Source: an uncultured Granulosicoccaceae bacterium
GTDB lineage: Bacteria; Pseudomonadota; Gammaproteobacteria; Granulosicoccales; Granulosicoccaceae
NCBI GenBank assembly: GCA_938007995.1
Contig: CALLLW010000012.1
Coordinates: 47,379 to 111,378 of the forward strand
Length of the DNA: 64,000 nt
Direction of reading: 5' to 3'
Made by a program: the position numbers and the translations under genes. Under the pieces are notes generated by a model that saw nothing but the letters and a program-made list of their open reading frames with translations, did no database searches and was not told where the DNA came from. Below, piece by piece: positions 1 through 64,000 of this stretch (position 1 is the stretch's first letter; the number at the start of each line of letters is the position of its first letter).

Positions 1-411
1 AAGCGTCTGGTAACAGGCGTCTTCGTCTGGTGGTGTATCGATTAAACACCACTTCAAATTTTCTACCGGTGTCAGGCCGGTTTTCAGCCCGTCTGCATGG
101 CCTGCAAATGCCATCTCACTGAAATAGCTGTCACGCGCGGCAGGCAGTTGCTCACCACGCCAGTACAACTCTCCTTCATCCAGTGGCATCAGGGTGCAGA
201 GTGCACGCAACAAAGTTGTTTTACCGGAACCATTATCACCGTGCAGCTGAACCAGCTCTCCTTTGGTAATGGTAAAGGAGCGGTCGGCAAACAACTGCAG
301 CTCGCCACGGCTGACGCTCAGTGACTTCGCTTCAAGCAGAGTTTCAGCCCGCCCTTCAGAATGGTTTTCAGCCCGCCTATCAGAATCGCTTTCCAGTGAT
401 TTATCAGGCAT
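1..411 (-). CDS. ccmA: heme exporter ATP-binding protein CcmA (N-terminal part; C-terminus lies beyond the left edge)
   Basis: Minus-strand ORF that runs off the window edge and is absent from the ORF track. My translation from the ATG at 411 reads MPDKSLES...LEAKSLSVSRGELQLFADRSFTITKGELVQLHGDNGSGKTTLLRALCTLMPLDEGELYWRGEQL...FAGHADGLKTGLTPVENL. The Walker A motif GxxGSGKTT and the layout are typical of CcmA-type ABC ATPases. Confidence 0.7.
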   Translation of the reverse strand, partial: MPDKSLESDSDRRAENHSEGRAETLLEAKSLSVSRGELQLFADRSFTITKGELVQLHGDNGSGKTTLLRALCTLMPLDEGELYWRGEQLPAARDSYFSEMAFAGHADGLKTGLTPVENLKWCLIDTPPDEDACYQTL

Positions 412-416
412 GCAAT

Positions 417-2321
417 CTATAACTGCGGCAGCGCTGATTGATCAGTGCGCGATGTGCTACTCGAACTGTCATGCCTAAGCGCGCTCTCAAGTGAGTGATG
501 AATTTCTGTCAACGATACCTGCTGACCATCAGTCTGCAGACCTGAATAACGTAGTTTATCAAGCAGGCGCATTTGATCGATAAGCTGGCTATCTTCGAAG
601 CGGCTGCCAATGTCCGGCAGGTTGCGCGTTGGTTTTTCAGTCCAGCGGGTATTGGCCCACTCTAACACAGCATGACTGTAGGCCTGAGTATCTCCGCTAC
701 TGGCAATCGACTGAAGTCTCTTGAACATTTTTTGTTCAGCATTTTTGTCATAAGCCTTAACCGCTTGCTGGTCATTATCTGCGGAGTTTCCACGGCGCCT
801 GGCCGACCACCACCAGGCTGCAAGCGTTGCAAGCCATGCAGTTGCCGCAGCCACTGCCACCCAGAGCCAGTAACGCGCTACTAGCTGACTGTTTGGCTGA
901 CTGTTTGCGGCATCTCCGCCAATTGCATTCACGGAAGAACCCGCTGGCAATAGTGATTCAATTGCCTCACTTTCCGCGCTTGAACCTGGAGCCTGTTTGT
1001 TTACGTCAGACACAGGTGGCTGACTTTGTACCTGCGAGTTAGCAGCATTTGCCGTAGCTCCTGCACCAGTATCAGCACTGGCACCAGGCAGTGACGCACC
1101 ACCACTGACAACCAGCTTCTGCTCCGGAATAACCGCACGGCGCTCAATATCAGCGACTGTATCCCACCACTTAACGACTACCTCCGGCAATGTTAATGTG
1201 CCATCCGGACCAGTCTGATTTGGAATGACCGACCATTTCTCACGCCGAACACTGTGTAATGCTGAGCCGTCAGGTTGCGAACCGAACTCCGGGTTATCAA
1301 CATAGATCTTAACGCCCGGCACATCGGGAACCGGTATCTCCGGCAGCTGGGTGGCGGTTGATCCACTGGCCTGTAACTCAAGGGTTAAGGTCAATGGTTC
1401 ACCCGCTTTGGCGTTACTGATATCCGACGACCATTCATGTTTAAGTTCAAGCGCTTTCACCGGCAACCACCAGCCCGATGTACTGGCTGCTGCGCGAGGC
1501 TTCACTTCCAATGTAATAGAATCACTGGTCAGTTCGATGCGTCGGGTCGGAGTGTTAAACAGGATCAGGTTACCGGTGTAACTGTTATCTCTGATACTCG
1601 CCGGTATGCGAACTCTGTCAATGGTTATCTCGCCGCTTTGCTGCGGAAACAATGCATAGCGAAAAGTGTTAACACGATACTGCACACCATTTCTTTCAAC
1701 AATCTGCTCGCGAGCCAGAGGTAATTGCTCGACTTGATAATCACTGTTGCCGGTCAACGCCGGATCAGCACTGGCAAGATTGCCATCGTCAAAAATCTTC
1801 AACGACAGTATGACCTGCTCCTGCACATAGGGATTCCGGTTATCAACAGATAACTCTGCAAATACTTTGTCGCGTGGCTCCACCCCGGGTGTGCCACGCG
1901 GCACGACTTCAATCGTTATCGGATCAGAGCTCGCACCGCTGGCTGTAAACGCAGGTATCACCACACTGCCCAGACTCTTCGGTTGAAGTTCGAGGCGCAA
2001 GGTTATCTTACGACTGCTCTTGCCGTTCACTATCGTCTGGCTGCTCGACTGACCTGACTGAACGATCCTGAAGTTGGTATTCAGTGATGAGGTATCCGGC
2101 AGCTGCGTGATGTCTGTACCTTCAATGTAGAGCACGACAGATTCACCGTCGATCACGGTAGTACGGTCAACTTCCGTGCTGAGCTCAGCGGCCAGTGATG
2201 ACGGGCTGAATATATAGGCAGTAAAAAACAACAACAGAAAAAGCAACCTGAACATACCGTGCCGCGATGCTCCTGTGTAATGGATAAAACGTTTATAAAA
2301 CATGTCTGGCAACATATTCAC
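417..2321 (-). CDS. batD: BatD-family (oxygen tolerance) membrane-anchored protein
   Basis: 634 aa. It has an N-terminal signal/TM segment (LLFLLLFFTAYIFSPSSLAAE), a long beta-rich exported region, a C-terminal TM segment (YWLWVAVAAATAWLATLAAWWW) and a cytoplasmic tail. It is the last gene of the MoxR-DUF58-DUF4381-VWA-VWA-TPR operon. The GTG start overlaps the batC stop (GTGA at 2318-2321); an ATG lies 6 nt downstream. Confidence 0.65.
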   Translation of the reverse strand: MNMLPDMFYKRFIHYTGASRHGMFRLLFLLLFFTAYIFSPSSLAAELSTEVDRTTVIDGESVVLYIEGTDITQLPDTSSLNTNFRIVQSGQSSSQTIVNGKSSRKITLRLELQPKSLGSVVIPAFTASGASSDPITIEVVPRGTPGVEPRDKVFAELSVDNRNPYVQEQVILSLKIFDDGNLASADPALTGNSDYQVEQLPLAREQIVERNGVQYRVNTFRYALFPQQSGEITIDRVRIPASIRDNSYTGNLILFNTPTRRIELTSDSITLEVKPRAAASTSGWWLPVKALELKHEWSSDISNAKAGEPLTLTLELQASGSTATQLPEIPVPDVPGVKIYVDNPEFGSQPDGSALHSVRREKWSVIPNQTGPDGTLTLPEVVVKWWDTVADIERRAVIPEQKLVVSGGASLPGASADTGAGATANAANSQVQSQPPVSDVNKQAPGSSAESEAIESLLPAGSSVNAIGGDAANSQPNSQLVARYWLWVAVAAATAWLATLAAWWWSARRRGNSADNDQQAVKAYDKNAEQKMFKRLQSIASSGDTQAYSHAVLEWANTRWTEKPTRNLPDIGSRFEDSQLIDQMRLLDKLRYSGLQTDGQQVSLTEIHHSLESALRHDSSSSTSRTDQSALPQL

Positions 2322-3262
2322 CAGGGCTCCTGCATATCCTGCACTTCAGGATACTCGATCAGATGGTTCAACCTGATTTTGTTGCGCAACAACTGAGAGG
2401 CGTCATCCGGTATACGTCGCAGCCACTGCTCGGTGGCCTGATCATCTTCACTGACTGATTCAGGCACAGAAGCCGCTGCCTGTTGTTGCTCTTCATCGGG
2501 CTGTTCCTGCTGTTGCTCTTGTTGTCCTTCTGGTTGTCCTTCTGGCTGCATCATCTCACGCAAATCTTCTTCAGCCTGTTGCTGCTGTTGCGATGTTTGA
2601 TTAGTGCCGTCCTGTGATTCTGACTCGTTCTGCTGCGATTCATCTTGATTCTGTTGTGAACTCTGTGAGTTGTCTGATTCACTGGATTCATCACCCTGCT
2701 GGCTTTGTTGTTCCTGATCGGATGGATTATCCTGCGGTTCGGCTTCGTCGCTATTCTGATCTTCCGCATCAGACTCTGACTGCTGCTGCTCGTCACCCTG
2801 CTGCTGTTGTTCTTGTTGCTGTTGTTGCGAGAGATCTCTTAGCTGCATCGCAAGATCCAGATTGTGGCTGATGTCCTGATTATCCGGCGCTAGCTGTTGC
2901 GCCTGCTGCAAAATTTCAACCGCCTGCTCATAGGCGCCGTTGCGCACCGCCGCCGTTCCGTAGTTATATAAACCGATAGCATCTTCGGAGGCACTGAAGT
3001 CCTGCATTGCTTGCTCATATTGCCCGGCACGGTATCGGCTGATTCCACGCCACTGTGTATCATTAAATTCATTCGCAGCTGCCTCGTTTTGTCCGTCGTT
3101 CAACAGTTCAATTGCCCGCTGATCTTTATTTTTAAACAAACGATCAAGCTCAAGTGCGCTGCTATCTGAAGCAAACAAAAAAGCGATAACCACAGCAAGC
3201 AGGCACCATGCATTACAAGCAGATCTGTTTGCAGACCAATCATTCGCTGCTAACCACCTCAC
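2318..3262 (-). CDS. batC: TPR-repeat protein BatC with Q/E/D/S-rich low-complexity C-terminal half
   Basis: TM anchor (CLLAVVIAFLFA) and TPR-like helices (YRAGQYEQAMQDF, AVRNGAYEQAVEILQQAQQLAPDN). I prefer the GTG start at 3262: it lies 8 nt after AGGAGG and forms a GTGA overlap with the batB stop. The track ORF extends to 3319. Confidence 0.65.
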   Translation of the reverse strand: MRWLAANDWSANRSACNAWCLLAVVIAFLFASDSSALELDRLFKNKDQRAIELLNDGQNEAAANEFNDTQWRGISRYRAGQYEQAMQDFSASEDAIGLYNYGTAAVRNGAYEQAVEILQQAQQLAPDNQDISHNLDLAMQLRDLSQQQQQEQQQQGDEQQQSESDAEDQNSDEAEPQDNPSDQEQQSQQGDESSESDNSQSSQQNQDESQQNESESQDGTNQTSQQQQQAEEDLREMMQPEGQPEGQQEQQQEQPDEEQQQAAASVPESVSEDDQATEQWLRRIPDDASQLLRNKIRLNHLIEYPEVQDMQEPW

Positions 3263-4269
3263 AACCAGCCCCTCCTGAACGCAAAGGCCGCCAACGGTAG
3301 CAGCAGCAACATCAGCCACGGGCCTCTGTCGACCCAGCGCTCTACGCTGCGTTGGCTATCATCGGCAACATCGCTATCGTTCGCCAACTCAGCACGACTG
3401 CTGCGGTTTAACAATGCATTGATATCAGACTCATCCTGTGCAACGGATCGATAGGCTCCGCCACCGGCTGCTGCAAGCGACTGCAGCGATGATTCATCAA
3501 GACTCGCTATAACAATATTGCCGCTTCGATCCTTTAAAAAGCCGGCTCTGGCATTTGGCACGGGTGCACCGTCTGCAGTACCAACACCAATAACTGACAG
3601 CGAATATCCTTCCGCTGCAATTGCCGAAGCCGCTGTAAGAGCGGCACTATCGACCGGGCTGTCAGTAAACAAAAGCACCTGGCCGCGTTTACTGCGTACC
3701 GCCTGCAACAACTCGCGCGCCTGATCCAGTGCCAGTGCCGTGCGGCTACCCTGCGCCGGCATCACATCAACACTAAGTGCAGACAACATGGAACGAATTG
3801 TCTCGGCGTCATTGGTTAACGGTGAAACAACAAAAGGCGATGCGGCATAAACCACAATCGCATTTTCAACATCCTCATCGCGACTGAGAATATCTTCAAC
3901 TTTTTGCTGCACTCTGATCAATCGCGATGGTTTGATATCTTCAGCATCCATTGATTTGGATAGATCAATCACAATCACTCGTTCTGCAACCGTTCTAAAG
4001 GTTGGCACGTCCTGTTGCTCCCAGCTAGGTCCGGCCAGTGCCAGTGCGGTCGCAAGCCACCCCAACGCAACCCACCAGTGCCATTTTGAACGACGCGCGG
4101 CACCGTGTTCACCATGCAGCAGGTGATCTAACAACTCAGGATCAACCACCTCTGCCCAGCGGTTGGTCGCACCCGTACTTTTACTTAACTGCCACCACAA
4201 ATACGCGGCGGGTAGTAAGCTCAGCAACATCCAAGGACGGATAAAATGAAAGTGTTCAATCAAGGCCAC
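3259..4269 (-). CDS. batB: VWA domain-containing protein BatB
   Basis: 336 aa. The N-terminus FHFIRPWMLLSLLP is followed by 2 TM segments. The von Willebrand A domain carries a MIDAS-like motif (IVIDLSKSMDAEDI). Operon context fits. Confidence 0.8.
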   Translation of the reverse strand: MALIEHFHFIRPWMLLSLLPAAYLWWQLSKSTGATNRWAEVVDPELLDHLLHGEHGAARRSKWHWWVALGWLATALALAGPSWEQQDVPTFRTVAERVIVIDLSKSMDAEDIKPSRLIRVQQKVEDILSRDEDVENAIVVYAASPFVVSPLTNDAETIRSMLSALSVDVMPAQGSRTALALDQARELLQAVRSKRGQVLLFTDSPVDSAALTAASAIAAEGYSLSVIGVGTADGAPVPNARAGFLKDRSGNIVIASLDESSLQSLAAAGGGAYRSVAQDESDINALLNRSSRAELANDSDVADDSQRSVERWVDRGPWLMLLLLPLAAFAFRRGWL

Positions 4270-5293
4270 GGGTTCTCCGCCACACCAGGAAGCCGCTCAG
4301 TGCAAATGCGAGCAATAACGGCCAGTAAAACAATTCGCTCCTTGGCCGTTGCTGCAAACCACCGATCTCACTTGGCTCCAGTTGATTGATCTCATCGTAA
4401 ATACTGACCATCTCACGCGTGTTACGTGCCCTGAAGTACTTACCACCGGTCAGGTCGGCTATTTCCTGCAGGGTTTCTTCATCCAGTGCTTTGGATGGAT
4501 TAACCACTCTTGAGCCAAACAAATCACGCACCACCACCTGCTCTGCACCAACACCGATGGTATGAATACGAATACCAAACTGCTTTGCAACTTCAGCCGC
4601 CTCCATCGGTGACACAGCACCAGCGGTGTTGGCCCCGTCAGTCAATAGTATAAAAACCCTCGACTCAGCCGGTCGCTCTTTCAAGCGTTTCACGGCAAGC
4701 CCTATCGCGTCTCCGATAGCGGTGGATTGTCCGATCAATCCGACCAGAGACTCGTTAATAAAGTGCTGTACAGTTTCAAGATCGTAGGTCAACGGGGTTT
4801 GCACTTGTGCGTTATCGCCGAACAGAATCAAACCCACTCGGTCACCCTCGCGTTGCGCGACAAACTCACTGGCGACGATCCTCGCTGCATCCATACGTTC
4901 TACACTGCGGCCACGAATCTCAAAATCCTGTTCACGCATACTGCCGGAGATATCAAGTCCCAACATCAGATCGCGACCGGTCAACGGGATCTCGGTTAAC
5001 TCACCAAGCCATTGCGGTCGCATACAGGCAATCACCAGCAGACACCACATTAAGAGCCCGAAAATAAATCTAAGCGTTGTGCTACGCCTGCCAGTACTTC
5101 TTGTTGATGTTGCATTGAGCTGCTCAAAAAACGGTACCCGCAGCGCTTCCTGGCGGATTTTTTGTGCAGCCGGTAGCGTCCATCGCAAAATCAATGGCAA
5201 TGGCCAGATGATCGCTATCCACCACCATTCAAACTGCAGCAACGGATGCCCCTCCGGATTTCCCCTGGTTATCGGCTTTATCAGCCTTGACAC
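4256..5293 (-). CDS. batA: VWA domain-containing protein BatA
   Basis: 345 aa. It has N-terminal TM segments, a VWA domain with MIDAS motif DISGSM, LLTDGANT, and a C-terminal TM segment. The start is uncertain because the 5293 start overlaps the upstream gene by 65 nt. Confidence 0.8.
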   Translation of the reverse strand: MSRLIKPITRGNPEGHPLLQFEWWWIAIIWPLPLILRWTLPAAQKIRQEALRVPFFEQLNATSTRSTGRRSTTLRFIFGLLMWCLLVIACMRPQWLGELTEIPLTGRDLMLGLDISGSMREQDFEIRGRSVERMDAARIVASEFVAQREGDRVGLILFGDNAQVQTPLTYDLETVQHFINESLVGLIGQSTAIGDAIGLAVKRLKERPAESRVFILLTDGANTAGAVSPMEAAEVAKQFGIRIHTIGVGAEQVVVRDLFGSRVVNPSKALDEETLQEIADLTGGKYFRARNTREMVSIYDEINQLEPSEIGGLQQRPRSELFYWPLLLAFALSGFLVWRRTRGLD

Positions 5294-5801
5294 TATCTAT
5301 CTTAGGTGATGCGGTTTTTATGGTGCTTTCAGTTAATTTAAAAAGATTCGTCAATGCCTCACCATCGAACCGGGGATCTCGCTGGTACTGATGTCGATGC
5401 AACAGCTCACCCACACCACGACTGTAGTCGGTAGTTTGACCAATCGCATCAAGTTTCAACAGCCAGTCTTTATCGGTTAACACAGCAACGCGACTGCGCG
5501 GTTCGACCGCCAGTGCGACTCGACGCATCAGGACTGAGAGCGCAGCGAGTGTTTTTTTCTGCTCACCGTTGTTTTGCAGAGAGTAAAAAAGCTGCTGATG
5601 TTCATCAAGTGCAGCACGCCGCCATGCCTGCTTTTCTTTTCTATCAACACTTGCCTTAAGAATTTTATAAGCTGCAAACAATAGCAGTGTGACAACAGCA
5701 ATCAGCAGCCACCAACCCGGTGCAAGCGGCCACCAGCCCGGGCTTGCAGGCTGAGCCACATCTTTTAATTGCGCAAGCAGCTGCTGTTCCTGAGGGTTCA
5801 T
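5229..5801 (-). CDS. DUF4381 domain-containing protein
   Basis: 190 aa. It carries the characteristic WWPLAPGWWLL motif followed by a TM segment, and sits in the usual position between the DUF58 gene and the VWA genes. Confidence 0.7.
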   Translation of the reverse strand: MNPQEQQLLAQLKDVAQPASPGWWPLAPGWWLLIAVVTLLLFAAYKILKASVDRKEKQAWRRAALDEHQQLFYSLQNNGEQKKTLAALSVLMRRVALAVEPRSRVAVLTDKDWLLKLDAIGQTTDYSRGVGELLHRHQYQRDPRFDGEALTNLFKLTESTIKTASPKIDSVKADKADNQGKSGGASVAAV

Positions 5802-6734
5802 TCAAGCCCCTCCCGGCAACGCGTTCATGACCTGCGCTGCCACTTCAATCGGATCATCGATCACAGTGGTGTCTATAAAGCGATTGCCTGCACCGGTAAA
5901 GGCCCGTTCCAGTTGTGCCGTGCGGAACCCAAAGTCATCAATATATTGCTGCCGCACCCGCGATGAAGTGCTGTTGAGCCTGCCCCGGCTGCGACCGTCA
6001 GTTATCGTGTATTCAGCCGGTGGCGGTAGTTCTGCTTCCAGCGGATCGTAAACACGAACCGCAGCGGTATGGTTATGCAACAAAAGGTTCGATGTATGCG
6101 GCCCTGCATCAAAATGACTGAAGTCAGACACCAGACAAATTGAACTGCCTGTGTGTGCGCATCGGTTAAGCCGCATGAGCGCCTCACTTAACGGCTCGCT
6201 ATCAAACACCTCTGGCGTCGAGCTGCTATGCATTTTTGCAATATGGTGCAAAAGCCGGGTAACACCTCGACTGCCTGCCTGTGGTTTAACTTCAGTGATG
6301 CGTGTGTTGTCAAACACCAGACCACCCACACGGTCTCTTTGTGCTTCAGCAGCCCACGCCACCATTGCGCACAACCTGGCGGCTATGACCGACTTCAGCG
6401 CGACTCTGGTGCCAAAGTACATTGAAGGACGCAGATCCAGTGCGATAAAGAACGGACGCTCACGTTCTTCGTTAAACAGCTTGGTGTGAGCACGACCAGT
6501 GCGGGCTGTCACTTTCCAGTCGATGAGCCTGACATCATCACCGCCATGATATTCACGTACTTCAGCAAAATCCAAACCGCGCCCCAATGCCGCAGAAGAC
6601 GATGACCCTGCCATGGGTGCTTTAACGCGCCTACCGGCACGACGTTTAAGCTTGCCCACTGATTTGCGCAACGCAACCAGCTCGGCAACGCTTACTGAAG
6701 TAGCGCTGGTTTGGATTTCGGCGATGTTGCTCAA
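5802..6734 (-). CDS. DUF58 domain-containing protein (MoxR-associated, VWA-like)
   Basis: 310 aa. FAEVREYHGGDDVRLIDWKVTART is the DUF58 signature region. It is the partner of the MoxR ATPase. Confidence 0.8.
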   Translation of the reverse strand: MSNIAEIQTSATSVSVAELVALRKSVGKLKRRAGRRVKAPMAGSSSSAALGRGLDFAEVREYHGGDDVRLIDWKVTARTGRAHTKLFNEERERPFFIALDLRPSMYFGTRVALKSVIAARLCAMVAWAAEAQRDRVGGLVFDNTRITEVKPQAGSRGVTRLLHHIAKMHSSSTPEVFDSEPLSEALMRLNRCAHTGSSICLVSDFSHFDAGPHTSNLLLHNHTAAVRVYDPLEAELPPPAEYTITDGRSRGRLNSTSSRVRQQYIDDFGFRTAQLERAFTGAGNRFIDTTVIDDPIEVAAQVMNALPGGA

Positions 6735-6772
6735 ACCATACCTGCCGTGCCGGATGAATTGTTAAGAGGCTG

Positions 6773-7098
6773 AAGCGACATTGGTACATGCGCCTCCGGT
6801 TTATGGCCCCTACGATTTGTAATTCCACCCTGAACTGTATGTAGGGGGGATAAGCCTAAGCGCATCCACCGTGTACATTCATGCCAACGCGACAGTGGTA
6901 CATGCGCCTCCGGCTTATGGCCCCTACGTTTTGTAATTCCACTACGATCCATAGGTAGGGGGGATAAGCCTAAGCGCATCCACCGTGTACATTCTCGCCA
7001 AAGCGACATTGGTACATGCGCCTCCGGCTTATGGCCCCTACGTTTTGTAATTCCACTACGATCCATAGGTAGGGGGGATAAGCCTAAGCGCATCCACC
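6773..7098. repeat. about 2.8 tandem copies of a 114-bp unit, each with an imperfect internal inverted repeat (REP/MITE-like)
   Basis: Unit starts (ggtacatgcgcctccgg...) occur at 6783, 6897 and 7011. Copies 2 and 3 are identical by eye across about 88 nt. The arms are gcgcctccggcttatggcccctac and gtaggggggataagcctaagcgc, around a roughly 27-nt loop. Confidence 0.85.
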
Positions 7099-7150
7099 AC
7101 TGCAACCCATGCAAAACCCTGACTGTGCTGACCATCATCTGCGGCATCAC

Positions 7151-8116
7151 TTACGGCACAGCAACCTGCGATAACAACTGATTAATCACGTCAGACGAAG
7201 TAATCCCTTCAGCCTCTGCTTCATAGGTCACCAGAATTCGATGACGCAAGGCATCATGAATCACTGCGTGTATATCTGCAGGCGCTACATAATCCTGACC
7301 GTTCAACCAGGCGTGTGCACGGGCACATGCATCAAGTGAGATCGTGCCACGTGGTGATGCACCGAATGCAATATGCCTTGCCACTGCACCTGACGGGTTT
7401 CGCGTTTCAGTGACCAGCCGAACCAGATACTGCTCGACCTGCTCTGACAGATAAACGCGATTAACCTCATGCCTTGCCTGGCGTATGTCAGTAAGCGTCA
7501 GCTGCGTTGCAACGTTCACGTGCGGCGCTGACGGTTCTGTGGCCTCGGATCGCACCATTCGTAGAATTTCAATCTCGTGCTCTGCCGGCGGATAGTCGAT
7601 CAACACATGCATTAAAAATCGATCAAGCTGCGCCTCGGGCAGACTGTAGGTGCCTTCCTGCTCTATCGGATTTTGCGTTGCCATTACCATGAACAACTCA
7701 GACAATTCATGCGTCTGCTGGCCGATAGAAATCTGCCGCTCGGCCATTGCCTCAAGCAGCGCACTCTGTACCTTGGCAGGTGCACGGTTGATCTCATCCG
7801 CCAGTATGATCTGATTGAACAACGGCCCGGGCTGGAACTTGAACTCACCACTGGTTGGAAGGTAAATCTCGGTGCCGGTGATATCCGCCGGCAGCAGATC
7901 CGGTGTGAACTGGATTCGCTGAAATACACCATCGATGCAACCAGCCAACTCTTTCACAGCACGGGTTTTGGCAAGCCCGGGGGCACCTTCCACCAGCAGA
8001 TGTCCGTCTGCCAATAGCGCCATCAGCAAGCGGTCGACCAATACCGACTGACCGATTATTGTGTTGGCCAGCTCACGCCTGACACCTGCAAATTTTTCGT
8101 AAATGCTCATCACCAT
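7151..8116 (-). CDS. moxR: MoxR-family AAA+ ATPase
   Basis: 321 aa. Walker A is GAPGLAKT and Walker B is ILADEINRA. Length and C-terminal region are typical of MoxR. It is the first gene of the bat operon. Confidence 0.9.
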   Translation of the reverse strand: MVMSIYEKFAGVRRELANTIIGQSVLVDRLLMALLADGHLLVEGAPGLAKTRAVKELAGCIDGVFQRIQFTPDLLPADITGTEIYLPTSGEFKFQPGPLFNQIILADEINRAPAKVQSALLEAMAERQISIGQQTHELSELFMVMATQNPIEQEGTYSLPEAQLDRFLMHVLIDYPPAEHEIEILRMVRSEATEPSAPHVNVATQLTLTDIRQARHEVNRVYLSEQVEQYLVRLVTETRNPSGAVARHIAFGASPRGTISLDACARAHAWLNGQDYVAPADIHAVIHDALRHRILVTYEAEAEGITSSDVINQLLSQVAVP

Positions 8117-8262
8117 TTTTAAACTAGTTTTCGCCTTGTTGATTGCCGCAGCTTTTTCAATCTGTAGCCGGTCAGCACAGTTAAAAGACCGGACTCACCG
8201 CGGGTAACTCATTTACACTATCGCCATACGTATTTTGTGAATCGCTACCTTCGAGCAACCCT

Positions 8263-9105
8263 GTGAATATTGATCCGAAAAGTCGAGCGGTGCTGCTTAC
8301 CGGTTGTTCCAGCGGTATCGGCTACTGCGCAGCAAAGACACTTCACGATCGCGGTTACCGGGTGTTTGCCACCGTTCGCAACCCTGAGGACGCCGGTGTT
8401 CTAACGAGCCACGGCATCAGAACATTGCACCTCGATCTGGACGATCACACAAGTATAGAAAATACTCTCGCCATTGTGCTCAACGAGACCGATGGGAATC
8501 TATACGGTTTGTTCAACAATGGTGGCTTTGGTCAGCCGGGAGCAGTGGAAGACCTGCCCACCGCAGCACTCAGGGCACAGTTTGAAACGCTGGTGTTCGG
8601 CTGGCACGAACTGACCCGACAAGTCATTCCGGTGATGCGGGGCCAGGGCTACGGCAGAATCGTACAGAACTCATCGGTACTCGGCTTTGCCGCTATGCCT
8701 TACCGTGGTGCTTATAATGCGGCGAAGTTTGCCATTGAAGGACTCACTGACACCTTGCGGCTTGAGCTTCGCGGCAGCAACGTTCATGTTTCTATCATTC
8801 AGCCGGGGCCGATTCGTTCAAAGTTCCGCGAGCACGCGACCAAAAAGTTTCAACAGCATATTGATAGCCAGAACAGTGTTCATGCGGTCACTTACCAACA
8901 GACACTTGATCGCCTAACGGCCAAAGGCGATGGCAACCGGTTTACACTGGCACCGGAAGCAGTAACAGACAAACTGATACACGCACTGGAAAACCGCAAG
9001 CCACGCAGCCGTTACAGAGTAACCACTCCAACCATTACATTCGCTGTTGCAAAAAGATTGTTTCCGACAAGTGTTCTCGACCGCATACTCGCGGGTGTCA
9101 CGTAA
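8263..9105 (+). CDS. short-chain dehydrogenase/reductase (SDR)
   Basis: 280 aa. The cofactor motif is LTGCSSGIGY and the catalytic YRGAYNAAK provides YxxxK. GTG start. Confidence 0.85.
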   Translation: MNIDPKSRAVLLTGCSSGIGYCAAKTLHDRGYRVFATVRNPEDAGVLTSHGIRTLHLDLDDHTSIENTLAIVLNETDGNLYGLFNNGGFGQPGAVEDLPTAALRAQFETLVFGWHELTRQVIPVMRGQGYGRIVQNSSVLGFAAMPYRGAYNAAKFAIEGLTDTLRLELRGSNVHVSIIQPGPIRSKFREHATKKFQQHIDSQNSVHAVTYQQTLDRLTAKGDGNRFTLAPEAVTDKLIHALENRKPRSRYRVTTPTITFAVAKRLFPTSVLDRILAGVT

Positions 9106-9117
9106 ACGAGAAAAACC

Positions 9118-9615
9118 ATGGCGAAAATTCTTATCGTGACCGGCTCGGTTTTCGGTGCTGCATTGCTGACTGCAGATGAAATAGAAGCAGCGCTGATTGA
9201 GCATTCCCACGAAATCATTCGACCGGACCCGCCCACAATCAACGCCTTAACCGATGACTCGCTGGAGTTTCTGGTGGTCTGTACGTCAACCACCGGCAAT
9301 GGTGATGTACCGGACGATCTCCTGACACTGTACACCGAACTTCGAACACAATACCCTCCAATCAAACATCTCAGCTATATGGTGGTCGCACTCGGCGACA
9401 GCTCTTATGAATACTTCTGCGGTGGTGGTGTCAGCATGGACGAAGCGCTTGCCGAACTCGGTGCAGCACGGATACAACCGCTGCTAAAGCTCGATGCACT
9501 GGAGGTCACAGAGCCGGAAGAGATCGCACCGCAGCAGGTGATCGATGCAATAAGCAATTGTCTTAGCACTAATTTACAAGCCAACAACGGTAAAAACGCA
9601 AATGCAACAGACTGA
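9118..9615 (+). CDS. flavodoxin-like (MioC-type) protein
   Basis: 165 aa. The motifs ILIVTGSVFG, CTSTTGNGDVPD and ALGDSSYEYFC are flavodoxin FMN-binding loops. Confidence 0.7.
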   Translation: MAKILIVTGSVFGAALLTADEIEAALIEHSHEIIRPDPPTINALTDDSLEFLVVCTSTTGNGDVPDDLLTLYTELRTQYPPIKHLSYMVVALGDSSYEYFCGGGVSMDEALAELGAARIQPLLKLDALEVTEPEEIAPQQVIDAISNCLSTNLQANNGKNANATD

Positions 9616-10444
9616 ACAGGTACGCGAATTTGGTGGTTGGCTCAAACGCTTTACGCACAAAAGCGACAGCTGCCACTGCGACATGACATTTTCTGTCTAT
9701 CTGCCACCTCAGGCAGAGCACGGCCCGGTACCGGTTCTGTACTACTTATCCGGGCTCACCTGCACCGATGACAACGTGCGGACCAAAGCCGGCGCACAGC
9801 GCTACGCCGCTGAGCACAATGTGGGGCTTGTCATGCCCGATACCAGCCCGCGCGGCGATGAGGTACATGACGAACCGGATCGCTACGACCTCGGCAAGGG
9901 TGCCGGTTTTTATGTTAGCGCCACGCAAAGCCCATGGGCGCAACACTATAATATGTATGACTACATCAGCCGTGAATTGCCGGCACTGATTGAACATCAT
10001 TTACCGGTCACCGATGTTCGCTCGATCTGCGGTCACTCGATGGGTGGCCACGGTGCGATGATCACAGCTCTGAAAAATCCCGGCCGCTATCAGTCAGTCT
10101 CCGCGTTTGCGCCAATTGCCAATCCGGTAAATTGCGCCTGGGGCCATGGCTGCTTCAGTGCCTACCTTGGCAGTGATAAGACCACCTGGGAAGCCTGGGA
10201 TAGTGTTTGCCTGCTGCAATCCGGCGCCAAATGCCCGCCGCTGTTGGTCGATCAGGGTGCTGCAGATAACTTTTTAGAAGAGCAGTTATCTTTCAACAAA
10301 CTTGAAGCGACGTGTCAGGCCCGCTCGCTGGATGCAACACTTCGGCTGCAAGATCACTACGACCACAGTTATCATTTTATTGCGTCGTTTATCGGCGAAC
10401 ATATCGCCTTCCACGCCGCCCACCTGCAGCAAAAACAAACATAA
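9602..10444 (+). CDS. fghA: S-formylglutathione hydrolase (esterase D family)
   Basis: 280 aa. FSVYLPPQ and YYLSGLTCTDDN are present, with the nucleophile elbow GHSMGGHGA and the DHSYHFI C-terminal motif. Confidence 0.85.
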   Translation: MQQTEQVREFGGWLKRFTHKSDSCHCDMTFSVYLPPQAEHGPVPVLYYLSGLTCTDDNVRTKAGAQRYAAEHNVGLVMPDTSPRGDEVHDEPDRYDLGKGAGFYVSATQSPWAQHYNMYDYISRELPALIEHHLPVTDVRSICGHSMGGHGAMITALKNPGRYQSVSAFAPIANPVNCAWGHGCFSAYLGSDKTTWEAWDSVCLLQSGAKCPPLLVDQGAADNFLEEQLSFNKLEATCQARSLDATLRLQDHYDHSYHFIASFIGEHIAFHAAHLQQKQT

Positions 10445-10629
10445 CCAGCAAGAGCAATACAGCCTTTCCCGCTCGTAAGCATTACAACCGCTCTTACACT
10501 GCCGGGACAGACACACATAGAACGCTTTTTGCCCTACAATTTCGTCACATAGTTATTTGTCAGGACATTTAAGACAGGTTTTACCGACCGGGTCTATTCG
10601 CTAACACACCTGACGATCGTGGCGAAGAA

Positions 10630-12141
10630 TTGTCTCGATCTTCTTTAAACCGCAATTCCCTGAGGTACATTTTGCTTACTTTCAAACGAATTTTTGCGCT
10701 AGGTTCGCTGGCGCTAATCGCTGCGTCATCACCGGCCAGCTACGCACAACTTCCCGCCTGCCAGAGCCCTTCATCAGATTCTGACGGCGACGGCTACGGC
10801 TGGGAAAACAACGCATCCTGCCTGGTCACCACTGCAACTTCCAGCCAGGCAAGTAACCAGAACAACAATCAGTCAGCATCCGCTTCTGGTCTGCGCAGCT
10901 GCGCTTCTGCATCAAGCGACCCGGACGGCGATGGTTATGGCTGGGAAAACAACGCTTCCTGTCTGGTCACCGCGTCTTCCGGTGCCGGCAATTCAAACGC
11001 TGCGCCCGCGGCGCCAATGGCTTTACCAGCGGCCTCGGGGCGTGTTGCCTGTGTCAGCGCAGCCAGCGATCCTGACGGAGATGGTTTTGGCTGGGAGAAC
11101 AACGCCACTTGTATTGTGTCAGCCAACAGCGCTGCGCCTGATACCATGACAGCACCGGCAGCCGTTCCTGCAGCACCGGTCACAGACAACAGCAACTCAG
11201 CAAACACCGGTAACTCTGGTAATCGCACATCCAGCCTGCCGATAGTCGCCAGCCGCTCTGCGACAGTCGATTCATCCGGTGGCGACCGGTTTGCAACCGA
11301 ACGGGTTGGTGATTTTCTGCTGATGCAAAACGCCTGGCGTGCAGAGGCTGCAGCACCCGGTCACGATTGGTCACAAACCATCCAGCTCAACAACAACGGT
11401 GCACCGGTCAGCTGGACTTACGACTGGGGTCCGGGCGTACCGGGAGCCAATGGTCGACCTTCGGCTGACTTTTTCGTTCGTTCCTATCCGGAACTGATCT
11501 TCGGTATAAAAGATGAGTTCCGCACCAGCGCACCAAAGGCAGAGATTGGCTTCCCGGTTCGGGTTGACAGCATACCAACTGTCAAAATCGACTATGCCTA
11601 CAATTCGCAGGAGTTCGGTGGATCCAGAACAGTTGATGCCTCCGTTACTCCACGTTTTCCAAACGGCACGACAATTCAGGGCGAAAGAAATGTTGCGGCA
11701 GAATCTTTTCTGTATGAATCCGTGAACGGCGTCTGCAATGACGACCTGCCGGTTGATCGCTCAAACGGTTCAAACCACACCTATGAAGTCATGGTCTGGC
11801 TTGATTCCGGTGCCGAGCGCTTGCCGGCAGCTTCGCGCAACTTTGTAACCACCATATCACTGCGCGGTGCCAACTATGATGTCTACACCAAGAGTGACGA
11901 CTCACGTTACATCGCGTTTGTTGCACAGAATCCGCAGACCAGCGGCACCATCTACTGGAACGATTTTCTGAACTGGGCACGGCTTAACGCTCACCGGGTT
12001 TCAGAGCAGTTCGGCGCGCTGGCCAATTCGGTACAGATTCAGGATTCCTGGTGTGTTGCCAACATATTGGTGGGTACCGAGATCTTCTGGGGTGCGGGCA
12101 GCTTTGATTTGTTTGAGTGGACCATCACACAAAGCCAGTAA
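10630..12141 (+). CDS. secreted GH12-like glycoside hydrolase with 3 N-terminal C..SDxDGDG[YF]GWEN..C modules
   Basis: 503 aa with a signal peptide (..LALIAASSPASYAQ). It has three 23-aa two-Cys modules. The C-terminal roughly 270 aa carry GH12-type motifs: QNAW, SYPELIFG, YEVMVWL (putative nucleophile Glu), YIAFVAQ and GTEIFWGAGSF (putative acid/base Glu). The TTG start is uncertain. Confidence 0.6.
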   Translation: MSRSSLNRNSLRYILLTFKRIFALGSLALIAASSPASYAQLPACQSPSSDSDGDGYGWENNASCLVTTATSSQASNQNNNQSASASGLRSCASASSDPDGDGYGWENNASCLVTASSGAGNSNAAPAAPMALPAASGRVACVSAASDPDGDGFGWENNATCIVSANSAAPDTMTAPAAVPAAPVTDNSNSANTGNSGNRTSSLPIVASRSATVDSSGGDRFATERVGDFLLMQNAWRAEAAAPGHDWSQTIQLNNNGAPVSWTYDWGPGVPGANGRPSADFFVRSYPELIFGIKDEFRTSAPKAEIGFPVRVDSIPTVKIDYAYNSQEFGGSRTVDASVTPRFPNGTTIQGERNVAAESFLYESVNGVCNDDLPVDRSNGSNHTYEVMVWLDSGAERLPAASRNFVTTISLRGANYDVYTKSDDSRYIAFVAQNPQTSGTIYWNDFLNWARLNAHRVSEQFGALANSVQIQDSWCVANILVGTEIFWGAGSFDLFEWTITQSQ

Positions 12142-12235
12142 CGACAACATAATTTATGGTGTAGAACAAAGATAAAGGGTCAAACACGCCGATAACTCAC
12201 AATCGGCACGCACTTGACCAGAAGTTGTAACTAAG

Positions 12236-12273
12236 CGGCAGTCAGGTCAACCACCTGACTGCCGTTTTTTTTT
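12236..12273 (+). terminator. rho-independent terminator
   Basis: A perfect 12-bp stem (cggcagtcaggt / acctgactgccg) with a 5-nt loop (caacc), followed by a T9 run. Confidence 0.8.
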
Positions 12274-12325
12274 GCCTGCCCGGAAACCTTGCTCTTTTTT
12301 CGTCATGACGTATAATGTGAATCCT

Positions 12326-13558
12326 ATGTTAAGAATTACCAATAATATTGCAGTAAATCTGCTTGCGTTGCTTGTAACAACCACGCTGATTTCAGCCTGC
12401 GGCAGCTCTTCTGACGCCCAGCCCGATAATCAATCCGGCACGACGCCCCCCGCCGATGCACCAGTTGCCGGAAGCAACGCCGGCTTGCTCAGCAGTGCAA
12501 CACCCAGGTTTTCATGGAATGCAGTTGAAGATGCCGATGCTTACCAGCTGTTGCTGACAGAAGCAGAAGGCAACACCATCACTTACGATGTTTCAACAGC
12601 GTCCTGTGCCGGTACAGAATGCAGCGTCACCCCGGGCGCGGCTTTTTATAACAATCAAATCAGCTGGCAGGTTAACGCGCTGATTAACAGCCTCGACAGT
12701 GAAGATGAACCTGTTATTCAACAGGCTGCCAGCGGCAATTATGCAACACCGCGATCATTCGATCTGACACCGGTTACATCAAATGAAGCCGTCTGTAGTG
12801 TCTGGCCTTCTATCTCTTACGACGATGTGATCATTCTGAATAACATCTGGAACGTTGGTACCGTCAACAGCAACGCTTGGTCACAAAAGATTGCCGCCAC
12901 TGCCGATGCCACTGGAAGCTCAAGCCCGATTGCATCGTGGACTTATGACTTTTTGTCAGAAACAGATGGCGACCGTACTGCGGTGAAAGCTTATCCGGAG
13001 ATCATCTACGGCAACAAGCTCGGTACTCATGTATCAGCCAGTAAAGCAGAAACCGGCCTGCCGGAAACAGTCACCAGCCTGCCGGAGTTCACTGTTGATT
13101 TTGCCTACAGCGAAACCTTTGATGGTGAAGTTGAACGCAACGTGGCACTTGAGTCTTTCTTTCACACCTCATGCGATATTACCGGCCCGTGCGATTTTGA
13201 TGATAATCGAGCGTATGAAATGATGGTGTGGGTTGCCAATCCCGAGTCTAATCGGCCGGGTGATCTGGCACTGACCGGCGTCAGCATTGACAACCGCTTG
13301 TGGGATGTCTACATCAAACCCCGCAGCGATAAAAAATATATTGCGTTTACCGCACAAACCCCTTTTACCGAAGGCACGTTGAACTGGAATCGTTTTGTTG
13401 AATGGACCATGCAATGGACCGCAGAAAACTCAGAGGCACTACAGATCAATGCATTAACACCTGATCTGTGTATGGCAGCCATCGAAATGGGCACAGAACT
13501 GTGGTGGGGCAAAGGCTCTTTCACGCTGGACCATTTTGAAGTGCGCAGAACTCAATAA
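12326..13558 (+). CDS. GH12-like glycoside hydrolase lipoprotein (no GWEN modules; N-terminal small Cys-containing domain)
   Basis: The lipoprotein signal is MLRITNNIAVNLLALLVTTTLISAC. The track start at 12272 lies inside the upstream terminator T-run, so I prefer the ATG at 12326 (alternative 12305). GH12-type motifs are LNNIWN, AYPEIIYG, YEMMVWV, YIAFTAQ and GTELWWGKGSF. Confidence 0.6.
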   Translation: MLRITNNIAVNLLALLVTTTLISACGSSSDAQPDNQSGTTPPADAPVAGSNAGLLSSATPRFSWNAVEDADAYQLLLTEAEGNTITYDVSTASCAGTECSVTPGAAFYNNQISWQVNALINSLDSEDEPVIQQAASGNYATPRSFDLTPVTSNEAVCSVWPSISYDDVIILNNIWNVGTVNSNAWSQKIAATADATGSSSPIASWTYDFLSETDGDRTAVKAYPEIIYGNKLGTHVSASKAETGLPETVTSLPEFTVDFAYSETFDGEVERNVALESFFHTSCDITGPCDFDDNRAYEMMVWVANPESNRPGDLALTGVSIDNRLWDVYIKPRSDKKYIAFTAQTPFTEGTLNWNRFVEWTMQWTAENSEALQINALTPDLCMAAIEMGTELWWGKGSFTLDHFEVRRTQ

Positions 13559-13663
13559 CTTAAAACCATACGTTCTCTACAAAAGCATTCAGCGACGCCA
13601 GTACAACTAGAATAACGCCAAAATACCACCCTGTTTCTCTGTATTCACAGTCTGGAGTTTGTT

Positions 13664-15511
13664 ATGAAAGTCAATAAAACGCTGCTTGCAATTGCAGCAG
13701 CAGTGGCAGCGTCATCAAATGCTTTTAACGTGCAGGCGCAGAGCCTCTCTCTGCCAACCTGTCAGTCGGCGACTTCAGATCCTGACGGTGATGGCTACGG
13801 ATGGGAGAATCGTAGCTCCTGTCGCGTTGCTTCAGTTGAAATAGACGCTGCTATCAATCCAGCTACCGCAAACAGCAGCAATTTGAATCAACCGGTCTTC
13901 TTCTGCCAGAGTGCAGCATCAGATTCAGATGGTGACGGGTTTGGATGGGAAAACAACCGGTCCTGTGTAGTGGCGGTTGACAGTGGCGATCTTCTGCCCG
14001 GCGCAGTAGAGTTCCGCGCCACTTGTCAGTCGGCTGACAGCGATCCGGATGGCGACGGATTTGGCTGGGAAAACAATCAAACCTGCGAGGTTGCTGGCGG
14101 CACAGCCCAAGAAAACAGCGTAAACAGCCAGATAACCAGCATTTGTAACTCATCTGCCAGCGACCCTGATGGCGATGGTTTCGGTTGGGAGAACAATCAA
14201 ACCTGTGTGGTATCAACCGACCTCGGCACTGATGACGACGGCACCGGCAGCGGATTTATTCCGCGTAACATTTGTACATTTGCCAGCAGTGATCCTGATG
14301 GTGACGGATTCGGCTGGGAGAATAACGCAACCTGCATCGTAAACAGCAGCAGCGTCGATGATGGTGGCGAACCACCGCCGGAAGAAAACTTTCCAGCAGA
14401 AAACTCTGCAGCAGAAAATATTGCAGAAGAAGATAACGCTTTTATAGCGCTCAGCCCTTCCGGCGTATTAGCCAGTGGCACACCGACTTTTCAGTGGCGT
14501 GCACTTGCCAATGCAGAGATGTACACACTGGCAGTTGCCGATTCAGCAGGCAACGGTTATGCGTTTGACATTGATCCTTTAACCGCTGGCTGTGCTGCCG
14601 GTGGCACCTGCTCTGCCACACCGGATCTCGCCTACTACGATAACGATCTTACCTGGCGTGTTAAGACTACTGTTGCAGGGACGGAAGGTCCGGAAACACA
14701 GCGTGTTTCCATTACCACACCGCAAAACATCAATGTACAGCCGGTTAAATCCGGTCAGTGCGAAGCATGGCCTTCAGTTGCTTATGACAACTTTATTGTC
14801 TTGAACAACTCCTGGAATTCAAGAGCCATGCATAGCAGTGACTGGACGCAAAAGATCTTCGTTCATGAAGATACACTCGGCAATGTAACTCCAACATGGA
14901 CCTACGACTGGCTCGGTCAGTTTGACGGTGGTGAGATCGATGTTAAAGCGTATCCTGAAGTGTTGTATGGACCGAAACTCGGCACACACATATCCGGTAC
15001 CAAAGAAGAAACCGGCTTGCCCGAGCTGGTACGTGATCTGCCCGAGTTCGTTGTAGATTACTCATACACAGAAACCGGTAACGCAGAACGTAACGTCGCG
15101 CTGGAATCTTTCTTCCACGACTCATGCAACATAGCCGGCCCATGCGATGAAGTAGACAACCGTGCTTATGAAATGATGATCTGGGTAGAAAACCCTTCCA
15201 TTAGAACACCGGGCCAACTGGCATTAACCGGTGTGATGGTTGATAACCGTTTGTGGAATGTATACATCAAACCGAACAGCAATAAGCACTACATTGCATT
15301 CACCGCACAGAACTCTCAGCCAAGCGGTACGATCAACTGGAACCGTTTTGTTGAATGGACTGCAGCATGGACTGCCGAAAATGCTGAAGATCTCGGCATT
15401 GATGTGCTCTCACCTGAGTTTTGCATGGGAGCTATCGAATTCGGCACAGAAATGTGGTGGGGTGAAGGATCATTTACTTTGAATCAATTCGACGTCTCAT
15501 TCTCACGTTGA
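13664..15511 (+). CDS. secreted GH12-like glycoside hydrolase with 5 C..SDxDGDG[YF]GWEN..C modules
   Basis: 615 aa. GGAG lies 7 nt upstream of the ATG, and there is a signal peptide (AAAVAASSNAFNVQA). It has five two-Cys modules and the same small domain as the previous gene (TPTFQWRALANAEMYTL...). The GH12-type core carries LNNSWN, AYPEVLYG, YEMMIWV, YIAFTAQ and GTEMWWGEGSF. Confidence 0.6.
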   Translation: MKVNKTLLAIAAAVAASSNAFNVQAQSLSLPTCQSATSDPDGDGYGWENRSSCRVASVEIDAAINPATANSSNLNQPVFFCQSAASDSDGDGFGWENNRSCVVAVDSGDLLPGAVEFRATCQSADSDPDGDGFGWENNQTCEVAGGTAQENSVNSQITSICNSSASDPDGDGFGWENNQTCVVSTDLGTDDDGTGSGFIPRNICTFASSDPDGDGFGWENNATCIVNSSSVDDGGEPPPEENFPAENSAAENIAEEDNAFIALSPSGVLASGTPTFQWRALANAEMYTLAVADSAGNGYAFDIDPLTAGCAAGGTCSATPDLAYYDNDLTWRVKTTVAGTEGPETQRVSITTPQNINVQPVKSGQCEAWPSVAYDNFIVLNNSWNSRAMHSSDWTQKIFVHEDTLGNVTPTWTYDWLGQFDGGEIDVKAYPEVLYGPKLGTHISGTKEETGLPELVRDLPEFVVDYSYTETGNAERNVALESFFHDSCNIAGPCDEVDNRAYEMMIWVENPSIRTPGQLALTGVMVDNRLWNVYIKPNSNKHYIAFTAQNSQPSGTINWNRFVEWTAAWTAENAEDLGIDVLSPEFCMGAIEFGTEMWWGEGSFTLNQFDVSFSR

Positions 15512-15675
15512 AGCACCACACAAATAAGTAAGGCTCGCGGTTAAAGTCAGTAGTCAACAAACTGCGATCATCATTTAATGATCGCAGCCACAAAACCCCA
15601 CCTCGGCTCTCTACCTTTTGAGGCCACCGTCGATAGGTTTGTCTAACGTCACTTTATCCGTCGGCAGAGGTTGAG

Positions 15676-15900
15676 ATGCAGAGCACACGGGAACATCTTG
15701 AATCGGTTAATGAAACCTACTTCGAGCACATGGCGCATGCCAGTGGCTTCGGCTTAAAGCTTATCTTCGCAGGCTTCGCCTGTTTACTGCACGGTTTATT
15801 TCCATCGCTCTGCTGCGCTACCGGCAGCAAGACAGTAAAAGACCTTCACGATGCGATGGTAGTAAACAGGGTGAAGACAGTAGACTGCAAACAGTCTTAG
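15676..15900 (+). CDS. DUF6356-like small membrane protein
   Basis: 74 aa. ETYFEHMAHASGFGLKLIFAGFACLLHGLFPSLCCATGSKTVKDLHDAMV matches my memory of the DUF6356 family pattern. Not verified. Confidence 0.45.
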   Translation: MQSTREHLESVNETYFEHMAHASGFGLKLIFAGFACLLHGLFPSLCCATGSKTVKDLHDAMVVNRVKTVDCKQS

Positions 15901-16468
15901 CGAGTTTTATCTGACTTCCATTCCAGGCTCCACACACTCACTTGGCACTCGGTAGCGTCACGGACCCACCCTTCAATCATTACCACAACTCCCAATTCTA
16001 CGCGACAGACGCCTACGTAGTGATACGTGTCATGGCGAGTACTGTTGCCGTCATCAACAATGCTACGGTCATTTGAGGCGTATCGTTGTTCATACGTAAC
16101 AAGTTCGATTGATCATTACCGTTGCCTTGGGCGTGCCGTTGCTGTCGGCGTACCGTCTATGGGCGCGTTCACAGCGCCCAGATGTTCTGCCACGCACACT
16201 CCTGGCTGGTGCAATTGCTGTAACCAGCAAAACTTCAGCTGTTTTTGTGAAAAAGTGCTTCAGCGACATCCTTTCTGCGTAATACACAAGCATATGAAGG
16301 CAAGGTTCAGTATGCTGGACGTACTCTAGCCTCAATTCAGCGAAGCACTCACACACTATCGCAGGATTCCCGGCAAGCTTGATCTTCGTTGTGCGTGATG
16401 TTGGAAAACATCACAAGCGAAGTCGAATACAGGCAAGTTCCTGCAGTCATCCATAGGAGTCATTAGAA

Positions 16469-17731
16469 ATGTCATTACCACTTAGTTTGCGCAGATGCGC
16501 CTTGTCAATGATTACAGCTGCCGCTCTATCGCTGGCAGTAGTTCCGTCAGTTTATGCAAACGGGCCCGTTATCACTGTTGTGGGCGAAAATACAGGCGAA
16601 CTGCAGCTCAATAATCCGGTGAGGTTTCAGGGCACTGCTGTTGATCCGGATGGCATCGGATTATTCTTTCCCGCTATCCAGAATGCCAGCACTGGCCGTT
16701 ACATTAACCAACAGGGTGGCAACAGCAATAAAGCGGAGAAATTAAAATTCAAATTCACCGGTGATCAATGGGTATCACAAAGCTTTAACTTGCCGCGTGG
16801 AAATTATGTCTTCAGCATTCGGGCACAGGACAAACGTAAAAATATTTCTCGATATGTAAAAGTTCCGTTTGTAGCAACCGGTGTGAAAGGTCCGGCGCTT
16901 GCTGCGGCTCCCGCTAACAATCAACGCCAACCGGCCAACAGCGGCACAAGTGCGGTACCCCGTATCGCCGTTCAATTTCCTAAAGACGGCGCGCGGCTCG
17001 ACAAGGCTTCTGCCTTCAGTGGTGTTGCTGCTGACGATCAGGCGGTTGCCGGAGTCATTGCAACTATCATGGATACGGCCACCGGCCAGTTTCTAGCCCC
17101 GAATGGCAAGTTCGCCCGCAGCGGGCAGTTCAAGATACGCACTGTGGGTGGCAAGAGTGCTCAGTGGTCGACGCCACAGGTGCAATTACCACCGGGCGAC
17201 TACATGCTGTCAGTTAAAGCGGTGGACAACAACAACCAGGAAAGCAGCTGGGCGCAAAGCAGATTTACTATTGTACAGCCGCAGCGAACCGCAACTGCAG
17301 CGGCACCCCAGGTTAACAACCAGACAAATAATCAGGTTGTGGCATCCAGCGCTGCAGCTAACGGCTTAGCCTATTGCGGCAATGGCAGTGCAGACGCAGA
17401 CGGCGACGGATACGGCTGGCAAAACCAGGCATCCTGCGTTGTGAAAGGTTCAAAGGCAGACACGCATCCTAACTGTGCCTCGGCGGCTTCTGATCCGGAT
17501 GGTGATGGCTACGGTTGGGAAAACGAAAAATCCTGCATCGTTGTGGTTCACTGCGCATCATCCAATTCAGACCCGGACGGCGACGGCTTTGGCTGGGAAA
17601 ACCAGCGCAGCTGCGTGGTGCTTAATACCACCGGCGGTGGTCAGTTTCCTCGCTGCGCGAATGGAGCTGCATCAGATCCGGATGGCGACGGCTACGGCTG
17701 GGAGAACAATGCGACTTGCCTGGTTAACTAA
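16469..17731 (+). CDS. secreted protein: 2 Ig-like beta-sandwich repeats plus 4 C..SDxDGDG[YF]GWEN..C modules, no catalytic domain recognised
   Basis: 420 aa. AGGAG lies upstream of the ATG, and there is a signal peptide (AALSLAVVPSVYA). Two internally homologous roughly 100-aa segments are present (..LPRGNYVFSIRAQDKRKNIS / ..LPPGDYMLSVKAVDNNNQES), followed by four two-Cys modules running to the very C-terminus. Confidence 0.7.
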   Translation: MSLPLSLRRCALSMITAAALSLAVVPSVYANGPVITVVGENTGELQLNNPVRFQGTAVDPDGIGLFFPAIQNASTGRYINQQGGNSNKAEKLKFKFTGDQWVSQSFNLPRGNYVFSIRAQDKRKNISRYVKVPFVATGVKGPALAAAPANNQRQPANSGTSAVPRIAVQFPKDGARLDKASAFSGVAADDQAVAGVIATIMDTATGQFLAPNGKFARSGQFKIRTVGGKSAQWSTPQVQLPPGDYMLSVKAVDNNNQESSWAQSRFTIVQPQRTATAAAPQVNNQTNNQVVASSAAANGLAYCGNGSADADGDGYGWQNQASCVVKGSKADTHPNCASAASDPDGDGYGWENEKSCIVVVHCASSNSDPDGDGFGWENQRSCVVLNTTGGGQFPRCANGAASDPDGDGYGWENNATCLVN

Positions 17732-17761
17732 CACCACCACAGCACTCTGCAGCGTAAAAGA

Positions 17762-17794
17762 GGCTGTCACCTGAACCGGGTGGCGGCCTTTTTT
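17762..17794 (+). terminator. rho-independent terminator
   Basis: A 10-bp stem (ggctgtcacc / ggtggcggcc, including two G-U pairs) with a 7-nt loop, followed by T6. Confidence 0.7.
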
Positions 17795-17901
17795 GTCGCT
17801 AATCGAGTATAGAAAACTTAACAACCGTATCTCCTTTACCGACTGCTAATTGGCGCTTGGCAAATGAGCGTCTATTATCCAAGGTGTCTCCTCTTTTGTG
17901 A

Positions 17902-18555
17902 TTGTCAGTGCCTGCCACCCCCGTCCAATTTATCGATCTGCTGAGCAGCTTCGTGTTCAAGCGTCGGCCAATGATCGTTGCTGTTGTACTGATTGCACTG
18001 AGCTCCTGCTCAACCCTGCCAATCAGCGCCACACAGAATATCTGCAATATTTTCAGCGTGAAAAACAGTTGGTATCGCTCTGCCAGTGATATGCAGGAAA
18101 AATGGAATATTCCGCTGCATGTGCCAATGGCGGTCATGTACCACGAGAGTAAGTTTCGCCGCAAAGCCAAGCCGCCAAGACGCTATGTGCTTGGAGTCAT
18201 ACCCGGCAAGCGACGCAGCTCGGCATACGGATACTCTCAGGCACTCGATTCCACCTGGGCGGCTTACGTTAACCAGACAAAAAGTTACGGTGCCAGTCGC
18301 ACCCACTTTGACGATGCGATTGATTTTGTCGGCTGGTATATGACCAAATCACATGCACTTGCGAAGATCGCGCACGACGACCCGTACAACCAGTACCTGG
18401 CGTACCACGAGGGCTGGACCGGTTATCGCAACGAATCATACAAAAGAAAGCCATGGCTGATGCGCGTTGCATCCGAAGTTGTCGCTACCGCAGACAACTA
18501 CAAACAGCAACTGCGTGGCTGCGAGGCATCACTCCAACGCAGACTCAGACGCTAG
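17902..18555 (+). CDS. SLT-type lytic transglycosylase-like lipoprotein
   Basis: A lipobox follows the internal Met (MIVAVVLIALSSCS), so the true start is probably near 17971. MAVMYHESKF provides the catalytic Glu context, and AYGYSQALDSTW is typical of SLT-domain proteins. Confidence 0.55.
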   Translation: MSVPATPVQFIDLLSSFVFKRRPMIVAVVLIALSSCSTLPISATQNICNIFSVKNSWYRSASDMQEKWNIPLHVPMAVMYHESKFRRKAKPPRRYVLGVIPGKRRSSAYGYSQALDSTWAAYVNQTKSYGASRTHFDDAIDFVGWYMTKSHALAKIAHDDPYNQYLAYHEGWTGYRNESYKRKPWLMRVASEVVATADNYKQQLRGCEASLQRRLRR

Positions 18556-18585
18556 CGTCTGCAGGGCCTGCCGAAGGGATGATAG

Positions 18586-19188
18586 CTAAAGCCGGGCACC
18601 TTCACCGGTACCGCGCTCCAGATCACCGGCAATATAGTAAGCAATCAAGCCACCGGCAATGGCACCAAACAAATGCCCTTCCCACGACACAGCCCGTTGA
18701 ATCGGCAGTACGCCGAACACCAGTGTTGATCCATAAGTCACAGCGACACCAATCGCAATCAGCGCTGACAATAGTCTTTTCTCAAAAAATCCCGCACAGA
18801 CAAGAAACCCGATCAACCCGAACACCAGCACACTCGCGCCAATATGAATCGCGTCGCGCCCGAATAACCACAGCAATATCCCTGCGATCACGCTGATATA
18901 AACCACAATATCAATGCTGTTAGCTCGGGATCCCGCCAGCAGGCATAACAGGACAATCAATGGCACCGAATTGGCCATGATATGACCGAGATCAGCATGC
19001 AGAAAAGCAATCGTGACAATGCCGATCAAGCCTTTCACACTACGCGGCACTAAGCCTAACTGCTCAATTGGCAGGAAACGGTCGATCACAAAAACAACCC
19101 AGATAGCGATCAAAAACAGACCAATGCCAGTCAAATCTCTTTTGAACGAATGCACGTGCTCTTTTGCAGTCGATGGTTTCAAATTCAT
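18586..19188 (-). CDS. rhomboid family intramembrane serine protease
   Basis: 200 aa with 6 TM segments. It carries HADLGHIMANS (HxxxN), IGASVLVFGLIG (Ser in the GxS context) and GHLFGAIAGGL (catalytic His). Confidence 0.8.
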   Translation of the reverse strand: MNLKPSTAKEHVHSFKRDLTGIGLFLIAIWVVFVIDRFLPIEQLGLVPRSVKGLIGIVTIAFLHADLGHIMANSVPLIVLLCLLAGSRANSIDIVVYISVIAGILLWLFGRDAIHIGASVLVFGLIGFLVCAGFFEKRLLSALIAIGVAVTYGSTLVFGVLPIQRAVSWEGHLFGAIAGGLIAYYIAGDLERGTGEGARL

Positions 19189-19541
19189 TGTTATGGTACC
19201 TCTGGTTCAACCATGCAGTTATTCTGACAGGTACTTATATACCTGGTGCCAATTCAGTGAGTTATGCACACCACTACTGCATGTCAGTAAATAGCACACA
19301 AAGTTATTGCTGGCATTATGCCTGGCAATCTGGCGGGTATGCCTGCCGGCAGTATATCGGCAGAAGCTGTCACAACAATCTGTCAAACCTGCAAGAACCG
19401 CCCCGCACCATCAACAAAATACCCTGCTCGAATCACAACAACAAACCCTGCTGGCAAGGTCGCGCACTGACTGCCAGTAAGTATATCAATGTCACACAAT
19501 TCGACTACTGAAACGTCGAGCAAGGCTTTACAATTATCAGC

Positions 19542-20912
19542 ATGAATAATCTCTTCGATCTTGCGCACAGCCTGGAGCGCAAAAAAGTCTACAGCCGCGA
19601 GCTTGTCGAACACTGCCTGAGAAACATCGAGGCTGAAGACGGCGAAGGTCACAACACCTTTATTTCGGTCGACAAAGAACGCGTGTTGGCCGAAGCAGAC
19701 AACATAGATGCTGCCAGAAAAGCATCTATTAATCTGTCGCCGTTCAGCGGCATTCCCATTTCAGTAAAAGACCTGTTCGACACCGCCGGTCAAATCACAA
19801 CAGCTGGCTCACACGTACTCGATCAACAGCGACCGGCAAGACACGATGCTCCAGTCATCAGCAAATTAAAACAGGCAGGCTTTATTGTCATTGGTAAAAC
19901 CAATATGACCGAGTTTGCCTATTCAGGGCTTGGCATCAACGCGCACTACGGCACTCCAGCCAGCCCCTATGATCGTCAAACCCGCCGCATACCGGGCGGC
20001 TCCAGCTCGGGGGCAGCGGTTTCAGTCACCGATGAAATGGCAGCAGCCGCAATCGGTACAGATACCGGCGGCTCGACACGTATTCCTGCAGCCCTGTGCG
20101 GATTAGTCGGATTCAAACCCACGGCAAACAGAATATCTACTGAAGGTTGCATACCACTTTCACCATCACTGGATTCGGTCGGGCCGATTGCAAACAGCGT
20201 GACCTGCTGTGCTTTACTTGATGCCATCATGGCTGGTGAATCAAACATTCAAACCGCACCATTTCCGGAAGTTGGTCTGCGCCTTGGCGTGCTGAACGGC
20301 TTCGCGATGGAAGATTTAGATACCGAAGTTGCCAATGCTTTTGAAGATGCGCTGCAGCGCCTCGGTAAGCGCGGTGTACTGGTTAAAAGCCATAACCTGA
20401 CAGAACTTGAAAGCTACTACGCGCACATTAACCGAGCCTGCCTGGTTGGCTCGGAGGCCTATACCTATCACGAGCAACTGCTGCTTGAGCGACAGGACTA
20501 CTATGATCCATGGGTTTATAGCCGCATCAAATCTGCAAATGGTTATAGTGCAGCCGACTACATCAATACATTGACACGTCGCGCTGAGTGTCAACAGAAA
20601 ACTGAAGAACGCAACATTGGCCTTGACGCCATCGTGTTGCCGACGGTGCCATTGATACCTCAGCCAATTGCCTCACTGATTGACGACAATGATCTGTCTT
20701 TGCAGGTGAACGGTCTTAACTTACGTAACACCTCGATTGCAAATACACTGAACGCACCCGCCATCACTATCCCCTGCCATACTCCGGGTGAGGCGCCGGT
20801 GGGTTTTATGCTGATTGGCAAGCCGGGTAAAGACCGTGAGCTGTTGTCAATTGCAAGTAGCATTGAGCCGATAATCAGCCGCAAACATTCAACGCAGGAG
20901 CCGGTCAGCTAG
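19542..20912 (+). CDS. amidase (amidase-signature family)
   Basis: 456 aa. It carries the ISVKDLFD Lys and the GGSSSGAAVSV / GTDTGGSTRIPAA amidase signature. Confidence 0.85.
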   Translation: MNNLFDLAHSLERKKVYSRELVEHCLRNIEAEDGEGHNTFISVDKERVLAEADNIDAARKASINLSPFSGIPISVKDLFDTAGQITTAGSHVLDQQRPARHDAPVISKLKQAGFIVIGKTNMTEFAYSGLGINAHYGTPASPYDRQTRRIPGGSSSGAAVSVTDEMAAAAIGTDTGGSTRIPAALCGLVGFKPTANRISTEGCIPLSPSLDSVGPIANSVTCCALLDAIMAGESNIQTAPFPEVGLRLGVLNGFAMEDLDTEVANAFEDALQRLGKRGVLVKSHNLTELESYYAHINRACLVGSEAYTYHEQLLLERQDYYDPWVYSRIKSANGYSAADYINTLTRRAECQQKTEERNIGLDAIVLPTVPLIPQPIASLIDDNDLSLQVNGLNLRNTSIANTLNAPAITIPCHTPGEAPVGFMLIGKPGKDRELLSIASSIEPIISRKHSTQEPVS

Positions 20913-20958
20913 ATCGTAAGTCTGTAAACCTAGTTACTCAACCACCGGAACGGCCATC

Positions 20959-21564
20959 ATGAAAACAGTCAACTTTACTGCCATGAAAGACGGCACCAAA
21001 GCAGAGTATGAGTTTCTGCGCGATCAGGAACATGCGTTCAATAAAATGACTGCAGACCGTATCTTGCGCGAACTGGCCTCGCAGGCGCAGGATACTATCG
21101 GCGGCTATAAAATCACCCGGCTGCAGCATGCACTGCAGTCAGCTACCCGCGCAGTCCGCGACCATGCCGACAATGACTGGGTAGTCGCCGCGTTGCTACA
21201 CGATATTGGTGATGGCCTGGCTCCACAAAACCACGACAAAATGGCAGCTGAAATTATCCGCCCTTTTGTTCGCGAGGAAGTCTCATGGGTGGTGGAGCAT
21301 CACGGTGTTTTTCAGATGGTCTACTACGCTCAGCACTATCAGGGCTGGAATCAATACGAACGGGAAAAGTACAAAGACAACCCTCACTACCAAAGCTGTG
21401 TAGATTTTTGCGAGCGCTGGGATCAATCGTCATTTGATCCAGACTATGACATGCTGCCGCTTGAGCACTTTGAACCGATTGTTCGCGGGGTATTCAGCCG
21501 CAAGCCCTACGAGCAGGATGTGTTGCAGCCGGGCCTGACTCTCGGGTTGCCGACCAGTAAATAG
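20959..21564 (+). CDS. HD domain-containing protein (possibly of the PhnZ/MIOX-like HD oxygenase type)
   Basis: 201 aa. It carries HALQSAT...ALLHDIGD...VVEHHGVF, giving the H, HD and HH metal-ligand spacing of HD-domain proteins. The specific activity is not inferable. Confidence 0.55.
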   Translation: MKTVNFTAMKDGTKAEYEFLRDQEHAFNKMTADRILRELASQAQDTIGGYKITRLQHALQSATRAVRDHADNDWVVAALLHDIGDGLAPQNHDKMAAEIIRPFVREEVSWVVEHHGVFQMVYYAQHYQGWNQYEREKYKDNPHYQSCVDFCERWDQSSFDPDYDMLPLEHFEPIVRGVFSRKPYEQDVLQPGLTLGLPTSK

Positions 21565-21635
21565 CAGAGCTCACCGGCAGCAGATAAACCTGCATGCGGA
21601 GTTACTGAACCAAACTTCACAGGCACGCAAAAGCC

Positions 21636-21968
21636 TCAGCTACCGCCGGGCTTTTCAGAAAAGTGTTGCTTCTTGTCCGGCACATCTTTCCATTCTTCAG
21701 CGTCAGCCGGTACTTCACCGATTTCAGTAATGTTCGGCCAGATCTCGGCGTACTTGGCGTTCAGGTCGAGCCAGTACTGAAGGTTATCACCTGTGTCATC
21801 AACGATGGCTTCAACCGGACACTCCGGCTCACAGACACCGCAGTCGATACATTCATCCGGATGAATGACGAGCATGTTTTCACCTTCGTAAAAACAATCG
21901 ACAGGACAGACCTCAACGCAATCCATGTGTTTGCACTTAATGCATTCTTCTTTAACTACGTAGGTCAA
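21636..21968 (-). CDS. fdxA: ferredoxin FdxA (7Fe, [3Fe-4S][4Fe-4S])
   Basis: 110 aa. [28 protein letters not shown]...[13 protein letters not shown] is the classic FdxA cysteine pattern. Confidence 0.9.
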
Positions 21969-22175
21969 AACCGGGTCCTCGTGCGTTTATCGTTTGGTAG
22001 ACCGCAAACCATGGAGTGTTCGACTTCAGATTGCAGGTGCGCGACAAATCACGCGGTTCAGGGGATCTGGTTGTCGAGCCGGTTTGCTGATCCGGCGGTG
22101 ACTTCACCAGCGAAGCACCGCCCTCTTCGGCTTGTTAGTATACTGATAATCAGGCTTGAAAACCATGGAACCCTT

Positions 22176-23429
22176 ATGGCGCAAGCAGCGCTGGATCATC
22201 TGACTGTCGTCGATCTGACACGAGTTCTCGCCGGCCCTTGGGCATCGCAGCTGCTCGCAGATCTTGGTGCCGAAGTCATCAAGATTGAACATCCGGTAAG
22301 CGGCGATGACACCCGCAGTTGGGGCCCGCCGTTCGTCAATGACAAGCAGCCACCGGACGGACTGTCCGCCTACTTTTGCAGCACCAATAGAAACAAGAAA
22401 TCCTTTGCTCTCGACTTCGCATCAGACCGTGGCCTGGCACTGCTGCTGCAGCTGATCGGTCAGGCGGATATCGTTATCGAAAACTACAAGGTGGGCGGCC
22501 TCAAAAAGTATGGTCTGGATTATCAATCACTGAAGAAAAAACACCCGGCACTGATTTACTGCTCTATTACCGGCTTCGGCCAAACAGGTCCCTACGCACA
22601 TCGTGCCGGTTACGATTTTATTATCCAGGCCATGAGCGGTCTGATGAGCGTCACTGGACAACCACCGGGTTCCGCAGGCGATGAACCGATGAAAATCGGT
22701 GTCGCGCTCACAGACATCATGACAGGGCTTTATGCCAGTACCGCCATTCTTGCCGCTGTTACTCACAGAGAAAAAACCGGCGCAGGTCAGCACATAGACA
22801 TGAGCCTGATGGATGTGTCAGTCGCGTCAATGGCCAATCAGGCAATGAACTATCTGGTCAGTGGAACTTCACCGGTACGCATGGGTAACGCGCATCCGAA
22901 CATCGTACCTTACCAGGTATTCCCGACTGCAGATGGCCACCTGATCATAGCCGTGGGTAATGACAGACAATTTAAAAGTCTGGTCGAAGCCCTTGGTGAT
23001 GAATCACTCGCCAGCGATCCTCAATACCTGAGCAATAAAGACCGGGTTGCGAACCGACAACAACTGGTGCCCATACTGACCGCACTGACAATAAAACAAA
23101 GCACTGCTTACTGGTCGAACGCGCTGGATAAAGCACAAGTACCGCATGGCCCGATCAACACGACAGAAGCAGTGTTTGATGATCCTCAGGTGATCGCACG
23201 GCAGCTCGCCATTGAACTTGAACATCCCGAGCATGGCAAAATACCCGGTGTTGCCAGTCCGGTGCGGATGTCAGAAACACCACCCACATATAACACCGCA
23301 CCTCCATCACTCGGTGAGAACACATTGGAACTATTGCAAAAACGTTTAAACGTCTCTTCAGAAGACTGTACGGCACTTATTGAAGCCGGTATCTGCAGAG
23401 TTGTTCAACCCGGGGTTGTTCAGTCGTGA
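22176..23429 (+). CDS. family III CoA-transferase (CaiB/BaiF/Frc type)
   Basis: The true start is the ATG at 22176 (MAQAALDHLTVVDLTRVLAGPWASQLLADLGAEVIKIE). The track ORF's first 171 codons are antisense to fdxA and its intergenic region. NYKVGGL and GYDFIIQAMSG are present. Confidence 0.85.
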   Translation: MAQAALDHLTVVDLTRVLAGPWASQLLADLGAEVIKIEHPVSGDDTRSWGPPFVNDKQPPDGLSAYFCSTNRNKKSFALDFASDRGLALLLQLIGQADIVIENYKVGGLKKYGLDYQSLKKKHPALIYCSITGFGQTGPYAHRAGYDFIIQAMSGLMSVTGQPPGSAGDEPMKIGVALTDIMTGLYASTAILAAVTHREKTGAGQHIDMSLMDVSVASMANQAMNYLVSGTSPVRMGNAHPNIVPYQVFPTADGHLIIAVGNDRQFKSLVEALGDESLASDPQYLSNKDRVANRQQLVPILTALTIKQSTAYWSNALDKAQVPHGPINTTEAVFDDPQVIARQLAIELEHPEHGKIPGVASPVRMSETPPTYNTAPPSLGENTLELLQKRLNVSSEDCTALIEAGICRVVQPGVVQS

Positions 23430-25471
23430 AGCAATCACACATTATTGCAGGCATTGATGTAGGAGGTACGTTTACAGACCTGATCATCTTTGATCAGAGC
23501 GGCAAGCTGACACTCGGCAAAACTGCCACCACTGTTGATAACCAGGCTATCGGTGTGATGAACTCACTGAAAGAAAGTGAGGTTGCCATCAATACCATTG
23601 ACACACTGGTACACGGCACCACCACAACCACCAATGCAGTACTTGAACGCAAGCTGGCAAAAACCGGCATGATCACCACACGCGGCTTCAGAGATATTAT
23701 AGAGTTGGGTCGACGCACCAGACCGCAGCCCTATGGCATGTACGGCAACTTCACACCACTGATTCCCAGAACCTTAAGACTGGAAGTCAGTGAACGAGTC
23801 GATGCAAGTGGCAAGATACTGATACCACTTGATGAACAACAGGTACGCGATGCAGTCACCAGGTTAATCGATGCAGGTTGTGAATCGCTGGTGATTCACT
23901 TTCTGCATGCCTATGCCAACACCGATCATGAAAACCGGGCACTGGAAATTGCTGCATCACTCTGGCCCAACAACTACATCACAGCGGGTCACTCACTGTT
24001 ATCAGAGTACCGCGAATACGAACGCGGGGTTACCGCCAGTGTCAATGCACTGGTGCAACCGATACTGCATCGCTACGTAGACCGACTGCAGTCTGAACTT
24101 AGATCCGGTGGCTACGATAAAGACCTGCTTGTGATGAACGGTAACGGCGGTATGGTATCTGCCGGACTGGTTGCCAACGAGGCGGCCAAAACCGTGATGT
24201 CCGGTCCTGCATCCGGTGTGATGGCAGCGGCGTATACCGCAAAACGTGCCGGCATTGATCAGATTGTTACCTACGATATGGGTGGCACTTCTACCGATGT
24301 GGCACTGATACTCGATGCAATACCTGCCGTCAGCAGTGAACTTGAAGTTGAATACGCTATGCCAATCCATCTGCCAATGGTTGATGTCAGAACTATTGGT
24401 TCAGGTGGCGGTTCAATAGCAAGCGTTGACGATGCCGGCCTGCTACAGGTAGGGCCGGAAAGCGCCGGTGCAACACCCGGCCCTATCTGTTATGGCCGAG
24501 GTGGTACCCGGGTCACCATATCCGATGCCAACCTTGCACTCGGCAGACTTAACAATCAATCAGTCACCTCGGTTGAGAGCAGTGTCAGTATTGATGATAT
24601 TCAAACTGCAATTAAAAAGCAGATTGCCGACCCGCTTGGCATATCGGTCGCAGAGGCAGCAGGCGCGGTACTTACAATTGCAAATAACAAAATGGCAGGC
24701 GCAGTACGCATGGTATCTCTTTCTAAGGGTTATGACCCGCGCGACTTTGCGTTGTTTGCTTTTGGCGGCGCCGGGCCTTTGCATGCTGTGGCGATTGCCA
24801 AAGAACTGAGCATTCCCAAAGTATTGATTCCCGCCAGACCCGGGCTCACCAATGCACTGGGTTGTATTGTTGCAGATGTTCGCCACGACTTTGTCAACAC
24901 AATAAACCAACCGCTCGATGCAGTAGAGTCAGCATCAGTTGCGGAAGTATGCAATGCGCAAAAACAACGCGGTGATGAATTGATCGCAAGCGAATCAGTG
25001 GCTATTGAAAGCATTGAATACCGACACTCGGCAGATATGCAGTTTATTGGTCAGACACATCTGCTCAATGTAGCAATACCGTCTATCGATATATCCACTG
25101 AAGAATTACAACAACGCTTTGAAGAAGTATATTTCAACCGCTTTCATGTTGAACTCAATGAAATACGCGCAAACCTGGTGAACCTTAATACCAGTGTTAT
25201 TGGCAGTCGGCCAGAAATAGAACTCAGTCAGTTAATAGACCCGGCCAATCGCGAATCACGGCTTGAATCCGCACAAATAAATACACGCAAAGTCTGGTTT
25301 AATAGCGACTGGCATAACACCCCGGTCTATGACAGACAACGCCTGCCACTTGATGCGATTATTAGCGGTCCGGCAGTACTGGAACAAATGGACACGACTA
25401 TCATCATCGAACCTGACTGTACTGCACGTTCAGACACAGATGGCAATCTTCTGGTGGAGCTAAGTCAATGA
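23426..25471 (+). CDS. hyuA: hydantoinase/oxoprolinase family protein, A subunit
   Basis: 681 aa. It carries IAGIDVGGTFTD and YDMGGTSTDV (ASKHA-fold ATPase motifs). There is a 4-nt overlap with the upstream gene. Confidence 0.85.
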   Translation: MKQSHIIAGIDVGGTFTDLIIFDQSGKLTLGKTATTVDNQAIGVMNSLKESEVAINTIDTLVHGTTTTTNAVLERKLAKTGMITTRGFRDIIELGRRTRPQPYGMYGNFTPLIPRTLRLEVSERVDASGKILIPLDEQQVRDAVTRLIDAGCESLVIHFLHAYANTDHENRALEIAASLWPNNYITAGHSLLSEYREYERGVTASVNALVQPILHRYVDRLQSELRSGGYDKDLLVMNGNGGMVSAGLVANEAAKTVMSGPASGVMAAAYTAKRAGIDQIVTYDMGGTSTDVALILDAIPAVSSELEVEYAMPIHLPMVDVRTIGSGGGSIASVDDAGLLQVGPESAGATPGPICYGRGGTRVTISDANLALGRLNNQSVTSVESSVSIDDIQTAIKKQIADPLGISVAEAAGAVLTIANNKMAGAVRMVSLSKGYDPRDFALFAFGGAGPLHAVAIAKELSIPKVLIPARPGLTNALGCIVADVRHDFVNTINQPLDAVESASVAEVCNAQKQRGDELIASESVAIESIEYRHSADMQFIGQTHLLNVAIPSIDISTEELQQRFEEVYFNRFHVELNEIRANLVNLNTSVIGSRPEIELSQLIDPANRESRLESAQINTRKVWFNSDWHNTPVYDRQRLPLDAIISGPAVLEQMDTTIIIEPDCTARSDTDGNLLVELSQ

Positions 25472-27159
25472 GCATTGATCCTGTCACGCTTGCCGTCATT
25501 CAGTCGAGCTTGCAGCAAGTCTGCGACGAGATGGATTTAAGCTTTTCGCGCGCTGCATTTTCACCGGTTATTGCTGAAGCCAATGATCGATCTGACGGCA
25601 TCTATTCAGCAGACAATGGCGAACTGATCGCGCAGGGTGCGCTCGGCTTACCGGTGTTTGTCGGTACCATGCAGTTCTCAACGCGTGTGCTGATCGAAAT
25701 GATCAGGGACGGCAAAGTTGCCGCACCGGAACCGGGTGATATCTATATTGTTAACGATCCTTATCTGGGTGGCACGCACTTGATGGATGTGCGCTTTGCA
25801 CTGCCGTTTTACCACAATGATGAAGTGTTTTGCTGGTTATCCAACACCGGACACTGGCCGGATATCGGCGGTAGTGTACCGGGTGGTTTCTCAGCCAATG
25901 CGACCGCCGTTGAGCAGGAAGGTTTGCGACTACCACCGGTTAAATTATTTAAACAAGGCAAATTTGATCAGGAGATCTATTCGATCATCTGTTCAAACAT
26001 ACGCGTGGCCGAACAGCGCATAGGCGATGTTAAGGCACAGGCTGCCGCACTGCTTGTGGGTCAGGAGCGATTAAACTCACTGATTGCAAAACATGGTGCA
26101 GACACTTTAAAAACTGCAATACAGGAACTGAAAGAGCGTGCAGCACAGCAGATGCGACAGCGTATCTCGCAAATCCCCGAAGGCAGTTATACCGGCACCG
26201 CAATTGTTGACTCTGATGGTGTTGTCAATGAACCGTTAACCATACAAGTTAATATAGAAAAGAAGGATCAGGAGTTGTATATCGACTTTGAGGGCACCAG
26301 CGAACCATGTGCAGGCCCGATGAACTCGGTACTGGCCACAACCCGCTCTTCAATTTATCTTGCCATGCGTCATATCTTTCCGGACGTACCGATCAGCGCC
26401 GGTGCGTTCGAACCGTTGCATATCAAAGATCCACACGGCACGTTTCTGTACGCCGAATACCCACGACCGGTGTCCGGCTGTGCCGCCGAAGTATCACAAA
26501 GAATCGCTGAAGCGATTTTTGCAGCGCTGGTTCCCGCCTTACCTGATTTGGTACCCGCAGCACCCGCCGGTACCAGTGGCAACTTCGCACTCGGTGGTAA
26601 CGACCCGTTAAAAGGCTCAAGCTTTGTTATGTATCAGTTATCCGGTGGTGGTTACGGCGGCACTCATAATACCGACGGACTGACCAATGGCTGCTCAACG
26701 ATTGGCATATCGAAAACCCCGCCAATCGAGGTGATGGAACAGTACTTCCCGGTGCTCTATCTTGAATACGCGCTACGTGAGGGTTCCGGCGGTGCAGGTA
26801 AACAGCGTGGTGGTTTTGGCGTGCAATACACCATTGAGCTGCGCCGTGGTGAAGCAACAGCCTCGTTTGTGATGGACCATGGCCGGGTCGGCCCGCAGGG
26901 TGTGCTCGGCGGTGTCGATGGCATGCGTAACAGTGTTACGGTTATTCGCAACGGCGAAGAATACATACCCGAGCATCTGTCTAAAGATCAGGGTATTCGC
27001 CTGACCGCCGGCGATCAGGTCAGGGTGGGTACACCGGGTGGCGGTGGTTACGGTAACCCTGCAGAAAGGCCAGAGGCACTGATTCGCAGTGACCTTGAAA
27101 ACGAGTACTACACGGCGGAGCAGCTCAGCGAAGCTTATGGCGTAAAACTTACCAGCTAA
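25468..27159 (+). CDS. hyuB: hydantoinase B/oxoprolinase family protein, B subunit
   Basis: 563 aa. It carries NDPYLGGTHLMD and GGGGYGNP. The start overlaps the hyuA stop (ATGA). Confidence 0.85.
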   Translation: MSIDPVTLAVIQSSLQQVCDEMDLSFSRAAFSPVIAEANDRSDGIYSADNGELIAQGALGLPVFVGTMQFSTRVLIEMIRDGKVAAPEPGDIYIVNDPYLGGTHLMDVRFALPFYHNDEVFCWLSNTGHWPDIGGSVPGGFSANATAVEQEGLRLPPVKLFKQGKFDQEIYSIICSNIRVAEQRIGDVKAQAAALLVGQERLNSLIAKHGADTLKTAIQELKERAAQQMRQRISQIPEGSYTGTAIVDSDGVVNEPLTIQVNIEKKDQELYIDFEGTSEPCAGPMNSVLATTRSSIYLAMRHIFPDVPISAGAFEPLHIKDPHGTFLYAEYPRPVSGCAAEVSQRIAEAIFAALVPALPDLVPAAPAGTSGNFALGGNDPLKGSSFVMYQLSGGGYGGTHNTDGLTNGCSTIGISKTPPIEVMEQYFPVLYLEYALREGSGGAGKQRGGFGVQYTIELRRGEATASFVMDHGRVGPQGVLGGVDGMRNSVTVIRNGEEYIPEHLSKDQGIRLTAGDQVRVGTPGGGGYGNPAERPEALIRSDLENEYYTAEQLSEAYGVKLTS

Positions 27160-27258
27160 AGCCTGCAGTGCTTACGAAACATCGCGCCGGCTCGCAGTCT
27201 GTCGCGAGCCGGATAACCAGCGCCGCTGTGGTTCACGGCCACTGGCAATAAAGTTGGT

Positions 27259-27274
27259 TGCCTCTATAGAGGCA
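27259..27274. promoter_or_regulatory. perfect 16-bp palindrome tgcctctatagaggca (candidate operator)
   Basis: Read directly from the sequence. It lies about 80 bp upstream of the 27354 start codon, in the 194-bp intergenic region. Confidence 0.3.
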
Positions 27275-27353
27275 CAGTCACAGCTGAGAGTACAATCCTG
27301 TGTAGCATCACAACACCCTCTCACCGTTTCAGGCATCAATCAGGTCTACCGTC

Positions 27354-29921
27354 ATGGCAGCATTTCCGTCAAAAGCAAAAGTCGTCATTATCGGCCAGGG
27401 AGGTATTGTCGGCGCCTCGGTTGCACATCATCTGATAGAGCGCGGCTGGGACGATATTGTCGGCATTGATAAGTCTGCCATCCCGACGGACATCGGCTCT
27501 ACCGCCCATGCCTCTGATTTCTGCTATGCCACCGCGCACGATCAGATGACCTGCCATACCACCATGTACAGTATCGACTTCTACCAGCAGCGCGGTCGCT
27601 ATGAAAAAGTCGGCGGGCTTGAGGTCGCACGGGTTGGTGATGATGACCGCATGGCAGAACTGAAACGCAAGGTGGCATCCGGTAAAGCGTTCGGTACCAA
27701 TGCACGCATGATTAGCGCAGCAGAGGCTAAAGAGAAAATGCCACTGCTCGAAGAACAGATGATTCAGGGAGCCTTGTGGGATCCGGATGCAGGGCTTGTC
27801 ACCCCGAGGTCACAGGTGGTATCCGGTGAACTTGTCGAACAGGCGGAACAAACCGGCAAGCTCAAAGCCTTTGCCAATACGCCTGCCACTGGTTTAAAAA
27901 TAGAGAACGGAAGGATTACCGGCGTCGAGACACACCGTGGTTTTATCGAAGCGGAGTATGTGGTGATTTGCGCGGGTTTATGGGGCCGACTGATTGCCAA
28001 TATGGCAGGTGAAGATCTGCCGGTGATGCCGGTTGATCATCCGCTGTTATGGTTCGGCCCGTACGATGAGTTTGCCGGCACCGGTAAAGATATTGGCTAC
28101 CCGTTGCTTCGCGATCAGGGTAACTCTGCCTACCTGCGCGACACCGGTGATCCAAAAACCACTGAAGGCGGCATGATTGAATGGGGGTACTATGAAGAAA
28201 AAGACCCGCGCATGTGTCACCCGCGTGATCTACTTGAAAAAGAGCAAGCCAGACTGTCACCTTCACAACGTGATCTTGAAATGGATCAGATCATTGAACC
28301 ACTTGAACGTGCAATCGAGCTGACACCGATTCTTGGTGAGCTGGGCTATGATGAAAAGCGATCCTTTAACGGCTTACTGCAAGTGACCGCAGACGGCGGG
28401 CCGTCTATTGGTGAGTCTGCCAATGTACGTGGCTTGTGGTATGCCGTATCAGTCTGGGTTAAAGATGGTCCCGGTACCGGTAAGGTCATAGCCGACTGGA
28501 TGACTGACGGCAAAACCGAATTTGATCACAGTGGTATTGATGTTGCGCGCTATTATCCTTTTCAACAGGAAGAGCAATACATTCACGATCGCTGCTATGA
28601 AACTGCCTTTAAAATTTATAATCCGGCAGTACATAACCGCGAGCCGTATACCAAGGGCCGTGGTATTCGTCGCAGCCCGTTCTATGAGCGTGAAAAAGCA
28701 CTGGGTGGCTACTTTATGGAAGCCGCCGGCTGGGAGCGTGCTCATGGCTATGCCAGTAACGAACCACTGCTGGAAAAATTTGCTGACAAAGTCCCGCTAA
28801 GAGAAGCGGAATGGGATAACCGCCACTTTCACCGGGTATCGAATGCAGAACATCTGCAACTCAGTGAAGATGTCGGCATGGTCAACCTATCGCACTTCGC
28901 AATCATTGATGTTAGCGGTGCGGATGCAGAAGCACTGATGGAATACGTTTGCGTTGCAAAGGTCGGTGGAGACACACCTGCCGGCAAAGGCATATACACA
29001 CACTTTCTTGATCATGCCGGTGGTGTCAGAGCAGATTTAACCGTTATACGTATGGCAGATGATCATTTCAGAGTCATGGATGGCGGTGACTCCGGCGCCC
29101 GTGATCTTGTCTGGCTGAAACGCATCAGTGACGATCATAACTTTCCAAACGTGACTATTGAAGATAAAACAACTGACTTCGCCTGTCTTGGACTGTGGGG
29201 CCCTAACGCCAGAGCCACACTTGAAAAGGTGGTGGATAATCCTGAACAACTCAGCACAGACAACCATCCGTTTATGTCAGTTAAAACCATTGACATCAAC
29301 GGTGCAAAGGTTGCTGCATTCAGAATATCCTATGTCGGTGAACAGGGCTGGGAATTACACTTTAACTACAACGACGGCTTAACTGTATGGGATGCACTGG
29401 CAGCACAAAACGTCACACCGATCGGTATTGAAACCTATGCCAACAGCAGACGCCTTGAAAAAAGTCTGCGTTTGCAGAATGCAGATCTGTTAACAGAATA
29501 CAATCTATACGAATGTGATCTGGCACGGCCAAAAGTTAAAGCAGCAGACTTTCATGGCAAGCAGGCACACCTGACTTTCCGTGAAAGGGAACATCAGCCC
29601 GCCTACCTCTGTACACTAACTATGGTCAACAACATAGACTCTGAAGGGGTCGCCAGGTATCCGGTCGGCACCAGTCCGATCATAGATCCGGATTCAGGTG
29701 AGTGTTTGATCGATGCCGAAGGCAGAAGATCTTTTATCACCAGTATTGCCTACGGTCCTACTGTCGGTAAGAACATCGCCCTCGCCTACCTGCCGCACGA
29801 ATACTGTCAGGAAGGTCGGGAGCTACAAATGGAATACTTTGGTGAGCCATACACATTGAAGGTTGAAGGAGTCGGCTACAAGCCACTGTACGATCCGGAC
29901 AACCTGCTACCGAAAAGCTAG
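27354..29921 (+). CDS. dimethylglycine/sarcosine dehydrogenase-like protein (FAD DAO domain fused to GcvT aminomethyltransferase domain)
   Basis: 855 aa. The N-terminal dinucleotide fold is KVVIIGQGGIVGASVAHHL. The C-terminal roughly 400 aa have GcvT-like folate-binding architecture (..RISYVGEQGWELH..). Confidence 0.75.
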   Translation: MAAFPSKAKVVIIGQGGIVGASVAHHLIERGWDDIVGIDKSAIPTDIGSTAHASDFCYATAHDQMTCHTTMYSIDFYQQRGRYEKVGGLEVARVGDDDRMAELKRKVASGKAFGTNARMISAAEAKEKMPLLEEQMIQGALWDPDAGLVTPRSQVVSGELVEQAEQTGKLKAFANTPATGLKIENGRITGVETHRGFIEAEYVVICAGLWGRLIANMAGEDLPVMPVDHPLLWFGPYDEFAGTGKDIGYPLLRDQGNSAYLRDTGDPKTTEGGMIEWGYYEEKDPRMCHPRDLLEKEQARLSPSQRDLEMDQIIEPLERAIELTPILGELGYDEKRSFNGLLQVTADGGPSIGESANVRGLWYAVSVWVKDGPGTGKVIADWMTDGKTEFDHSGIDVARYYPFQQEEQYIHDRCYETAFKIYNPAVHNREPYTKGRGIRRSPFYEREKALGGYFMEAAGWERAHGYASNEPLLEKFADKVPLREAEWDNRHFHRVSNAEHLQLSEDVGMVNLSHFAIIDVSGADAEALMEYVCVAKVGGDTPAGKGIYTHFLDHAGGVRADLTVIRMADDHFRVMDGGDSGARDLVWLKRISDDHNFPNVTIEDKTTDFACLGLWGPNARATLEKVVDNPEQLSTDNHPFMSVKTIDINGAKVAAFRISYVGEQGWELHFNYNDGLTVWDALAAQNVTPIGIETYANSRRLEKSLRLQNADLLTEYNLYECDLARPKVKAADFHGKQAHLTFREREHQPAYLCTLTMVNNIDSEGVARYPVGTSPIIDPDSGECLIDAEGRRSFITSIAYGPTVGKNIALAYLPHEYCQEGRELQMEYFGEPYTLKVEGVGYKPLYDPDNLLPKS

Positions 29922-30116
29922 TCAGATAGCCCGCTGGAAGCGTCGCACCGGACTGCACGCTTCTATGTTTTTCATTAGCTCACAGACAGTGTTCAAGTTG
30001 TTAGAAATTTATTAACACTGAAATCGCCGATCACCTGCGCAGTTCAGGCATTTTCAGCGAACTCTTTCCTGACCGGCGCGTCTGAACCCTACATTCTTCC
30101 TCCCTCGGGGCGTCCT

Positions 30117-31505
30117 GTGTCAATAAACCGTTCGATAAAGCAGCAGTTACTTACTGTTGCTTTCATACTTGCCACCACATTAGCCAGTCAACAAGCCATA
30201 GCTCAGGATTCGCTGCCGGCGCTGTCTGAAAGTGTCATCAAGCGTTTTGGTGAACGCCCGGCTGTTCCCACCGGAGAACTATCACAGGAAGTTGCGGATG
30301 CGCTTCAAACCGCCTTCGTCGCACCAGTAACCACATCCGGCTGGGGCGAAGAACAGGCAGAGGCACTGCAAAAGATAGCCAAATCAGAAGATCCGCGACT
30401 GGTCTGGATGATCAGCGATCTGATGCGCTTTATCAGAAGCCGCAACGTGATGGAGTCACTTGCTGATGCATCCGGTGAACTGCTGGGCATTGACTACCCG
30501 ACCAACAATATCTGGGGCAGAACTACCGATCACCTGATTGCCTGGAAAATCCCTGAGCCACCAAACTACCTGCCAATTAAAAAGGCTATTTTCACCAGCG
30601 TCGAACCGCAGTGGGAGAAAATATTTAATGAAGGTAATATCAACTGGACTCACGTTTCATGGGGCGGTGTACTGATCGACAGCCGGCCATTTGATGAAAC
30701 CGATGAGCTTTGCAATTGCATACCGGCAGCTGACAACCCGGAGGTTATCTCTGCGGCTGAAGCGAAATGGCTTGACGATGATGATGTTGTATTCGGTGTA
30801 GAGATCAACGGTGAGTATCGTGCCTATCCGAGACAGATCATGGAAGTCAGAGAGATGGTCAACGACACACTTGGTGGCAGAGATATCGGCATGCCCTACT
30901 GCACCTTATGTGGTGCGGCACAAGCCTACTTCACTGATGAACTTCCGGAAGGTGTCGAAAGACCGGTACTACGTACATCCGGTCTGTTGATTCGATCCAA
31001 TAAAGTCATGTATGACGTTAACAGCTGGTCGGTTTTTGATACGTTCACCGGCGAAGCAGTCACCGGACCTCTGGCAGATCGCGGTATCAAACTAAAGCAG
31101 GCAAGTGTGGTCACTGCCGAATGGGGCGACTGGAAAAAGGCACATCCTGAAACCACGGTGCTGGTTGAAGCACTGGCACTGGGCAGAGACTTTGATTTTC
31201 GCAATGGTCGTGATGCCGACGGCCCGATATTCCCCGTTGGTGATGTAGATGCCCGCCTGCCGGTACATGAAGACGTTATAGGTGTGATTGCTGATGACGG
31301 TCAGCCATATGCATTTCTACGAACTGCTGCAGTCGCCGCACTCACCAAAGGTGAAGGTGTCGGTGCAGGCAACATTAAACTGGTACTGGATGCGGGTGGA
31401 GTACGTGCTACAGACGCTGACGGGAATGATGTCGGTAGTCATCAGGCATTCTGGTTTGCCTGGTCGCAGTTTCACCCCTCTACCGAACTGTGGCCCGGCA
31501 TATGA
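30117..31505 (+). CDS. DUF3179 domain-containing secreted protein (paralogue A)
   Basis: 462 aa with a signal peptide. The DUF3179-type core is GEYRAYPRQIMEVREMVNDTLGGRDIGMPYCTLCGAAQ...LRTSGLLIRSNKVMYD...FDTFTGEAVTG. GTG start. Confidence 0.7.
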   Translation: MSINRSIKQQLLTVAFILATTLASQQAIAQDSLPALSESVIKRFGERPAVPTGELSQEVADALQTAFVAPVTTSGWGEEQAEALQKIAKSEDPRLVWMISDLMRFIRSRNVMESLADASGELLGIDYPTNNIWGRTTDHLIAWKIPEPPNYLPIKKAIFTSVEPQWEKIFNEGNINWTHVSWGGVLIDSRPFDETDELCNCIPAADNPEVISAAEAKWLDDDDVVFGVEINGEYRAYPRQIMEVREMVNDTLGGRDIGMPYCTLCGAAQAYFTDELPEGVERPVLRTSGLLIRSNKVMYDVNSWSVFDTFTGEAVTGPLADRGIKLKQASVVTAEWGDWKKAHPETTVLVEALALGRDFDFRNGRDADGPIFPVGDVDARLPVHEDVIGVIADDGQPYAFLRTAAVAALTKGEGVGAGNIKLVLDAGGVRATDADGNDVGSHQAFWFAWSQFHPSTELWPGI

Positions 31506-32458
31506 ACACACTACAAAAAAACAGTCTCAACAATCTGAGCAAGGCATGCCTGATCGGTATTGCACTATTCATCAGTGCCTGCTCGTCATCAGATGACAGT
31601 GGTACAGATAATATCCCTGGTGATACCACCGTTGGTGGTCCAGGCCCGGAAAACGCCGAGATCGTAACCGAAGTTCAAATAGCCATGGATCCGGATCAGA
31701 CCGGCATGCTGCAGCAGGTCAACCCACAGTCAATCGGTGACACCTCCCTGGTTAATGACACAGGTCTGGATGGCAGGTTGCTGCCAACTATATTCGCCTC
31801 ACAGACTGATGTCGACATGGCCTTTGCACAGTCATCTGCAGCATTGGTAGAACAGCTCAATGACTCGCTGCTACTGCCTGAGGATATCAATGTCATTTTC
31901 GCCGACTGCGGTACCGCCAACGCTTTCTTCGCCCCAGTGCAGTTCGGCGTTCCAACTGCCGAAATTACGATGTGCCACGAGCTGACGCTTTTGCTTTCCG
32001 TGTTCTATGGCAATGACCGACAGGCATTTCTGGCTACCACATTCGTGCTAATGCACGAGCTGGGGCATGCATTGACAAACGTACTGCAGTTACCGGTACT
32101 CGGTATTGAAGAATCGTACGTCGATGGAATCGCTGCGGTATTGCTTGGTGAATCCGGCCTTGCCGAAGGTTCTGTACTGGCAGGCTGGTTCTTTGGAGGA
32201 CAAACCAACACACCATTCTTTGATACACACCGTGCAGGTCCGCAACGGCTTGGCGATCTAGCCTGTTGGGGTGTTGGTGCTGATACATCGCTACAGGTCG
32301 ACCCGATTGTCGGCAGCATAGCCGATCAGCTGATTCAGACCGGTCGCGACTGCCAACGGGAATACGCTCAACAGTTATCCGGCCTGGATACGATTTTAGG
32401 CCCGCATATACTTGGTGGATTCAATCTGCTGTCAGTGCCAGCGGAGTTGCTGGAATAG
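31502..32458 (+). CDS. putative zinc metallopeptidase lipoprotein (DUF4344-like)
   Basis: The ATG at 31502 overlaps the DUF3179 stop (ATGA); the track uses the GTG at 31490. It has a lipobox (ALFISACSS) and the motifs MHELGHAL (HExxH) followed by GIEESYVDGIAA. Confidence 0.6.
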   Translation: MNTLQKNSLNNLSKACLIGIALFISACSSSDDSGTDNIPGDTTVGGPGPENAEIVTEVQIAMDPDQTGMLQQVNPQSIGDTSLVNDTGLDGRLLPTIFASQTDVDMAFAQSSAALVEQLNDSLLLPEDINVIFADCGTANAFFAPVQFGVPTAEITMCHELTLLLSVFYGNDRQAFLATTFVLMHELGHALTNVLQLPVLGIEESYVDGIAAVLLGESGLAEGSVLAGWFFGGQTNTPFFDTHRAGPQRLGDLACWGVGADTSLQVDPIVGSIADQLIQTGRDCQREYAQQLSGLDTILGPHILGGFNLLSVPAELLE

Positions 32459-32491
32459 AGAACAGGCTGTGCCGCGCCCTCAACCAAAAGA

Positions 32492-32890
32492 TTATTCCGG
32501 AAACAACAACTGAGAACCTTCAAGTATCTCGAAAGCCTGCGGGTCAGTAGTACCGGTACTACTGACCCAGTAGTAAACCCCGTCTCTTTGAACAATGGAG
32601 AAGCCGGCACCCCAGTCGACTCTCTCCCACCAGCTTTCATAGTGGTTATGTTTTCTGTTCACTCGCCACTTACCCAGCGAAGACCTCTGCCCACGCTGGG
32701 CGTATATGGTCTGACCATGCTTATCAAAGTATTGCCGATACTCGTGATCGATCCATGTACCGACGGCAGTATTGCCTGTCAGCAGGTCTACAATTTCTTC
32801 TGCCGTTAGCGTCCGGTCTTCTGCAGCAGCATTGCTGCCCGGCAACGCAAATATTAAAAACACAGATAACAAATAAGCAAATTTCTTCAT
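32492..32890 (-). CDS. hypothetical secreted protein
   Basis: 132 aa with a clear signal peptide (MKKFAYLLSVFLIFALPGSNAAAE). Composition looks coding. No family could be assigned with confidence, though it may be DUF995-like. Confidence 0.5.
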   Translation of the reverse strand: MKKFAYLLSVFLIFALPGSNAAAEDRTLTAEEIVDLLTGNTAVGTWIDHEYRQYFDKHGQTIYAQRGQRSSLGKWRVNRKHNHYESWWERVDWGAGFSIVQRDGVYYWVSSTGTTDPQAFEILEGSQLLFPE

Positions 32891-32913
32891 TGTTCAAAGC
32901 CCTCGCGACAAAA

Positions 32914-32943
32914 GCCAACACTGGCCAACACTGGCCAACACTG
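32914..32943. repeat. 3 tandem copies of the 10-mer gccaacactg
   Basis: Read directly: gccaacactg gccaacactg gccaacactg. It lies in the promoter region upstream of the 32890 start. Confidence 0.85.
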
Positions 32944-32968
32944 CTAATAATACCCGTGTGTAAAAACA

Positions 32969-33217
32969 ATGATACCCGCGTGTACAAAATTCGCAATTGA
33001 GTCGTTGCCGATTACAACGCTGGATTACCTTGTCGACAATTGGCAGCAGCACCGGCCACTGGTACCTTACTGTAACCATGACTATTACCTCTATTTATCA
33101 GCCAATGACGAGAACGGTGCGGTTACTCTGCGCCCCGTTCAATCAGGTTTGGAAAATCCAATCATTGACTTTGCACCTGATACTCGTCTGCTAGAGGTAA
33201 CAATTACACGCCACTAG
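32969..33217 (+). CDS. hypothetical small protein (82 aa), uncertain
   Basis: The only ORF in this 450-bp gap. A plus-strand terminator-like hairpin with a T-run follows it. There is no recognisable RBS or family, and the start codon lies inside a direct repeat. Confidence 0.3.
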   Translation: MIPACTKFAIESLPITTLDYLVDNWQQHRPLVPYCNHDYYLYLSANDENGAVTLRPVQSGLENPIIDFAPDTRLLEVTITRH

Positions 33218-33262
33218 TAGTGTGATTAAACAATATAGTTAGAACTTAACTTTTTTCCTGTT

Positions 33263-33301
33263 AGTGCGCCGCCTGGCTCCTCGGTAGCGCACTGCTTTTT
33301 T
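33263..33301 (+). terminator. putative rho-independent terminator
   Basis: agtgcgc ... gcgcact forms a 7-bp stem with a 17-nt loop, followed by gcttttttg. Confidence 0.45.
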
Positions 33302-33344
33302 GCTTATAGCGAAACGCAAAGATCGCTTAATACCGATCACTTAT

Positions 33345-34394
33345 TCAGGAAAAAACAATTCCATCAAAAAGCTTCCTCGCCGTTCTGATAATCGCAGCAG
33401 ACAGAACCTGACCCTGTTCATCAGTAACTGCCTCTATGCCAGTGGCACCTGAAGGATGTTCTATATTGAGTTTTTTTACCCTGGCTTTCGGCAGATCGGC
33501 AAGACTGTACGCTGGTGATTCCGGCAACAGACAGGCGGTAGCCACGCTGACTGCGCCAAGCACACCAATACTGGCATGACATCGGTGCGGTATAAAAGTA
33601 CGTGTAGAGATTGCGCCACCATTACGCGGTGCACTGACCATGGTCATCTTCGGCACGGTTTTATCGCTGACATCACCAAGATTCATTATCGGGCCACAAA
33701 CCAGTCTTATCGATTCAAGTCTTTCTTTTAGGGCACGGTTCGCATCAAGCTCATCGCGGGATTCTTCGCCGCTAATACCGACCGCTGTCGCGTTTAATAC
33801 CACTACCGGCATGCCGTTGTCTATCATCGTGACTTCCACGCCTTCTACCGTGTCGACCTGATTGCCGGTAGGCAGCAGCTCACCGCAACTGGAGCCTGCT
33901 GTATCCTTGAATTCCAGTGGTATTGATGCGGCAGCACCGGGCACACCATCAATAACCGCGTTGCCACTATATAGTGGGTGGCCATCTTTAACCGGCACTT
34001 GTGCGGTTGCAGCCTGACCGGTATTTTCCATATAGATTGTCACCGGGGTGGTATCACCAATGTGCGGCTCAACCAGACCACGCTCAATTGCAAACGGCCC
34101 GACACCGGCGAGTATGTTGCCGCAGTTCTGTGCGTCAGTCACCACTGGCTGGTCAACCGAGACCTGCAGAAAAAGATAATCCACATCAATGCCGGGGCGG
34201 CTCGATTTTTTAACCACCGCCACCTTGGAAGCCAGTGGATCAGCACCACCCATACCATCTATCTGGCGTGCATCCGGTGAGCCCATAATGCGCAATAAAA
34301 ATTCGTCTCGGTTTGATGGCAGCTCATCCGCGAGGAAGTAACCACCTTTTGATGTGCCACCACGCATCCACATGCAGCGCACAGCATCAGACAT
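33345..34394 (-). CDS. ligU: 4-oxalomesaconate tautomerase (PrpF superfamily)
   Basis: 349 aa. The N-terminus [11 protein letters not shown] is the PrpF/GalD/LigU hallmark. It sits in a protocatechuate 4,5-cleavage operon. Confidence 0.8.
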
Positions 34395-35091
34395 ACTTTA
34401 AGCCTTTGTCAGCCAGCCGCTGGCGCATGTTATACATATCAAGACCAAGCTCGCCTTTTGCCAGTTTCCGGCGTTTGGCGTCTTCATTGGCCACTCGTTC
34501 ACGTGCTTTTTGAAGGGTAACCTCAGCTGCGTGACGCTTTACCACACAAACACCATCATCATCGGCAACAATGACATCTCCTGCTTCTATGTTTTGACCG
34601 GCGCATACAATCGGCACATTTACAGAGCCCAGAGTTTCTTTTACCGTACCCTGCGCGCAGATCGCTTTTGACCAGACCGGAAACTGCATGTCGGACAGAT
34701 CTTTGATGTCACGTACGCCTGCATCAATGATCAAGCCTTTGCAGCCACGTGCCTTTGCAGAGGTCGCAATTAAATCACCAAAGTAACCGGCATCAGACGG
34801 TGATGTGGTGCCCAGTACCAATACATCGCCAGGCTGCAGTTGCTCAATTGCCACATGCAGCATCCAGTTATCACAGGGTGGTGCGAGAATAGTAATCGCT
34901 GAACCCGCAATACAAGCACCGGAATATATCGGTCGCATATAACTTGCGAGTAACCCTGTTCTGTTCTGCGCTTCATGCACAGTGGCCACACCACATTCCG
35001 CCAGTCCGTCAATAACCGACTGATCGGCACGCTCTATGTTTTGTACCACCACGTGTTGCTCGCCTGCATTTCTCTCAATCGTGGTCATCAA
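34387..35091 (-). CDS. ligK: 4-carboxy-4-hydroxy-2-oxoadipate aldolase / oxaloacetate decarboxylase (RraA-like)
   Basis: 234 aa with RraA/class II aldolase-like sequence (GDVLVLG...[27 protein letters not shown]). Operon context fits. Confidence 0.8.
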
Positions 35092-35825
35092 AGTTCATCC
35101 ACACAGCGAGGATACACCGACTGAAAACCTTCCGCGTACTGCGCCGGTCTGCCACCTGCCATACCACCCGAGTTTCGCCTGAAGTGATTGCCACGATTCT
35201 GTGCAACGTTGGTATAGTAATCCCACAAGTGATGCTGCCCCTCCATGCATTCAATCGCCGCGCGCTTTTTATCCCACACGTCGGTAATATCAAGAAACGT
35301 ATCCGGCTTCCAGCCCATTTGTTCAGTTTGATGTGGCTCAAACAAGTACAACTGCGGAGCACCGAGTACTTTTTCACCCGGGTTATGACCCCACGCCTGG
35401 GCAATCATTCTGACTTCCATGGCTATCTCTGTGGTATACATGTGATCAGTATTGTAGGGATCATACTTTGAGTGACTGAGCATAAACTGCGGCTGCACGG
35501 CACGAATCAAATCTACCAGTTTGAATTTTGCATCGCGGTCAAGTTGCAGCGGATAGTCACCCAGATCAAAAAACTGTATGTCGTGTACATCGAGCGCTTT
35601 CGCAGCGTTTTCCGCTTCTGTACGACGAATCGCTTTCACTTCATCAAGTGACTTGCCCTCTTTCCATAATCTGGCGCTTTCACCACGTTCACCGTATGAG
35701 AGGCAGGCAACCGTGACTTCGTAGCCAAGCTTCTGATGAAGTGCAATGGCACCACCACAGCGCCAGACAAAATCAGCAGCATGCGCAGATATTACCAGCG
35801 CAGTTTTTTTATCGGACATCAACAT
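35088..35825 (-). CDS. galB: 4-oxalomesaconate hydratase, GalB type (PIG-L/LmbE family)
   Basis: 245 aa. The N-terminus [20 protein letters not shown] shows a LmbE/PIG-L fold with AHAADF in place of AHPDDE. It lies between ligC and ligK. Confidence 0.6.
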
Positions 35826-35908
35826 CTCCCGGTTTTACGGTCTGTACATGCCTGATGCTGTACACACCTGAAAAATATAAAGCCACACAAAAACCAACCC
35901 ACAGAGTG

Positions 35909-36865
35909 CTATCTTTTAAGCACACCCATTTGATCTTCAAGTTTTTGCATAACCTGCATCGCTGCCAGCCCCTGTGCAAAGCTTGAATTCGGCTCACGAT
36001 TGTCTTGTATTGCCGAGATAAACTCGCGATCAATCAGCTCTATACCATTGTTTGACAAAGCCACACCGCTAAGATCGACGGGTTCTTCATTGCCATCCAC
36101 CAGATCATCATAGCGCGCAATGTAAGTACCACTGTCGCCAATGTAACGAAAGAATGATCCCAATGGTCCGTTGTTATTGAACGACAAAGACAAGGTACAC
36201 AACTTGCCACTGGGCGTTTTCAAACCGATTGTCATGTCCATCGCAATACCCAGATCCGGATGTGCCGGTCCCTGCAGACCGAATACTTCAGACGGCGCTT
36301 CACCGGTTTGATACATAAATAGATCAATCGTATGACAGGCATGGTGCCACAGCAGATGATCTGTCCAGCTGCGCGACTCACCTTTGGCATTGGTATTGGT
36401 TCGACGGAAAAAATAGGTTTGTGCATCCATCTGTTGTATCGAAAACTCCCCGGCGTCGATACGTTGTTTGACCCACTGGTGTGACGGATTAAAGCGACGC
36501 ACATGCCCGACCATACCCACCAGGCCTGCAGATTTTTGTGCGGCATCCATTTTTTCGGCATCTGCCAAACTGTCAGCCATCGGTATTTCAGCAAATGTAT
36601 GTTTACCCGCCTGCAGCGCCTTGACTGATTGCTTACAGTGCAGTTGCGTCGGCGTAGATAGAATTACCGCATCAATATCCTGCTCGAGAAATTCTTCATA
36701 ACCGGAACATGCCTGTGGAATCTTGCGCTCAGATGCGAGTGCCTCGATCTTGTCTTTATTCGGACCAAATACAGCGGTCACCTGCGCCTCTTTGATGTTG
36801 CCCAGCGCATCCAGATGCTTCAGGCCAAATGCGCCATACGCACCGGCCACACCTATTTTTATCAT
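35909..36865 (-). CDS. ligC: 4-carboxy-2-hydroxymuconate-6-semialdehyde dehydrogenase (Gfo/Idh/MocA family)
   Basis: 318 aa with a Rossmann N-terminus (MIKIGVAGAYGAFGLKH). It lies immediately downstream of ligAB. Confidence 0.75.
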   Translation of the reverse strand: MIKIGVAGAYGAFGLKHLDALGNIKEAQVTAVFGPNKDKIEALASERKIPQACSGYEEFLEQDIDAVILSTPTQLHCKQSVKALQAGKHTFAEIPMADSLADAEKMDAAQKSAGLVGMVGHVRRFNPSHQWVKQRIDAGEFSIQQMDAQTYFFRRTNTNAKGESRSWTDHLLWHHACHTIDLFMYQTGEAPSEVFGLQGPAHPDLGIAMDMTIGLKTPSGKLCTLSLSFNNNGPLGSFFRYIGDSGTYIARYDDLVDGNEEPVDLSGVALSNNGIELIDREFISAIQDNREPNSSFAQGLAAMQVMQKLEDQMGVLKR

Positions 36866-36867
36866 AG

Positions 36868-38104
<1,237 letters not shown>

Positions 38105-38149
38105 TTAACTCCAGCTTGACAGGGTAGATCAGTAATAAAAGCGCGATCG

Positions 38150-39067
38150 TCAGGCAGCTCTGCCGGCATTCATATAAGAAACAAGACGACCATCAATAAA
38201 CAACAATCCAATGCCAATGACTAATACACCAACAATCTCTCTCATCCGAATGATCTCACCAAGAAACGTATTGCCCAGTAGCACAGCAGTGACCGGAATC
38301 AGAAGCGTAACCAGCATGACGTTGCTGGGGCCTGCGCGCACCAGAATTTTAAAAAAGACCAGGTAAGCCGCAGCTGTTCCGAAAACGGCCAGTGCCACAA
38401 CCGATACCACCGTTGACACGCCGGGCATCGGAAGCGTCCATGGCTGGTCAATAAACATCACAATTAAACAAAGTACCGCGCTTGAGCAGAGTAGCTGGCA
38501 GGTCGCAGACTTTACCGGTGCGATACCACCGAGAAATTTTCTGCCCCATAAAGCGGCAAATCCATAACTCAGCGCAGCACCAAGACACAGCATTATGCCC
38601 GGCAGTTGATTATTGCCTTCAGAGCTGCTCGCACCTTGCAACACAGCCACACCACACACGCCGAACAACACACCAATCACACGATTAAGCGTTAACCGCT
38701 CCTGCTGAAATCCAGCCATTACCAGCACAGTAAAAAGCGGCGTCATCGCATTGATGATTGAAGACAGACTCACGGTGATCATTGTTTGTGCGGCAAATAT
38801 CATCCCGAACGGTATAACGTTGTTAAGCAAACCCATACCAAAAAATGGAAACCAGTCCTGCATGGTCTGCGGCAATCTATGACCCAGAAACCAGAACAAT
38901 GGCAGCAGGGTGGCTGCAGCAATAGCCACTCGCGCTAATACGACAGTCAGCGGTGGCAACTCCCGCACCGCTACCCCGGCAAAGAAATACGCACCACCCC
39001 ACAGCACTGAAAGCAGCAACAGCAACCCCCAGTCGATAGCGTCCATTGTCTTGACTGTCGCTATCAA
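38150..39067 (-). CDS. DMT-superfamily (EamA-like) transporter
   Basis: 305 aa with about 10 TM segments and a duplicated EamA architecture. Confidence 0.8.
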   Translation of the reverse strand: MIATVKTMDAIDWGLLLLLSVLWGGAYFFAGVAVRELPPLTVVLARVAIAAATLLPLFWFLGHRLPQTMQDWFPFFGMGLLNNVIPFGMIFAAQTMITVSLSSIINAMTPLFTVLVMAGFQQERLTLNRVIGVLFGVCGVAVLQGASSSEGNNQLPGIMLCLGAALSYGFAALWGRKFLGGIAPVKSATCQLLCSSAVLCLIVMFIDQPWTLPMPGVSTVVSVVALAVFGTAAAYLVFFKILVRAGPSNVMLVTLLIPVTAVLLGNTFLGEIIRMREIVGVLVIGIGLLFIDGRLVSYMNAGRAA

Positions 39068-39082
39068 CAGTTTTGCCCGGGA

Positions 39083-40267
39083 TTATTCAAGCGGCAGACC
39101 GACATAGTTCTCGGCAATGGTTTTAGAGGCAGCTTCAGATGAGGCAATGTAATCAAACTCGGCTCGCTGCATGCGTTTTTCAAACGGTGAATTATCGGGA
39201 AACTGATGCATTAGTTTTGAAAGCTGCCATGAAAAGCGTTCAACTTTCCAGACCCGGTTAAGCACACTGCTTGAGTAGTTATCAAGATAGTCATCCTTAC
39301 CGGCATTATAGTGTTCAATGAGCCCTCTTGATAACAGTCGTATATCTGCAACCGCCAGGTTCAGTCCCTTAGCACCTGTAGGCGGTACAATATGCGCCGC
39401 ATCACCAGCGAGGAACAAATTACCATAACGCATCGGCTCTGCAACAAAAGATCGCAACGGTGCCACGGATTTTTCAAATGAATCACCGGTTTGCAGTTTT
39501 GCCGCAGTTTCCGGCCCCAGACGCAAAGCGAACTCCTGCCAGAAACGTTCGTCAGGCCAGTCGCTGACCTTATCATTGATATCACACTGCACATAGTAGC
39601 GGCTACGCGTTTCGGAACGCATTGATGCTAACGCAAATCCGTGCTCATGATTGGCGTAGATCAGCTCATCACTGACCGGTGGCTGATCAACCAGAATACC
39701 CAGCCAGCCAAAAGGATATTCACGCTCGAAAGTTCGCAACACAACAGCCGGTATTGCACTTCGTGACACACCATGGTAGCCATCACAGCCAGCCACATAA
39801 TCGCAGCAGACGTTATGCTTTTCCCCATCCATCATGAATTGCACTGACGGGTTGGCGGATTTCAGGTCGTGCAGTACAACCTCCTCAACGTCAAAGCAGA
39901 ACTGCTGACCCGCAGAATAGCGGGCATCAAAAAGATCTTTAGTGACTTCCGTCTGCCCGTACACAGTGACAGATTTTCCGGTAAGACCGACAAGATCTAT
40001 TCGATGACGCGCACCGTCAAAAGCCAGATCAAAACCTTCATGAGGTATACCTTCAGCATGCAGACGCGATGCGACACCCGCCTCTTCAAGTGCCGCGACC
40101 GTGCCGGATTCAAGTACCCCTGCTCTGACCCTGCTTTCTATGTAGCTGCGATTTTTGCGATCCAGCAGGATTGAATCAACTCCGGCATTGGCAAGTAACT
40201 GAGCCAGCAACAACCCGCTCGGCCCCGAGCCAACAATACATACCTGCGTCTTAAGCGTTTTAGTCAT
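39083..40267 (-). CDS. pobA: 4-hydroxybenzoate 3-monooxygenase
   Basis: A start at the ATG at 40267 gives 394 aa (MTKTLKTQVCIVGSGPSGLLLAQLL...), with FLAGDAAHIVPPTGAKGLN. This is the canonical PobA length and motif set. Confidence 0.9.
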   Translation of the reverse strand: MTKTLKTQVCIVGSGPSGLLLAQLLANAGVDSILLDRKNRSYIESRVRAGVLESGTVAALEEAGVASRLHAEGIPHEGFDLAFDGARHRIDLVGLTGKSVTVYGQTEVTKDLFDARYSAGQQFCFDVEEVVLHDLKSANPSVQFMMDGEKHNVCCDYVAGCDGYHGVSRSAIPAVVLRTFEREYPFGWLGILVDQPPVSDELIYANHEHGFALASMRSETRSRYYVQCDINDKVSDWPDERFWQEFALRLGPETAAKLQTGDSFEKSVAPLRSFVAEPMRYGNLFLAGDAAHIVPPTGAKGLNLAVADIRLLSRGLIEHYNAGKDDYLDNYSSSVLNRVWKVERFSWQLSKLMHQFPDNSPFEKRMQRAEFDYIASSEAASKTIAENYVGLPLE

Positions 40268-40270
40268 ACG

Positions 40271-40792
40271 TTTACCACACACTCACGAAATAGAGCGACA
40301 AAGCCGGCAACAGTATCAGCACTGCCACCCTTAGAAGCTCGATAGTAAAAATGGTAATACGCCACAAAAAATCGTACCCGGTGGTGTGTCTGGCGAGACC
40401 GACCTAATAACAAATACGTTACGCCCGACCGGTGGTGTAATGAGCCCGAGCTCTACCGCAATCAACGCCAGTATACCAAACCAGATTCTCAGCTGATCAG
40501 TCGACTTACCAAAAGCCGCAGACTCTGCACTGACAAAGTCACCGCGGTTGAGTTGAATTAACACCCCCGGAAGAACGGTACCACAACCAGTATCATCGAC
40601 AGACTTTCCATAAAGCAACCCAACACCATAAGCACAATGAGCATTGACAGTAGAATCATGTAGGGGTCCATGGCAGATGATTTGCAGGATCAAAATCCGC
40701 TTCGTCCAACAACACACAAAGAGCCCAGAGGCAGGCACGATCCACAGATTGACACCTTCTGCAATCTTCTCGAAAAAACTTTGCTTTGCCAT
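40271..40792 (-). pseudogene. frameshifted 3' remnant of a TRAP transporter large permease gene (dctM-like)
   Basis: DctM-like C-terminal segments sit in three different minus-strand frames: DPYMILLSMLIVLMVLGCFMESLSMILVVVPFF, WFGILALIAVELGLITPPVGRNVFVIRSV...GVLPFLL, and LRVAVLILLPALSLYFVSVW-stop (stop at 40271). No N-terminal two-thirds and no dctQ or dctP are visible. Confidence 0.65.
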
Positions 40793-41102
40793 GGCCAGTC
40801 TCTGACTATGCAGAGAAGATTGGCATATCTACACCACATCCGACTCGATTGTGCGGCAATGAACTCGGCTCACTACCGAATGATCTGGTTTGTCAAAGAC
40901 GCATGCTTGAAGCCACACGATAGCTCGATCACACCGCTTTATCAGTTGCAGAAATTGCACATCGTTGTGGCTTTCGCGATGCGGCTTTTTTTAGCAGATC
41001 GTTTAAAGCAAGCCTCGGTATTCCTCCCAATCAATAGCGCAAGCAGCTTGATCGGTAATTGTTTTATTTAGCCCTGTTTTAGTTAATTGCCGCGATCTTT
41101 TT

Positions 41103-41984
41103 TCAAGACCAGTAGAGTCGCATCGGATTATCTACCAGCAACTTCTGCTGCTTCTCAGCGGTATCTGCAATCAACGGAATCAACTCCAGCAATTGTCCAT
41201 CGTCAGGCATGTGATTTTTCATATTCGGGTGCGGCCAGTCGGTACCCCACAACACCTGATCAGGATAAGTATCTACAACGCATTTCATGAACGGCACAAC
41301 ATCAGAGTAATCCATATGACTACCACCCTGCGTAGTCAGCCGCTCAGGGCATGAGACCTTCGACCAGAATTTATCGTCTGCCAGTAAATCCATAAACTGC
41401 CTGAAGTCCGGGTGATCAATGCCCTTGCTGATATCAGGCCGCGCCATATGATCAAACACTACGGTCACAGGCAGGCTTTTCAAAAACGGGATTTGATCGG
41501 CGAAGTCTTCAGCCTCGATATATACAATAATATGCCAGCCCAGAGGTGCTATCTTGTCAACGATCTTCTGATAATGTTCCTGAGGTTTGGGATCTACCAG
41601 CCGACGCACAAAGTTAAACCGTACCGCTCGCACTCCTGCCTCATGCATTAACTGCAACTCTTCAACAGTGATTGAATCATCGACCACAGCAACACCACGC
41701 GCAAGCTCACCTGCAGAGCGCAATCCATCAAGCAGTGCATCATTATTTTTTCCATGACATGACGCCTGCACAATCACGTTGCGCTCCAGTCCCAAATGAT
41801 CACGCAAAGCAATCAAGTCATCTTTGGACCCGGTACATGGTGTGTATTTGCGCTCAGGAGAATACGGAAAAACTTCTTCAGGCCCGAATATATGACAGTG
41901 CGCATCCACCGCCCCTTCCGGGGGTATATATTGCGGCCTTCGTGGATTGCGATGCCACACCATCCAGTCGGAATCCATCGGCAT
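41103..41984 (-). CDS. ligI: 2-pyrone-4,6-dicarboxylate hydrolase (amidohydrolase family)
   Basis: 293 aa. It carries GAVDAHCHIFGP (HxH) and the ..WGTDWPHP.. C-terminal motif. Length and motifs fit LigI. It is adjacent to the PCA 4,5-cleavage operon. Confidence 0.7.
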   Translation of the reverse strand: MPMDSDWMVWHRNPRRPQYIPPEGAVDAHCHIFGPEEVFPYSPERKYTPCTGSKDDLIALRDHLGLERNVIVQASCHGKNNDALLDGLRSAGELARGVAVVDDSITVEELQLMHEAGVRAVRFNFVRRLVDPKPQEHYQKIVDKIAPLGWHIIVYIEAEDFADQIPFLKSLPVTVVFDHMARPDISKGIDHPDFRQFMDLLADDKFWSKVSCPERLTTQGGSHMDYSDVVPFMKCVVDTYPDQVLWGTDWPHPNMKNHMPDDGQLLELIPLIADTAEKQQKLLVDNPMRLYWS

Positions 41985-42190
41985 GCGCTTGCCTCCTGTC
42001 TTATGTAAAGCGAAGATTGTACGTGAGCATCAGTACCTGATTCCACTGTGGTAGTAAAGATAGTAACAAGCACAAAAGCTTAAGCACCTACCTTAAGGAT
42101 GGAACGGGAGAATCAGCTAATCTCAGTTTACGGGAGTCACCCTTACAGGCACGCTCGCAAGCGAATAAATTGTGCTGTTGACACCCGTAG

Positions 42191-42610
42191 TTACCGGCCC
42201 GGTAATTTCAAAAGACTGCACTTATCTGCGAGTGAGTTGAGCAAGCTGATCATTTCAAGTCTGGCAAGGTTCATCCCTAAACACGCGTGCACTCCCGCAC
42301 CGAACCCCACATGCCCGGTTGTTTTACGCGACTCATCATGCTGCGGCGGATCGGAGTTAAGGCTACTGCCGATAAGAACCTTGTTAATTTCGTCATCTAC
42401 CGAGACACCTTTGGCGGAACTGAACACCTGATGATTCCGCAAGCTCGACACCAGCGCTTCATGCCCGCAAATTGCGTGCATATCATTTCTCTCAAGCCAC
42501 ACCACCGTACCAAGATCAAGCATCTGATGATAGACAGGCACAGGTTTACGGATGGTAGATTCAGCGTAAAAGTCGATTTCACATATTGGTGCGGCTTGCG
42601 TTTTTTTCAT
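42191..42610 (-). pseudogene. cytochrome P450 remnant with a large in-frame internal deletion
   Basis: This 139-aa ORF joins a P450 N-terminal region (..LNSDPPQHDESRK..) directly to the Cys-ligand loop and L-helix (HVGFGAGVHACLGMNLARLE). The I-helix and K-helix (ExxR) regions are absent. Confidence 0.65.
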
Positions 42611-42691
42611 CAGTGACAGACTCTGAGACTAGGCCTGAAGTCGTACATGCAAACAACCTGATCAGGACACCTCATCCAGACGAATGGATCA

Positions 42692-43066
42692 TTAATCGTA
42701 GGTCTTGTGATAGCTGCGCCGCACCCCTGCGCGTTGCACCACCACACCGGTAATTTCACTTAAATCAGCGGCAGTTGCCTGGACTGGATAATTCGAATTC
42801 AGCGGGGTCAGCATCCAGCCGCTTTCACTTTGCTGTAGCTGCCTGAACAACATCTCGTCTGGTTTTTCAGCGACGACAAAGCTGCCTCGCGTAGCGTGCC
42901 CGGTCGGGTCAATCAAAATAATACAGCCGCTCTTGAACTCAGGCTCCATGCTGTCATCAAGCACCTGCAAGGCAAATGGCTCAGCGTCTGTACAGGTGGT
43001 TGGCTCATCGCTCAGCTCAATAGAGACGGGTTTGTTTTTGAAAAACCTGACCTCTTTTTCACTCAT
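42692..43066 (-). CDS. stand-alone S24 (LexA/UmuD C-terminal domain-like) protein
   Basis: 124 aa from the internal ATG at 43066. It carries FALQVLDDSMEPEF, where the Ser sits in the GDSM-like motif, and has UmuD-like length and beta-strand pattern. There is no HTH domain. Confidence 0.55.
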   Translation of the reverse strand: MSEKEVRFFKNKPVSIELSDEPTTCTDAEPFALQVLDDSMEPEFKSGCIILIDPTGHATRGSFVVAEKPDEMLFRQLQQSESGWMLTPLNSNYPVQATAADLSEITGVVVQRAGVRRSYHKTYD

Positions 43067-43353
43067 TCGCCTACACCAAAGATTAACCACACAATAAAGC
43101 ACTGCACATAAAACTTACTGCAGTGTCAGTATACTTGTGATCCGGAAATCCCACTAGAAAATTACCTGATGATGATAGCGTGATTCACTCAATGACAGAT
43201 ATCCAGCTACCACGCACTCCGAGTGCAATTTGCATCGTTTGCTAACCGGCTTTCAAAAAACTGTTCCGGAAAGCAGAATCTACGCTACTGATTCAAGCCA
43301 CAAACGGTACAATCCAAACACCCTACAGAACGCGCCTTGTAAACTCCAGTACT

Positions 43354-44454
43354 ATGGATCTGCTTCAAACCACATTAAATATTGCCGACCGACCTTGCGT
43401 AGTGGTTGGCGATACCGCTCAGGCACTGTTGCTGGCAAACTGGCTGATTCAGCATCAGGCAATTGTTACTGTATTCGGCAACGCGCCATCTTCACAGGCG
43501 CCACATGCTAGATTGAGCTTTACTTCAAAACCTGTCAGTGATGCAGACATTGATCAATGCTGGCTGGTTGTCGCAGCTAGTAATGATAAAGCAGTTAACA
43601 GCAAAATCAGCGCAATGTGTTATGCCAGAAAGTGCTTCTGTTACACAGTTGATGATCCGCAACTCAGCAGCTGGCAGATAAACCACCAGCAGCCATCCCA
43701 CGGGCGTGTCGCTCTGGTAGGTGCAGGCCCGGGTGATCCCGAGCTACTGACTCTACGCGCTCTGCGACTAATCCGACAGGCTGACGTGATTGTCTATGAC
43801 CGACTGGTCAGTGAAGCTATCATGAGCTGTTGCAACCCTGCCGCTGAACTGATTTATGCAGGCAAGGCAAAGTCAGATCACGCCTTGCCGCAGGAAAGTA
43901 TTAATCAGTTGTTGGTCAGACTGGCACAGCGACCGGCAAATGTCGTGCGGCTTAAAGGCGGTGATCCGTTTATTTTTGGTCGCGGTGGTGAGGAAATAGA
44001 AACGCTGGCAGAGAATCAGGTACCGTTCGAAGTGGTGCCCGGCATCACAGCTGGTAGTGGCTGTGCTGCATTTGCGGGCATACCATTAACCCATCGTGAC
44101 TATGCACAAGCTTGTGTCTTTGTTACCGGACACCTTCGTGATGGCGAGATAAATCTGGAATGGGAACATCTGGCCACACCATACCAGACAGTGGTTGTAT
44201 ACATGAGCCTTACCGGTCTGGATAAAATTTGTGCAGCGCTTATTCGCCATGGACGCGCACCGGATACACCCGCCGCTCTGGTACAGCAGGGCACTCACCC
44301 GGAGCAGAAGGTGTACACCGGCACCATTGCAGATCTGCCAGCGTTGATCGCGAAAAGTGAAGTCAGCGCACCAACACTGCTAATTATTGGTGAAGTCGTG
44401 CAGCTGCGGGATAAATTAAACTGGTTTACCAGTGAGGCGAGTACGTCGAGTTGA
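43354..44454 (+). CDS. cobA: uroporphyrinogen-III C-methyltransferase with a short, degenerate CysG-N-like N-terminal extension
   Basis: 366 aa. The C-terminal roughly 250 aa form a SUMT domain ([42 protein letters not shown]). The N-terminal roughly 110 aa resemble the CysG Rossmann part, but VVVGDTAQA replaces the Gly-rich motif. Confidence 0.75.
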
Positions 44455-44472
44455 TTCAGGGTATGTTGAGCT

Positions 44473-45972
44473 CTAACCCTCTGCGCTAAACACCAATGCA
44501 TCACCGACAAGTTGATGCAAACTGATGATTTGATCCATCTCAAAACCATAGTACGGCAGCACTTTCGCAAACTGACTTTTACAAATAGCGCAAATAGCTG
44601 CCATGTGGGTAATGTGATGCTTATCATTCACCTGCTTAAGCGCCTGCATCCGAGGTAGCGCGCCTTTCACCCGCAGCTCTAATAGATCGTCAGTTAAAAG
44701 TCCACCGCCACCACCACAGCAGAAGGTGGCCTCCTTAGTTGTGTTGCGCGGCATCTCATAAAAATAATTGCAGCTCGCATTAATCACATCACGCGGTATG
44801 CTGAACTGCCCGCCGGGCTTTGACCCCATACGCGAGGCTCGAGCCACATTGCAGGAGTCATGATACGTTACGCGCTTTGCATCGTTAGCTGACCTATCAA
44901 GCCTTAGTCGCCCCTGCTCTATCAGATCATGTGTAACTTCCACCATATGCTGCGGCAATGGATAGCGACGATCAAGAAAATCAAACGGCCCGGCCAGTTT
45001 ATCCAGATGATTATAAGCAACCCGCCAGGCATGTCCGCACTCACCAAACACGATTCGTTTGACCCCGAGCTCTTGAGCTGCTTCACGAATGCGGATCGCG
45101 ATCTTTTGCATGTTGCCCATGCTGCCGGTAAACAAACCAAAGTTTGCCGCCTCTGATGCGTGCGACGACAGGGTCCAGCTGATACCTGCCTGATGAAACA
45201 CTTTGGCATAACCAATCAGTCCATCGACATGAGGTTCGGCAAAAAAATCTGCTGATGGGGTTACCAACAATACCTCAGCACCAGCTACATCCAGTGGCAG
45301 CTTTACCGGCACATTGATATCGTCGAGAAGATCTTCCTCAAGGCCTTCCAGCGTATCTGCAAGCGCAGGCGCAGGCAAGCCAAGGTTATTGCCCAGCTTG
45401 TGGACTTTGCCGATAATCTCTGTGCAATACTTTTGACTCTTGCCAATGGTCTGCATGATGTCGCGTGCCGCCATTGACACTTCGGACGTATCAATACCAA
45501 ACGGACAATACACTGAGCACCTGCGACACTGTGAGCATTGATGATAATAGGTATACCATTTATCGAGCATCTGCTCGTCAAGATCCTCAGCACCAACCAG
45601 CTTAGGCAGGTACTTACCCGCCAGCGTGTAGTGACGTTTATACACTGAGCGCAACAGATCCTGCCGTGCAACCGGCATATTGTTTTTATCACCGGTACCC
45701 AGAAAGTAATGACACTTATCAGTGCATGCACCGCACTTAACGCAGGTATCCATATAAACTCTCAATGCACGAGAGTTATTGACCATGTCACCAAGCTTGT
45801 TAATCGCCACTTCCTGCCAGTTGTCGATCAACTCTTCAGGATAACCCAGCGCTAGATTCAGCTCCGGCTTTGAAATAAACGGCTTGCTGTGTGCCATTGT
45901 GCCGTCTTTTACTTTTGGCACCTCTAGCGAGTCATTAAGCTCGGGTACTCTAAAGTCAGGCTTTTTACTCAT
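44473..45972 (-). CDS. dsrK: DsrK/HdrD-like iron-sulfur (CCG-domain) protein
   Basis: 499 aa. It has two ferredoxin-type clusters (CVKCGACTDKC, CSQCRRCSVYC) and CCG-domain cysteines (YHDSCNVAR, FCCGGGGG). It overlaps the upstream membrane cytochrome gene by 8 nt. Confidence 0.7.
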   Translation of the reverse strand: MSKKPDFRVPELNDSLEVPKVKDGTMAHSKPFISKPELNLALGYPEELIDNWQEVAINKLGDMVNNSRALRVYMDTCVKCGACTDKCHYFLGTGDKNNMPVARQDLLRSVYKRHYTLAGKYLPKLVGAEDLDEQMLDKWYTYYHQCSQCRRCSVYCPFGIDTSEVSMAARDIMQTIGKSQKYCTEIIGKVHKLGNNLGLPAPALADTLEGLEEDLLDDINVPVKLPLDVAGAEVLLVTPSADFFAEPHVDGLIGYAKVFHQAGISWTLSSHASEAANFGLFTGSMGNMQKIAIRIREAAQELGVKRIVFGECGHAWRVAYNHLDKLAGPFDFLDRRYPLPQHMVEVTHDLIEQGRLRLDRSANDAKRVTYHDSCNVARASRMGSKPGGQFSIPRDVINASCNYFYEMPRNTTKEATFCCGGGGGLLTDDLLELRVKGALPRMQALKQVNDKHHITHMAAICAICKSQFAKVLPYYGFEMDQIISLHQLVGDALVFSAEG

Positions 45973-46729
45973 GACCTGCTCCTGTACTTACATCTTTGGT
46001 GCTTCGACTTTCTATTGCCCGCGGATCAAGGTTCCGTTCACGCGAATCATCCACCTGATTGCGAGACGGACTAAAAAACAAACCCGGCGCATGCAGTAAT
46101 TTGGAAAAAGGAAAGATAATCATAAGAACAGCGACAAGTAACAAATGTACAAACAGCGTAAAGCCACCTGGAAACGATTGAAACTGCAGCGACAAAACAC
46201 CTGCAATAAACTGCTTAAGTAAGACGATATCCGGATACCAGAAATACCGCATTAGCAAGCCGCTTGCTGCAATCGACAACAACAGCACCAGCATCAGGTA
46301 ATCAGAGGGCGCTGAGATCACCCGCACTCTGTCCACCACTACCCGTAGCACCAGCAAACCGGTAAGCCCTGTGACCATTGCAAAACTTGCGTACTTGACA
46401 ACAGGCACCAATAACCAGATCCAGCTCCACACAGGATCGGTAAAAAACTGCAGATGGTATAGCAACACGACAAGCAGACCAGCATGGAACAACCAGCTCA
46501 ACAGCCAGGTAACTTTTGCAGCTTTAAAAAGGCTTTGAAAAACCAGCACCTCTTTAGTTAATCGCCACACCACACCAATACGACTGGTGGGTGCCGGTGT
46601 GGTTGGTATTTTTAACGGTGCCGGTGTCGAATAGTATTGGTAGATTTTTCTGCCGGTACCAAAGATAAAAACCAGGCCGGCTATGATCAGTAGAATACTC
46701 ATTACGACGACTTCACCGGTTTCAGGCAC
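45965..46729 (-). CDS. dsrM: DsrM/NarI-like membrane di-heme cytochrome b
   Basis: About 245-254 aa with 5-6 TM segments, conserved His residues in the TM segments (LFHAGLL, LYHLQ, FVHLLL) and FPFSKLLH. The start is either the GTG at 46729 or the ATG at 46702. Confidence 0.65.
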   Translation of the reverse strand: MPETGEVVVMSILLIIAGLVFIFGTGRKIYQYYSTPAPLKIPTTPAPTSRIGVVWRLTKEVLVFQSLFKAAKVTWLLSWLFHAGLLVVLLYHLQFFTDPVWSWIWLLVPVVKYASFAMVTGLTGLLVLRVVVDRVRVISAPSDYLMLVLLLSIAASGLLMRYFWYPDIVLLKQFIAGVLSLQFQSFPGGFTLFVHLLLVAVLMIIFPFSKLLHAPGLFFSPSRNQVDDSRERNLDPRAIESRSTKDVSTGAGHE

Positions 46730-46764
46730 ATAAGCCTTACAAATCTACTTTGCAAAGCTTCTTA

Positions 46765-47103
46765 CTACACACAGCCGGTAGGCTTTGGCAAACCTGCATA
46801 CTTGCAGGCCTGCTTCGCAGGACCTTGCGGGTATAAGTCATACAGGTATTTGGCGTTGCCGTACTCTTTACCCAGCTTTTTGCCAATGGCTTTTGTCAGA
46901 ATACGCACCGCTGGCGCGATTTCGTATTCTTCATAATATTCACGTAAAAAATTGATCACAGCCCAGTGGCTGTCAGTCAGTTCGCAATCGTCTATTGCAG
47001 CCATAGCGAGCGCCACATCAGGCGCCCAGTCTGAATGCTGTTCAAGGTAACCTTCTTCATCAGTGGCAAGGGTTCTGCCACCAACTTCAATGCTGTCGGA
47101 CAT
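46765..47103 (-). CDS. dsrC: DsrC-type sulfur relay protein (TusE/DsrC/DsvC family, both C-terminal cysteines present)
   Basis: 112 aa. The C-terminus is PAKQACKYAGLPKPTGCV. It has the penultimate Cys plus a second Cys 11 residues upstream, which is the DsrC rather than the TusE pattern. Confidence 0.8.
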   Translation of the reverse strand: MSDSIEVGGRTLATDEEGYLEQHSDWAPDVALAMAAIDDCELTDSHWAVINFLREYYEEYEIAPAVRILTKAIGKKLGKEYGNAKYLYDLYPQGPAKQACKYAGLPKPTGCV

Positions 47104-47349
47104 AGTTTTCCTGCTGAAGTGAACCGCGGCAGGATTGAATCAGTCGGCGCTGTATAGCCGGTACCCTGCTCCGCTTTGGATCACTCTATCACGAAAGAAA
47201 AACCGCGCAATAAAAGCTTGGAAACCTTACGCAACCCGCAATTGCTGCAGGCCGGATTTGACGAATTAAAAGCTGCAAAACCTCATTGCAAATCTGTGAG
47301 TTGTGGCCCCGGCACCGGGTGCATGCCGGGGCCTCAATAACCAGCCTTA

Positions 47350-50300
47350 CTACAACTCAACCACCGCGCAATTATCGAACACAGCCGAGTCGTCAGCATA
47401 CAACGTGACCGCACCACGTGCGGTACCGGCAGGCGCAGTCTCGCCCACGACAACCGTGGTGAATGCCGTACCAGCTACGCTGCTTTCGTTGCTTGCGAGC
47501 CCGGTGAACTCAACATCTGAGAAGCCGATGGTCAGACTTGCAAAGGCGGTCGAGCTGGCTGAACAACTCACCGCATACTCGCTGCCCGGAGTCGCCTCAA
47601 ACTCCTGAAATGCACAGCTGGTGGTGCCAAGAACCAGCGCATCTGTGTTGTCCGGCCCCAGCGCTTCAATCTCGGTTGAACCACCACACGAAAGCCACTC
47701 GGTACCACCGTTAGAAAAATCACCGTTACTCAGCAGGTTATCTGCAGGATCAACCACGACCACCGGCTCTGGTGTTACCCCACCGGTAATCACTACACCG
47801 CAGCTGTCAAACGACGCGTCTGATTCACCGAATAACGTCACTGCACCATAGCGCGCGTTATCTGAAGCTGTGATTGCGATTGCGCTATTCTGAAAAAGCC
47901 TGCCGACCACTTGCTGTTGTTGAGAACTTAGCTCGGCAAATGTGCTGTCGTATTCAATGAAAGAAACACTGGCAAAGCCGTCGTTGCTCTTGCCAACACA
48001 GGCGAGCGAATATTCAGCACCTGGAATCAAAGTGAACTCCTGAAACAGACATCCGCTGTTAGTGAGGTTGACCGACTGCCCCCCGTTGACTCCGTCAGTA
48101 GTCAGCGTTTGTTGTCCACCACATCCAAACCAGCCATCGAGATTATTGGTGAATGTCGAGTTGATCAGTAATTCGTTCACAGCAGGCTCTACAGCGACCG
48201 GAACAGTAGTAGCCAGATCTTCAAGCACAATACAATTATCAAAATTTGCCTGATCTGCAGCATAAAGGGTAACCGCACCCTGGACGCTGCCAGCCGGAGC
48301 CACAACCGACGTAGTGATCGGTGCACCACTGGTGCTGGTGACTGCAACAAGCTCAGATTCCAGCGCTGCAAAGCTTGCATCACTAACGCTCAGCTGGACA
48401 CTCGCAAAGCCTGCAGGTGCTGCAGCATCACATCTCAATGTATAGGTTGCATTCGGTGTGACGCTAAACTCCTGAAACAGGCAACCGCCTGAACTCAAAG
48501 AGGCAGTACCACCACTGACAGTCGCCTGACCACCGCACGACACCCAGTCAGATAAATCTGTATTAAAACCACCGTTGCTTACCAGGTTATCCGGATTTTC
48601 AGGGCTGGATGGCGCAATCACCGGTGCAGCAGAAGGCAGCAAGGCTTGTCTGTTTACAGCACCTGACTCATAGGAAACCTCAAGCGTTTGACCACCGCTG
48701 CGCTGAAAGTACTCAACCACAATGTCGTGCTCTCCCGCGGTCAGGTTGATGCTGCCTTGTTGCTCTTCGGCACGGTGCAATCCATCGTTATCAACGACTA
48801 GCTGGCCATTTACATACAATGCGCTGCCATCATCCGATACAGTGTAGAACGTATATTCATCCGCTTGTGAAACATACAGTGTTGTGTTGTAGCGAAAACC
48901 GAAGAATCGCGCTTGCTCTTTCGGGTCAGTAGAAAACTCTGTCAGCTCGCCAGTGGCGACCGGTGTTAGCGCGTCAAAATCCGGCAATGCAGCCCACGTA
49001 CCTTCATAGTATTCATACGCGATCACTGCTTGCGATGGTGCTGAAGGTGTTGAAGGCGCTGCGGGTGCTGTCGGGTTAAAAGGAATCACCTGTTCAACCG
49101 GCACCGCCTGGTTACCCTGGTCATCCAGCGGCACCAGAAATGCTGCCAGACTCTGTTTGGTGATCAGCGGTCCCTGCATCTGCACTGATAGAGACTCCAG
49201 CCCGCCCTTTTCGAAGTAAGTAACAACAATTTCATGCGTACCGGCAGATAAGCCAACACTGCCCTGAGCTTCTCTCGAAGCGTGTAACCCGTCATTATCT
49301 ACAACCAGACGACCATTAACGAATAACTGACTACCATCATCCGAGTTGGTAAAGAAAGTGTAGTTACCTTCCTCTGTGATCGATATGGTTGCGCTAAAGC
49401 GAAATCCAAAGTTTTCATCCGCCAACCTTTCGCTGGTGCTGAAATCACCGGTCTCACCAGTTGCCACTGGTGTTAATGCGTCAAAGTCAGGTAACTCATC
49501 CCACTCACCTTCGTAATACTCAAAGCTAATAAAAGACGGGGGTTCAGGAACATTTTCAGCGGTTGGATTGATCATAATAGTATGGCCTTCTGATGGCACA
49601 CCGTTTTGATTCAGCCCGAACACCCAGTAGTAACCTGGAATAAGAACGTTGCTGTTAGAAGGCAACTGTACGTTGTAGTTTCCGTTAGACGTCTCGACGA
49701 ATCCCAGTGGAATAAAACGCTGATCAGTTGAATGATGATGCGTCAGTGCCATCAAGCGCACCATCGAAAAGGTTTGCAGACCGGCAGTGGCTGAAAACTG
49801 CAGTGCCTGGCCGGCTATCGCCTCTGCTGGTCCTGATGCAATTTGCGGCCGGGTAGCGCGAGTTCCATCATTATTAAACAGATACGGCGGCTCGAATATC
49901 TCACCGTTTCTCTGATTGGTGGCGCAGTTTCCGCACAGCCCGCTGCCCATCGCCGCGACGCGGCCATCCTTAAGCAACATGGCGGTAGAGTGATAGTTAC
50001 GTGGTCTGCTGTGCGGTGCAAGCACCTGCCATTGACCTGTATCCGGATCCCATAGCTCTGGAAACAGTTGTGTTCCTTCATCAGAAAACTGTATCCCACT
50101 ACTGTTGCCACCAATCACCAGCACCTGACCGTTCGGCAGTACCACACTATCCTGCATTGAACGTTCATACGTCATTGGTTCGGTAGCAGTGACTACCGGC
50201 GTGGTGCCATTTAAATCAATGGTCATAGCCGTATTCACCGCCGGCTGACCACCACCTGCAACCAGCATCTTACCGATGTCATACATCACAGTAGTATTGT

Positions 50301-51219
50301 ACAAACGGTGCTGGTCTTCAGACTCACGCTTACCATGTGGTATGACCGTAGAACCGTTGGTGTAAAGGTCAAGACTGAGTAGATTAGTCGTCGGCCCCGG
50401 GTGAAACAGGCTACCGTCGGGTGCGACATTAAACGCAGGAAACCAGGTACGCTGATTATTCTTCGCTGCAGTATCACTGGTGATCTGTTGTAAATTTGTA
50501 CGCGGCAGGGTTCTCCAGCCTTCCCCTTCAGTCCACAACTCGGAATTGGCGGTGGTTTTACCCAGTGCAATAAAAACCTGACCACTCGGCAGTGTGGTAC
50601 TGGTGGGATACCAGCGCGGTGTATTCAATGAATCGGTCAGGCTCCAGCTGTTACCGTCAAACACACTGTTGGTGGTTATAGTCGCACCACCACCTGAAGT
50701 AAGTACATTGCCATCAGGCAGCATCGCCACACCGGAGCAAAACATGTTGTGGTTATCATTCGGCATATCAGTGAACGATTCTGTTACCGGGTCGAAGATT
50801 GAGCCATGTGTAAAAGCCGTGTTTGTACCAAACCCCTCTACCCTTGTTGAAGACCAGGTCAGCAACCGGCCGTCAGGCATATGCGCAGCACCAGTGGCAA
50901 TCTGAGGCCACTCAATTAGATCACCCCAGCGTCCAAGGTTGATATTTTCAGACGCATCGTGCGCTGCACCAATCTCCGGCGGTACCACAAAAGCCGGGTA
51001 GTCCTGCGCCAGCACCGCCCAGTACTCATCATCTTCGATAATGCCGGAACTGGAACCGGACGTGCTATCAGTACCACCTGTACCACCGGAAAAATCGGTG
51101 TTGCCGGTTTCAGGCACCGCTGACGACTCAGCACCTTCGATCCCGAGCGGGTCACCGTCACACGCGGACAGTAAGACTGAAAGAACCGCAATTGCAGAAC
51201 AATATTTAACAGCGGACAT
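47350..51219 (-). CDS. secreted lipoprotein: galactose-oxidase-like copper radical oxidase (AA5-type) + DUF1929-like Ig domain + 2 PA14 domains + 3 CBM4/9-like modules
   Basis: The preferred start at 51219 is preceded by AAGGAG and gives a lipobox (AVLSVLLSAC). Candidate active-site motifs are HNMFCSGVAMLPDG, RWYPTSTTLPSG, RNYHSTAMLLKDGRV and LTHHHSTDQRFIPL. There are two YEYYEG...SDDGS.L.VNG.LVVDNDGLH PA14 repeats and three N(L)(L/V)SNGxF...W..CGG...C.FQEF...FD.C modules. Confidence 0.7.
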   Translation of the reverse strand: MSAVKYCSAIAVLSVLLSACDGDPLGIEGAESSAVPETGNTDFSGGTGGTDSTSGSSSGIIEDDEYWAVLAQDYPAFVVPPEIGAAHDASENINLGRWGDLIEWPQIATGAAHMPDGRLLTWSSTRVEGFGTNTAFTHGSIFDPVTESFTDMPNDNHNMFCSGVAMLPDGNVLTSGGGATITTNSVFDGNSWSLTDSLNTPRWYPTSTTLPSGQVFIALGKTTANSELWTEGEGWRTLPRTNLQQITSDTAAKNNQRTWFPAFNVAPDGSLFHPGPTTNLLSLDLYTNGSTVIPHGKRESEDQHRLYNTTVMYDIGKMLVAGGGQPAVNTAMTIDLNGTTPVVTATEPMTYERSMQDSVVLPNGQVLVIGGNSSGIQFSDEGTQLFPELWDPDTGQWQVLAPHSRPRNYHSTAMLLKDGRVAAMGSGLCGNCATNQRNGEIFEPPYLFNNDGTRATRPQIASGPAEAIAGQALQFSATAGLQTFSMVRLMALTHHHSTDQRFIPLGFVETSNGNYNVQLPSNSNVLIPGYYWVFGLNQNGVPSEGHTIMINPTAENVPEPPSFISFEYYEGEWDELPDFDALTPVATGETGDFSTSERLADENFGFRFSATISITEEGNYTFFTNSDDGSQLFVNGRLVVDNDGLHASREAQGSVGLSAGTHEIVVTYFEKGGLESLSVQMQGPLITKQSLAAFLVPLDDQGNQAVPVEQVIPFNPTAPAAPSTPSAPSQAVIAYEYYEGTWAALPDFDALTPVATGELTEFSTDPKEQARFFGFRYNTTLYVSQADEYTFYTVSDDGSALYVNGQLVVDNDGLHRAEEQQGSINLTAGEHDIVVEYFQRSGGQTLEVSYESGAVNRQALLPSAAPVIAPSSPENPDNLVSNGGFNTDLSDWVSCGGQATVSGGTASLSSGGCLFQEFSVTPNATYTLRCDAAAPAGFASVQLSVSDASFAALESELVAVTSTSGAPITTSVVAPAGSVQGAVTLYAADQANFDNCIVLEDLATTVPVAVEPAVNELLINSTFTNNLDGWFGCGGQQTLTTDGVNGGQSVNLTNSGCLFQEFTLIPGAEYSLACVGKSNDGFASVSFIEYDSTFAELSSQQQQVVGRLFQNSAIAITASDNARYGAVTLFGESDASFDSCGVVITGGVTPEPVVVVDPADNLLSNGDFSNGGTEWLSCGGSTEIEALGPDNTDALVLGTTSCAFQEFEATPGSEYAVSCSASSTAFASLTIGFSDVEFTGLASNESSVAGTAFTTVVVGETAPAGTARGAVTLYADDSAVFDNCAVVEL

Positions 51220-51370
51220 GGATAACTCCTTTTTCATCACCCACGCGTCGCGCAAAAAAGACACCGACTCGTCTCTCTGAAGATCGATATCACAAAATCG
51301 GCAACGGGCACTCAAGTTCTATTAAACTGAAGATCGACAAGTCTGATCGATAAAACCGCCTGCTCTGCCT

Positions 51371-51685
51371 ATGACACAAAAAACACTGCTCTGCGACTTA
51401 ACTGACATCCCGCTGCATGAGATGAGATGCATTTCACTGTCGAACAGAAACGTACTGGTTGCCCACACAGAGTACGGCGTTTATGTAAGTGATGAGATAT
51501 GCACTCACGAAGACGCACGCCTGTGTGATGGCAACCTGACTGGCACGCTGGTTAAGTGTCCGCTGCATGGCAGCCGCTTTGACCTGACCACAGGCGCAGT
51601 GCTTGATGATCCGGCGGATATGCCACTGCAGATCTACCCGGTATCCATAGAGAACGGTTCTGTCTATGTTACGTTTCCAGCATAA
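51371..51685 (+). CDS. Rieske [2Fe-2S] ferredoxin-type protein
   Basis: 104 aa. CTHEDARL and CPLHGSRFDL supply the full CxH...CxxH ligand set. Confidence 0.8.
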   Translation: MTQKTLLCDLTDIPLHEMRCISLSNRNVLVAHTEYGVYVSDEICTHEDARLCDGNLTGTLVKCPLHGSRFDLTTGAVLDDPADMPLQIYPVSIENGSVYVTFPA

Positions 51686-51774
51686 CAACCCGGCCAACAC
51701 CGTCACTGGAAACCAAACAGCTTACACCACTGCTTTTTCGAACCAGACACCCTTGACAACGGATAACGTAAATT

Positions 51775-52917
51775 TTGTCAAAGCATGAAATTGAAGTCAC
51801 ACCAATAGCAAGCCCTGAACTGATTCACTCTGTCATACAACGCGTTGCAACAGGGCCGGAACTGAGCAAAAACATATCCTATGACGAAGCTCGTTCAATG
51901 ATGAACGCACTTCTCAGTGGCTCGATTGATCCGGTGCAGGCAGCTGTGTTTTTGATCGGTCTGCGTATGAAGCGCGAAACCGATACAGAGCTGCAAGGTA
52001 TCCTTGATGCGTTGTATGAAAACACCTCACAGGTAGCTGCCAACTGTGATGAAGTCGTTGCATTCTCCGATCCTTTCAACGGATTCAACCGCACCATACC
52101 GGGCTCACTGGCCATGCTGCCGGTGCTTGCTGCCTGTGGTATAAATGGCTACCTCACCGGAGTGGATCAGGTCGGGCCGAAATACGGAGTGACTCATCAT
52201 CTAATCCTGCAGGCACTGGGCGGCAATCCGCTACAAACAATGCAGACCGTTGCAGAGCGATTATCAGAGCCCACGATTGGCTGGGGCTACGCAGATCAAT
52301 CAGTTTACTGCAAACCGCTATACCAGCTGGTGGACCTTCGCGCAAAGATTGTCAAACGACCTGCTCTGAGCACTACCGAGGTGATGATCACACCGATAAC
52401 AGGTGAGGCAAAAACGCACCTTGTTTCTGGCTATGTACATAAGCCGTACCGGCAAATATACGCCATGCTTGCAAAACACAGAGGCCTGGATTCACTCTTA
52501 CTAATACGCGGCACCGAAGGTGGTGTCATACCCTCTTTCCGTGCCAAAGCACATTTTGTACGTTACATTGACAATAAAGACGCAGAGGAACACGATGCTG
52601 ACCTTGAACCACTACAGCTATTCAGATCGTACCGCGCAGAAGACATACCTGATTCAACTCCTAAAGCGCTTGCCCCGAAGTACCATGGCACACAATGGGA
52701 TAACAAGGCACTCGCAGCCTATTGCGGCCAGCAAATAATAAATGCCTTAAACGGTGAACAAGGTGCAGCATACGATGCCGCCGTGCTTGGCACCGCACTG
52801 ACACTCTGGCATGCAGGTAAGAGCCCGACTTTAATCGAAGCCACTACAAATGCCCGCAACGCAATCGCCTCAGGCGAGGCGCTGGAACGTTTTAATAACG
52901 GACTGAATGCGACCTAA
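51775..52917 (+). CDS. TrpD-like (glycosyltransferase family 3 fold) protein lacking the canonical PRPP-binding motifs
   Basis: 380 aa with a TTG start. The N-terminal helical domain (YDEARSMMNALLSGSIDPVQAAVFLIGLRMKRET) and LLLIRGTEGG resemble anthranilate phosphoribosyltransferase. No GTGGD or KHGNR motifs are present; SDPFNGFNRT and GPKYGVT occupy those positions. Confidence 0.55.
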   Translation: MSKHEIEVTPIASPELIHSVIQRVATGPELSKNISYDEARSMMNALLSGSIDPVQAAVFLIGLRMKRETDTELQGILDALYENTSQVAANCDEVVAFSDPFNGFNRTIPGSLAMLPVLAACGINGYLTGVDQVGPKYGVTHHLILQALGGNPLQTMQTVAERLSEPTIGWGYADQSVYCKPLYQLVDLRAKIVKRPALSTTEVMITPITGEAKTHLVSGYVHKPYRQIYAMLAKHRGLDSLLLIRGTEGGVIPSFRAKAHFVRYIDNKDAEEHDADLEPLQLFRSYRAEDIPDSTPKALAPKYHGTQWDNKALAAYCGQQIINALNGEQGAAYDAAVLGTALTLWHAGKSPTLIEATTNARNAIASGEALERFNNGLNAT

Positions 52918-53012
52918 CCATGGCTATAATACACGGATATATTAAAAGACAACTGCACTCGTTACTGTATGATTGTCAGTAGACAGAAAACTGCCCACCA
53001 ACGCTACAGCTA

Positions 53013-54002
53013 ATGATGAACCCAAAACTTGAAGAAAAGCTCGCCCGTATAAAAAGCGGTCACTATCAGCCTGCCGACTTCATCATCGCAGATGCAAAAG
53101 ACGCAGATATGGCATTCGGCATTGCCGCACCGGGGCCAATACCGTCAGACCCGACCGGTATGAAATTCAAAAGCCGTACAGAGTATCTGGCCGCAATGAA
53201 AACCATGGCACAGAGCGGACTGATCGATATCCTGCTGTGCTCAGCATCAAGCCTTGAGCTACTGCACGACGATAAACTTTTCTCAAATACTGATACAACA
53301 CCGGCGGTCAGGTTGAATGACACCACAGATATCTGGTCTGCGCGAGGATCGAGTTATCGTCAAACACCTTCACAGCCATTTCATAGTGTTGATCTCGGCG
53401 CCATAGATCCTGTCTGTAAGCTCGGTTTATACAGTGTTACTTTCTCTAACGATGTGGATGCAGATTTAAACACACTTCATCACTACCGCGAGTATCGTAA
53501 GCGGGCGCGGGATACAGGCATGAGACATTTCCTTGAAGTGTTTAATCCGGCCTTTGATATCAAACTTAACGGCGCGGATACCGGTGACTACATCAACGAT
53601 ATGATTCTCAAAACCCTGGCGGGTATCACACGACAGGATGCTCCGCTATTTTTGAAGATGCAATTTAACGGACATCGCTGCATGACCGACCTTGCAGCCT
53701 ATGATCCCGCTAATCTGGTGATCGGTATTCTCGGTGGTGCTGCTGGTACCACTCGCGATACGTTTGAACTTGCCCACCAGGCGGAGATGGCAGGCGCACG
53801 CATCGCACTATTTGGTCGCAAGATCAATCAGGCAGAATCTCCGCTGGAGCTGGTGCGCCTGCTGCGTCAGGTGATTGAGAAGACACTGAGCTGCGAACAG
53901 GCAGTCAGTCTTTACCACGAACACCTGACTGAAGCCGGTGTAACACCACTGCGTGATATAAAATCCGATATGCAGATAACTGATCCCGTATTGATGGCAT
54001 GA
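53013..54002 (+). CDS. class I aldolase-like TIM-barrel protein (DhnA/FbaB-like), function unknown
   Basis: 329 aa. The C-terminal half resembles DhnA-type aldolases: FLKMQFNG (candidate Schiff-base Lys region), ILGGAAGTTRD and ALFGRKI. The N-terminal half was not recognised. Confidence 0.45.
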   Translation: MMNPKLEEKLARIKSGHYQPADFIIADAKDADMAFGIAAPGPIPSDPTGMKFKSRTEYLAAMKTMAQSGLIDILLCSASSLELLHDDKLFSNTDTTPAVRLNDTTDIWSARGSSYRQTPSQPFHSVDLGAIDPVCKLGLYSVTFSNDVDADLNTLHHYREYRKRARDTGMRHFLEVFNPAFDIKLNGADTGDYINDMILKTLAGITRQDAPLFLKMQFNGHRCMTDLAAYDPANLVIGILGGAAGTTRDTFELAHQAEMAGARIALFGRKINQAESPLELVRLLRQVIEKTLSCEQAVSLYHEHLTEAGVTPLRDIKSDMQITDPVLMA

Positions 54003-55039
54003 GTGACAAACTCACCATTAACTCTGACAGGTGCGGAATCATATCCGCCTGCACCTGGGCGCTTGATCGTATAAAGATTATTGATCAGTGGCCACAGGAA
54101 GAGCACCTTGCTCAAATCACAAAAACAGACCGGCAAGGCGGTGGCTGTGGTTACAATCTTGGTGTTGATATTCGCAAGCTTGACGGCTCAGTTCCGGTTG
54201 AGGCCATCGGACTTATTGGCGATGACGCTGACGGGGAGTTCCTGTTACAGCAGGCCACTGCAGCAGGTATTGATACCACTCATCTGCAAACCATCGCAGA
54301 TGACCAAACCTCATACACTGACGTTTACATTGTGGCAGGCACAGGCAGACGCACGTTTTTTCACTATACAGGCACAAGCGACTACATAACGCCTGAGCAT
54401 TTTGACTTTACCCGATGCAAGGGCCGCATTTTGCACCTGGGTTTACTGGGTGTTCACCGTCGTATGGACAAGCCGTGGCAGGCAGAGCCCAGTGGCTGGG
54501 CCTGTGTATTAAAAGATGCACGCCGACACGAGCTATTCACCAATCTTGAGCTGGTTTCGATTGAAGCAGAACGCATAGTAGAAATTGCCGGCCCATGCGT
54601 GCCATTGACAGACAGTTTGATCGCTAACGAATATGAACTGAGTGCACTGACCGGTGCGGAGTTATGCAAAACACCAGGTCTGATAGACAAAAATCTTTTC
54701 ACCGCAGCGGCACAAACGCTGTTCAAACAGAGCCGTAGTGCGAATGGACACCTGCAGCTGGTTGTTGCTCATTGCCCTGATGCGGCATACGCAATGACAC
54801 ATGACGGCACAGTGTACTCAAAGCCAAACTTCAAACTGAATCCAGACCTGATTGTCAGCACTGTTGGGGCCGGTGATGCATTCGCTGCAGGCATGCTGTA
54901 CGGCATTCACCAGGGCTGGGAGCTTGATCGAGCTCTGGAACTTGCACATGCAGCGGCTGCCGCGAGTTTAAGATCAGCTACTACAGTTGAGTCTGTCGAA
55001 AGCGTTCAACAGTGCCTTGACTTTGCCAAAGGCGCTTAG
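53999..55039 (+). CDS. PfkB-family carbohydrate kinase
   Basis: 346 aa. It carries GGCGYNLG and the C-terminal VSTVGAGDAFAAGMLYG (PfkB signature 2). There is a 4-nt overlap with the upstream gene. Confidence 0.85.
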   Translation: MSDKLTINSDRCGIISACTWALDRIKIIDQWPQEEHLAQITKTDRQGGGCGYNLGVDIRKLDGSVPVEAIGLIGDDADGEFLLQQATAAGIDTTHLQTIADDQTSYTDVYIVAGTGRRTFFHYTGTSDYITPEHFDFTRCKGRILHLGLLGVHRRMDKPWQAEPSGWACVLKDARRHELFTNLELVSIEAERIVEIAGPCVPLTDSLIANEYELSALTGAELCKTPGLIDKNLFTAAAQTLFKQSRSANGHLQLVVAHCPDAAYAMTHDGTVYSKPNFKLNPDLIVSTVGAGDAFAAGMLYGIHQGWELDRALELAHAAAAASLRSATTVESVESVQQCLDFAKGA

Positions 55040-55145
55040 TTGTTTCCTATACAGCAGCTGCCACGGCCCAATACCTAAAAAGCTACCTGAAAAGCTACCT
55101 AAAAACCTGTAAACAAAAAATCCGCTCCGGCATACCAGCCTTGCC

Positions 55146-56531
55146 CTACCACAAGCCGGTATCCGGATGAAATTGAGACCATGCAAACCAGAACGCCTGA
55201 TGACTGCCGAGATCATTACCTTCGGCATCAACTGCTCTTATCCCACCGCCATCAAGCACCAGGTTAATATTTTCCACGCCAACTTTTTCATTGCTTGCCA
55301 ACGCAAGAAAGGCTTTGCTGCGTTGAAATGCATATGGCTTGCCTGACTCTGTGATCACTCCAATGATGTCTTCATGCACTGGCAGCCTGGGGTCAATATC
55401 ACCCACAGGAAAAATCGGTCCGTTCGCGTCACGGTTGTTTCGAAAATCCGGGTCTCGTCCCAGTGCCAGCTTCTCAACAAGCACGGTTGTTTGTGGATGC
55501 GCCTGCTTCCAGTCAGCCCATGTTGCAGTGACCACGCCTGCCTGCTTAAGTTGAATACCTTTATCAGCGAGTGATCCGGTCACCGCCTTGCCGGTAAACG
55601 TATCGAAGACAGACCAGGTGTTGAGGTCGTACATGACTTTATTTGAACGACTTAATAAGCCGGACGTCCGCAGCACCGGCCTTTCGATGCTTTCCGGTAG
55701 TTGATCAGTAAAGTACACTTGCGCTGCACCACACAAAGTGCAGTAAGGCATACCAATATCGCGTCCACCCAATGTGTCATTGACCATCTCACGTACTTCC
55801 ATGATCTGCCGCGGGTAGGCACGTGACTCACCATTAATGACAACACCAAAGACAATATCTTCATCGTCCAGCCATTGCGCTTCGTTTGCACTGATTACCT
55901 CGGGGTTATCAGCTGCAGGAATACAACGACACCGGTCATCCGTAGTACCAAAAGGCCGATTGTCGATAAGCACCCCGCCCCAGGATACATGCGTCCAGTC
56001 AATATCTCCCTCAACAAACAGTTTTTCCCACTCAGGCTCAAGCGATGTGAACATCGCTTTTTTTACTGGCAGATATCCTGGAGGTGCAGGGATTTTCCAC
56101 GCGATTAAATAGTCGGTGGTTGTTCCCCATATATTTGCTGTTGCGTATTCAATGCCAAGTAACTTGCCAGCAGCATCAGTCAGAGACTGTAACAGTGGAC
56201 CCCCACTGACAAATCGCATCATGTCACTAACAAGCCACGCTAATCGAGGATCACCGGAATCGGCAATTAGCCGCAATGATATATCCTGGTCGCGTCCCCA
56301 GCCTGCTGTTGCAGCAGGCACTACAAATGCGTCAATCACGGCGTTTTCTATATCTTCTGACAAAGCGCCTGACGGCACAGCCGGCCTTTCACCGAATTTG
56401 TTAATAACGTGCTCCGACAGTTCAGGCACCGGCGGTTCCTGCGCCCCCAGGTTAGGACCTACTAAAAGAAAAAGCAGAACAAACGCAGAGCAACGGAGGT
56501 ACTTAAAAGAAAGTAAGGAGACTGTTTTCAC
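55146..56531 (-). CDS. DUF3179 domain-containing secreted protein (paralogue B)
   Basis: 461 aa with a signal peptide. It is collinear with the 30117 gene and shares long identical runs such as RAYPRQIMEVREMVNDTLGGRDIGMPYCTLCGAAQ and HQAFWFAWSQFHP. Confidence 0.7.
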   Translation of the reverse strand: MKTVSLLSFKYLRCSAFVLLFLLVGPNLGAQEPPVPELSEHVINKFGERPAVPSGALSEDIENAVIDAFVVPAATAGWGRDQDISLRLIADSGDPRLAWLVSDMMRFVSGGPLLQSLTDAAGKLLGIEYATANIWGTTTDYLIAWKIPAPPGYLPVKKAMFTSLEPEWEKLFVEGDIDWTHVSWGGVLIDNRPFGTTDDRCRCIPAADNPEVISANEAQWLDDEDIVFGVVINGESRAYPRQIMEVREMVNDTLGGRDIGMPYCTLCGAAQVYFTDQLPESIERPVLRTSGLLSRSNKVMYDLNTWSVFDTFTGKAVTGSLADKGIQLKQAGVVTATWADWKQAHPQTTVLVEKLALGRDPDFRNNRDANGPIFPVGDIDPRLPVHEDIIGVITESGKPYAFQRSKAFLALASNEKVGVENINLVLDGGGIRAVDAEGNDLGSHQAFWFAWSQFHPDTGLW

Positions 56532-57122
56532 TAGACTGACCTCGATGGCTATTACAGTTCAGACTAGATCGCGCTATCAGAGTTCATCAATGAGAATGAA
56601 ACCAGCACTCACTACTGTCACCTTCGACGACTGATCACCATTCGCGTTCAGGAAAGAATTTGATCAGCTTAACTACGCTGATCGAACAGATGGCATGGGT
56701 TGGTAAAATTGAATAACCAAAATGTGTTTTTGCACTGACATCCGCTGCACAGCTGGCAACGAACACTCTGATAAAACAACACTGTTTATTCTCTGATACA
56801 AAATGTTAGGCGAATTGACACAAGTGTGATTTTTCCTGTCACGCAGCAAAAAACAGAATATGCCTCTCAATTGGTTGTATTTACAACCACTACCTAATGG
56901 GGGTATTATGATTTTCGAGGAACACGCGAGTCACTGCGAATGCGATAGGCGCAGCACGCGGACGCTCTGTGTCACAGGGATAATTGTGAAAATACTTGCC
57001 AGGCAAAAAATACCGTCAATTGTTTTGCGGTTCGGGTACACAACGGAAGTCACTGCGCTCCATGCAGTTGATCTGTTTGTGATTGACCCTGCTAAAACTG
57101 CATTGTGCACGGCGACATTGAA

Positions 57123-57827
57123 TTGAATGGGATTCAATCATGCGTTGCCACTCCGGTGCGCTTGCCGTTTTTCGCCAACAGCGCGAGGCTGCACTCGATT
57201 GCATCGCAAAAATTCAGTAGCCCCAATCTCTCATTCATTCAGATAGCGCAGGAAAAAGCGCTTTGGCATCAGATCAATAGCCAGCAGCCCGATATTGTAC
57301 TGTTGGGTGCTGACAACACTCTGTTGAAAACCAGAGCCATCACTAGACTTGATCTGATTTCTAAACGACCGGTGATCATCGCTCTGATTGACACTACTGA
57401 TGAGGCTACGCTGACCGAGTGCTATAAACAGGGCGCAGATAGAGTCGTCATCATGAAATACTGTACTGCAGAAATTCTCACTGCACTGCTACGCACGTTT
57501 TCGCAACGTGAGCCAAGCTTTCCACCCTATCAAATACGTTCAAACCTACAAACCTTCAGCTTTGATAATGTCAGTGTTCGCCTCACAAAAAAAACATTCG
57601 ACCTGGCGCAATATCTTTTCCTCAACCACGGAGAGCTGCTTTCCAAGTCGACCATACTCCGCGATGTGTGGGGCCTTGAAAGCAACAGTTGTTTGACTCG
57701 AAGAGTCGAAGTTCAAATATCGCATATTCGCAAAGCGCTGGCGCTGGACGGCACTCACGGATGGGAGCTCAAAGTCAGAAGGCGTGTCGGCTATGGCGTA
57801 TTTGAAAAAACACCTGAAAGCACTTAA
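57123..57827 (+). CDS. OmpR/PhoB-type winged-helix regulator with degenerate (pseudo-)receiver domain
   Basis: The C-terminus VRLTKKTFDLAQYLFLNHGELLSKSTILRDVWG...RRVEVQISHIRKAL is a trans_reg_C domain. The N-terminal CheY-like fold has PFFANS in place of the acidic pair and DIVLLGAD (Gly) at the phospho-acceptor position. The TTG start at 57123 was chosen by alignment to the paralogue; the track start is the GTG at 57105. Confidence 0.65.
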   Translation: MNGIQSCVATPVRLPFFANSARLHSIASQKFSSPNLSFIQIAQEKALWHQINSQQPDIVLLGADNTLLKTRAITRLDLISKRPVIIALIDTTDEATLTECYKQGADRVVIMKYCTAEILTALLRTFSQREPSFPPYQIRSNLQTFSFDNVSVRLTKKTFDLAQYLFLNHGELLSKSTILRDVWGLESNSCLTRRVEVQISHIRKALALDGTHGWELKVRRRVGYGVFEKTPEST

Positions 57828-58187
57828 ATAACCGGTGTTAAGGAGTTATCGGGCTCGTAAGCTTTGATCGCTCATTCCGTATCAGATAGCAAGGTCTGGC
57901 GATTGAAGAATATCTGTGAACAGAACATGCACGCGTTGTATTAATTAAAGGTATTTTTGTGCAATTTCCGGCAATACATGAAGCTGGTTCAATAATGAAA
58001 TTTTCTAAACGAATCAAATAGTAAATGATTGATCACGTACTGAACTTATCGAAGCAGGGTTTATCACAGAGGCTGATCGTGGAGGTTGGAATATCCCATA
58101 CATCCACAAAAACAATCTATAGGAGATAGCAGACAAACCTTTGGAACATTGAATCGAACTAAAGTTGGCATCTGCTTAGTACAGGCT

Positions 58188-58904
58188 ATGAATAAACCTT
58201 TCCAGTTACCACCTACAGACCCTAACGTTCCTTTCTACTCGCAAAGCGCAAAATTTCATGCAGCAGTCAGCCAGTGGGTATCTGAACACGGCTTGCCACT
58301 TGAGTTACATCGCTACAAAGAATCTGTATTGCGCCACATAAGCCGCAAGCACCCGCAGGTTGTTGTACTGGGGGTCGACAAGTCTTTCCTGTCGAAAAAT
58401 ATTGTCGCTGAAATATCGACCAGCAACAACAGGCCCACCATCGTGTGCCTGATTGATTCCTGCAGTGAACAGGCTGTGGTTGAGTGTTACGCACAGGGAG
58501 CAGACAGAGTTATCACGTTACAGAACTCTACCCCCGGCATACTGGTCGCACTGTTGGGTCGGCTGATCAGCTACGATCAGGACTATTCGCCATACCACAT
58601 CAATAAACAGATCCAGACGATCAGCGTTGCAGAACTGGATGTCCGCTTAACGAAAAAAACATTCGATGTAGCTCAATACCTGTTCGTCAATCACGGCAAA
58701 CTGATTTCAAAATCCAAGATTCTGCATGACCTCTGGGGACTCGACAGCAGACAATGCCTGACTCATCGCATTGAAGTACATGTGTCTCATGTTCGGCGTT
58801 TGCTGGAACTTGACGGCACTCACGGCTGGGAGATGCGAGCGCGCAGACGCATGGGCTATGGCATTTTTCAAAAACCGGAAAGCTTAAAAACCTATGCCGT
58901 GTGA
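58188..58904 (+). CDS. OmpR/PhoB-type winged-helix regulator with degenerate (pseudo-)receiver domain (paralogue)
   Basis: The ATG at 58188 (MNKPFQLPP...) aligns with the paralogue N-terminus. PFYSQS and QVVVLGVD (Gly at the acceptor position) are present. The C-terminus is VRLTKKTFDVAQYLFVNHGKLISKSKILHDLWG...HRIEVHVSHVRRLL. Confidence 0.65.
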   Translation: MNKPFQLPPTDPNVPFYSQSAKFHAAVSQWVSEHGLPLELHRYKESVLRHISRKHPQVVVLGVDKSFLSKNIVAEISTSNNRPTIVCLIDSCSEQAVVECYAQGADRVITLQNSTPGILVALLGRLISYDQDYSPYHINKQIQTISVAELDVRLTKKTFDVAQYLFVNHGKLISKSKILHDLWGLDSRQCLTHRIEVHVSHVRRLLELDGTHGWEMRARRRMGYGIFQKPESLKTYAV

Positions 58905-60223
58905 GGTAGCTGATGATCCAGATCATCTGCTGGCTCTAATTGCGCCGAAACAGCCAGGCTTTGTTCGAGCTCCGCGAGGGATCGCTCAAGTGTCGACATA
59001 CCAGTAGGTACATCCACTTTCGCTCCAAGCGCTGAGAGACTCGAACCCAGTGCGTGGAAAGCGCGAAACACATTGTGACTGCGGCACTGCTCTCCCATCT
59101 GCCCTATTCTGACGATCGGCGCACCGAAAGAACCGGAGATCTCTACCCGATAGCGATCCGAGGTGTATTTCATCAATTCAGCGGCTTCAATATTGTCTGG
59201 CAGACAAATCCCGATCACCGAATCGAGCCGGTGTTCTGTATCAACATAGAGTTTTAAACCGCAGGCCTCGATGCCACTTTGCAGCGCACTGGACGAACGC
59301 TTGTGGCGGTGAAATCGTACCGGTAGAGTTTCCTGACAAACCAGTCGCAATGCTTCATGTAAAGCCAACACTCCGGATACAGGGGCGGTGTAGTGGTAGG
59401 ATTTTCCGTACCAGAACCGATCCGCCAGCTGAGCATCAAGACACCAGTGACTTAAGTCAGCTTTGCGGGTACGGCGCTTTGTCCACGCTCTTTCAGAAAA
59501 AGCCACCAACGAAACACCGGGTATCGATGACAGACCTTTCTGACCACCGGTGATTACAGCATCTACCCCCCAGTCTTCCATCTGCAATGGCATCGTACTC
59601 AACGTACACACGGCATCAACGATCACCAGGCAACCGTGTTTACGTGCAGCCTCACATATGAGTGACAGCTGGCGATTACATACCGTGCTCGAAGTTTCAC
59701 CCTGCACGATGGTCAGCACCTTCGGGTTGTGTTTTTCAAGCAAGCGCGTGACTGCCTCGGCGGCTACTGACTCACGCTCGGCAACCGTGTGACGAACAAC
59801 ATCGGCACCCAGCCTGGTAGCCATCTCGGCCAGCCGGCCACTGAAATACCCGTTACAGATACAGAGGCATTTATCATCCGGTTCAAGCAGATTGGCAACT
59901 GCCATTTCCATCGCTGCAGAGCCAGGCCCTGCAACGCCCAATATGCGTGCCGTGTCTGACTGAAACACATAGTTAGCCATAGACTTCACCTGCTCAACCA
60001 CAGCAACCATGGCATCACCCAGGTGATTGATCACAATCGAATTGGCGTGCGCCACGGCGGCCGGAATCGGCACCGGACCAGCGCCCATCATTAGCAGTGG
60101 TTCGTCGGGAAGAATATCAGACAGCATTCTGATTGCCGACGGCGGGCACTCTACCCGCAGACTGCGGCCTTTGTCGGTTGATCCCATAATTGCTGTCGGA
60201 GACTGATGGTTTTGATAATCCAC
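58892..60223 (-). CDS. class V (AGXT/serine-pyruvate type) PLP-dependent aminotransferase
   Basis: 443-aa ORF. It carries LLMMGAGPVP, DAVCTL and ITGGQKGLSSIPG (PLP Lys). The true start is possibly an internal Met (60187 or 60127). It has a C-terminal extension of about 40 aa. Confidence 0.75.
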   Translation of the reverse strand: MDYQNHQSPTAIMGSTDKGRSLRVECPPSAIRMLSDILPDEPLLMMGAGPVPIPAAVAHANSIVINHLGDAMVAVVEQVKSMANYVFQSDTARILGVAGPGSAAMEMAVANLLEPDDKCLCICNGYFSGRLAEMATRLGADVVRHTVAERESVAAEAVTRLLEKHNPKVLTIVQGETSSTVCNRQLSLICEAARKHGCLVIVDAVCTLSTMPLQMEDWGVDAVITGGQKGLSSIPGVSLVAFSERAWTKRRTRKADLSHWCLDAQLADRFWYGKSYHYTAPVSGVLALHEALRLVCQETLPVRFHRHKRSSSALQSGIEACGLKLYVDTEHRLDSVIGICLPDNIEAAELMKYTSDRYRVEISGSFGAPIVRIGQMGEQCRSHNVFRAFHALGSSLSALGAKVDVPTGMSTLERSLAELEQSLAVSAQLEPADDLDHQLPHTA

Positions 60224-60346
60224 TTATAATTCCGGGTTATTGAAGTGTCGCTTTGAGACAATAGTATATCAACTGACGCAGAAATTTCATTGATTGATGA
60301 TCAAAGCTGGATCAGATTAAACACAACTGCTTCAGCAAAGCTGGCT

Positions 60347-62101
60347 CTACACCGCCCAGCACCCAAGCGTCTGCTGTTTCTCGACGTGCAGATCTATGCT
60401 GCATGGTTTTTTGCAGGCATCCTCCGGCTCACCAGGCATTTCAAAACGACGCAGAAATGTTTTTATGCGATCACAATCTTTGTGCTTATCCAGAATTTCC
60501 TGATCGATCCAGTGCAACTTGCCATCTTTAAAAACCACAGACACCAATGCTGAATTCTGATCTGCGAAACGCACGGTTTTTATAGAGGCAATACATCTTG
60601 ATATGAATTTTTCATTGGTATCTTCCAAACCGAGATCCTGAAATACCTGCTCCGGCGTTGTTGCATCAATATTGATCTTTCGATACCGATCAATGTTTTG
60701 CATCAAAGAAAAATCAAGGATGTTCAGCTCATGATTACAGCCAAACGCTACTGTCTTTGGTACATTGCCTTTGGGTACATTATTATCGAGAAATTCAAAA
60801 CGTACCCGTTTATCATCAGACATTACCCAAGATAAAAACAGCTCCGGCATGCCGGTATAGGCTTCCACATTGTGGTACAAAAGATCATCAACAGATTTAT
60901 AGCGCCCGGTTGTTTTACCTCTCTCCCATGCGCGTTCAACCGTTTCTGCCGGCGGGGTGATCATAAAAAATAAAAAGATCTGATCTCCAAAACGCGACAG
61001 CAGCCTTGAATCATGACTACGACCTTTTTCAACACTGAAGCTATCAAAACGAAAACGGTCAATCAGTAAGTGAGGAATCTCACCCAGTGACGCCTTGCGC
61101 TCCATATAACGATCAAGCTTAGCGTCTATCAGCGCAAGCTCCTGCCCTGTCAGCATTGCTGCATACTTAAAATGCTCACCCACAGAACTATAATCAAGCA
61201 GGTATTTTCTCCAGTAGTCAGGACTGATCACAGCAAATTCGTGCCATGGAATATCGAGCTTTTCGGCAAGCTCCCGTTGCTGCTGCCGAATAGAGCTCTT
61301 GCCCGAAGCCGAAGCCCCTTTAACGTTCATGACCACGGGCTTAGTTTGAAGAGGCAACTTTTTAAAGCCCTCGGCGATCACAGCGCGGTTGAATATTGGC
61401 TCAACCATCGTGGCAATCAGGTTGTTGCCAATCTCGTTGGAAGCAAGACCAACGGCAATCTCTGCTAACAACTCCGGCTGATTAACTAACCGCCCACGAT
61501 GCCTGATCACTGCAGTCACCGTGGTATCCAATGCATTCAAACAAACCACCTGATGACTGTCCGCACCCTCAGCTAACAATCTGCGCCACTCGCTCAGTGC
61601 AGCAGGTTCTAACGGATCTTCTGATGGTGCCGTTGGCTTCGGCGTACGCTTAAACCAGCGAGTCAGTAAAGAGCCTGACTGCGGCGCAGGCTCAGCTCGA
61701 CTAAACAAACGACTACCGATCTGATTGTCTATAAATATTTGTGCTTTATTAACCTCCGAATCATGGGCTTGCTGAAGCGATGGCATTTCAGGCAGCAGGT
61801 AGTTCTGATAAATACTCGCAACCATCGAACGCAAGCTGATACCCAGATCTTCGTAGTTCGGGCCGTCCGGTACAAACAGATCGCAGGTGACTTTAACCAA
61901 CAGCTCGTGTATCACCAGGCGCTGAGGTCGGAACACCATCAGTTGTTCCGATTTAAGCCCACAAAAATCAGCCAACTCGCGAGCTTTGACATAATCCACT
62001 GTCGACACTTCATTTCGGAACAGTGTGACTTCAGGCAGCAGAGAGGCAGGAATACTCGATCGAAGACCGGGCGCCCAGGCGTTATATTCATCTGAGCGCA
62101 T
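60347..62101 (-). CDS. uncharacterised 584-aa protein with central P-loop kinase (zeta-toxin/AAA_33-like) domain
   Basis: Walker A is VMNVKGASASGKSSI and a Walker-B-like motif is PHLLIDRF. The lid-like segment FFMITPPAETVERAWERGKTTGRYKSVDDL is present. The N-terminal roughly 250 aa and C-terminal roughly 130 aa were not recognised. Confidence 0.5.
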   Translation of the reverse strand: MRSDEYNAWAPGLRSSIPASLLPEVTLFRNEVSTVDYVKARELADFCGLKSEQLMVFRPQRLVIHELLVKVTCDLFVPDGPNYEDLGISLRSMVASIYQNYLLPEMPSLQQAHDSEVNKAQIFIDNQIGSRLFSRAEPAPQSGSLLTRWFKRTPKPTAPSEDPLEPAALSEWRRLLAEGADSHQVVCLNALDTTVTAVIRHRGRLVNQPELLAEIAVGLASNEIGNNLIATMVEPIFNRAVIAEGFKKLPLQTKPVVMNVKGASASGKSSIRQQQRELAEKLDIPWHEFAVISPDYWRKYLLDYSSVGEHFKYAAMLTGQELALIDAKLDRYMERKASLGEIPHLLIDRFRFDSFSVEKGRSHDSRLLSRFGDQIFLFFMITPPAETVERAWERGKTTGRYKSVDDLLYHNVEAYTGMPELFLSWVMSDDKRVRFEFLDNNVPKGNVPKTVAFGCNHELNILDFSLMQNIDRYRKINIDATTPEQVFQDLGLEDTNEKFISRCIASIKTVRFADQNSALVSVVFKDGKLHWIDQEILDKHKDCDRIKTFLRRFEMPGEPEDACKKPCSIDLHVEKQQTLGCWAV

Positions 62102-62192
62102 TGCTGTTACTCCGGACTACAAGCGAGCCGTGGCGGTAAAACGACTAACCGCCCAATGTCGCGAGTGTACAAATCAGCAGACAATGTGCACG

Positions 62193-63716
62193 TTACGCCG
62201 CGCCTGCCGCATCCAGACTTCTGCGTTTTCTGATTCGTGCGTAGATCGGATAACACACCAGCACCAACGCGATCAAAATACAGATCCCGCTGATAGGCCG
62301 GGTCACGAAAGTGGTAAAGTCCCCTTGCGACGCCAGCAGTGACTGACGCAGTGATCGCTCCGCCAAAGGCCCAAGTACAATGGCGAGTACCGCGGGAGCT
62401 ACCGGATAATTTAGCTTGCGCAACAAGTACCCGACGATACCAAATACAAACATCAGCCAGACATCATGCATGGTTTGCGTCGGTGCGTAGCCGCCGACCA
62501 CACAGAGTATGTAGATAATCGGAGCCAACACAGTAAACGGCATTGTCAGCACTTTTACAAACAGCGGAATAAAAGCAAGATTGATTAATAGCGTTACGAA
62601 GTTTGCTATATATAGTGATCCGATCAAGCCCCAGACAAACTCCGGATGCTCTGTGAACAGAAGCGGTCCGGGGCGTAGCCCCCAGATAATCATTCCACCG
62701 AGCAGAATTGCTGTCGTTGGTGACCCTGGAATACCCAGAGTAATCATCGGTAACATCGAGCCGGTCGATGCAGCATTGTTTGCCGCTTCAGGTGCTGCAA
62801 CACCTGCCACATTGCCTTTGCCAAAACTTTCAGGATTTTTTGAAAACGTTTTTGCCAGCCCGTAGGACATCAGTGATGCTGGTGTTGCCCCTGCTGCCGG
62901 CAGAGTACCAACAAAATAACCCAGCACCGAACCGAGTGACGTGGTGCCGATGTAACCTTTCACTTCCTTAAGATTGCCCATCAATGAAGAGAAAGACATC
63001 TTCACTTTGTGTACTGTGACTTTGCCCTGTGAGGTCTCGAGCGTCCACAGCATTTCACCAATACCGTAAATACCAATAGCCAGTACCAGAAAATTGATGC
63101 CATGAAGGAAGCCTGAGATATCACCAAATATCAAACGCGGTTTACCGGAAATAATATCCAGCCCGACAGTCGCGAGTACCAGACCAATCAGAATTGAAAA
63201 AATAGTTTTCGGAATATCATCGCCACCAAGCCCGATGAACGTGGCAAACGCCAGCAGCATCAGTGCAAACTCCTCAGGTGGCCCGAACTTCAGCGCAAAA
63301 GATGCCAGCGGTGGTGCAAACAGTGTAAACAGAACAACAGAAATTGTTCCACCAATAAAAGAGGCCACAGCTGCGGCAGTAAGTGCTTTATCTGCTTTGC
63401 CTGACTGCGCCAGCGGGCGACCGTCAAACACGGTAGCCACTGCAGTTGATGCCCCCGGTATGCCCAGCGTGATCGAACTGATCGCACCCCCATACATCGC
63501 GCCGTAGTAAATCGCTGCCAGGAATATAATGGCTGCAGTCGGTGGTACCAGGAACGTGATGGGCAACAGGATAGCAACACCGTTAACCGAACCCAGACCG
63601 GGCATCGCACCAACCAACAACCCCACTGTGCAACCGATGATGATCATCGTCAGATTGATCGGTTGCAGTGCCTCTAAAATGCCGGCTCCCAACAGCGTCA
63701 GGACTGAATCCATCAT
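62193..63716 (-). CDS. tctA: tripartite tricarboxylate transporter permease TctA
   Basis: 507 aa, polytopic. GAMPGLGSVNGVAILLP and GIPGSPTTAILLG are typical TctA repeats. Confidence 0.9.
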   Translation of the reverse strand: MMDSVLTLLGAGILEALQPINLTMIIIGCTVGLLVGAMPGLGSVNGVAILLPITFLVPPTAAIIFLAAIYYGAMYGGAISSITLGIPGASTAVATVFDGRPLAQSGKADKALTAAAVASFIGGTISVVLFTLFAPPLASFALKFGPPEEFALMLLAFATFIGLGGDDIPKTIFSILIGLVLATVGLDIISGKPRLIFGDISGFLHGINFLVLAIGIYGIGEMLWTLETSQGKVTVHKVKMSFSSLMGNLKEVKGYIGTTSLGSVLGYFVGTLPAAGATPASLMSYGLAKTFSKNPESFGKGNVAGVAAPEAANNAASTGSMLPMITLGIPGSPTTAILLGGMIIWGLRPGPLLFTEHPEFVWGLIGSLYIANFVTLLINLAFIPLFVKVLTMPFTVLAPIIYILCVVGGYAPTQTMHDVWLMFVFGIVGYLLRKLNYPVAPAVLAIVLGPLAERSLRQSLLASQGDFTTFVTRPISGICILIALVLVCYPIYARIRKRRSLDAAGAA

Positions 63717-64000
63717 GATGCTTCTCCTTCAGAGGCGGGTCGAGTGGCTGAATCAGAAACTGCTGCAATATCCGGCACGGTTGCTTTGGAGCGCCGTCTT
63801 CTGAACCAGTGTCTCAACCAATAGGCAATAACAATAATCACCGCAATAATCGGCAGAAAAACAATGGAGTACTGGGCAGTAGCCAACATGTCTTTGGTGT
63901 TTTGCGCGTAAATCAGGTCATACACCGGATAGAAAGCCGGATCAGTAAAGGCCTTCGGCAGTGGGATAGTCAGCGCCACTTCAAACAGGCAAAAGATAAA
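63713..64000 (-). CDS. tctB: TctB-like small membrane protein (N-terminus probably beyond the right edge)
   Basis: The frame stays open to the window end (..FIFCLFEVALTIPLPKAF..). It has TM segments and a 4-nt overlap with the tctA start. The position is typical of tctB, but sequence conservation is weak. Confidence 0.5.
   Translation of the reverse strand, partial: FIFCLFEVALTIPLPKAFTDPAFYPVYDLIYAQNTKDMLATAQYSIVFLPIIAVIIVIAYWLRHWFRRRRSKATVPDIAAVSDSATRPASEGEAS

Follow-up and report, generated by a model that had tools for sequence, protein, structure and literature searches.

The canonical family 10 carbohydrate-binding module (CBM10) of Cellvibrio japonicus Xyn10A (1E8R/1QLD) is a type A crystalline-cellulose binder with a micromolar Kd for Avicel, to which the short form of the family does not bind (PMC4642672; PMC8121702). 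This short form constitutes a clade first described for a Bifidobacterium animalis GH5_8 mannanase (PMC4642672), and is characterized by loss of Cys5/Cys38, substitution of Tyr8 and an insertion of 5–6 residues before Trp22 (Morrill 2015, PMC4642672; Møller 2021, PMC8121702). Phylogenies based on dbCAN/CAZy already placed it in CBM10 (PMC4642672, PMC8121702). Soluble mannan is the sole ligand measured for the clade: the two measured members bound soluble galactomannan with Kd values of 0.3 g/l (the Bifidobacterium module) and 0.4 mg/ml (SdGH5CBM10-2), neither Avicel nor ivory-nut mannan was bound significantly, and hydroxyethyl cellulose was likewise not bound by SdGH5CBM10-2 (PMC4642672; PMC8121702). 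The clade was called exclusive to mannanases in 2015 (PMC4642672), and Møller et al. noted that some CBM10s may be spacers only (PMC8121702). In the S. lividans mannanase, thermal stability was affected by calcium and not by the CBM10 (PMC8952944). Dx[DN]xDG is a calcium-binding motif used in near-identical manner by many folds, the gingipain adhesin domain included (Rigden et al. 2011, PMC3123361).

We analyzed a 64 kb stretch of DNA, hereafter the window, from an uncultured Granulosicoccaceae bacterium. By combining a regular expression with a six-frame scan of the 64 kb, exactly 12 copies of C-x5/6-D-x-DGDG-[YF]-GW-[EQ]-N-x2-[ST]-C were found, all on the + strand, and no further copies were present in any frame, while 2e-9 chance matches are expected for the 11-residue core in six frames. 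As the initial annotation had proposed, the 12 modules are divided as 3 + 5 + 4 over three exported proteins, which are designated below by their gene starts (10630, 13664 and 16469). The features are as follows.

10630..12141, + strand: exported protein, 503 aa as listed, with a signal peptide, three probable short-form CBM10 modules and a C-terminal divergent GH12-like domain
10759-10821, 10900-10962, 11050-11112, + strand: modules 1-3 of the 10630 protein (motif scan)
12272..13558, + strand: module-free paralogue, given for context only, with a lipoprotein-like N-terminus (LISAC lipobox), a ~90-aa domain and a GH12 domain (about nt 12860-13537)
13664..15511, + strand: exported protein, 615 aa, with a signal peptide, five probable short-form CBM10 modules, a ~90-aa domain (about nt 14435-14698) and a GH12 domain (about nt 14759-15508)
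13760-13822, 13904-13966, 14024-14086, 14144-14206, 14273-14335, + strand: modules 1-5 of the 13664 protein (motif scan)
16469..17731, + strand: exported non-catalytic protein, 420 aa, with a signal peptide, two Ig/Fn3-like beta-sandwich domains and four C-terminal probable short-form CBM10 modules
17375-17437, 17474-17536, 17552-17614, 17654-17719, + strand: modules 1-4 of the 16469 protein (motif scan)

Both Cys, D-x-DGDG, G-W and N are invariant across the 12 copies, whose mean identity is 72% at the amino-acid and 65% at the nucleotide level. Where residues are identical, third codon positions agree in only 44% of cases, from which we infer that the copies are ancient, that purifying selection acts on the protein and that recent DNA duplication is not their source. 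Several details of the earlier description required revision. The module, previously given as 23 residues long, has a Cys-to-Cys span of 21 residues, or 22 in the copy at 17654-17719, which carries one extra residue before the Asp loop; the consensus S-D and E fail in the first 16469 copy, which has A-D and Q in their places. Linkers rich in Ser/Ala/Asn/Gln, thought to separate all copies, were found only in the 10630 protein, those of the 13664 protein being of mixed composition and those of the 16469 protein comprising only 12, 5 and 13 residues, so that its modules 2 and 3 are linked merely by IVVVH.

The GH12-like domains reported beside the modules were confirmed. PF01670 (GH12) matched the 12272 and 13664 proteins at 42.6 and 33.1 bits, respectively, and the latter also matched the GH12-like PDB entry 5M2D (E 0.0046). 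The GH12-like domain of the 10630 protein (about nt 11272-12138) is 29% identical to the GH12 domain of 13664, and the motifs for both catalytic Glu residues, YE[VM]M[VI]W and GTE[IML][FW]WG, occur in all three proteins alike, with Glu386 (nt 11785-11787) and Glu484 (nt 12079-12081) of 10630 and Glu503 (nt 15170-15172) and Glu596 (nt 15449-15451) of 13664 as candidate catalytic residues, and Glu316 and Glu409 as the motif residues of 12272. The 12272 and 13664 proteins share 53% identity over 366 aa and have the ~90-aa domain in common. Orthologues of the 10630 protein with the same architecture were found at the Granulosicoccaceae MAG loci L006 (62%) and L014 (57%), and those of the 13664 protein at L111 (57%) and L066 (45%). 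For the 16469 protein, AlphaFold2 secondary structure placed the Ig/Fn3-like domains at about nt 16559-16888 and 16961-17278, Pfam Y_Y_Y matched at 27.2 bits, and Foldseek returned generic tandem Ig/Fn3 matches only. It has 22 homologues with identical architecture, and across the 22 sequences of its alignment the modules are the best conserved portion, each module position having its own signature.

The module had initially not been recognized as a named domain, but PF02013 (CBM_10) matched the 10630, 13664 and 16469 proteins at 51.4, 67.7 and 54.4 bits, all above the curated gathering cut-off of 23 bits. Five single window modules scored 26.4, 23.8, 23.2, 22.4 and 17.7 bits (23.8 from 10630; 26.4 and 22.4 from 13664) and are thus individually borderline. 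Nor is the module only half of a CBM10, as had been stated, since together with a short lead-in it spans up to positions 4-36 of the 36-position model, on which the mannanase modules of Streptomyces (42.6 bits) and B. animalis (43.0 bits) outscore the canonical Cellvibrio CBM10 (38.5 bits). Aligning 101 short modules with 9 canonical CBM10s by hhalign gave a probability of 98% (E 2.2e-13) with a single 5-residue gap (DPDGD), and the Pro-x-Cys lead-in, both inner cysteines and the hairpin were all aligned. A PDB search with the module profile found CBM10 1E8R/1QLD over GWGWEDQRSCIARSTCA (17 residues, E 0.015). Both comparisons bear out the suggested likeness of the GWEN..SC half to the C-terminal hairpin of CBM10. 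Furthermore, six Cellvibrionaceae proteins bear short and canonical CBM10 in one chain, and homologues are already annotated as ‘CBM10 domain-containing protein’ in source databases. An AlphaFold2 model of the third 13664 module (pLDDT 81.7) showed a hairpin at residues 19-22/25-28, and the full-length 16469 model showed a turn-plus-hairpin pattern four times. As Foldseek of the 34-residue module model against the PDB gave nothing significant (best E 4.8), the fold identity rests on sequence profiles.

Each unit, ~30 residues long, consists of a short lead-in, a single disulfide pair and a beta-hairpin on which [W/Y/F]-G-W is located, and corresponds by homology to the core of canonical four-cysteine CBM10. 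Relative to the latter, the short form has lost the N-terminal strand, together with Tyr8 and the outer disulfide, and has gained D-x-D-G-D before a pre-existing Gly; each window module has two cysteines and no C-N-W-Y-G strand. Most likely, the twelve repeats represent short-form modules of carbohydrate-binding family 10 (PF02013, CAZy CBM10) from the BlMan5_8-type clade. The initial interpretation holds only in part, the module being a named domain, and the repeats largely map onto a published CBM10 clade of which two members were biochemically measured.

Compared with canonical CBM10 of Xyn10A, the window modules share the homologous core Pro-x-Cys ... G-W-G-[WY]-E-[ND]-x-x-S-C-[IV], whereas the canonical module has four cysteines and a C-N-W-Y-G-T strand with Tyr8, and no DPDGD insertion. 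With the BlMan5_8 clade (B. animalis GH5_8 CBM10, SdGH5CBM10-2 and S. lividans Man5A CBM10) they share a single disulfide pair, the absence of Cys5/Cys38 and of the Tyr8 strand, the 5–6-residue insertion directly before the first hairpin aromatic (Trp22), seen as the single 5-residue gap (DPDGD) in the profile alignment, the SD-x-DGDG-aromatic-GWEN-xx-SC core, and single or tandem use on secreted enzymes. The core was compared through the GH5 mannanase gene L114 of B. animalis subsp. animalis, which has four CSSASVDPDGDGWGWENNQSC modules, and two 383-aa Streptomyces GH5 mannanases (L010, L011) with one module each, the modules of both groups being of the ...SDPDGDGWGWENNxSC type. The window copies differ in that the first hairpin aromatic is Tyr/Phe rather than the Trp of characterized members, the aromatic-Pro lead-in is mostly absent, the modules are mostly N-terminal instead of C-terminal, and single modules score about 18-26 bits versus 43 on PF02013. 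Since Tyr/Phe replaces Trp and the partners are GH12-like/Ig-like domains and not mannanases, the mannan ligand may not transfer to the window modules. The earlier suggestion of glycan binding agrees with the behavior of the tested relatives (PMC4642672, PMC8121702).

Family-wide, 1061 clusters at 50% identity were found, with up to 9 modules per protein. Over 832 modules, conservation was 97% (D), 96% (D/N), 96% (D), 98% (G), 99% (aromatic), 83% (W), 92% (E) and 93/99% (Cys), and the Cys and Asp residues therefore proved conserved in homologues, as anticipated. Canonical CBM10, which has no Asp loop, conserves the same Glu as well. Among 112 genome ORFs, the partner families were GH5 (29), GH26 (15), SASA (11), CBM2 (9), PL14 (6), Big_9 (5), GH12 (5) and GH134 (4); GH5, GH26 and GH134 formed the largest partner group (48/112), though not an exclusive one. 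In the Granulosicoccaceae/Chromatiales subset (65 ORFs), SASA (11), PL14 (6), Big_9 (5), GH12 (5) and Cadherin_5 (4) were found, as well as CotH, di-haem peroxidase and VWA; GH26 and GH134 were absent from these 65 ORFs, and GH5 was present in only 2. In Granulosicoccaceae, a marine bacterial family, the module is borne by lyases and esterases as well as by GH12-like enzymes and Ig-like proteins, in place of mannanases, with several MAGs having 4-5 or more module-bearing loci each. The first hairpin aromatic was Trp in 43/43 actinobacterial and 36/36 ‘other’ modules, and Tyr/Phe in 84 and Trp in 44 of the 128 Granulosicoccaceae/Chromatiales modules.

The DPDGD insertion completes a Dx[DN]xDG motif that is conserved in 92-98% of the 832 modules. 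The second PDB match of the module profile was the gingipain adhesin domain (DADGDGHGW), which has D-x-DGDG-x-GW in common with the module. In comparison with the Dx[DN]xDG loops of EF-hands, thrombospondin (TSP) type 3 repeats, bacterial dockerins and the gingipain cleaved-adhesin domains (3KM5/4ITC), the module has an exact D-x-D-G-D-G match and a 92% conserved Glu in the manner of the later acidic residue usual in such loops (PMC3123361), but it shares with them the six-residue linear motif alone and not the folds. The insertion thus looks like a calcium-binding site, judging from the linear motif. The DxDGDG half had been read as an EF-hand- or TSP3-like Ca loop, of which the match to Dx[DN]xDG (PMC3123361) stands, whereas Pfam EF-hand, TSP_3 and TSP3_bac gave no match at E<=1 in the window proteins. 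The EF-hand, whose loop sits in a helix-loop-helix, and the TSP type 3 repeat, whose loop lies in a TSP3 wire, were rejected as families for the module, having only the six-residue motif in common with it. No calcium role of the insertion is mentioned in the CBM10 papers cited here, and none was found by a literature search with motif and keywords.

Three other explanations of the repeats were weighed. That they are a new unnamed mini-domain resembling CBM10 by convergence in GWEN..C only, as first proposed, would fit the mere 17 residues aligned to solved CBM10 in the PDB profile search and the lack of a significant Foldseek match, but is hardly credible given the 98% profile-profile probability with lead-in, inner cysteines and hairpin all aligned, the PF02013 model, which takes in the whole short form and gives it a higher score than the canonical one, and the presence of the short form in published CBM10 phylogenies (PMC4642672, PMC8121702); as far as sequence evidence reaches, it is refuted. 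We also consider it unlikely that the module is a calcium-stiffened spacer, which has lost useful glycan affinity and works mainly as a rigid bead that resists proteases, sits between flexible linkers and determines how far the catalytic domain can reach. In its favor, the three-aromatic platform is reduced to two residues, of which the first is Tyr/Phe in the window, and the affinities measured in the clade are low; yet both measured members bound galactomannan, the two aromatics of [WYF]-G-W reach 99% and 83% conservation across the 832 modules, which is hard to explain in a pure spacer, and the 16469 orthologues have no catalytic domain to space although their modules are the best conserved.

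The idea of a dockerin-like assembly or surface-anchoring tag, which in Granulosicoccaceae would bind a protein partner or the cell/host surface and gather unrelated secreted proteins, draws on PF02013 also containing fungal dockerins. These typically occur as tandem copies on many different secreted enzymes. The heterogeneous partners in the 65 Granulosicoccaceae/Chromatiales ORFs and the MAGs with multiple module-bearing loci are consistent with such a tag, and a loop of the Dx[DN]xDG type is reminiscent of bacterial dockerins. Mixed partners are, however, likewise usual for the cellulose-binding CBM2 and CBM10 of Cellvibrionaceae, the closest characterized relatives are glycan binders, and no cohesin-like or scaffoldin partner was identified. 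The Neocallimastigomycota dockerin 1E8P resembles the module as a small disulfide-stabilized member of PF02013, but is a eukaryotic protein-binding module with another cysteine pattern and no DxDGDG loop, and was second in the Foldseek search without significance (E 5.2, TMq 0.43). The bacterial type I dockerin (PF00404), with its two ~22-residue F-hand segments, in each of which a helix follows the calcium loop, was rejected: Dockerin_1 gave no match at E<=1, and the module models consist of a turn and a beta-hairpin without F-hand helices. The initially suggested cohesin/dockerin assembly thus found no positive support among Pfam Dockerin_1, TSP3 and EF-hand models at E<=1, and we regard such a tag as quite improbable.

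With the repeats taken as short-form CBM10, the two aromatics on one hairpin face would weakly bind a glycan chain, and tandem copies on flexible linkers could raise the apparent affinity via avidity, by which the GH12-like enzymes and the Ig-like protein would be kept on or near a polysaccharide. The insertion and the following Gly may form a Dx[DN]xDG calcium site, which would make the loop stiffer and might make up for the disulfide that was lost. The module belongs to a named, partly characterized family, and the new-looking points are modest: no report was found in the published literature searched of the Dx[DN]xDG completion by insertion, the non-mannanase Granulosicoccaceae partners or the frequent Tyr/Phe at the first Trp. 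Taking these together, we tentatively put forward, as a possibility that is more doubtful than the family assignment, that the clade may be calcium-dependent via DPDGD, with calcium replacing the stabilizing role of the outer disulfide, and that the Granulosicoccaceae module may have been co-opted as a general-purpose tag for a common marine or host-surface glycan or surface receptor, not mannan. If so, Granulosicoccaceae would carry this tag on dozens of unrelated secreted proteins, including SASA esterases, PL14 lyases, GH12-like enzymes, Ig/cadherin-like proteins and a di-haem peroxidase.

A motif scan of the window recovered all twelve copies of the two-cysteine repeat (hereafter the module, ~30 residues) that the initial annotation had reported, each where it had been placed, and these were distributed over three genes, named here, like their proteins, after the ORF start:

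10630-12141, + strand, ORF with 3 module copies (motif scan)
13664-15511, + strand, ORF with 5 module copies (motif scan)
16469-17731, + strand, ORF with 4 module copies (motif scan)

A six-frame scan of the whole 64 kb found no further module copy. The consensus of the 12 window copies is C-x5/6-D-x-DGDG-[YF]-GW-[EQ]-N-x2-[ST]-C, and 12/12 copies agree in both Cys residues and in D-x-DGDG, G-W and N; chance alone would yield only ~2e-9 matches to its 11-residue core. The module had been described as 23 residues long, while the Cys-to-Cys span was measured as 21-22; the S-D and E consensus positions hold apart from one copy with A-D and Q, and the Ser/Ala/Asn/Gln-rich linkers are found in the 10630 protein only, linkers elsewhere lacking this composition and shrinking to 5 residues in the 16469 protein. 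The copies share 72% protein and 65% DNA identity, and at identical residues the third-position identity is only 44%, which indicates that they are old and have been maintained by selection at the protein level; a recent tandem DNA duplication of the modules is ruled out by this synonymous-site divergence. As judged from its sequence, the window repeat is real and functional.

By searching Pfam, CBM_10 (PF02013) was matched by the 10630, 13664 and 16469 proteins with 51-68 bits, where the cut-off lies at 23, so the premise of an unnamed domain does not hold, and database homologues are already called 'CBM10 domain-containing protein' or 'carbohydrate-binding domain-containing protein'. EF-hand, TSP3 and bacterial dockerin were rejected as the family by the Pfam search, and the module is not represented by any NCBIfam model. 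When modules were scored singly, those of the window obtained 17.7-26.4 bits, and the short modules of Streptomyces (42.6 bits) and Bifidobacterium (43.0 bits) mannanases outscored the canonical four-cysteine CBM10 of Cellvibrio (38.5 bits) and covered positions 4-36 of the 36 in the model. This indicates that the Pfam model accommodates the short form, which is not the half-sized CBM10 it had been taken for. The structural intuition behind that comparison was good, as the GWEN..C half does align with the CBM10 hairpin: a profile of the twelve copies searched against the PDB matched the CBM10 of C. japonicus Xyn10A (1E8R/1QLD) at the hairpin GWGWEDQRSCIARSTCA with an E value of 0.015, a domain that phmmer with the whole 13664 protein did not reach. 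When a profile of 101 short modules was aligned to one of nine canonical CBM10s, the probability was 98% (E 2e-13); the Pro-x-Cys lead-in, both inner cysteines and the hairpin fell into register, with a single five-residue gap, D-P-D-G-D. Further, the canonical and the short DPDGDG-type form occur in one chain in six Cellvibrionaceae proteins (loci L035, L085, L086, L092, L103 and L113), as both also do in the S. degradans mannanase of Møller et al. Foldseek with a 34-residue module model found no significant match in the PDB. Within the reach of sequence evidence, the PF02013 scores and the profile-profile match exclude a wholly new unnamed domain, and the module is a short form of CBM10.

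Even shorter relatives stand beside normal modules in the metagenomic proteins P0092 and P0111, for example C-I-DTDGDGYGWDG-SKT-C and EC-V-DPDGDGYGWNG-MHS-C, with one or two residues from the first Cys to the Asp loop and G in place of N after W-[DN].

A CBM10 clade of the BlMan5_8 type has been defined by the loss of Cys5 and Cys38, and hence one disulfide fewer, by substitution of Tyr8 and by a 5-6-residue insertion ahead of Trp22 (Morrill 2015, PMC4642672; Møller 2021, PMC8121702), and the window module has exactly the same defining features. Clade identity was checked in genome DNA, one genome per species, with a degenerate D-x-DGDG-[WYF]-GWEN pattern, which matched at least 116 stretches; among the matches listed, a GH5 mannanase gene of B. 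animalis subsp. animalis encodes four ...CSSASVDPDGDGWGWENNQSC modules and 383-aa Streptomyces GH5 mannanases carry one each. This shared core indicates that the window module is a member of the published clade. Soluble carob galactomannan is bound weakly by the Bifidobacterium module (Kd 0.3 g/l) and by SdGH5CBM10-2 (0.4 mg/ml), and neither binds Avicel or ivory-nut mannan significantly (PMC4642672, PMC8121702); SdGH5CBM10-2 does not bind hydroxyethyl cellulose, and strong binding was obtained only with all three modules of the enzyme of Møller et al. together (PMC8121702).

The N-termini of the 10630, 13664 and 16469 proteins read as signal-peptide-like, and ORF 12272-13558, which lies between the first two of these genes, contains a lipobox. 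The 12272 and 13664 proteins, which are 53% identical, matched Pfam GH12 above threshold; the 10630 protein gave no match in the Pfam search over its C-terminal half, which shows 29% identity to the 13664 GH12 domain. All three GH12-like proteins retain YE[VM]M[VI]W and GTE[IML][FW]WG, the motifs that in GH12 carry the nucleophile and acid/base Glu. Of the two paralogues, 12272 reads as lipoprotein-like and lacks CBM10 modules. Both paralogues contain, after the N-terminal part and before the GH12 domain, a ~90-residue domain (residues ~62-150 in 12272 and ~258-345 in 13664) with the pattern FxW...Y.L...CA.G.CS..P...Y.N...W.V and no Pfam match. No catalytic domain is present in the 16469 protein, in which the four modules come after two generic beta-sandwiches that are Ig/Fn3-like (AlphaFold2, Foldseek); Foldseek with its full model returned nothing beyond generic tandem Ig/Fn3 matches.

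The gene order of the window is common to loci of Granulosicoccaceae MAGs: L006 and L014 show SDR-flavodoxin-esterase-[3 modules + GH12-like], L111 shows 10630-like/13664-like/16469-like/SLT_4/amidase, and L069 is the closest relative, with an amidase 85% identical. For the 16469 protein, 21 close homologues of identical architecture were found, and in their alignment with the window protein the four modules are nearly invariant and form the most conserved region, the Ig-like domains being ~55-60% identical. A separate signature is kept at each module position, which suggests position-specific roles of the four modules. Module 1 is nearly always D-A-DGDG-[FY]-GWQN, and an invariant C-IVV[VT]H-C joins module 2 to module 3. 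Several other genes of the window were also observed:

15676-15900, + strand, small DUF6356 ORF between the 13664 and 16469 genes (8606-8830 in locus L001)
17902-18555, + strand, SLT_4 lytic-transglycosylase-like gene
47350-51315, - strand, 1321-aa protein with Glyoxal_oxid_N, a galactose-oxidase-like E-set, two PA14 and CBM_4_9
60347-62101, - strand, 584-aa ORF without a Pfam match

The 16469-type gene is immediately followed by an SLT_4-type gene in the window and in the Granulosicoccaceae MAG loci L069, L111, L116, L047 and L110, a conserved pairing, and the 47350-51315 product looks like a large secreted copper-radical-oxidase-like protein with carbohydrate-binding domains.

Searched with a module profile, 1.84 billion representatives gave 1061 clusters at E<=1e-3, in which a protein can hold as many as nine modules. 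Across 832 modules of 237 proteins, the loop (D 97%, D/N 96%, G 88%, D 96%, G 98%) and the hairpin (aromatic 99%, made up of W 52, F 25 and Y 22; G 99, W 83, E 92 and N 83%) are well kept, as are S/T (96%) and the cysteines (93/99%), so both Cys and Asp residues are conserved in homologues. Among the matches listed, many Granulosicoccaceae MAGs form the biggest group, besides Streptomyces and other actinomycetes, Bifidobacterium, Cellvibrionaceae, Catenovulum, Vibrio, Oligoflexus, Bdellovibrionales, Polyangiales, Burkholderiales and Reichenbachiella. Mannanases are the largest partner class in the 112 module-bearing genome ORFs among the matches listed (GH5 29, GH26 15, GH134 4), followed by SASA 11, CBM2 9, PL14 6, Big_9 5 and GH12 5. 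The 65 Granulosicoccaceae/Chromatiales ORFs among these matches have SASA 11, PL14 6, Big_9 5, GH12 5 and Cadherin_5 4, with single cases of CotH, di-haem peroxidase and VWA, GH5 in 2/65 and no GH26 or GH134. Their modules are mostly N-terminal, commonly in three to four copies, and the first aromatic is F/Y/W in 35/49/44 of them, compared with W in 79/79 actinobacterial and other modules. Literature searching for Granulosicoccaceae with CBM10 found nothing. In a Reichenbachiella MAG (L002:2709-7829, + strand), one short CBM10 module is embedded at residue 303 of a 1707-aa Bacteroidota protein that has leucine-rich and beta-propeller-like repeats and, at its C-terminus, a sorting-type domain, a context far from glycoside hydrolases.

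The AlphaFold2 model of the module (pLDDT 81.7) shows a short turn and then a beta-hairpin bearing [WYF]-G-W, a pattern seen four times in the full-length 16469 model. By analogy with characterised relatives, the aromatic face would bind glycan chains weakly and tandem copies would add avidity. The inserted D-x-D-G-D, together with a pre-existing Gly, makes a predicted Dx[DN]xDG site, a motif that binds calcium near-identically across many unrelated folds and usually has one more acidic ligand later in the chain (Rigden et al., 2011, PMC3123361); the 92% conserved Glu, which canonical CBM10 also has, could supply this ligand. The gingipain adhesin domain, a Dx[DN]xDG context in that paper, has D-x-DGDG-x-GW in common with the module. 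The word calcium is absent from both clade papers (PMC4642672, PMC8121702), and a 2022 paper (PMC8952944) mentions calcium for the S. lividans mannanase only and reports no effect of the CBM10 of that enzyme on thermal stability. Our literature search found no paper linking the insertion to calcium, and full-text searching for module motif strings returned unrelated papers only.

That the module is a pure spacer is hard to square with the aromatics conserved over the 832 modules and with the 16469 protein, which carries modules without any catalytic domain. A dockerin-like assembly tag would fit the variety of partners in Granulosicoccaceae and the inclusion of fungal dockerins in PF02013, yet the module model has no helices, no Dockerin_1 match was obtained and no partner was identified, and we regard such a role as very improbable.

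Taken as CBM10, the module mostly leaves the existing picture unchanged, since its family is named and partly characterised and database annotation already says CBM10. What appears to be new is a calcium motif that had gone unremarked, the occurrence outside mannanases and the Granulosicoccaceae Tyr/Phe variant. With the five residues whose insertion defines this low-affinity clade, a textbook Dx[DN]xDG calcium motif is complete, and calcium at this putative site could explain the odd binding behaviour of the clade and its stability with a single disulfide. The clade is not confined to mannanases, and in kelp- and invertebrate-associated Granulosicoccaceae the module is a common appendage of many secreted proteins. 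These many partners and the Tyr/Phe in the binding face indicate that its ligand there may differ, which may bear on polysaccharide targeting by these abundant surface-associated bacteria.

Follow-up and report, generated by a model that had tools for sequence, protein, structure and literature searches.

The four genes at 51371-55039 of the window, by which the whole analysed stretch of 64,000 nucleotides from an uncultured Granulosicoccaceae bacterium is meant, are likely a lineage-specific juxtaposition of two independent modules, a sulfur-linked Rieske/TrpD2-like pair (module A) and a sugar kinase/aldolase pair (module B). The features are:

51371-51685, + strand: small soluble Rieske [2Fe-2S] ferredoxin, module A gene 1 (104 aa; PF00355 and ligand motifs)
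51775-52917, + strand: TrpD2-like protein, module A gene 2 (380 aa, TTG start; TrpD/NP-II fold without PRPP motifs)
52918-53012, strand not applicable: inter-module spacer (95 nt; one sigma70-like match at 52946-52973)
53013-54002, + strand: "AldL", class I (Schiff-base) aldolase-fold protein, module B gene 1 (329 aa; without Pfam or NCBIfam model)
53999-55039, + strand: PfkB-family sugar kinase, module B gene 2 (346 aa; start overlaps the AldL stop)
44473-45972, - strand: dsrK (Pfam and tblastn, same contig; module A context)
45965-46729, - strand: dsrM (Pfam and tblastn, same contig; module A context)
46765-47103, - strand: dsrC (Pfam and tblastn, same contig; module A context)
47350-51315, strand not given: galactose-oxidase-like/PA14 gene (1321 aa; between dsrKMC and the Rieske gene)

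That there are four genes on the same strand, the last two of which overlap by 4 nt, had already been noted in the sequence-only reading, and it is confirmed by the list of open reading frames, by an independent gene caller that returned identical coordinates on the same contig, and by the ATGA at 53999-54002. The remaining gaps measure 89 and 95 nt, and a sequence scan found no terminator-like site in the 95-nt spacer between the modules. The whole 4.1 kb contains one promoter-like site where 4.9 are expected, and the single sigma70-like match is therefore not significant promoter evidence. Because the genes share one strand and are separated by a spacer of 95 nt without a terminator-like site, they may well be co-transcribed in this organism, and a lineage-specific functional link among the four may therefore exist there.

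Pairs A and B are neighbours only in the window organism. The four window proteins were searched by tblastn against 80 species-level AldL loci with 10 kb around, and PfkB was found to adjoin AldL in most of them, whereas none of them (0/80) has a Rieske or TrpD-like gene at up to 10 kb from AldL. From the other side, 48 TrpD-like loci besides the window were tested for Rieske, AldL and PfkB, and neither AldL nor PfkB was present in any of them, which leaves the complete quartet in 0 of 128 other loci. In the closest relatives (73% and 68% identity, both from the metagenome sample ERZ6863860), the pairs are located on different contigs and in different contexts, with the order Peptidase_S41, AldL-PfkB, DoxX at locus L140 and Rieske-TrpD-like-thioredoxins-ArsR-YeeE at locus L008, and a Granulosicoccus contig of 4.93 Mb carries both pairs at separate places. 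As the quartet is not conserved elsewhere, the earlier idea of a single four-step operon fails. It is thus very improbable that the genes form one novel pathway, in which the TrpD-like protein would release or transfer a (phospho)sugar, the kinase would phosphorylate it, the aldolase would cleave it, and the Rieske protein would deliver electrons for an oxygenase step. The common strand, the short gaps and the lack of a terminator-like site between the pairs would fit such a pathway, as would the best NCBIfam match of the kinase, ribose-1-phosphate kinase, which in archaea acts after a nucleoside phosphorylase from the fold superfamily of the TrpD-like protein, but this match reaches only 78 bits with a cutoff of 330, an oxygenase partner for the Rieske protein is absent, the TrpD-like protein has no PRPP and phosphate motifs and resembles the non-enzymatic YbiB, and the pairs are unlinked in the closest relatives. 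A literature search on the AldL family and the Rieske-coupled TrpD-like family found no paper.

The first protein of module A matches PF00355 (E=3.5e-14) and PF13806 (E=4.8e-13) and has complete Rieske ligand motifs (C44-T-H46 and C63-P-L-H66), while all NCBIfam models remain below their cutoffs, the best being HcaC-type, MocE and NirD. In 24 of the 48 other loci (25/49 including the window), the TrpD-like gene is immediately preceded by an ortholog of this Rieske gene. The N-terminal domain of the TrpD-like protein is PF02885 (E=1.9e-14), and the catalytic domain PF00591 scores 20.9 bits, under the cutoff of 27 bits. Its AF2 model (pLDDT 93.1) matches TrpD (4hkm, E=2e-20) and YbiB (4muo, TMt 0.87) in Foldseek searches. 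GTGGD and KHGN were not found in a motif search, and in profile alignments to solved TrpD structures DP(Y/F)NGFNR takes the place of GTGGD and (S/T)HGVE that of KHGNR; the protein carries NGFNR at 102-106 and GTEG at 246. The sequence-only reading, which saw a TrpD fold devoid of both motifs and considered an anthranilate phosphoribosyltransferase unlikely, was right in both respects, since the PRPP site is lost. The missing motifs together with scores below cutoff for PF00591 and TIGR01245 speak against this identity, and no trp operon surrounds the gene at any locus seen.

All NCBIfam scores of this protein are below cutoff (PRK07394 151.6/287, YbiB 85/185, trpD 60.7/199), and hhalign relates it to E. 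coli YbiB with 96.9% probability. In functional terms it is closest to the TrpD2/YbiB proteins, which bind polyanions and are not enzymes. In YbiB, R92 and R123 form the conserved anion-binding groove (PMC10123104). Given this likeness, the TrpD-like protein probably binds a polyanion rather than acting as a PRPP or glycosyl enzyme. The earlier suggestion that it cleaves a glycosyl or phospho-sugar compound for the kinase and the aldolase finds no comparative support, as the pairs are unlinked elsewhere.

The Rieske/TrpD-like pair is restricted to loci of sulfur oxidisers. Among the loci of at least 8 kb (n=23), 22 have a dsr, sox, YeeE, TusA, PDO-rhodanese or SorA gene no further than 10 kb away, as opposed to 2 of 80 control loci, and in the window dsrKMC is found 4.3 kb from module A (Pfam; tblastn with DsrC, DsrM and DsrK). 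Three types of sulfur neighbourhood occur, namely dsrAB-EFHC, dsrCMK with YeeE and FCC, and TusA, PDO-rhodanese and YeeE, and they span 41-68% identity. This linkage could partly come from shared ancestry, because many of the sampled loci fall in a few related clades. A sister subfamily of the TrpD-like protein (37% identity, Methylophaga and relatives) is encoded in a zipA-ligA-TrpD-like-yjbQ operon, with 21 further similar places, and neither a Rieske partner nor a sulfur context was found in it; sulfur specificity therefore does not extend to the entire TrpD-like family. The conserved block that contains module A also encodes a Cas6-family RNA-binding protein and 2OG oxygenases.

In module A, a soluble Rieske [2Fe-2S] electron carrier would form a pair with a TrpD2 (YbiB)-like protein, whose conserved basic groove most likely accommodates a polyanionic ligand, be it a nucleic acid, a nucleotide or an acidic partner, and we infer from the gene linkage that the Rieske-coupled subfamily is probably a redox-linked accessory or regulatory factor in dissimilatory sulfur oxidation. 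It is possible, though rather doubtful, that module A is unrelated to sulfur chemistry and that the TrpD2-type protein is a general nucleic-acid-binding DNA/RNA maintenance protein whose place beside sulfur genes is synteny inherited in one group of Gammaproteobacteria. The hhalign result, the common motifs and the basic groove are compatible with this, and so are the Cas6-family protein and the oxygenases of the block and the position of the sister subfamily beside the gene of the NAD-dependent DNA ligase, also at the 21 further places, which parallels ybiB directly after dinG in E. coli. However, a sulfur linkage that extends over three neighbourhood types at 41-68% identity exceeds one frozen synteny, and the Rieske partner implies electron transfer.

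AldL of module B represents a putative class I aldolase type that is new and in no catalogue. It has no match in Pfam, for 61 family members (0/61) no aldolase family was hit even with a limit of E<=1, and none of the 61 scores above an NCBIfam cutoff. On the sequence level it resembles LsrF and ADH synthase only weakly and only at the C-terminus. The AF2 model (pLDDT 91.2) is a single (beta/alpha)8 barrel, for which Foldseek finds LsrF (3glc, 1e-9, the best match), ADH synthase, archaeal FBP aldolase Ia, LacD, YihT and Cgl0159 at 12-16% identity. These models bear out the DhnA/LsrF-like class I aldolase fold that had been proposed from the C-terminal pattern, and also the candidate Schiff-base lysine, as K215 on strand beta6 aligns with LsrF K203. 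The N-terminal half, taken earlier as unrecognised, is no separate part, since the alignments to LsrF and FBP aldolase Ia span about 290-310 columns of the one barrel. The C-terminal GG (241-242) and GRK (268-270) align with the corresponding LsrF segment, and for this reason they would bind phosphate. Invariant in the family are D27, K29, D30, E175, K215, G241, G242, R269 and K270. Pair B (AldL plus PfkB) is very widespread, with 583 confirmed matches in Proteobacteria, Actinomycetota, Chloroflexota and others.

The kinase belongs to PF00294 (E=3.4e-29) and possesses GG47, NEYE210 (N210xxE) and GAGD290 (G290AGD), but it reaches no NCBIfam equivalog, IolC (72.6/300) being the best after ribose-1-phosphate kinase. 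A functional couple of kinase and aldolase, as had been anticipated, is well founded: among 72 evaluable loci with flanks, a sugar kinase is encoded directly beside AldL in 66 (PfkB in 57, FGGY in 9), the 4-nt overlap of AldL and PfkB is common, and two proteins (P0250 and P0251) are fusions in the order aldolase-kinase. The pair is typically found in ribose-type ABC sugar-uptake loci, where an ABC ATPase recurs nearby in 42 loci, a Peripla_BP_4 binding protein in 29 and a BPD_transp_2 permease in 28, in addition to SDR, aldo-keto reductase, Gfo/Idh/MocA, Zn-ADH, GMC oxidoreductase, RbsD/FucU, and ROK and LacI regulators. Neither a sulfoquinovosidase gene nor iolB/D/E could be recognised in this recurrent set. 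A second context combines a GlpD-like dehydrogenase, an FGGY kinase, ABC components, AldL and a SorC regulator, and in Granulosicoccaceae the pair lies among housekeeping genes with no transporter.

Module B would thus be a translationally coupled sugar-kinase/aldolase unit, in which the PfkB kinase phosphorylates a ketose or ketose phosphate and AldL, as a divergent DhnA/LsrF-type class I aldolase, would cleave the phosphorylated product via a Schiff base at K215, most likely to dihydroxyacetone phosphate (DHAP) and an aldehyde. LsrF, the nearest structural relative of AldL, is a thiolase, and ADH synthase is of the transaldolase type, so that the chemistry of AldL may be other than simple aldol cleavage. 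That AldL is an LsrF-like thiolase or transaldolase-type enzyme for a phosphorylated diketone or furanone (AI-2-like), imported by the linked ribose-type ABC transporter and phosphorylated by the adjacent kinase, is nevertheless unlikely. LsrF is the best fold match and also a sequence-level match, and the common design of AldL loci resembles the E. coli lsr locus (lsrACDB ABC transporter, lsrF and lsrG annotated together), in which the kinase lsrK is of the FGGY type and the regulator lsrR of the SorC type; yet AldL and LsrF are only 12-14% identical, the sequence-level match does not extend beyond the C-terminal GG/GRK segment, a gene for an LsrG-like isomerase is not recurrent among the screened ORFs (at least 100 aa) of the clusters, and polyol/sugar dehydrogenases, RbsD/FucU and ROK regulators nearby point to ordinary sugars.

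Equally improbable is a glycolytic or gluconeogenic pair of a PfkB-type 6-phosphofructokinase (or 1-phosphofructokinase/tagatose-6-phosphate kinase) and a hexose-1,6-bisphosphate aldolase. The archaeal FBP aldolase Ia and the tagatose-bisphosphate aldolase LacD are indeed among the top fold matches of AldL, in some AldL loci an FGGY kinase occurs together with a PfkB kinase, so that a bisphosphate would result, and the housekeeping surroundings in Granulosicoccaceae would suit such a role. The window kinase, however, scores 21-53 bits with the models for PfkB, 1-PFK and hexose kinases, whose cutoffs are 216-353, and no FBP aldolase class I model recognises AldL. In most cases the pair belongs to inducible loci for sugar uptake that have regulators of their own, and in 9 loci PfkB is replaced by an FGGY kinase, a family that acts on free sugars.

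Compared with known systems, the Rieske protein is like the small soluble Rieske ferredoxins HcaC, AndAb and MocE and like NirD in its size of about 100 aa and its full CxH...CxxH cluster site, but it has no nearby oxygenase, reductase or NirB, its constant partner is the TrpD2-like protein, and every NCBIfam score is below cutoff. The latter protein shares with YbiB/TrpD2 (E. coli b0800; PDB 4muo, 8bfr) the two-domain TrpD fold (Foldseek TMt 0.82-0.87), a YNG-type motif in place of the PRPP motif, the retained GTEG, and basic residues at or beside the positions of YbiB R92 and R123, and both are operon-coupled, ybiB to dinG and the sister subfamily to ligA. It differs from YbiB by an identity of about 22% over 223 aligned columns, by 85 bits against the 185-bit YbiB cutoff, by an insertion of ~45 residues (about 265-310) and thus 380 instead of 320 aa, and by its partner, which is a Rieske ferredoxin beside sulfur-oxidation genes and not a helicase. 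With anthranilate phosphoribosyltransferase (TIGR01245; PDB 4hkm, 1v8g) it has the fold, at the best Foldseek E-values (2e-20), and the PF02885 helical domain in common, but not GTGGD, KHGN(R) or scores above cutoff.

AldL shares the (beta/alpha)8 barrel, the beta6 lysine, the beta1 aspartate and the GG and GR(K) motifs in the C-terminal strands with the DhnA-type superfamily (LsrF, FbaB/archaeal FBP aldolase Ia, ADH synthase), but it is only 12-15% identical and matches no Pfam model, PF01791 included; it is also longer, has additional helices at both termini, and carries a glutamate (E175) on beta5. The same two-step logic, in which a PfkB or FGGY kinase acts before an aldolase, is known from LacC-LacD, YihV-YihT (sulfo-EMP), IolC with the DUF2090/Cgl0159 aldolase, and FucK-FucA, and these couples, like AldL and its kinase, are encoded by adjacent, overlapping or fused genes in sugar-uptake loci. 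LacD, YihT and Cgl0159 are fold matches of AldL, which itself belongs to a different, unmodelled family, and in the IolC-aldolase fusion of some Actinobacteria the order is the reverse of the aldolase-kinase order of the AldL-PfkB fusions.

The four genes lie in tandem on the plus strand, as found by ORF calling:

51371-51685, plus strand, Rieske ferredoxin gene
51775-52917, plus strand, gene of the TrpD2-like 380-aa protein
53013-54002, plus strand, gene of AldL, a 329-aa protein
53999-55039, plus strand, PfkB kinase gene

A second, independent gene call on the public copy of the contig gave the identical four ORFs, and the 4-nt overlap of the last two genes that the sequence-only reading had described is borne out as an ATGA at 53999-54002, while the remaining intergenic gaps are 89 and 95 nt long. 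A promoter and terminator scan of the spacer between the two pairs gave one weak promoter-like site, which is a count below chance expectation for the region, and an Rfam search of the whole window matched no riboswitch or other RNA element. A recent insertion, judged by base composition, was rejected because the four genes do not differ from the flanking genes in GC or GC3. In this organism the four genes may be transcribed together.

The sequence-only reading took these genes for one operon serving one pathway, and this did not survive the comparison with other genomes. A scan with one genome per species gave at least 583 confirmed AldL matches, those listed being from Alpha-, Beta- and Gammaproteobacteria, Actinomycetota, Chloroflexota, SAR324 and Anaeromyxobacter, and in the best 80 of these at least 583 loci, taken with up to 10 kb on each side, a PfkB ortholog adjoins AldL in most cases, and no locus has a TrpD-like or Rieske gene. 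Likewise, neither AldL nor PfkB was found in the other TrpD-like loci (44 from metagenomes and 4 from assemblies). In the nearest relatives of the window genes, both from one and the same sample, the pairs are split, with an AldL relative of 73% identity placed between peptidase S41 and DoxX genes, and a TrpD-like relative of 68% identity that has a Rieske gene upstream and thioredoxin-like, ArsR and YeeE genes downstream; one Granulosicoccus contig of 4.93 Mb carries both pairs in separate places. As the pairs are unlinked in all other loci compared, the quartet is not conserved among these, which is the outcome that the sequence-only reading had named as refuting it, and what is found is not a single exotic four-gene pathway but two good leads. 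For genome scans this is a caution: two modules that have come together by chance can look like one neat row of four genes on a single strand.

In the first pair, the Rieske protein belongs to the Rieske [2Fe-2S] family (PF00355, E=3.5e-14, 52.9 bits against a cutoff of 20.3) and its two ligand boxes, C44xH46 and C63xxH66, are intact. The 380-aa protein encoded next to it resembles the TrpD2 proteins, which are known though poorly understood. The one part of the TrpD family that exceeds the Pfam cutoff in this protein is the N-terminal helical domain; the catalytic domain (PF00591) reaches 20.9 bits against a cutoff of 27, and the TrpD model TIGR01245 60.7 bits against 199.05. The earlier claim of a TrpD fold that lacks the GTGGD and KHGNR motifs was corroborated by a motif check, by profile alignments and by structure prediction with Foldseek: the segment aligned with the PRPP-binding motif GTGGD is SDPFNGFNR, that aligned with KHGN(R/K) is YLTGVD (family consensus SHGVE), and in profile alignments of the family to solved TrpD structures, DP(Y/F)NGFNR stands in place of GTGGD and (S/T)HGVE..GPKFGVTH in place of KHGNR...SSKSGSAD. 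Foldseek superposes the predicted structure (pLDDT 93.1, from an alignment of 64 relatives) on TrpD 4hkm (E=2e-20) and, with a target-normalised TM-score of 0.87, on E. coli YbiB (4muo). The HHpred-, AlphaFold- and Foldseek-type check that had been proposed for this protein gave a TrpD fold and a profile match to E. coli YbiB (96.9% probability in hhalign), the two having YNG and GTEG motifs in common. In this alignment NGFNR falls on YNGARK of YbiB, and the invariant basic residues R106 and K136 fall at or beside YbiB R92 and R123, which line its conserved anion-binding groove (PMC10123104).

The 380-aa protein therefore combines the features expected of TrpD2/YbiB proteins, namely a TrpD fold without PRPP motifs, a YNG-type motif and basic groove residues, and it nevertheless stays below the NCBIfam YbiB model NF006005 (85 bits against 185) and below PRK07394, which is its closest model (151.6 bits against 287). 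Because it is YbiB-like and fails the curated cutoffs of YbiB, TrpD and PRK07394 alike, it constitutes a separate TrpD2-like clade and is not TrpD. It is concluded that the family is TrpD2-like and probably binds a polyanion. The label 'anthranilate phosphoribosyltransferase', which sources routinely attach to the TrpD-like family, is almost certainly wrong. In several independent contigs of one deep-sea-type clade with a TusA/PDO-rhodanese/YeeE context, the TrpD-like gene is broken into two ORFs at the same position (L110 9485-10633, L115 9971-10942, L114, and L126 4817-5789), which may reflect pseudogene formation, programmed frameshifting or an assembly error that recurs.

In 24 of the 48 other TrpD-like loci the next gene upstream is a Rieske gene, and sulfur genes are the recurrent company of this pair. 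In 13-16 loci, dsrC-H-F-E-B-A on the minus strand are followed by plus-strand genes for TauD, a 64-aa protein, a family-less 236-aa protein and a Cas6-family protein, after which come a Sel1 gene and then the Rieske and TrpD-like genes. Other TrpD-like members adjoin dsrKMC together with YeeE and a flavocytochrome-c-like gene, and further ones lie between genes of TusA, a persulfide-dioxygenase-rhodanese fusion and YeeE. Counted with one fixed set of sulfur-gene queries, a sulfur gene is present within 10 kb in 22 of 23 TrpD-like loci of at least 8 kb, against 2 of 80 AldL control loci, where the counts represent non-independent events, many TrpD-like loci being from few related clades. The conserved block of TauD-family dioxygenase, 64-aa, 236-aa and Cas6 genes is found in many sulfur-oxidiser loci between dsrA and the Rieske/TrpD-like pair (L004 4348-6995, L005 4542-7075, L006 3949-6691), and a Cas6 homologue (PF09559, 165 bits) next to dsrA is odd. 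The surroundings of the four genes in the window are as follows:

43354-44454, plus strand, siroheme-synthase-like gene (NAD_binding_7/TP_methylase) beside dsrKMC
44473-47103, minus strand, dsrK, dsrM and dsrC
47350-51315, minus strand, secreted protein of 1289-1321 aa with a galactose/glyoxal-oxidase-like beta-propeller, two PA14 domains and carbohydrate-binding-like repeats
55146-56531, minus strand, gene of a DUF3179 protein of 461 aa whose N-terminus resembles a signal peptide; it converges with the PfkB gene
57105-57827 and 58086-58904, plus strand, two tandem paralogues of 240 and 272 aa, each with a C-terminal OmpR-type Trans_reg_C domain

Upstream of the Rieske gene, the dsrKMC genes of the window end at a distance of 4.3 kb, parted from it only by the gene of the large secreted galactose-oxidase-like protein; this gene stands where relatives have other genes. 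Neither dsrAB nor dsrEFH was found anywhere within the 64-kb window, and as dsrABEFHC are contiguous in relatives, the dsr cluster of the window looks rearranged. The tandem paralogues further downstream are very similar in their C-terminal halves. It is concluded that the Rieske-coupled TrpD2-like clade has been recruited to a sulfur-oxidation neighbourhood, where it presumably has a role, and it is thus a new candidate component for sulfur-cycle research. A purely sulfur-specific role of the TrpD-like family as a whole is countered by a sister subfamily (37% identity, 348-349 aa, at least 2,381 clusters) from Methylophaga and relatives that has no Rieske partner and is found in a conserved zipA-ligA-TrpD-like-yjbQ arrangement (L143 and L144 3985-7475, L130 7892-11451), the TrpD-like start codon directly abutting the stop of the DNA ligase. 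This order of ligA and TrpD-like gene recalls the position of E. coli ybiB after dinG. The TrpD2 family gains two further genomic contexts, one with Rieske and dsr genes as its second and one with ligA as its third.

In the second pair, AldL had been read as a DhnA-like class I aldolase fold with a candidate Schiff-base lysine, and this is supported by the AF2 model (pLDDT 91.2), by Foldseek and by the alignment of the lysine. The model is a single (beta/alpha)8 barrel of eight strand/helix repeats that Foldseek relates with a probability of 1.00 to LsrF, ADH synthase and FBP aldolase Ia, the structural neighbours at 12-16% identity being LsrF, ADH synthase, archaeal FBP aldolase Ia, LacD, YihT and Cgl0159. 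In global hhalign, the invariant K215 in the sixth strand (beta6, residues 213-217) aligns with K203, the catalytic lysine of LsrF; this global alignment is of low confidence on its own, and the local one spans only residues 239-307. AldL therefore has the barrel and, at the beta6 position, the predicted Schiff-base lysine of the DhnA/FbaB/LsrF type. Of the sequences tried against the AldL profile, LsrF alone aligned, locally with just its C-terminal third, and single FbaB and YihT sequences gave no usable alignment. The C-terminal GG/GRK segment, which presumably binds phosphate, is the only statistically supported sequence match of AldL. Since there is one barrel and only this segment matches in sequence, the supposedly unrecognised N-terminal half is simply the first half of that barrel, which has diverged. 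AldL itself has no Pfam match, no Pfam family, aldolase families included, was found at E<=1 in any of 61 relatives, and its NCBIfam scores are 25.8 bits against 297 for LsrF and 25.2 against 241 for ADH synthase. Neither Pfam nor NCBIfam has a model for the AldL family, so that it is new to these curated collections, and on RefSeq plasmids its gene is invariably annotated 'hypothetical protein'.

Clustering at 90% identity divides this large family into at least 7,987 clusters, and its association with kinases is strong: among the 72 loci whose flanks reach at least 1.5 kb each way, AldL adjoins a PfkB kinase in 57 and an FGGY kinase in 9, and the 4-nt overlap recurs. Two of the 1,225 relatives found in a search of 1.8 billion representatives, P0250 (727 aa) and P0251 (674 aa), have the AldL barrel N-terminally and a Pfam-confirmed PfkB kinase C-terminally, and may be genuine fusions or else artefacts of frameshifts at the usual 4-nt overlap. 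Adjacency in 66 of 72 loci, overlaps and putative fusions are all in accordance with the catabolic couple of kinase and aldolase that had been proposed. One of the 6 exceptions is L009 of a Granulosicoccaceae MAG (10001-10981, 69% identity), the closest AldL homologue among the matches listed in the species-level collection, which is flanked by 4.5 kb downstream and 10 kb upstream that contain neither a PfkB nor an FGGY kinase. Parts of ribose-type ABC transporters are frequent near AldL (ATPase in 42 loci, Peripla_BP_4 in 29, BPD_transp_2 in 28), and other recurrent neighbours are SDR, aldo-keto reductase, Gfo/Idh/MocA, Zn-dependent and GMC dehydrogenases, RbsD/FucU mutarotase, AGE-family isomerase, and ROK and LacI regulators; these are counts from crude ORF calling in high-GC loci, with antisense ORF clusters set aside by hand. 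In Granulosicoccaceae and in the window, the AldL-PfkB pair occurs alone, without a transporter.

Two operon designs can be distinguished. Aureimonas and Shinella plasmids carry ROK / ABC / AldL / 'carbohydrate kinase' operons, in Shinella with an additional FGGY kinase, and here a ketose would be phosphorylated directly. Plasmids of Agrobacterium fabrum and Martelella have operons of GlpD-like dehydrogenase, FGGY kinase, ABC transporter, AldL and SorC regulator, which would lead from a polyol via the polyol phosphate to a keto-sugar phosphate. Both designs would supply AldL with a ketose phosphate, and the best reading is that a kinase step is followed by a Schiff-base cleavage by AldL that would yield DHAP and an aldehyde.

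The kinase of the window is a PfkB protein (PF00294, E=3.4e-29, 102.6 bits against a cutoff of 25.8) with all motifs kept (GG47, NEYE210 and GAGD290 for GG, NxxE and GxGD), and its 25 matches to substrate-specific NCBIfam equivalogs (ribokinase, IolC, 1-PFK, KDG kinase, R1P kinase etc.) are all far under cutoff, the top score being 78.4 bits against 330. More specific readings of the pair were rejected. An archaeal-type pentose-bisphosphate route (nucleoside phosphorylase, R1P kinase, aldolase) is opposed by the R1P kinase score of just 78 against 330 bits, by the lack of phosphate and PRPP motifs in the TrpD-like protein, and by the fact that TrpD-like protein and kinase are unlinked elsewhere. 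As a general reading, a sulfo-EMP variant for sulfoquinovose would call for an isomerase, a PfkB kinase and a class I aldolase along with a sulfoquinovosidase and a sulfolactaldehyde reductase or dehydrogenase. An AGE/YihS-like isomerase is present in just 6 of 80 loci; the recurrent AldL neighbours of the 80 loci include no recognised glycosidase family, neither a sulfo-EMP isomerase nor a glycosidase is present within the window, and sulfoquinovose reviews list no such class I family. An analogue of IolC/IolJ of myo-inositol catabolism is opposed by scores of 72.6 against 300 for IolC_N and 21 against 600 for the bifunctional kinase-aldolase model, and no iolB/D/E genes were recognised among AldL neighbours. 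The AldL-linked binding proteins have 4ry9 and 2ioy as top PDB matches (about 107 bits), which are too distant to decide the substrate.

Literature searches found no published accounts of the Rieske/TrpD-like or the AldL/PfkB pair, and the searched papers contained no description of a Rieske partner, a sulfur-gene context or a ligA context for TrpD2. The functions of both modules we infer from fold, motifs and neighbourhoods, and it is a tentative and rather doubtful proposal that both are new biology, with Rieske and TrpD2-like protein as an unrecognised accessory of reverse-Dsr-type sulfur oxidation and AldL as a new class I aldolase family. If true, the first pair would couple electron transfer to a polyanion- or nucleic-acid-binding protein and may work with the TauD / Cas6-like / 2OG-oxygenase block by dsrA, and AldL and its kinase would define a widespread, unnamed sugar or polyol catabolic route in marine and soil bacteria of several phyla. 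AldL with a sugar kinase in sugar-uptake loci is a well-defined target for pathway discovery, for which culturable hosts are available in Aureimonas, Shinella, Agrobacterium fabrum, Martelella, Silicimonas and Cohaesibacter. The combination of a kinase with an aldolase is a familiar design, as it is realised also in LacC/LacD, in YihV/YihT, in IolC with the DUF2090 aldolase, and in FucK/FucA.
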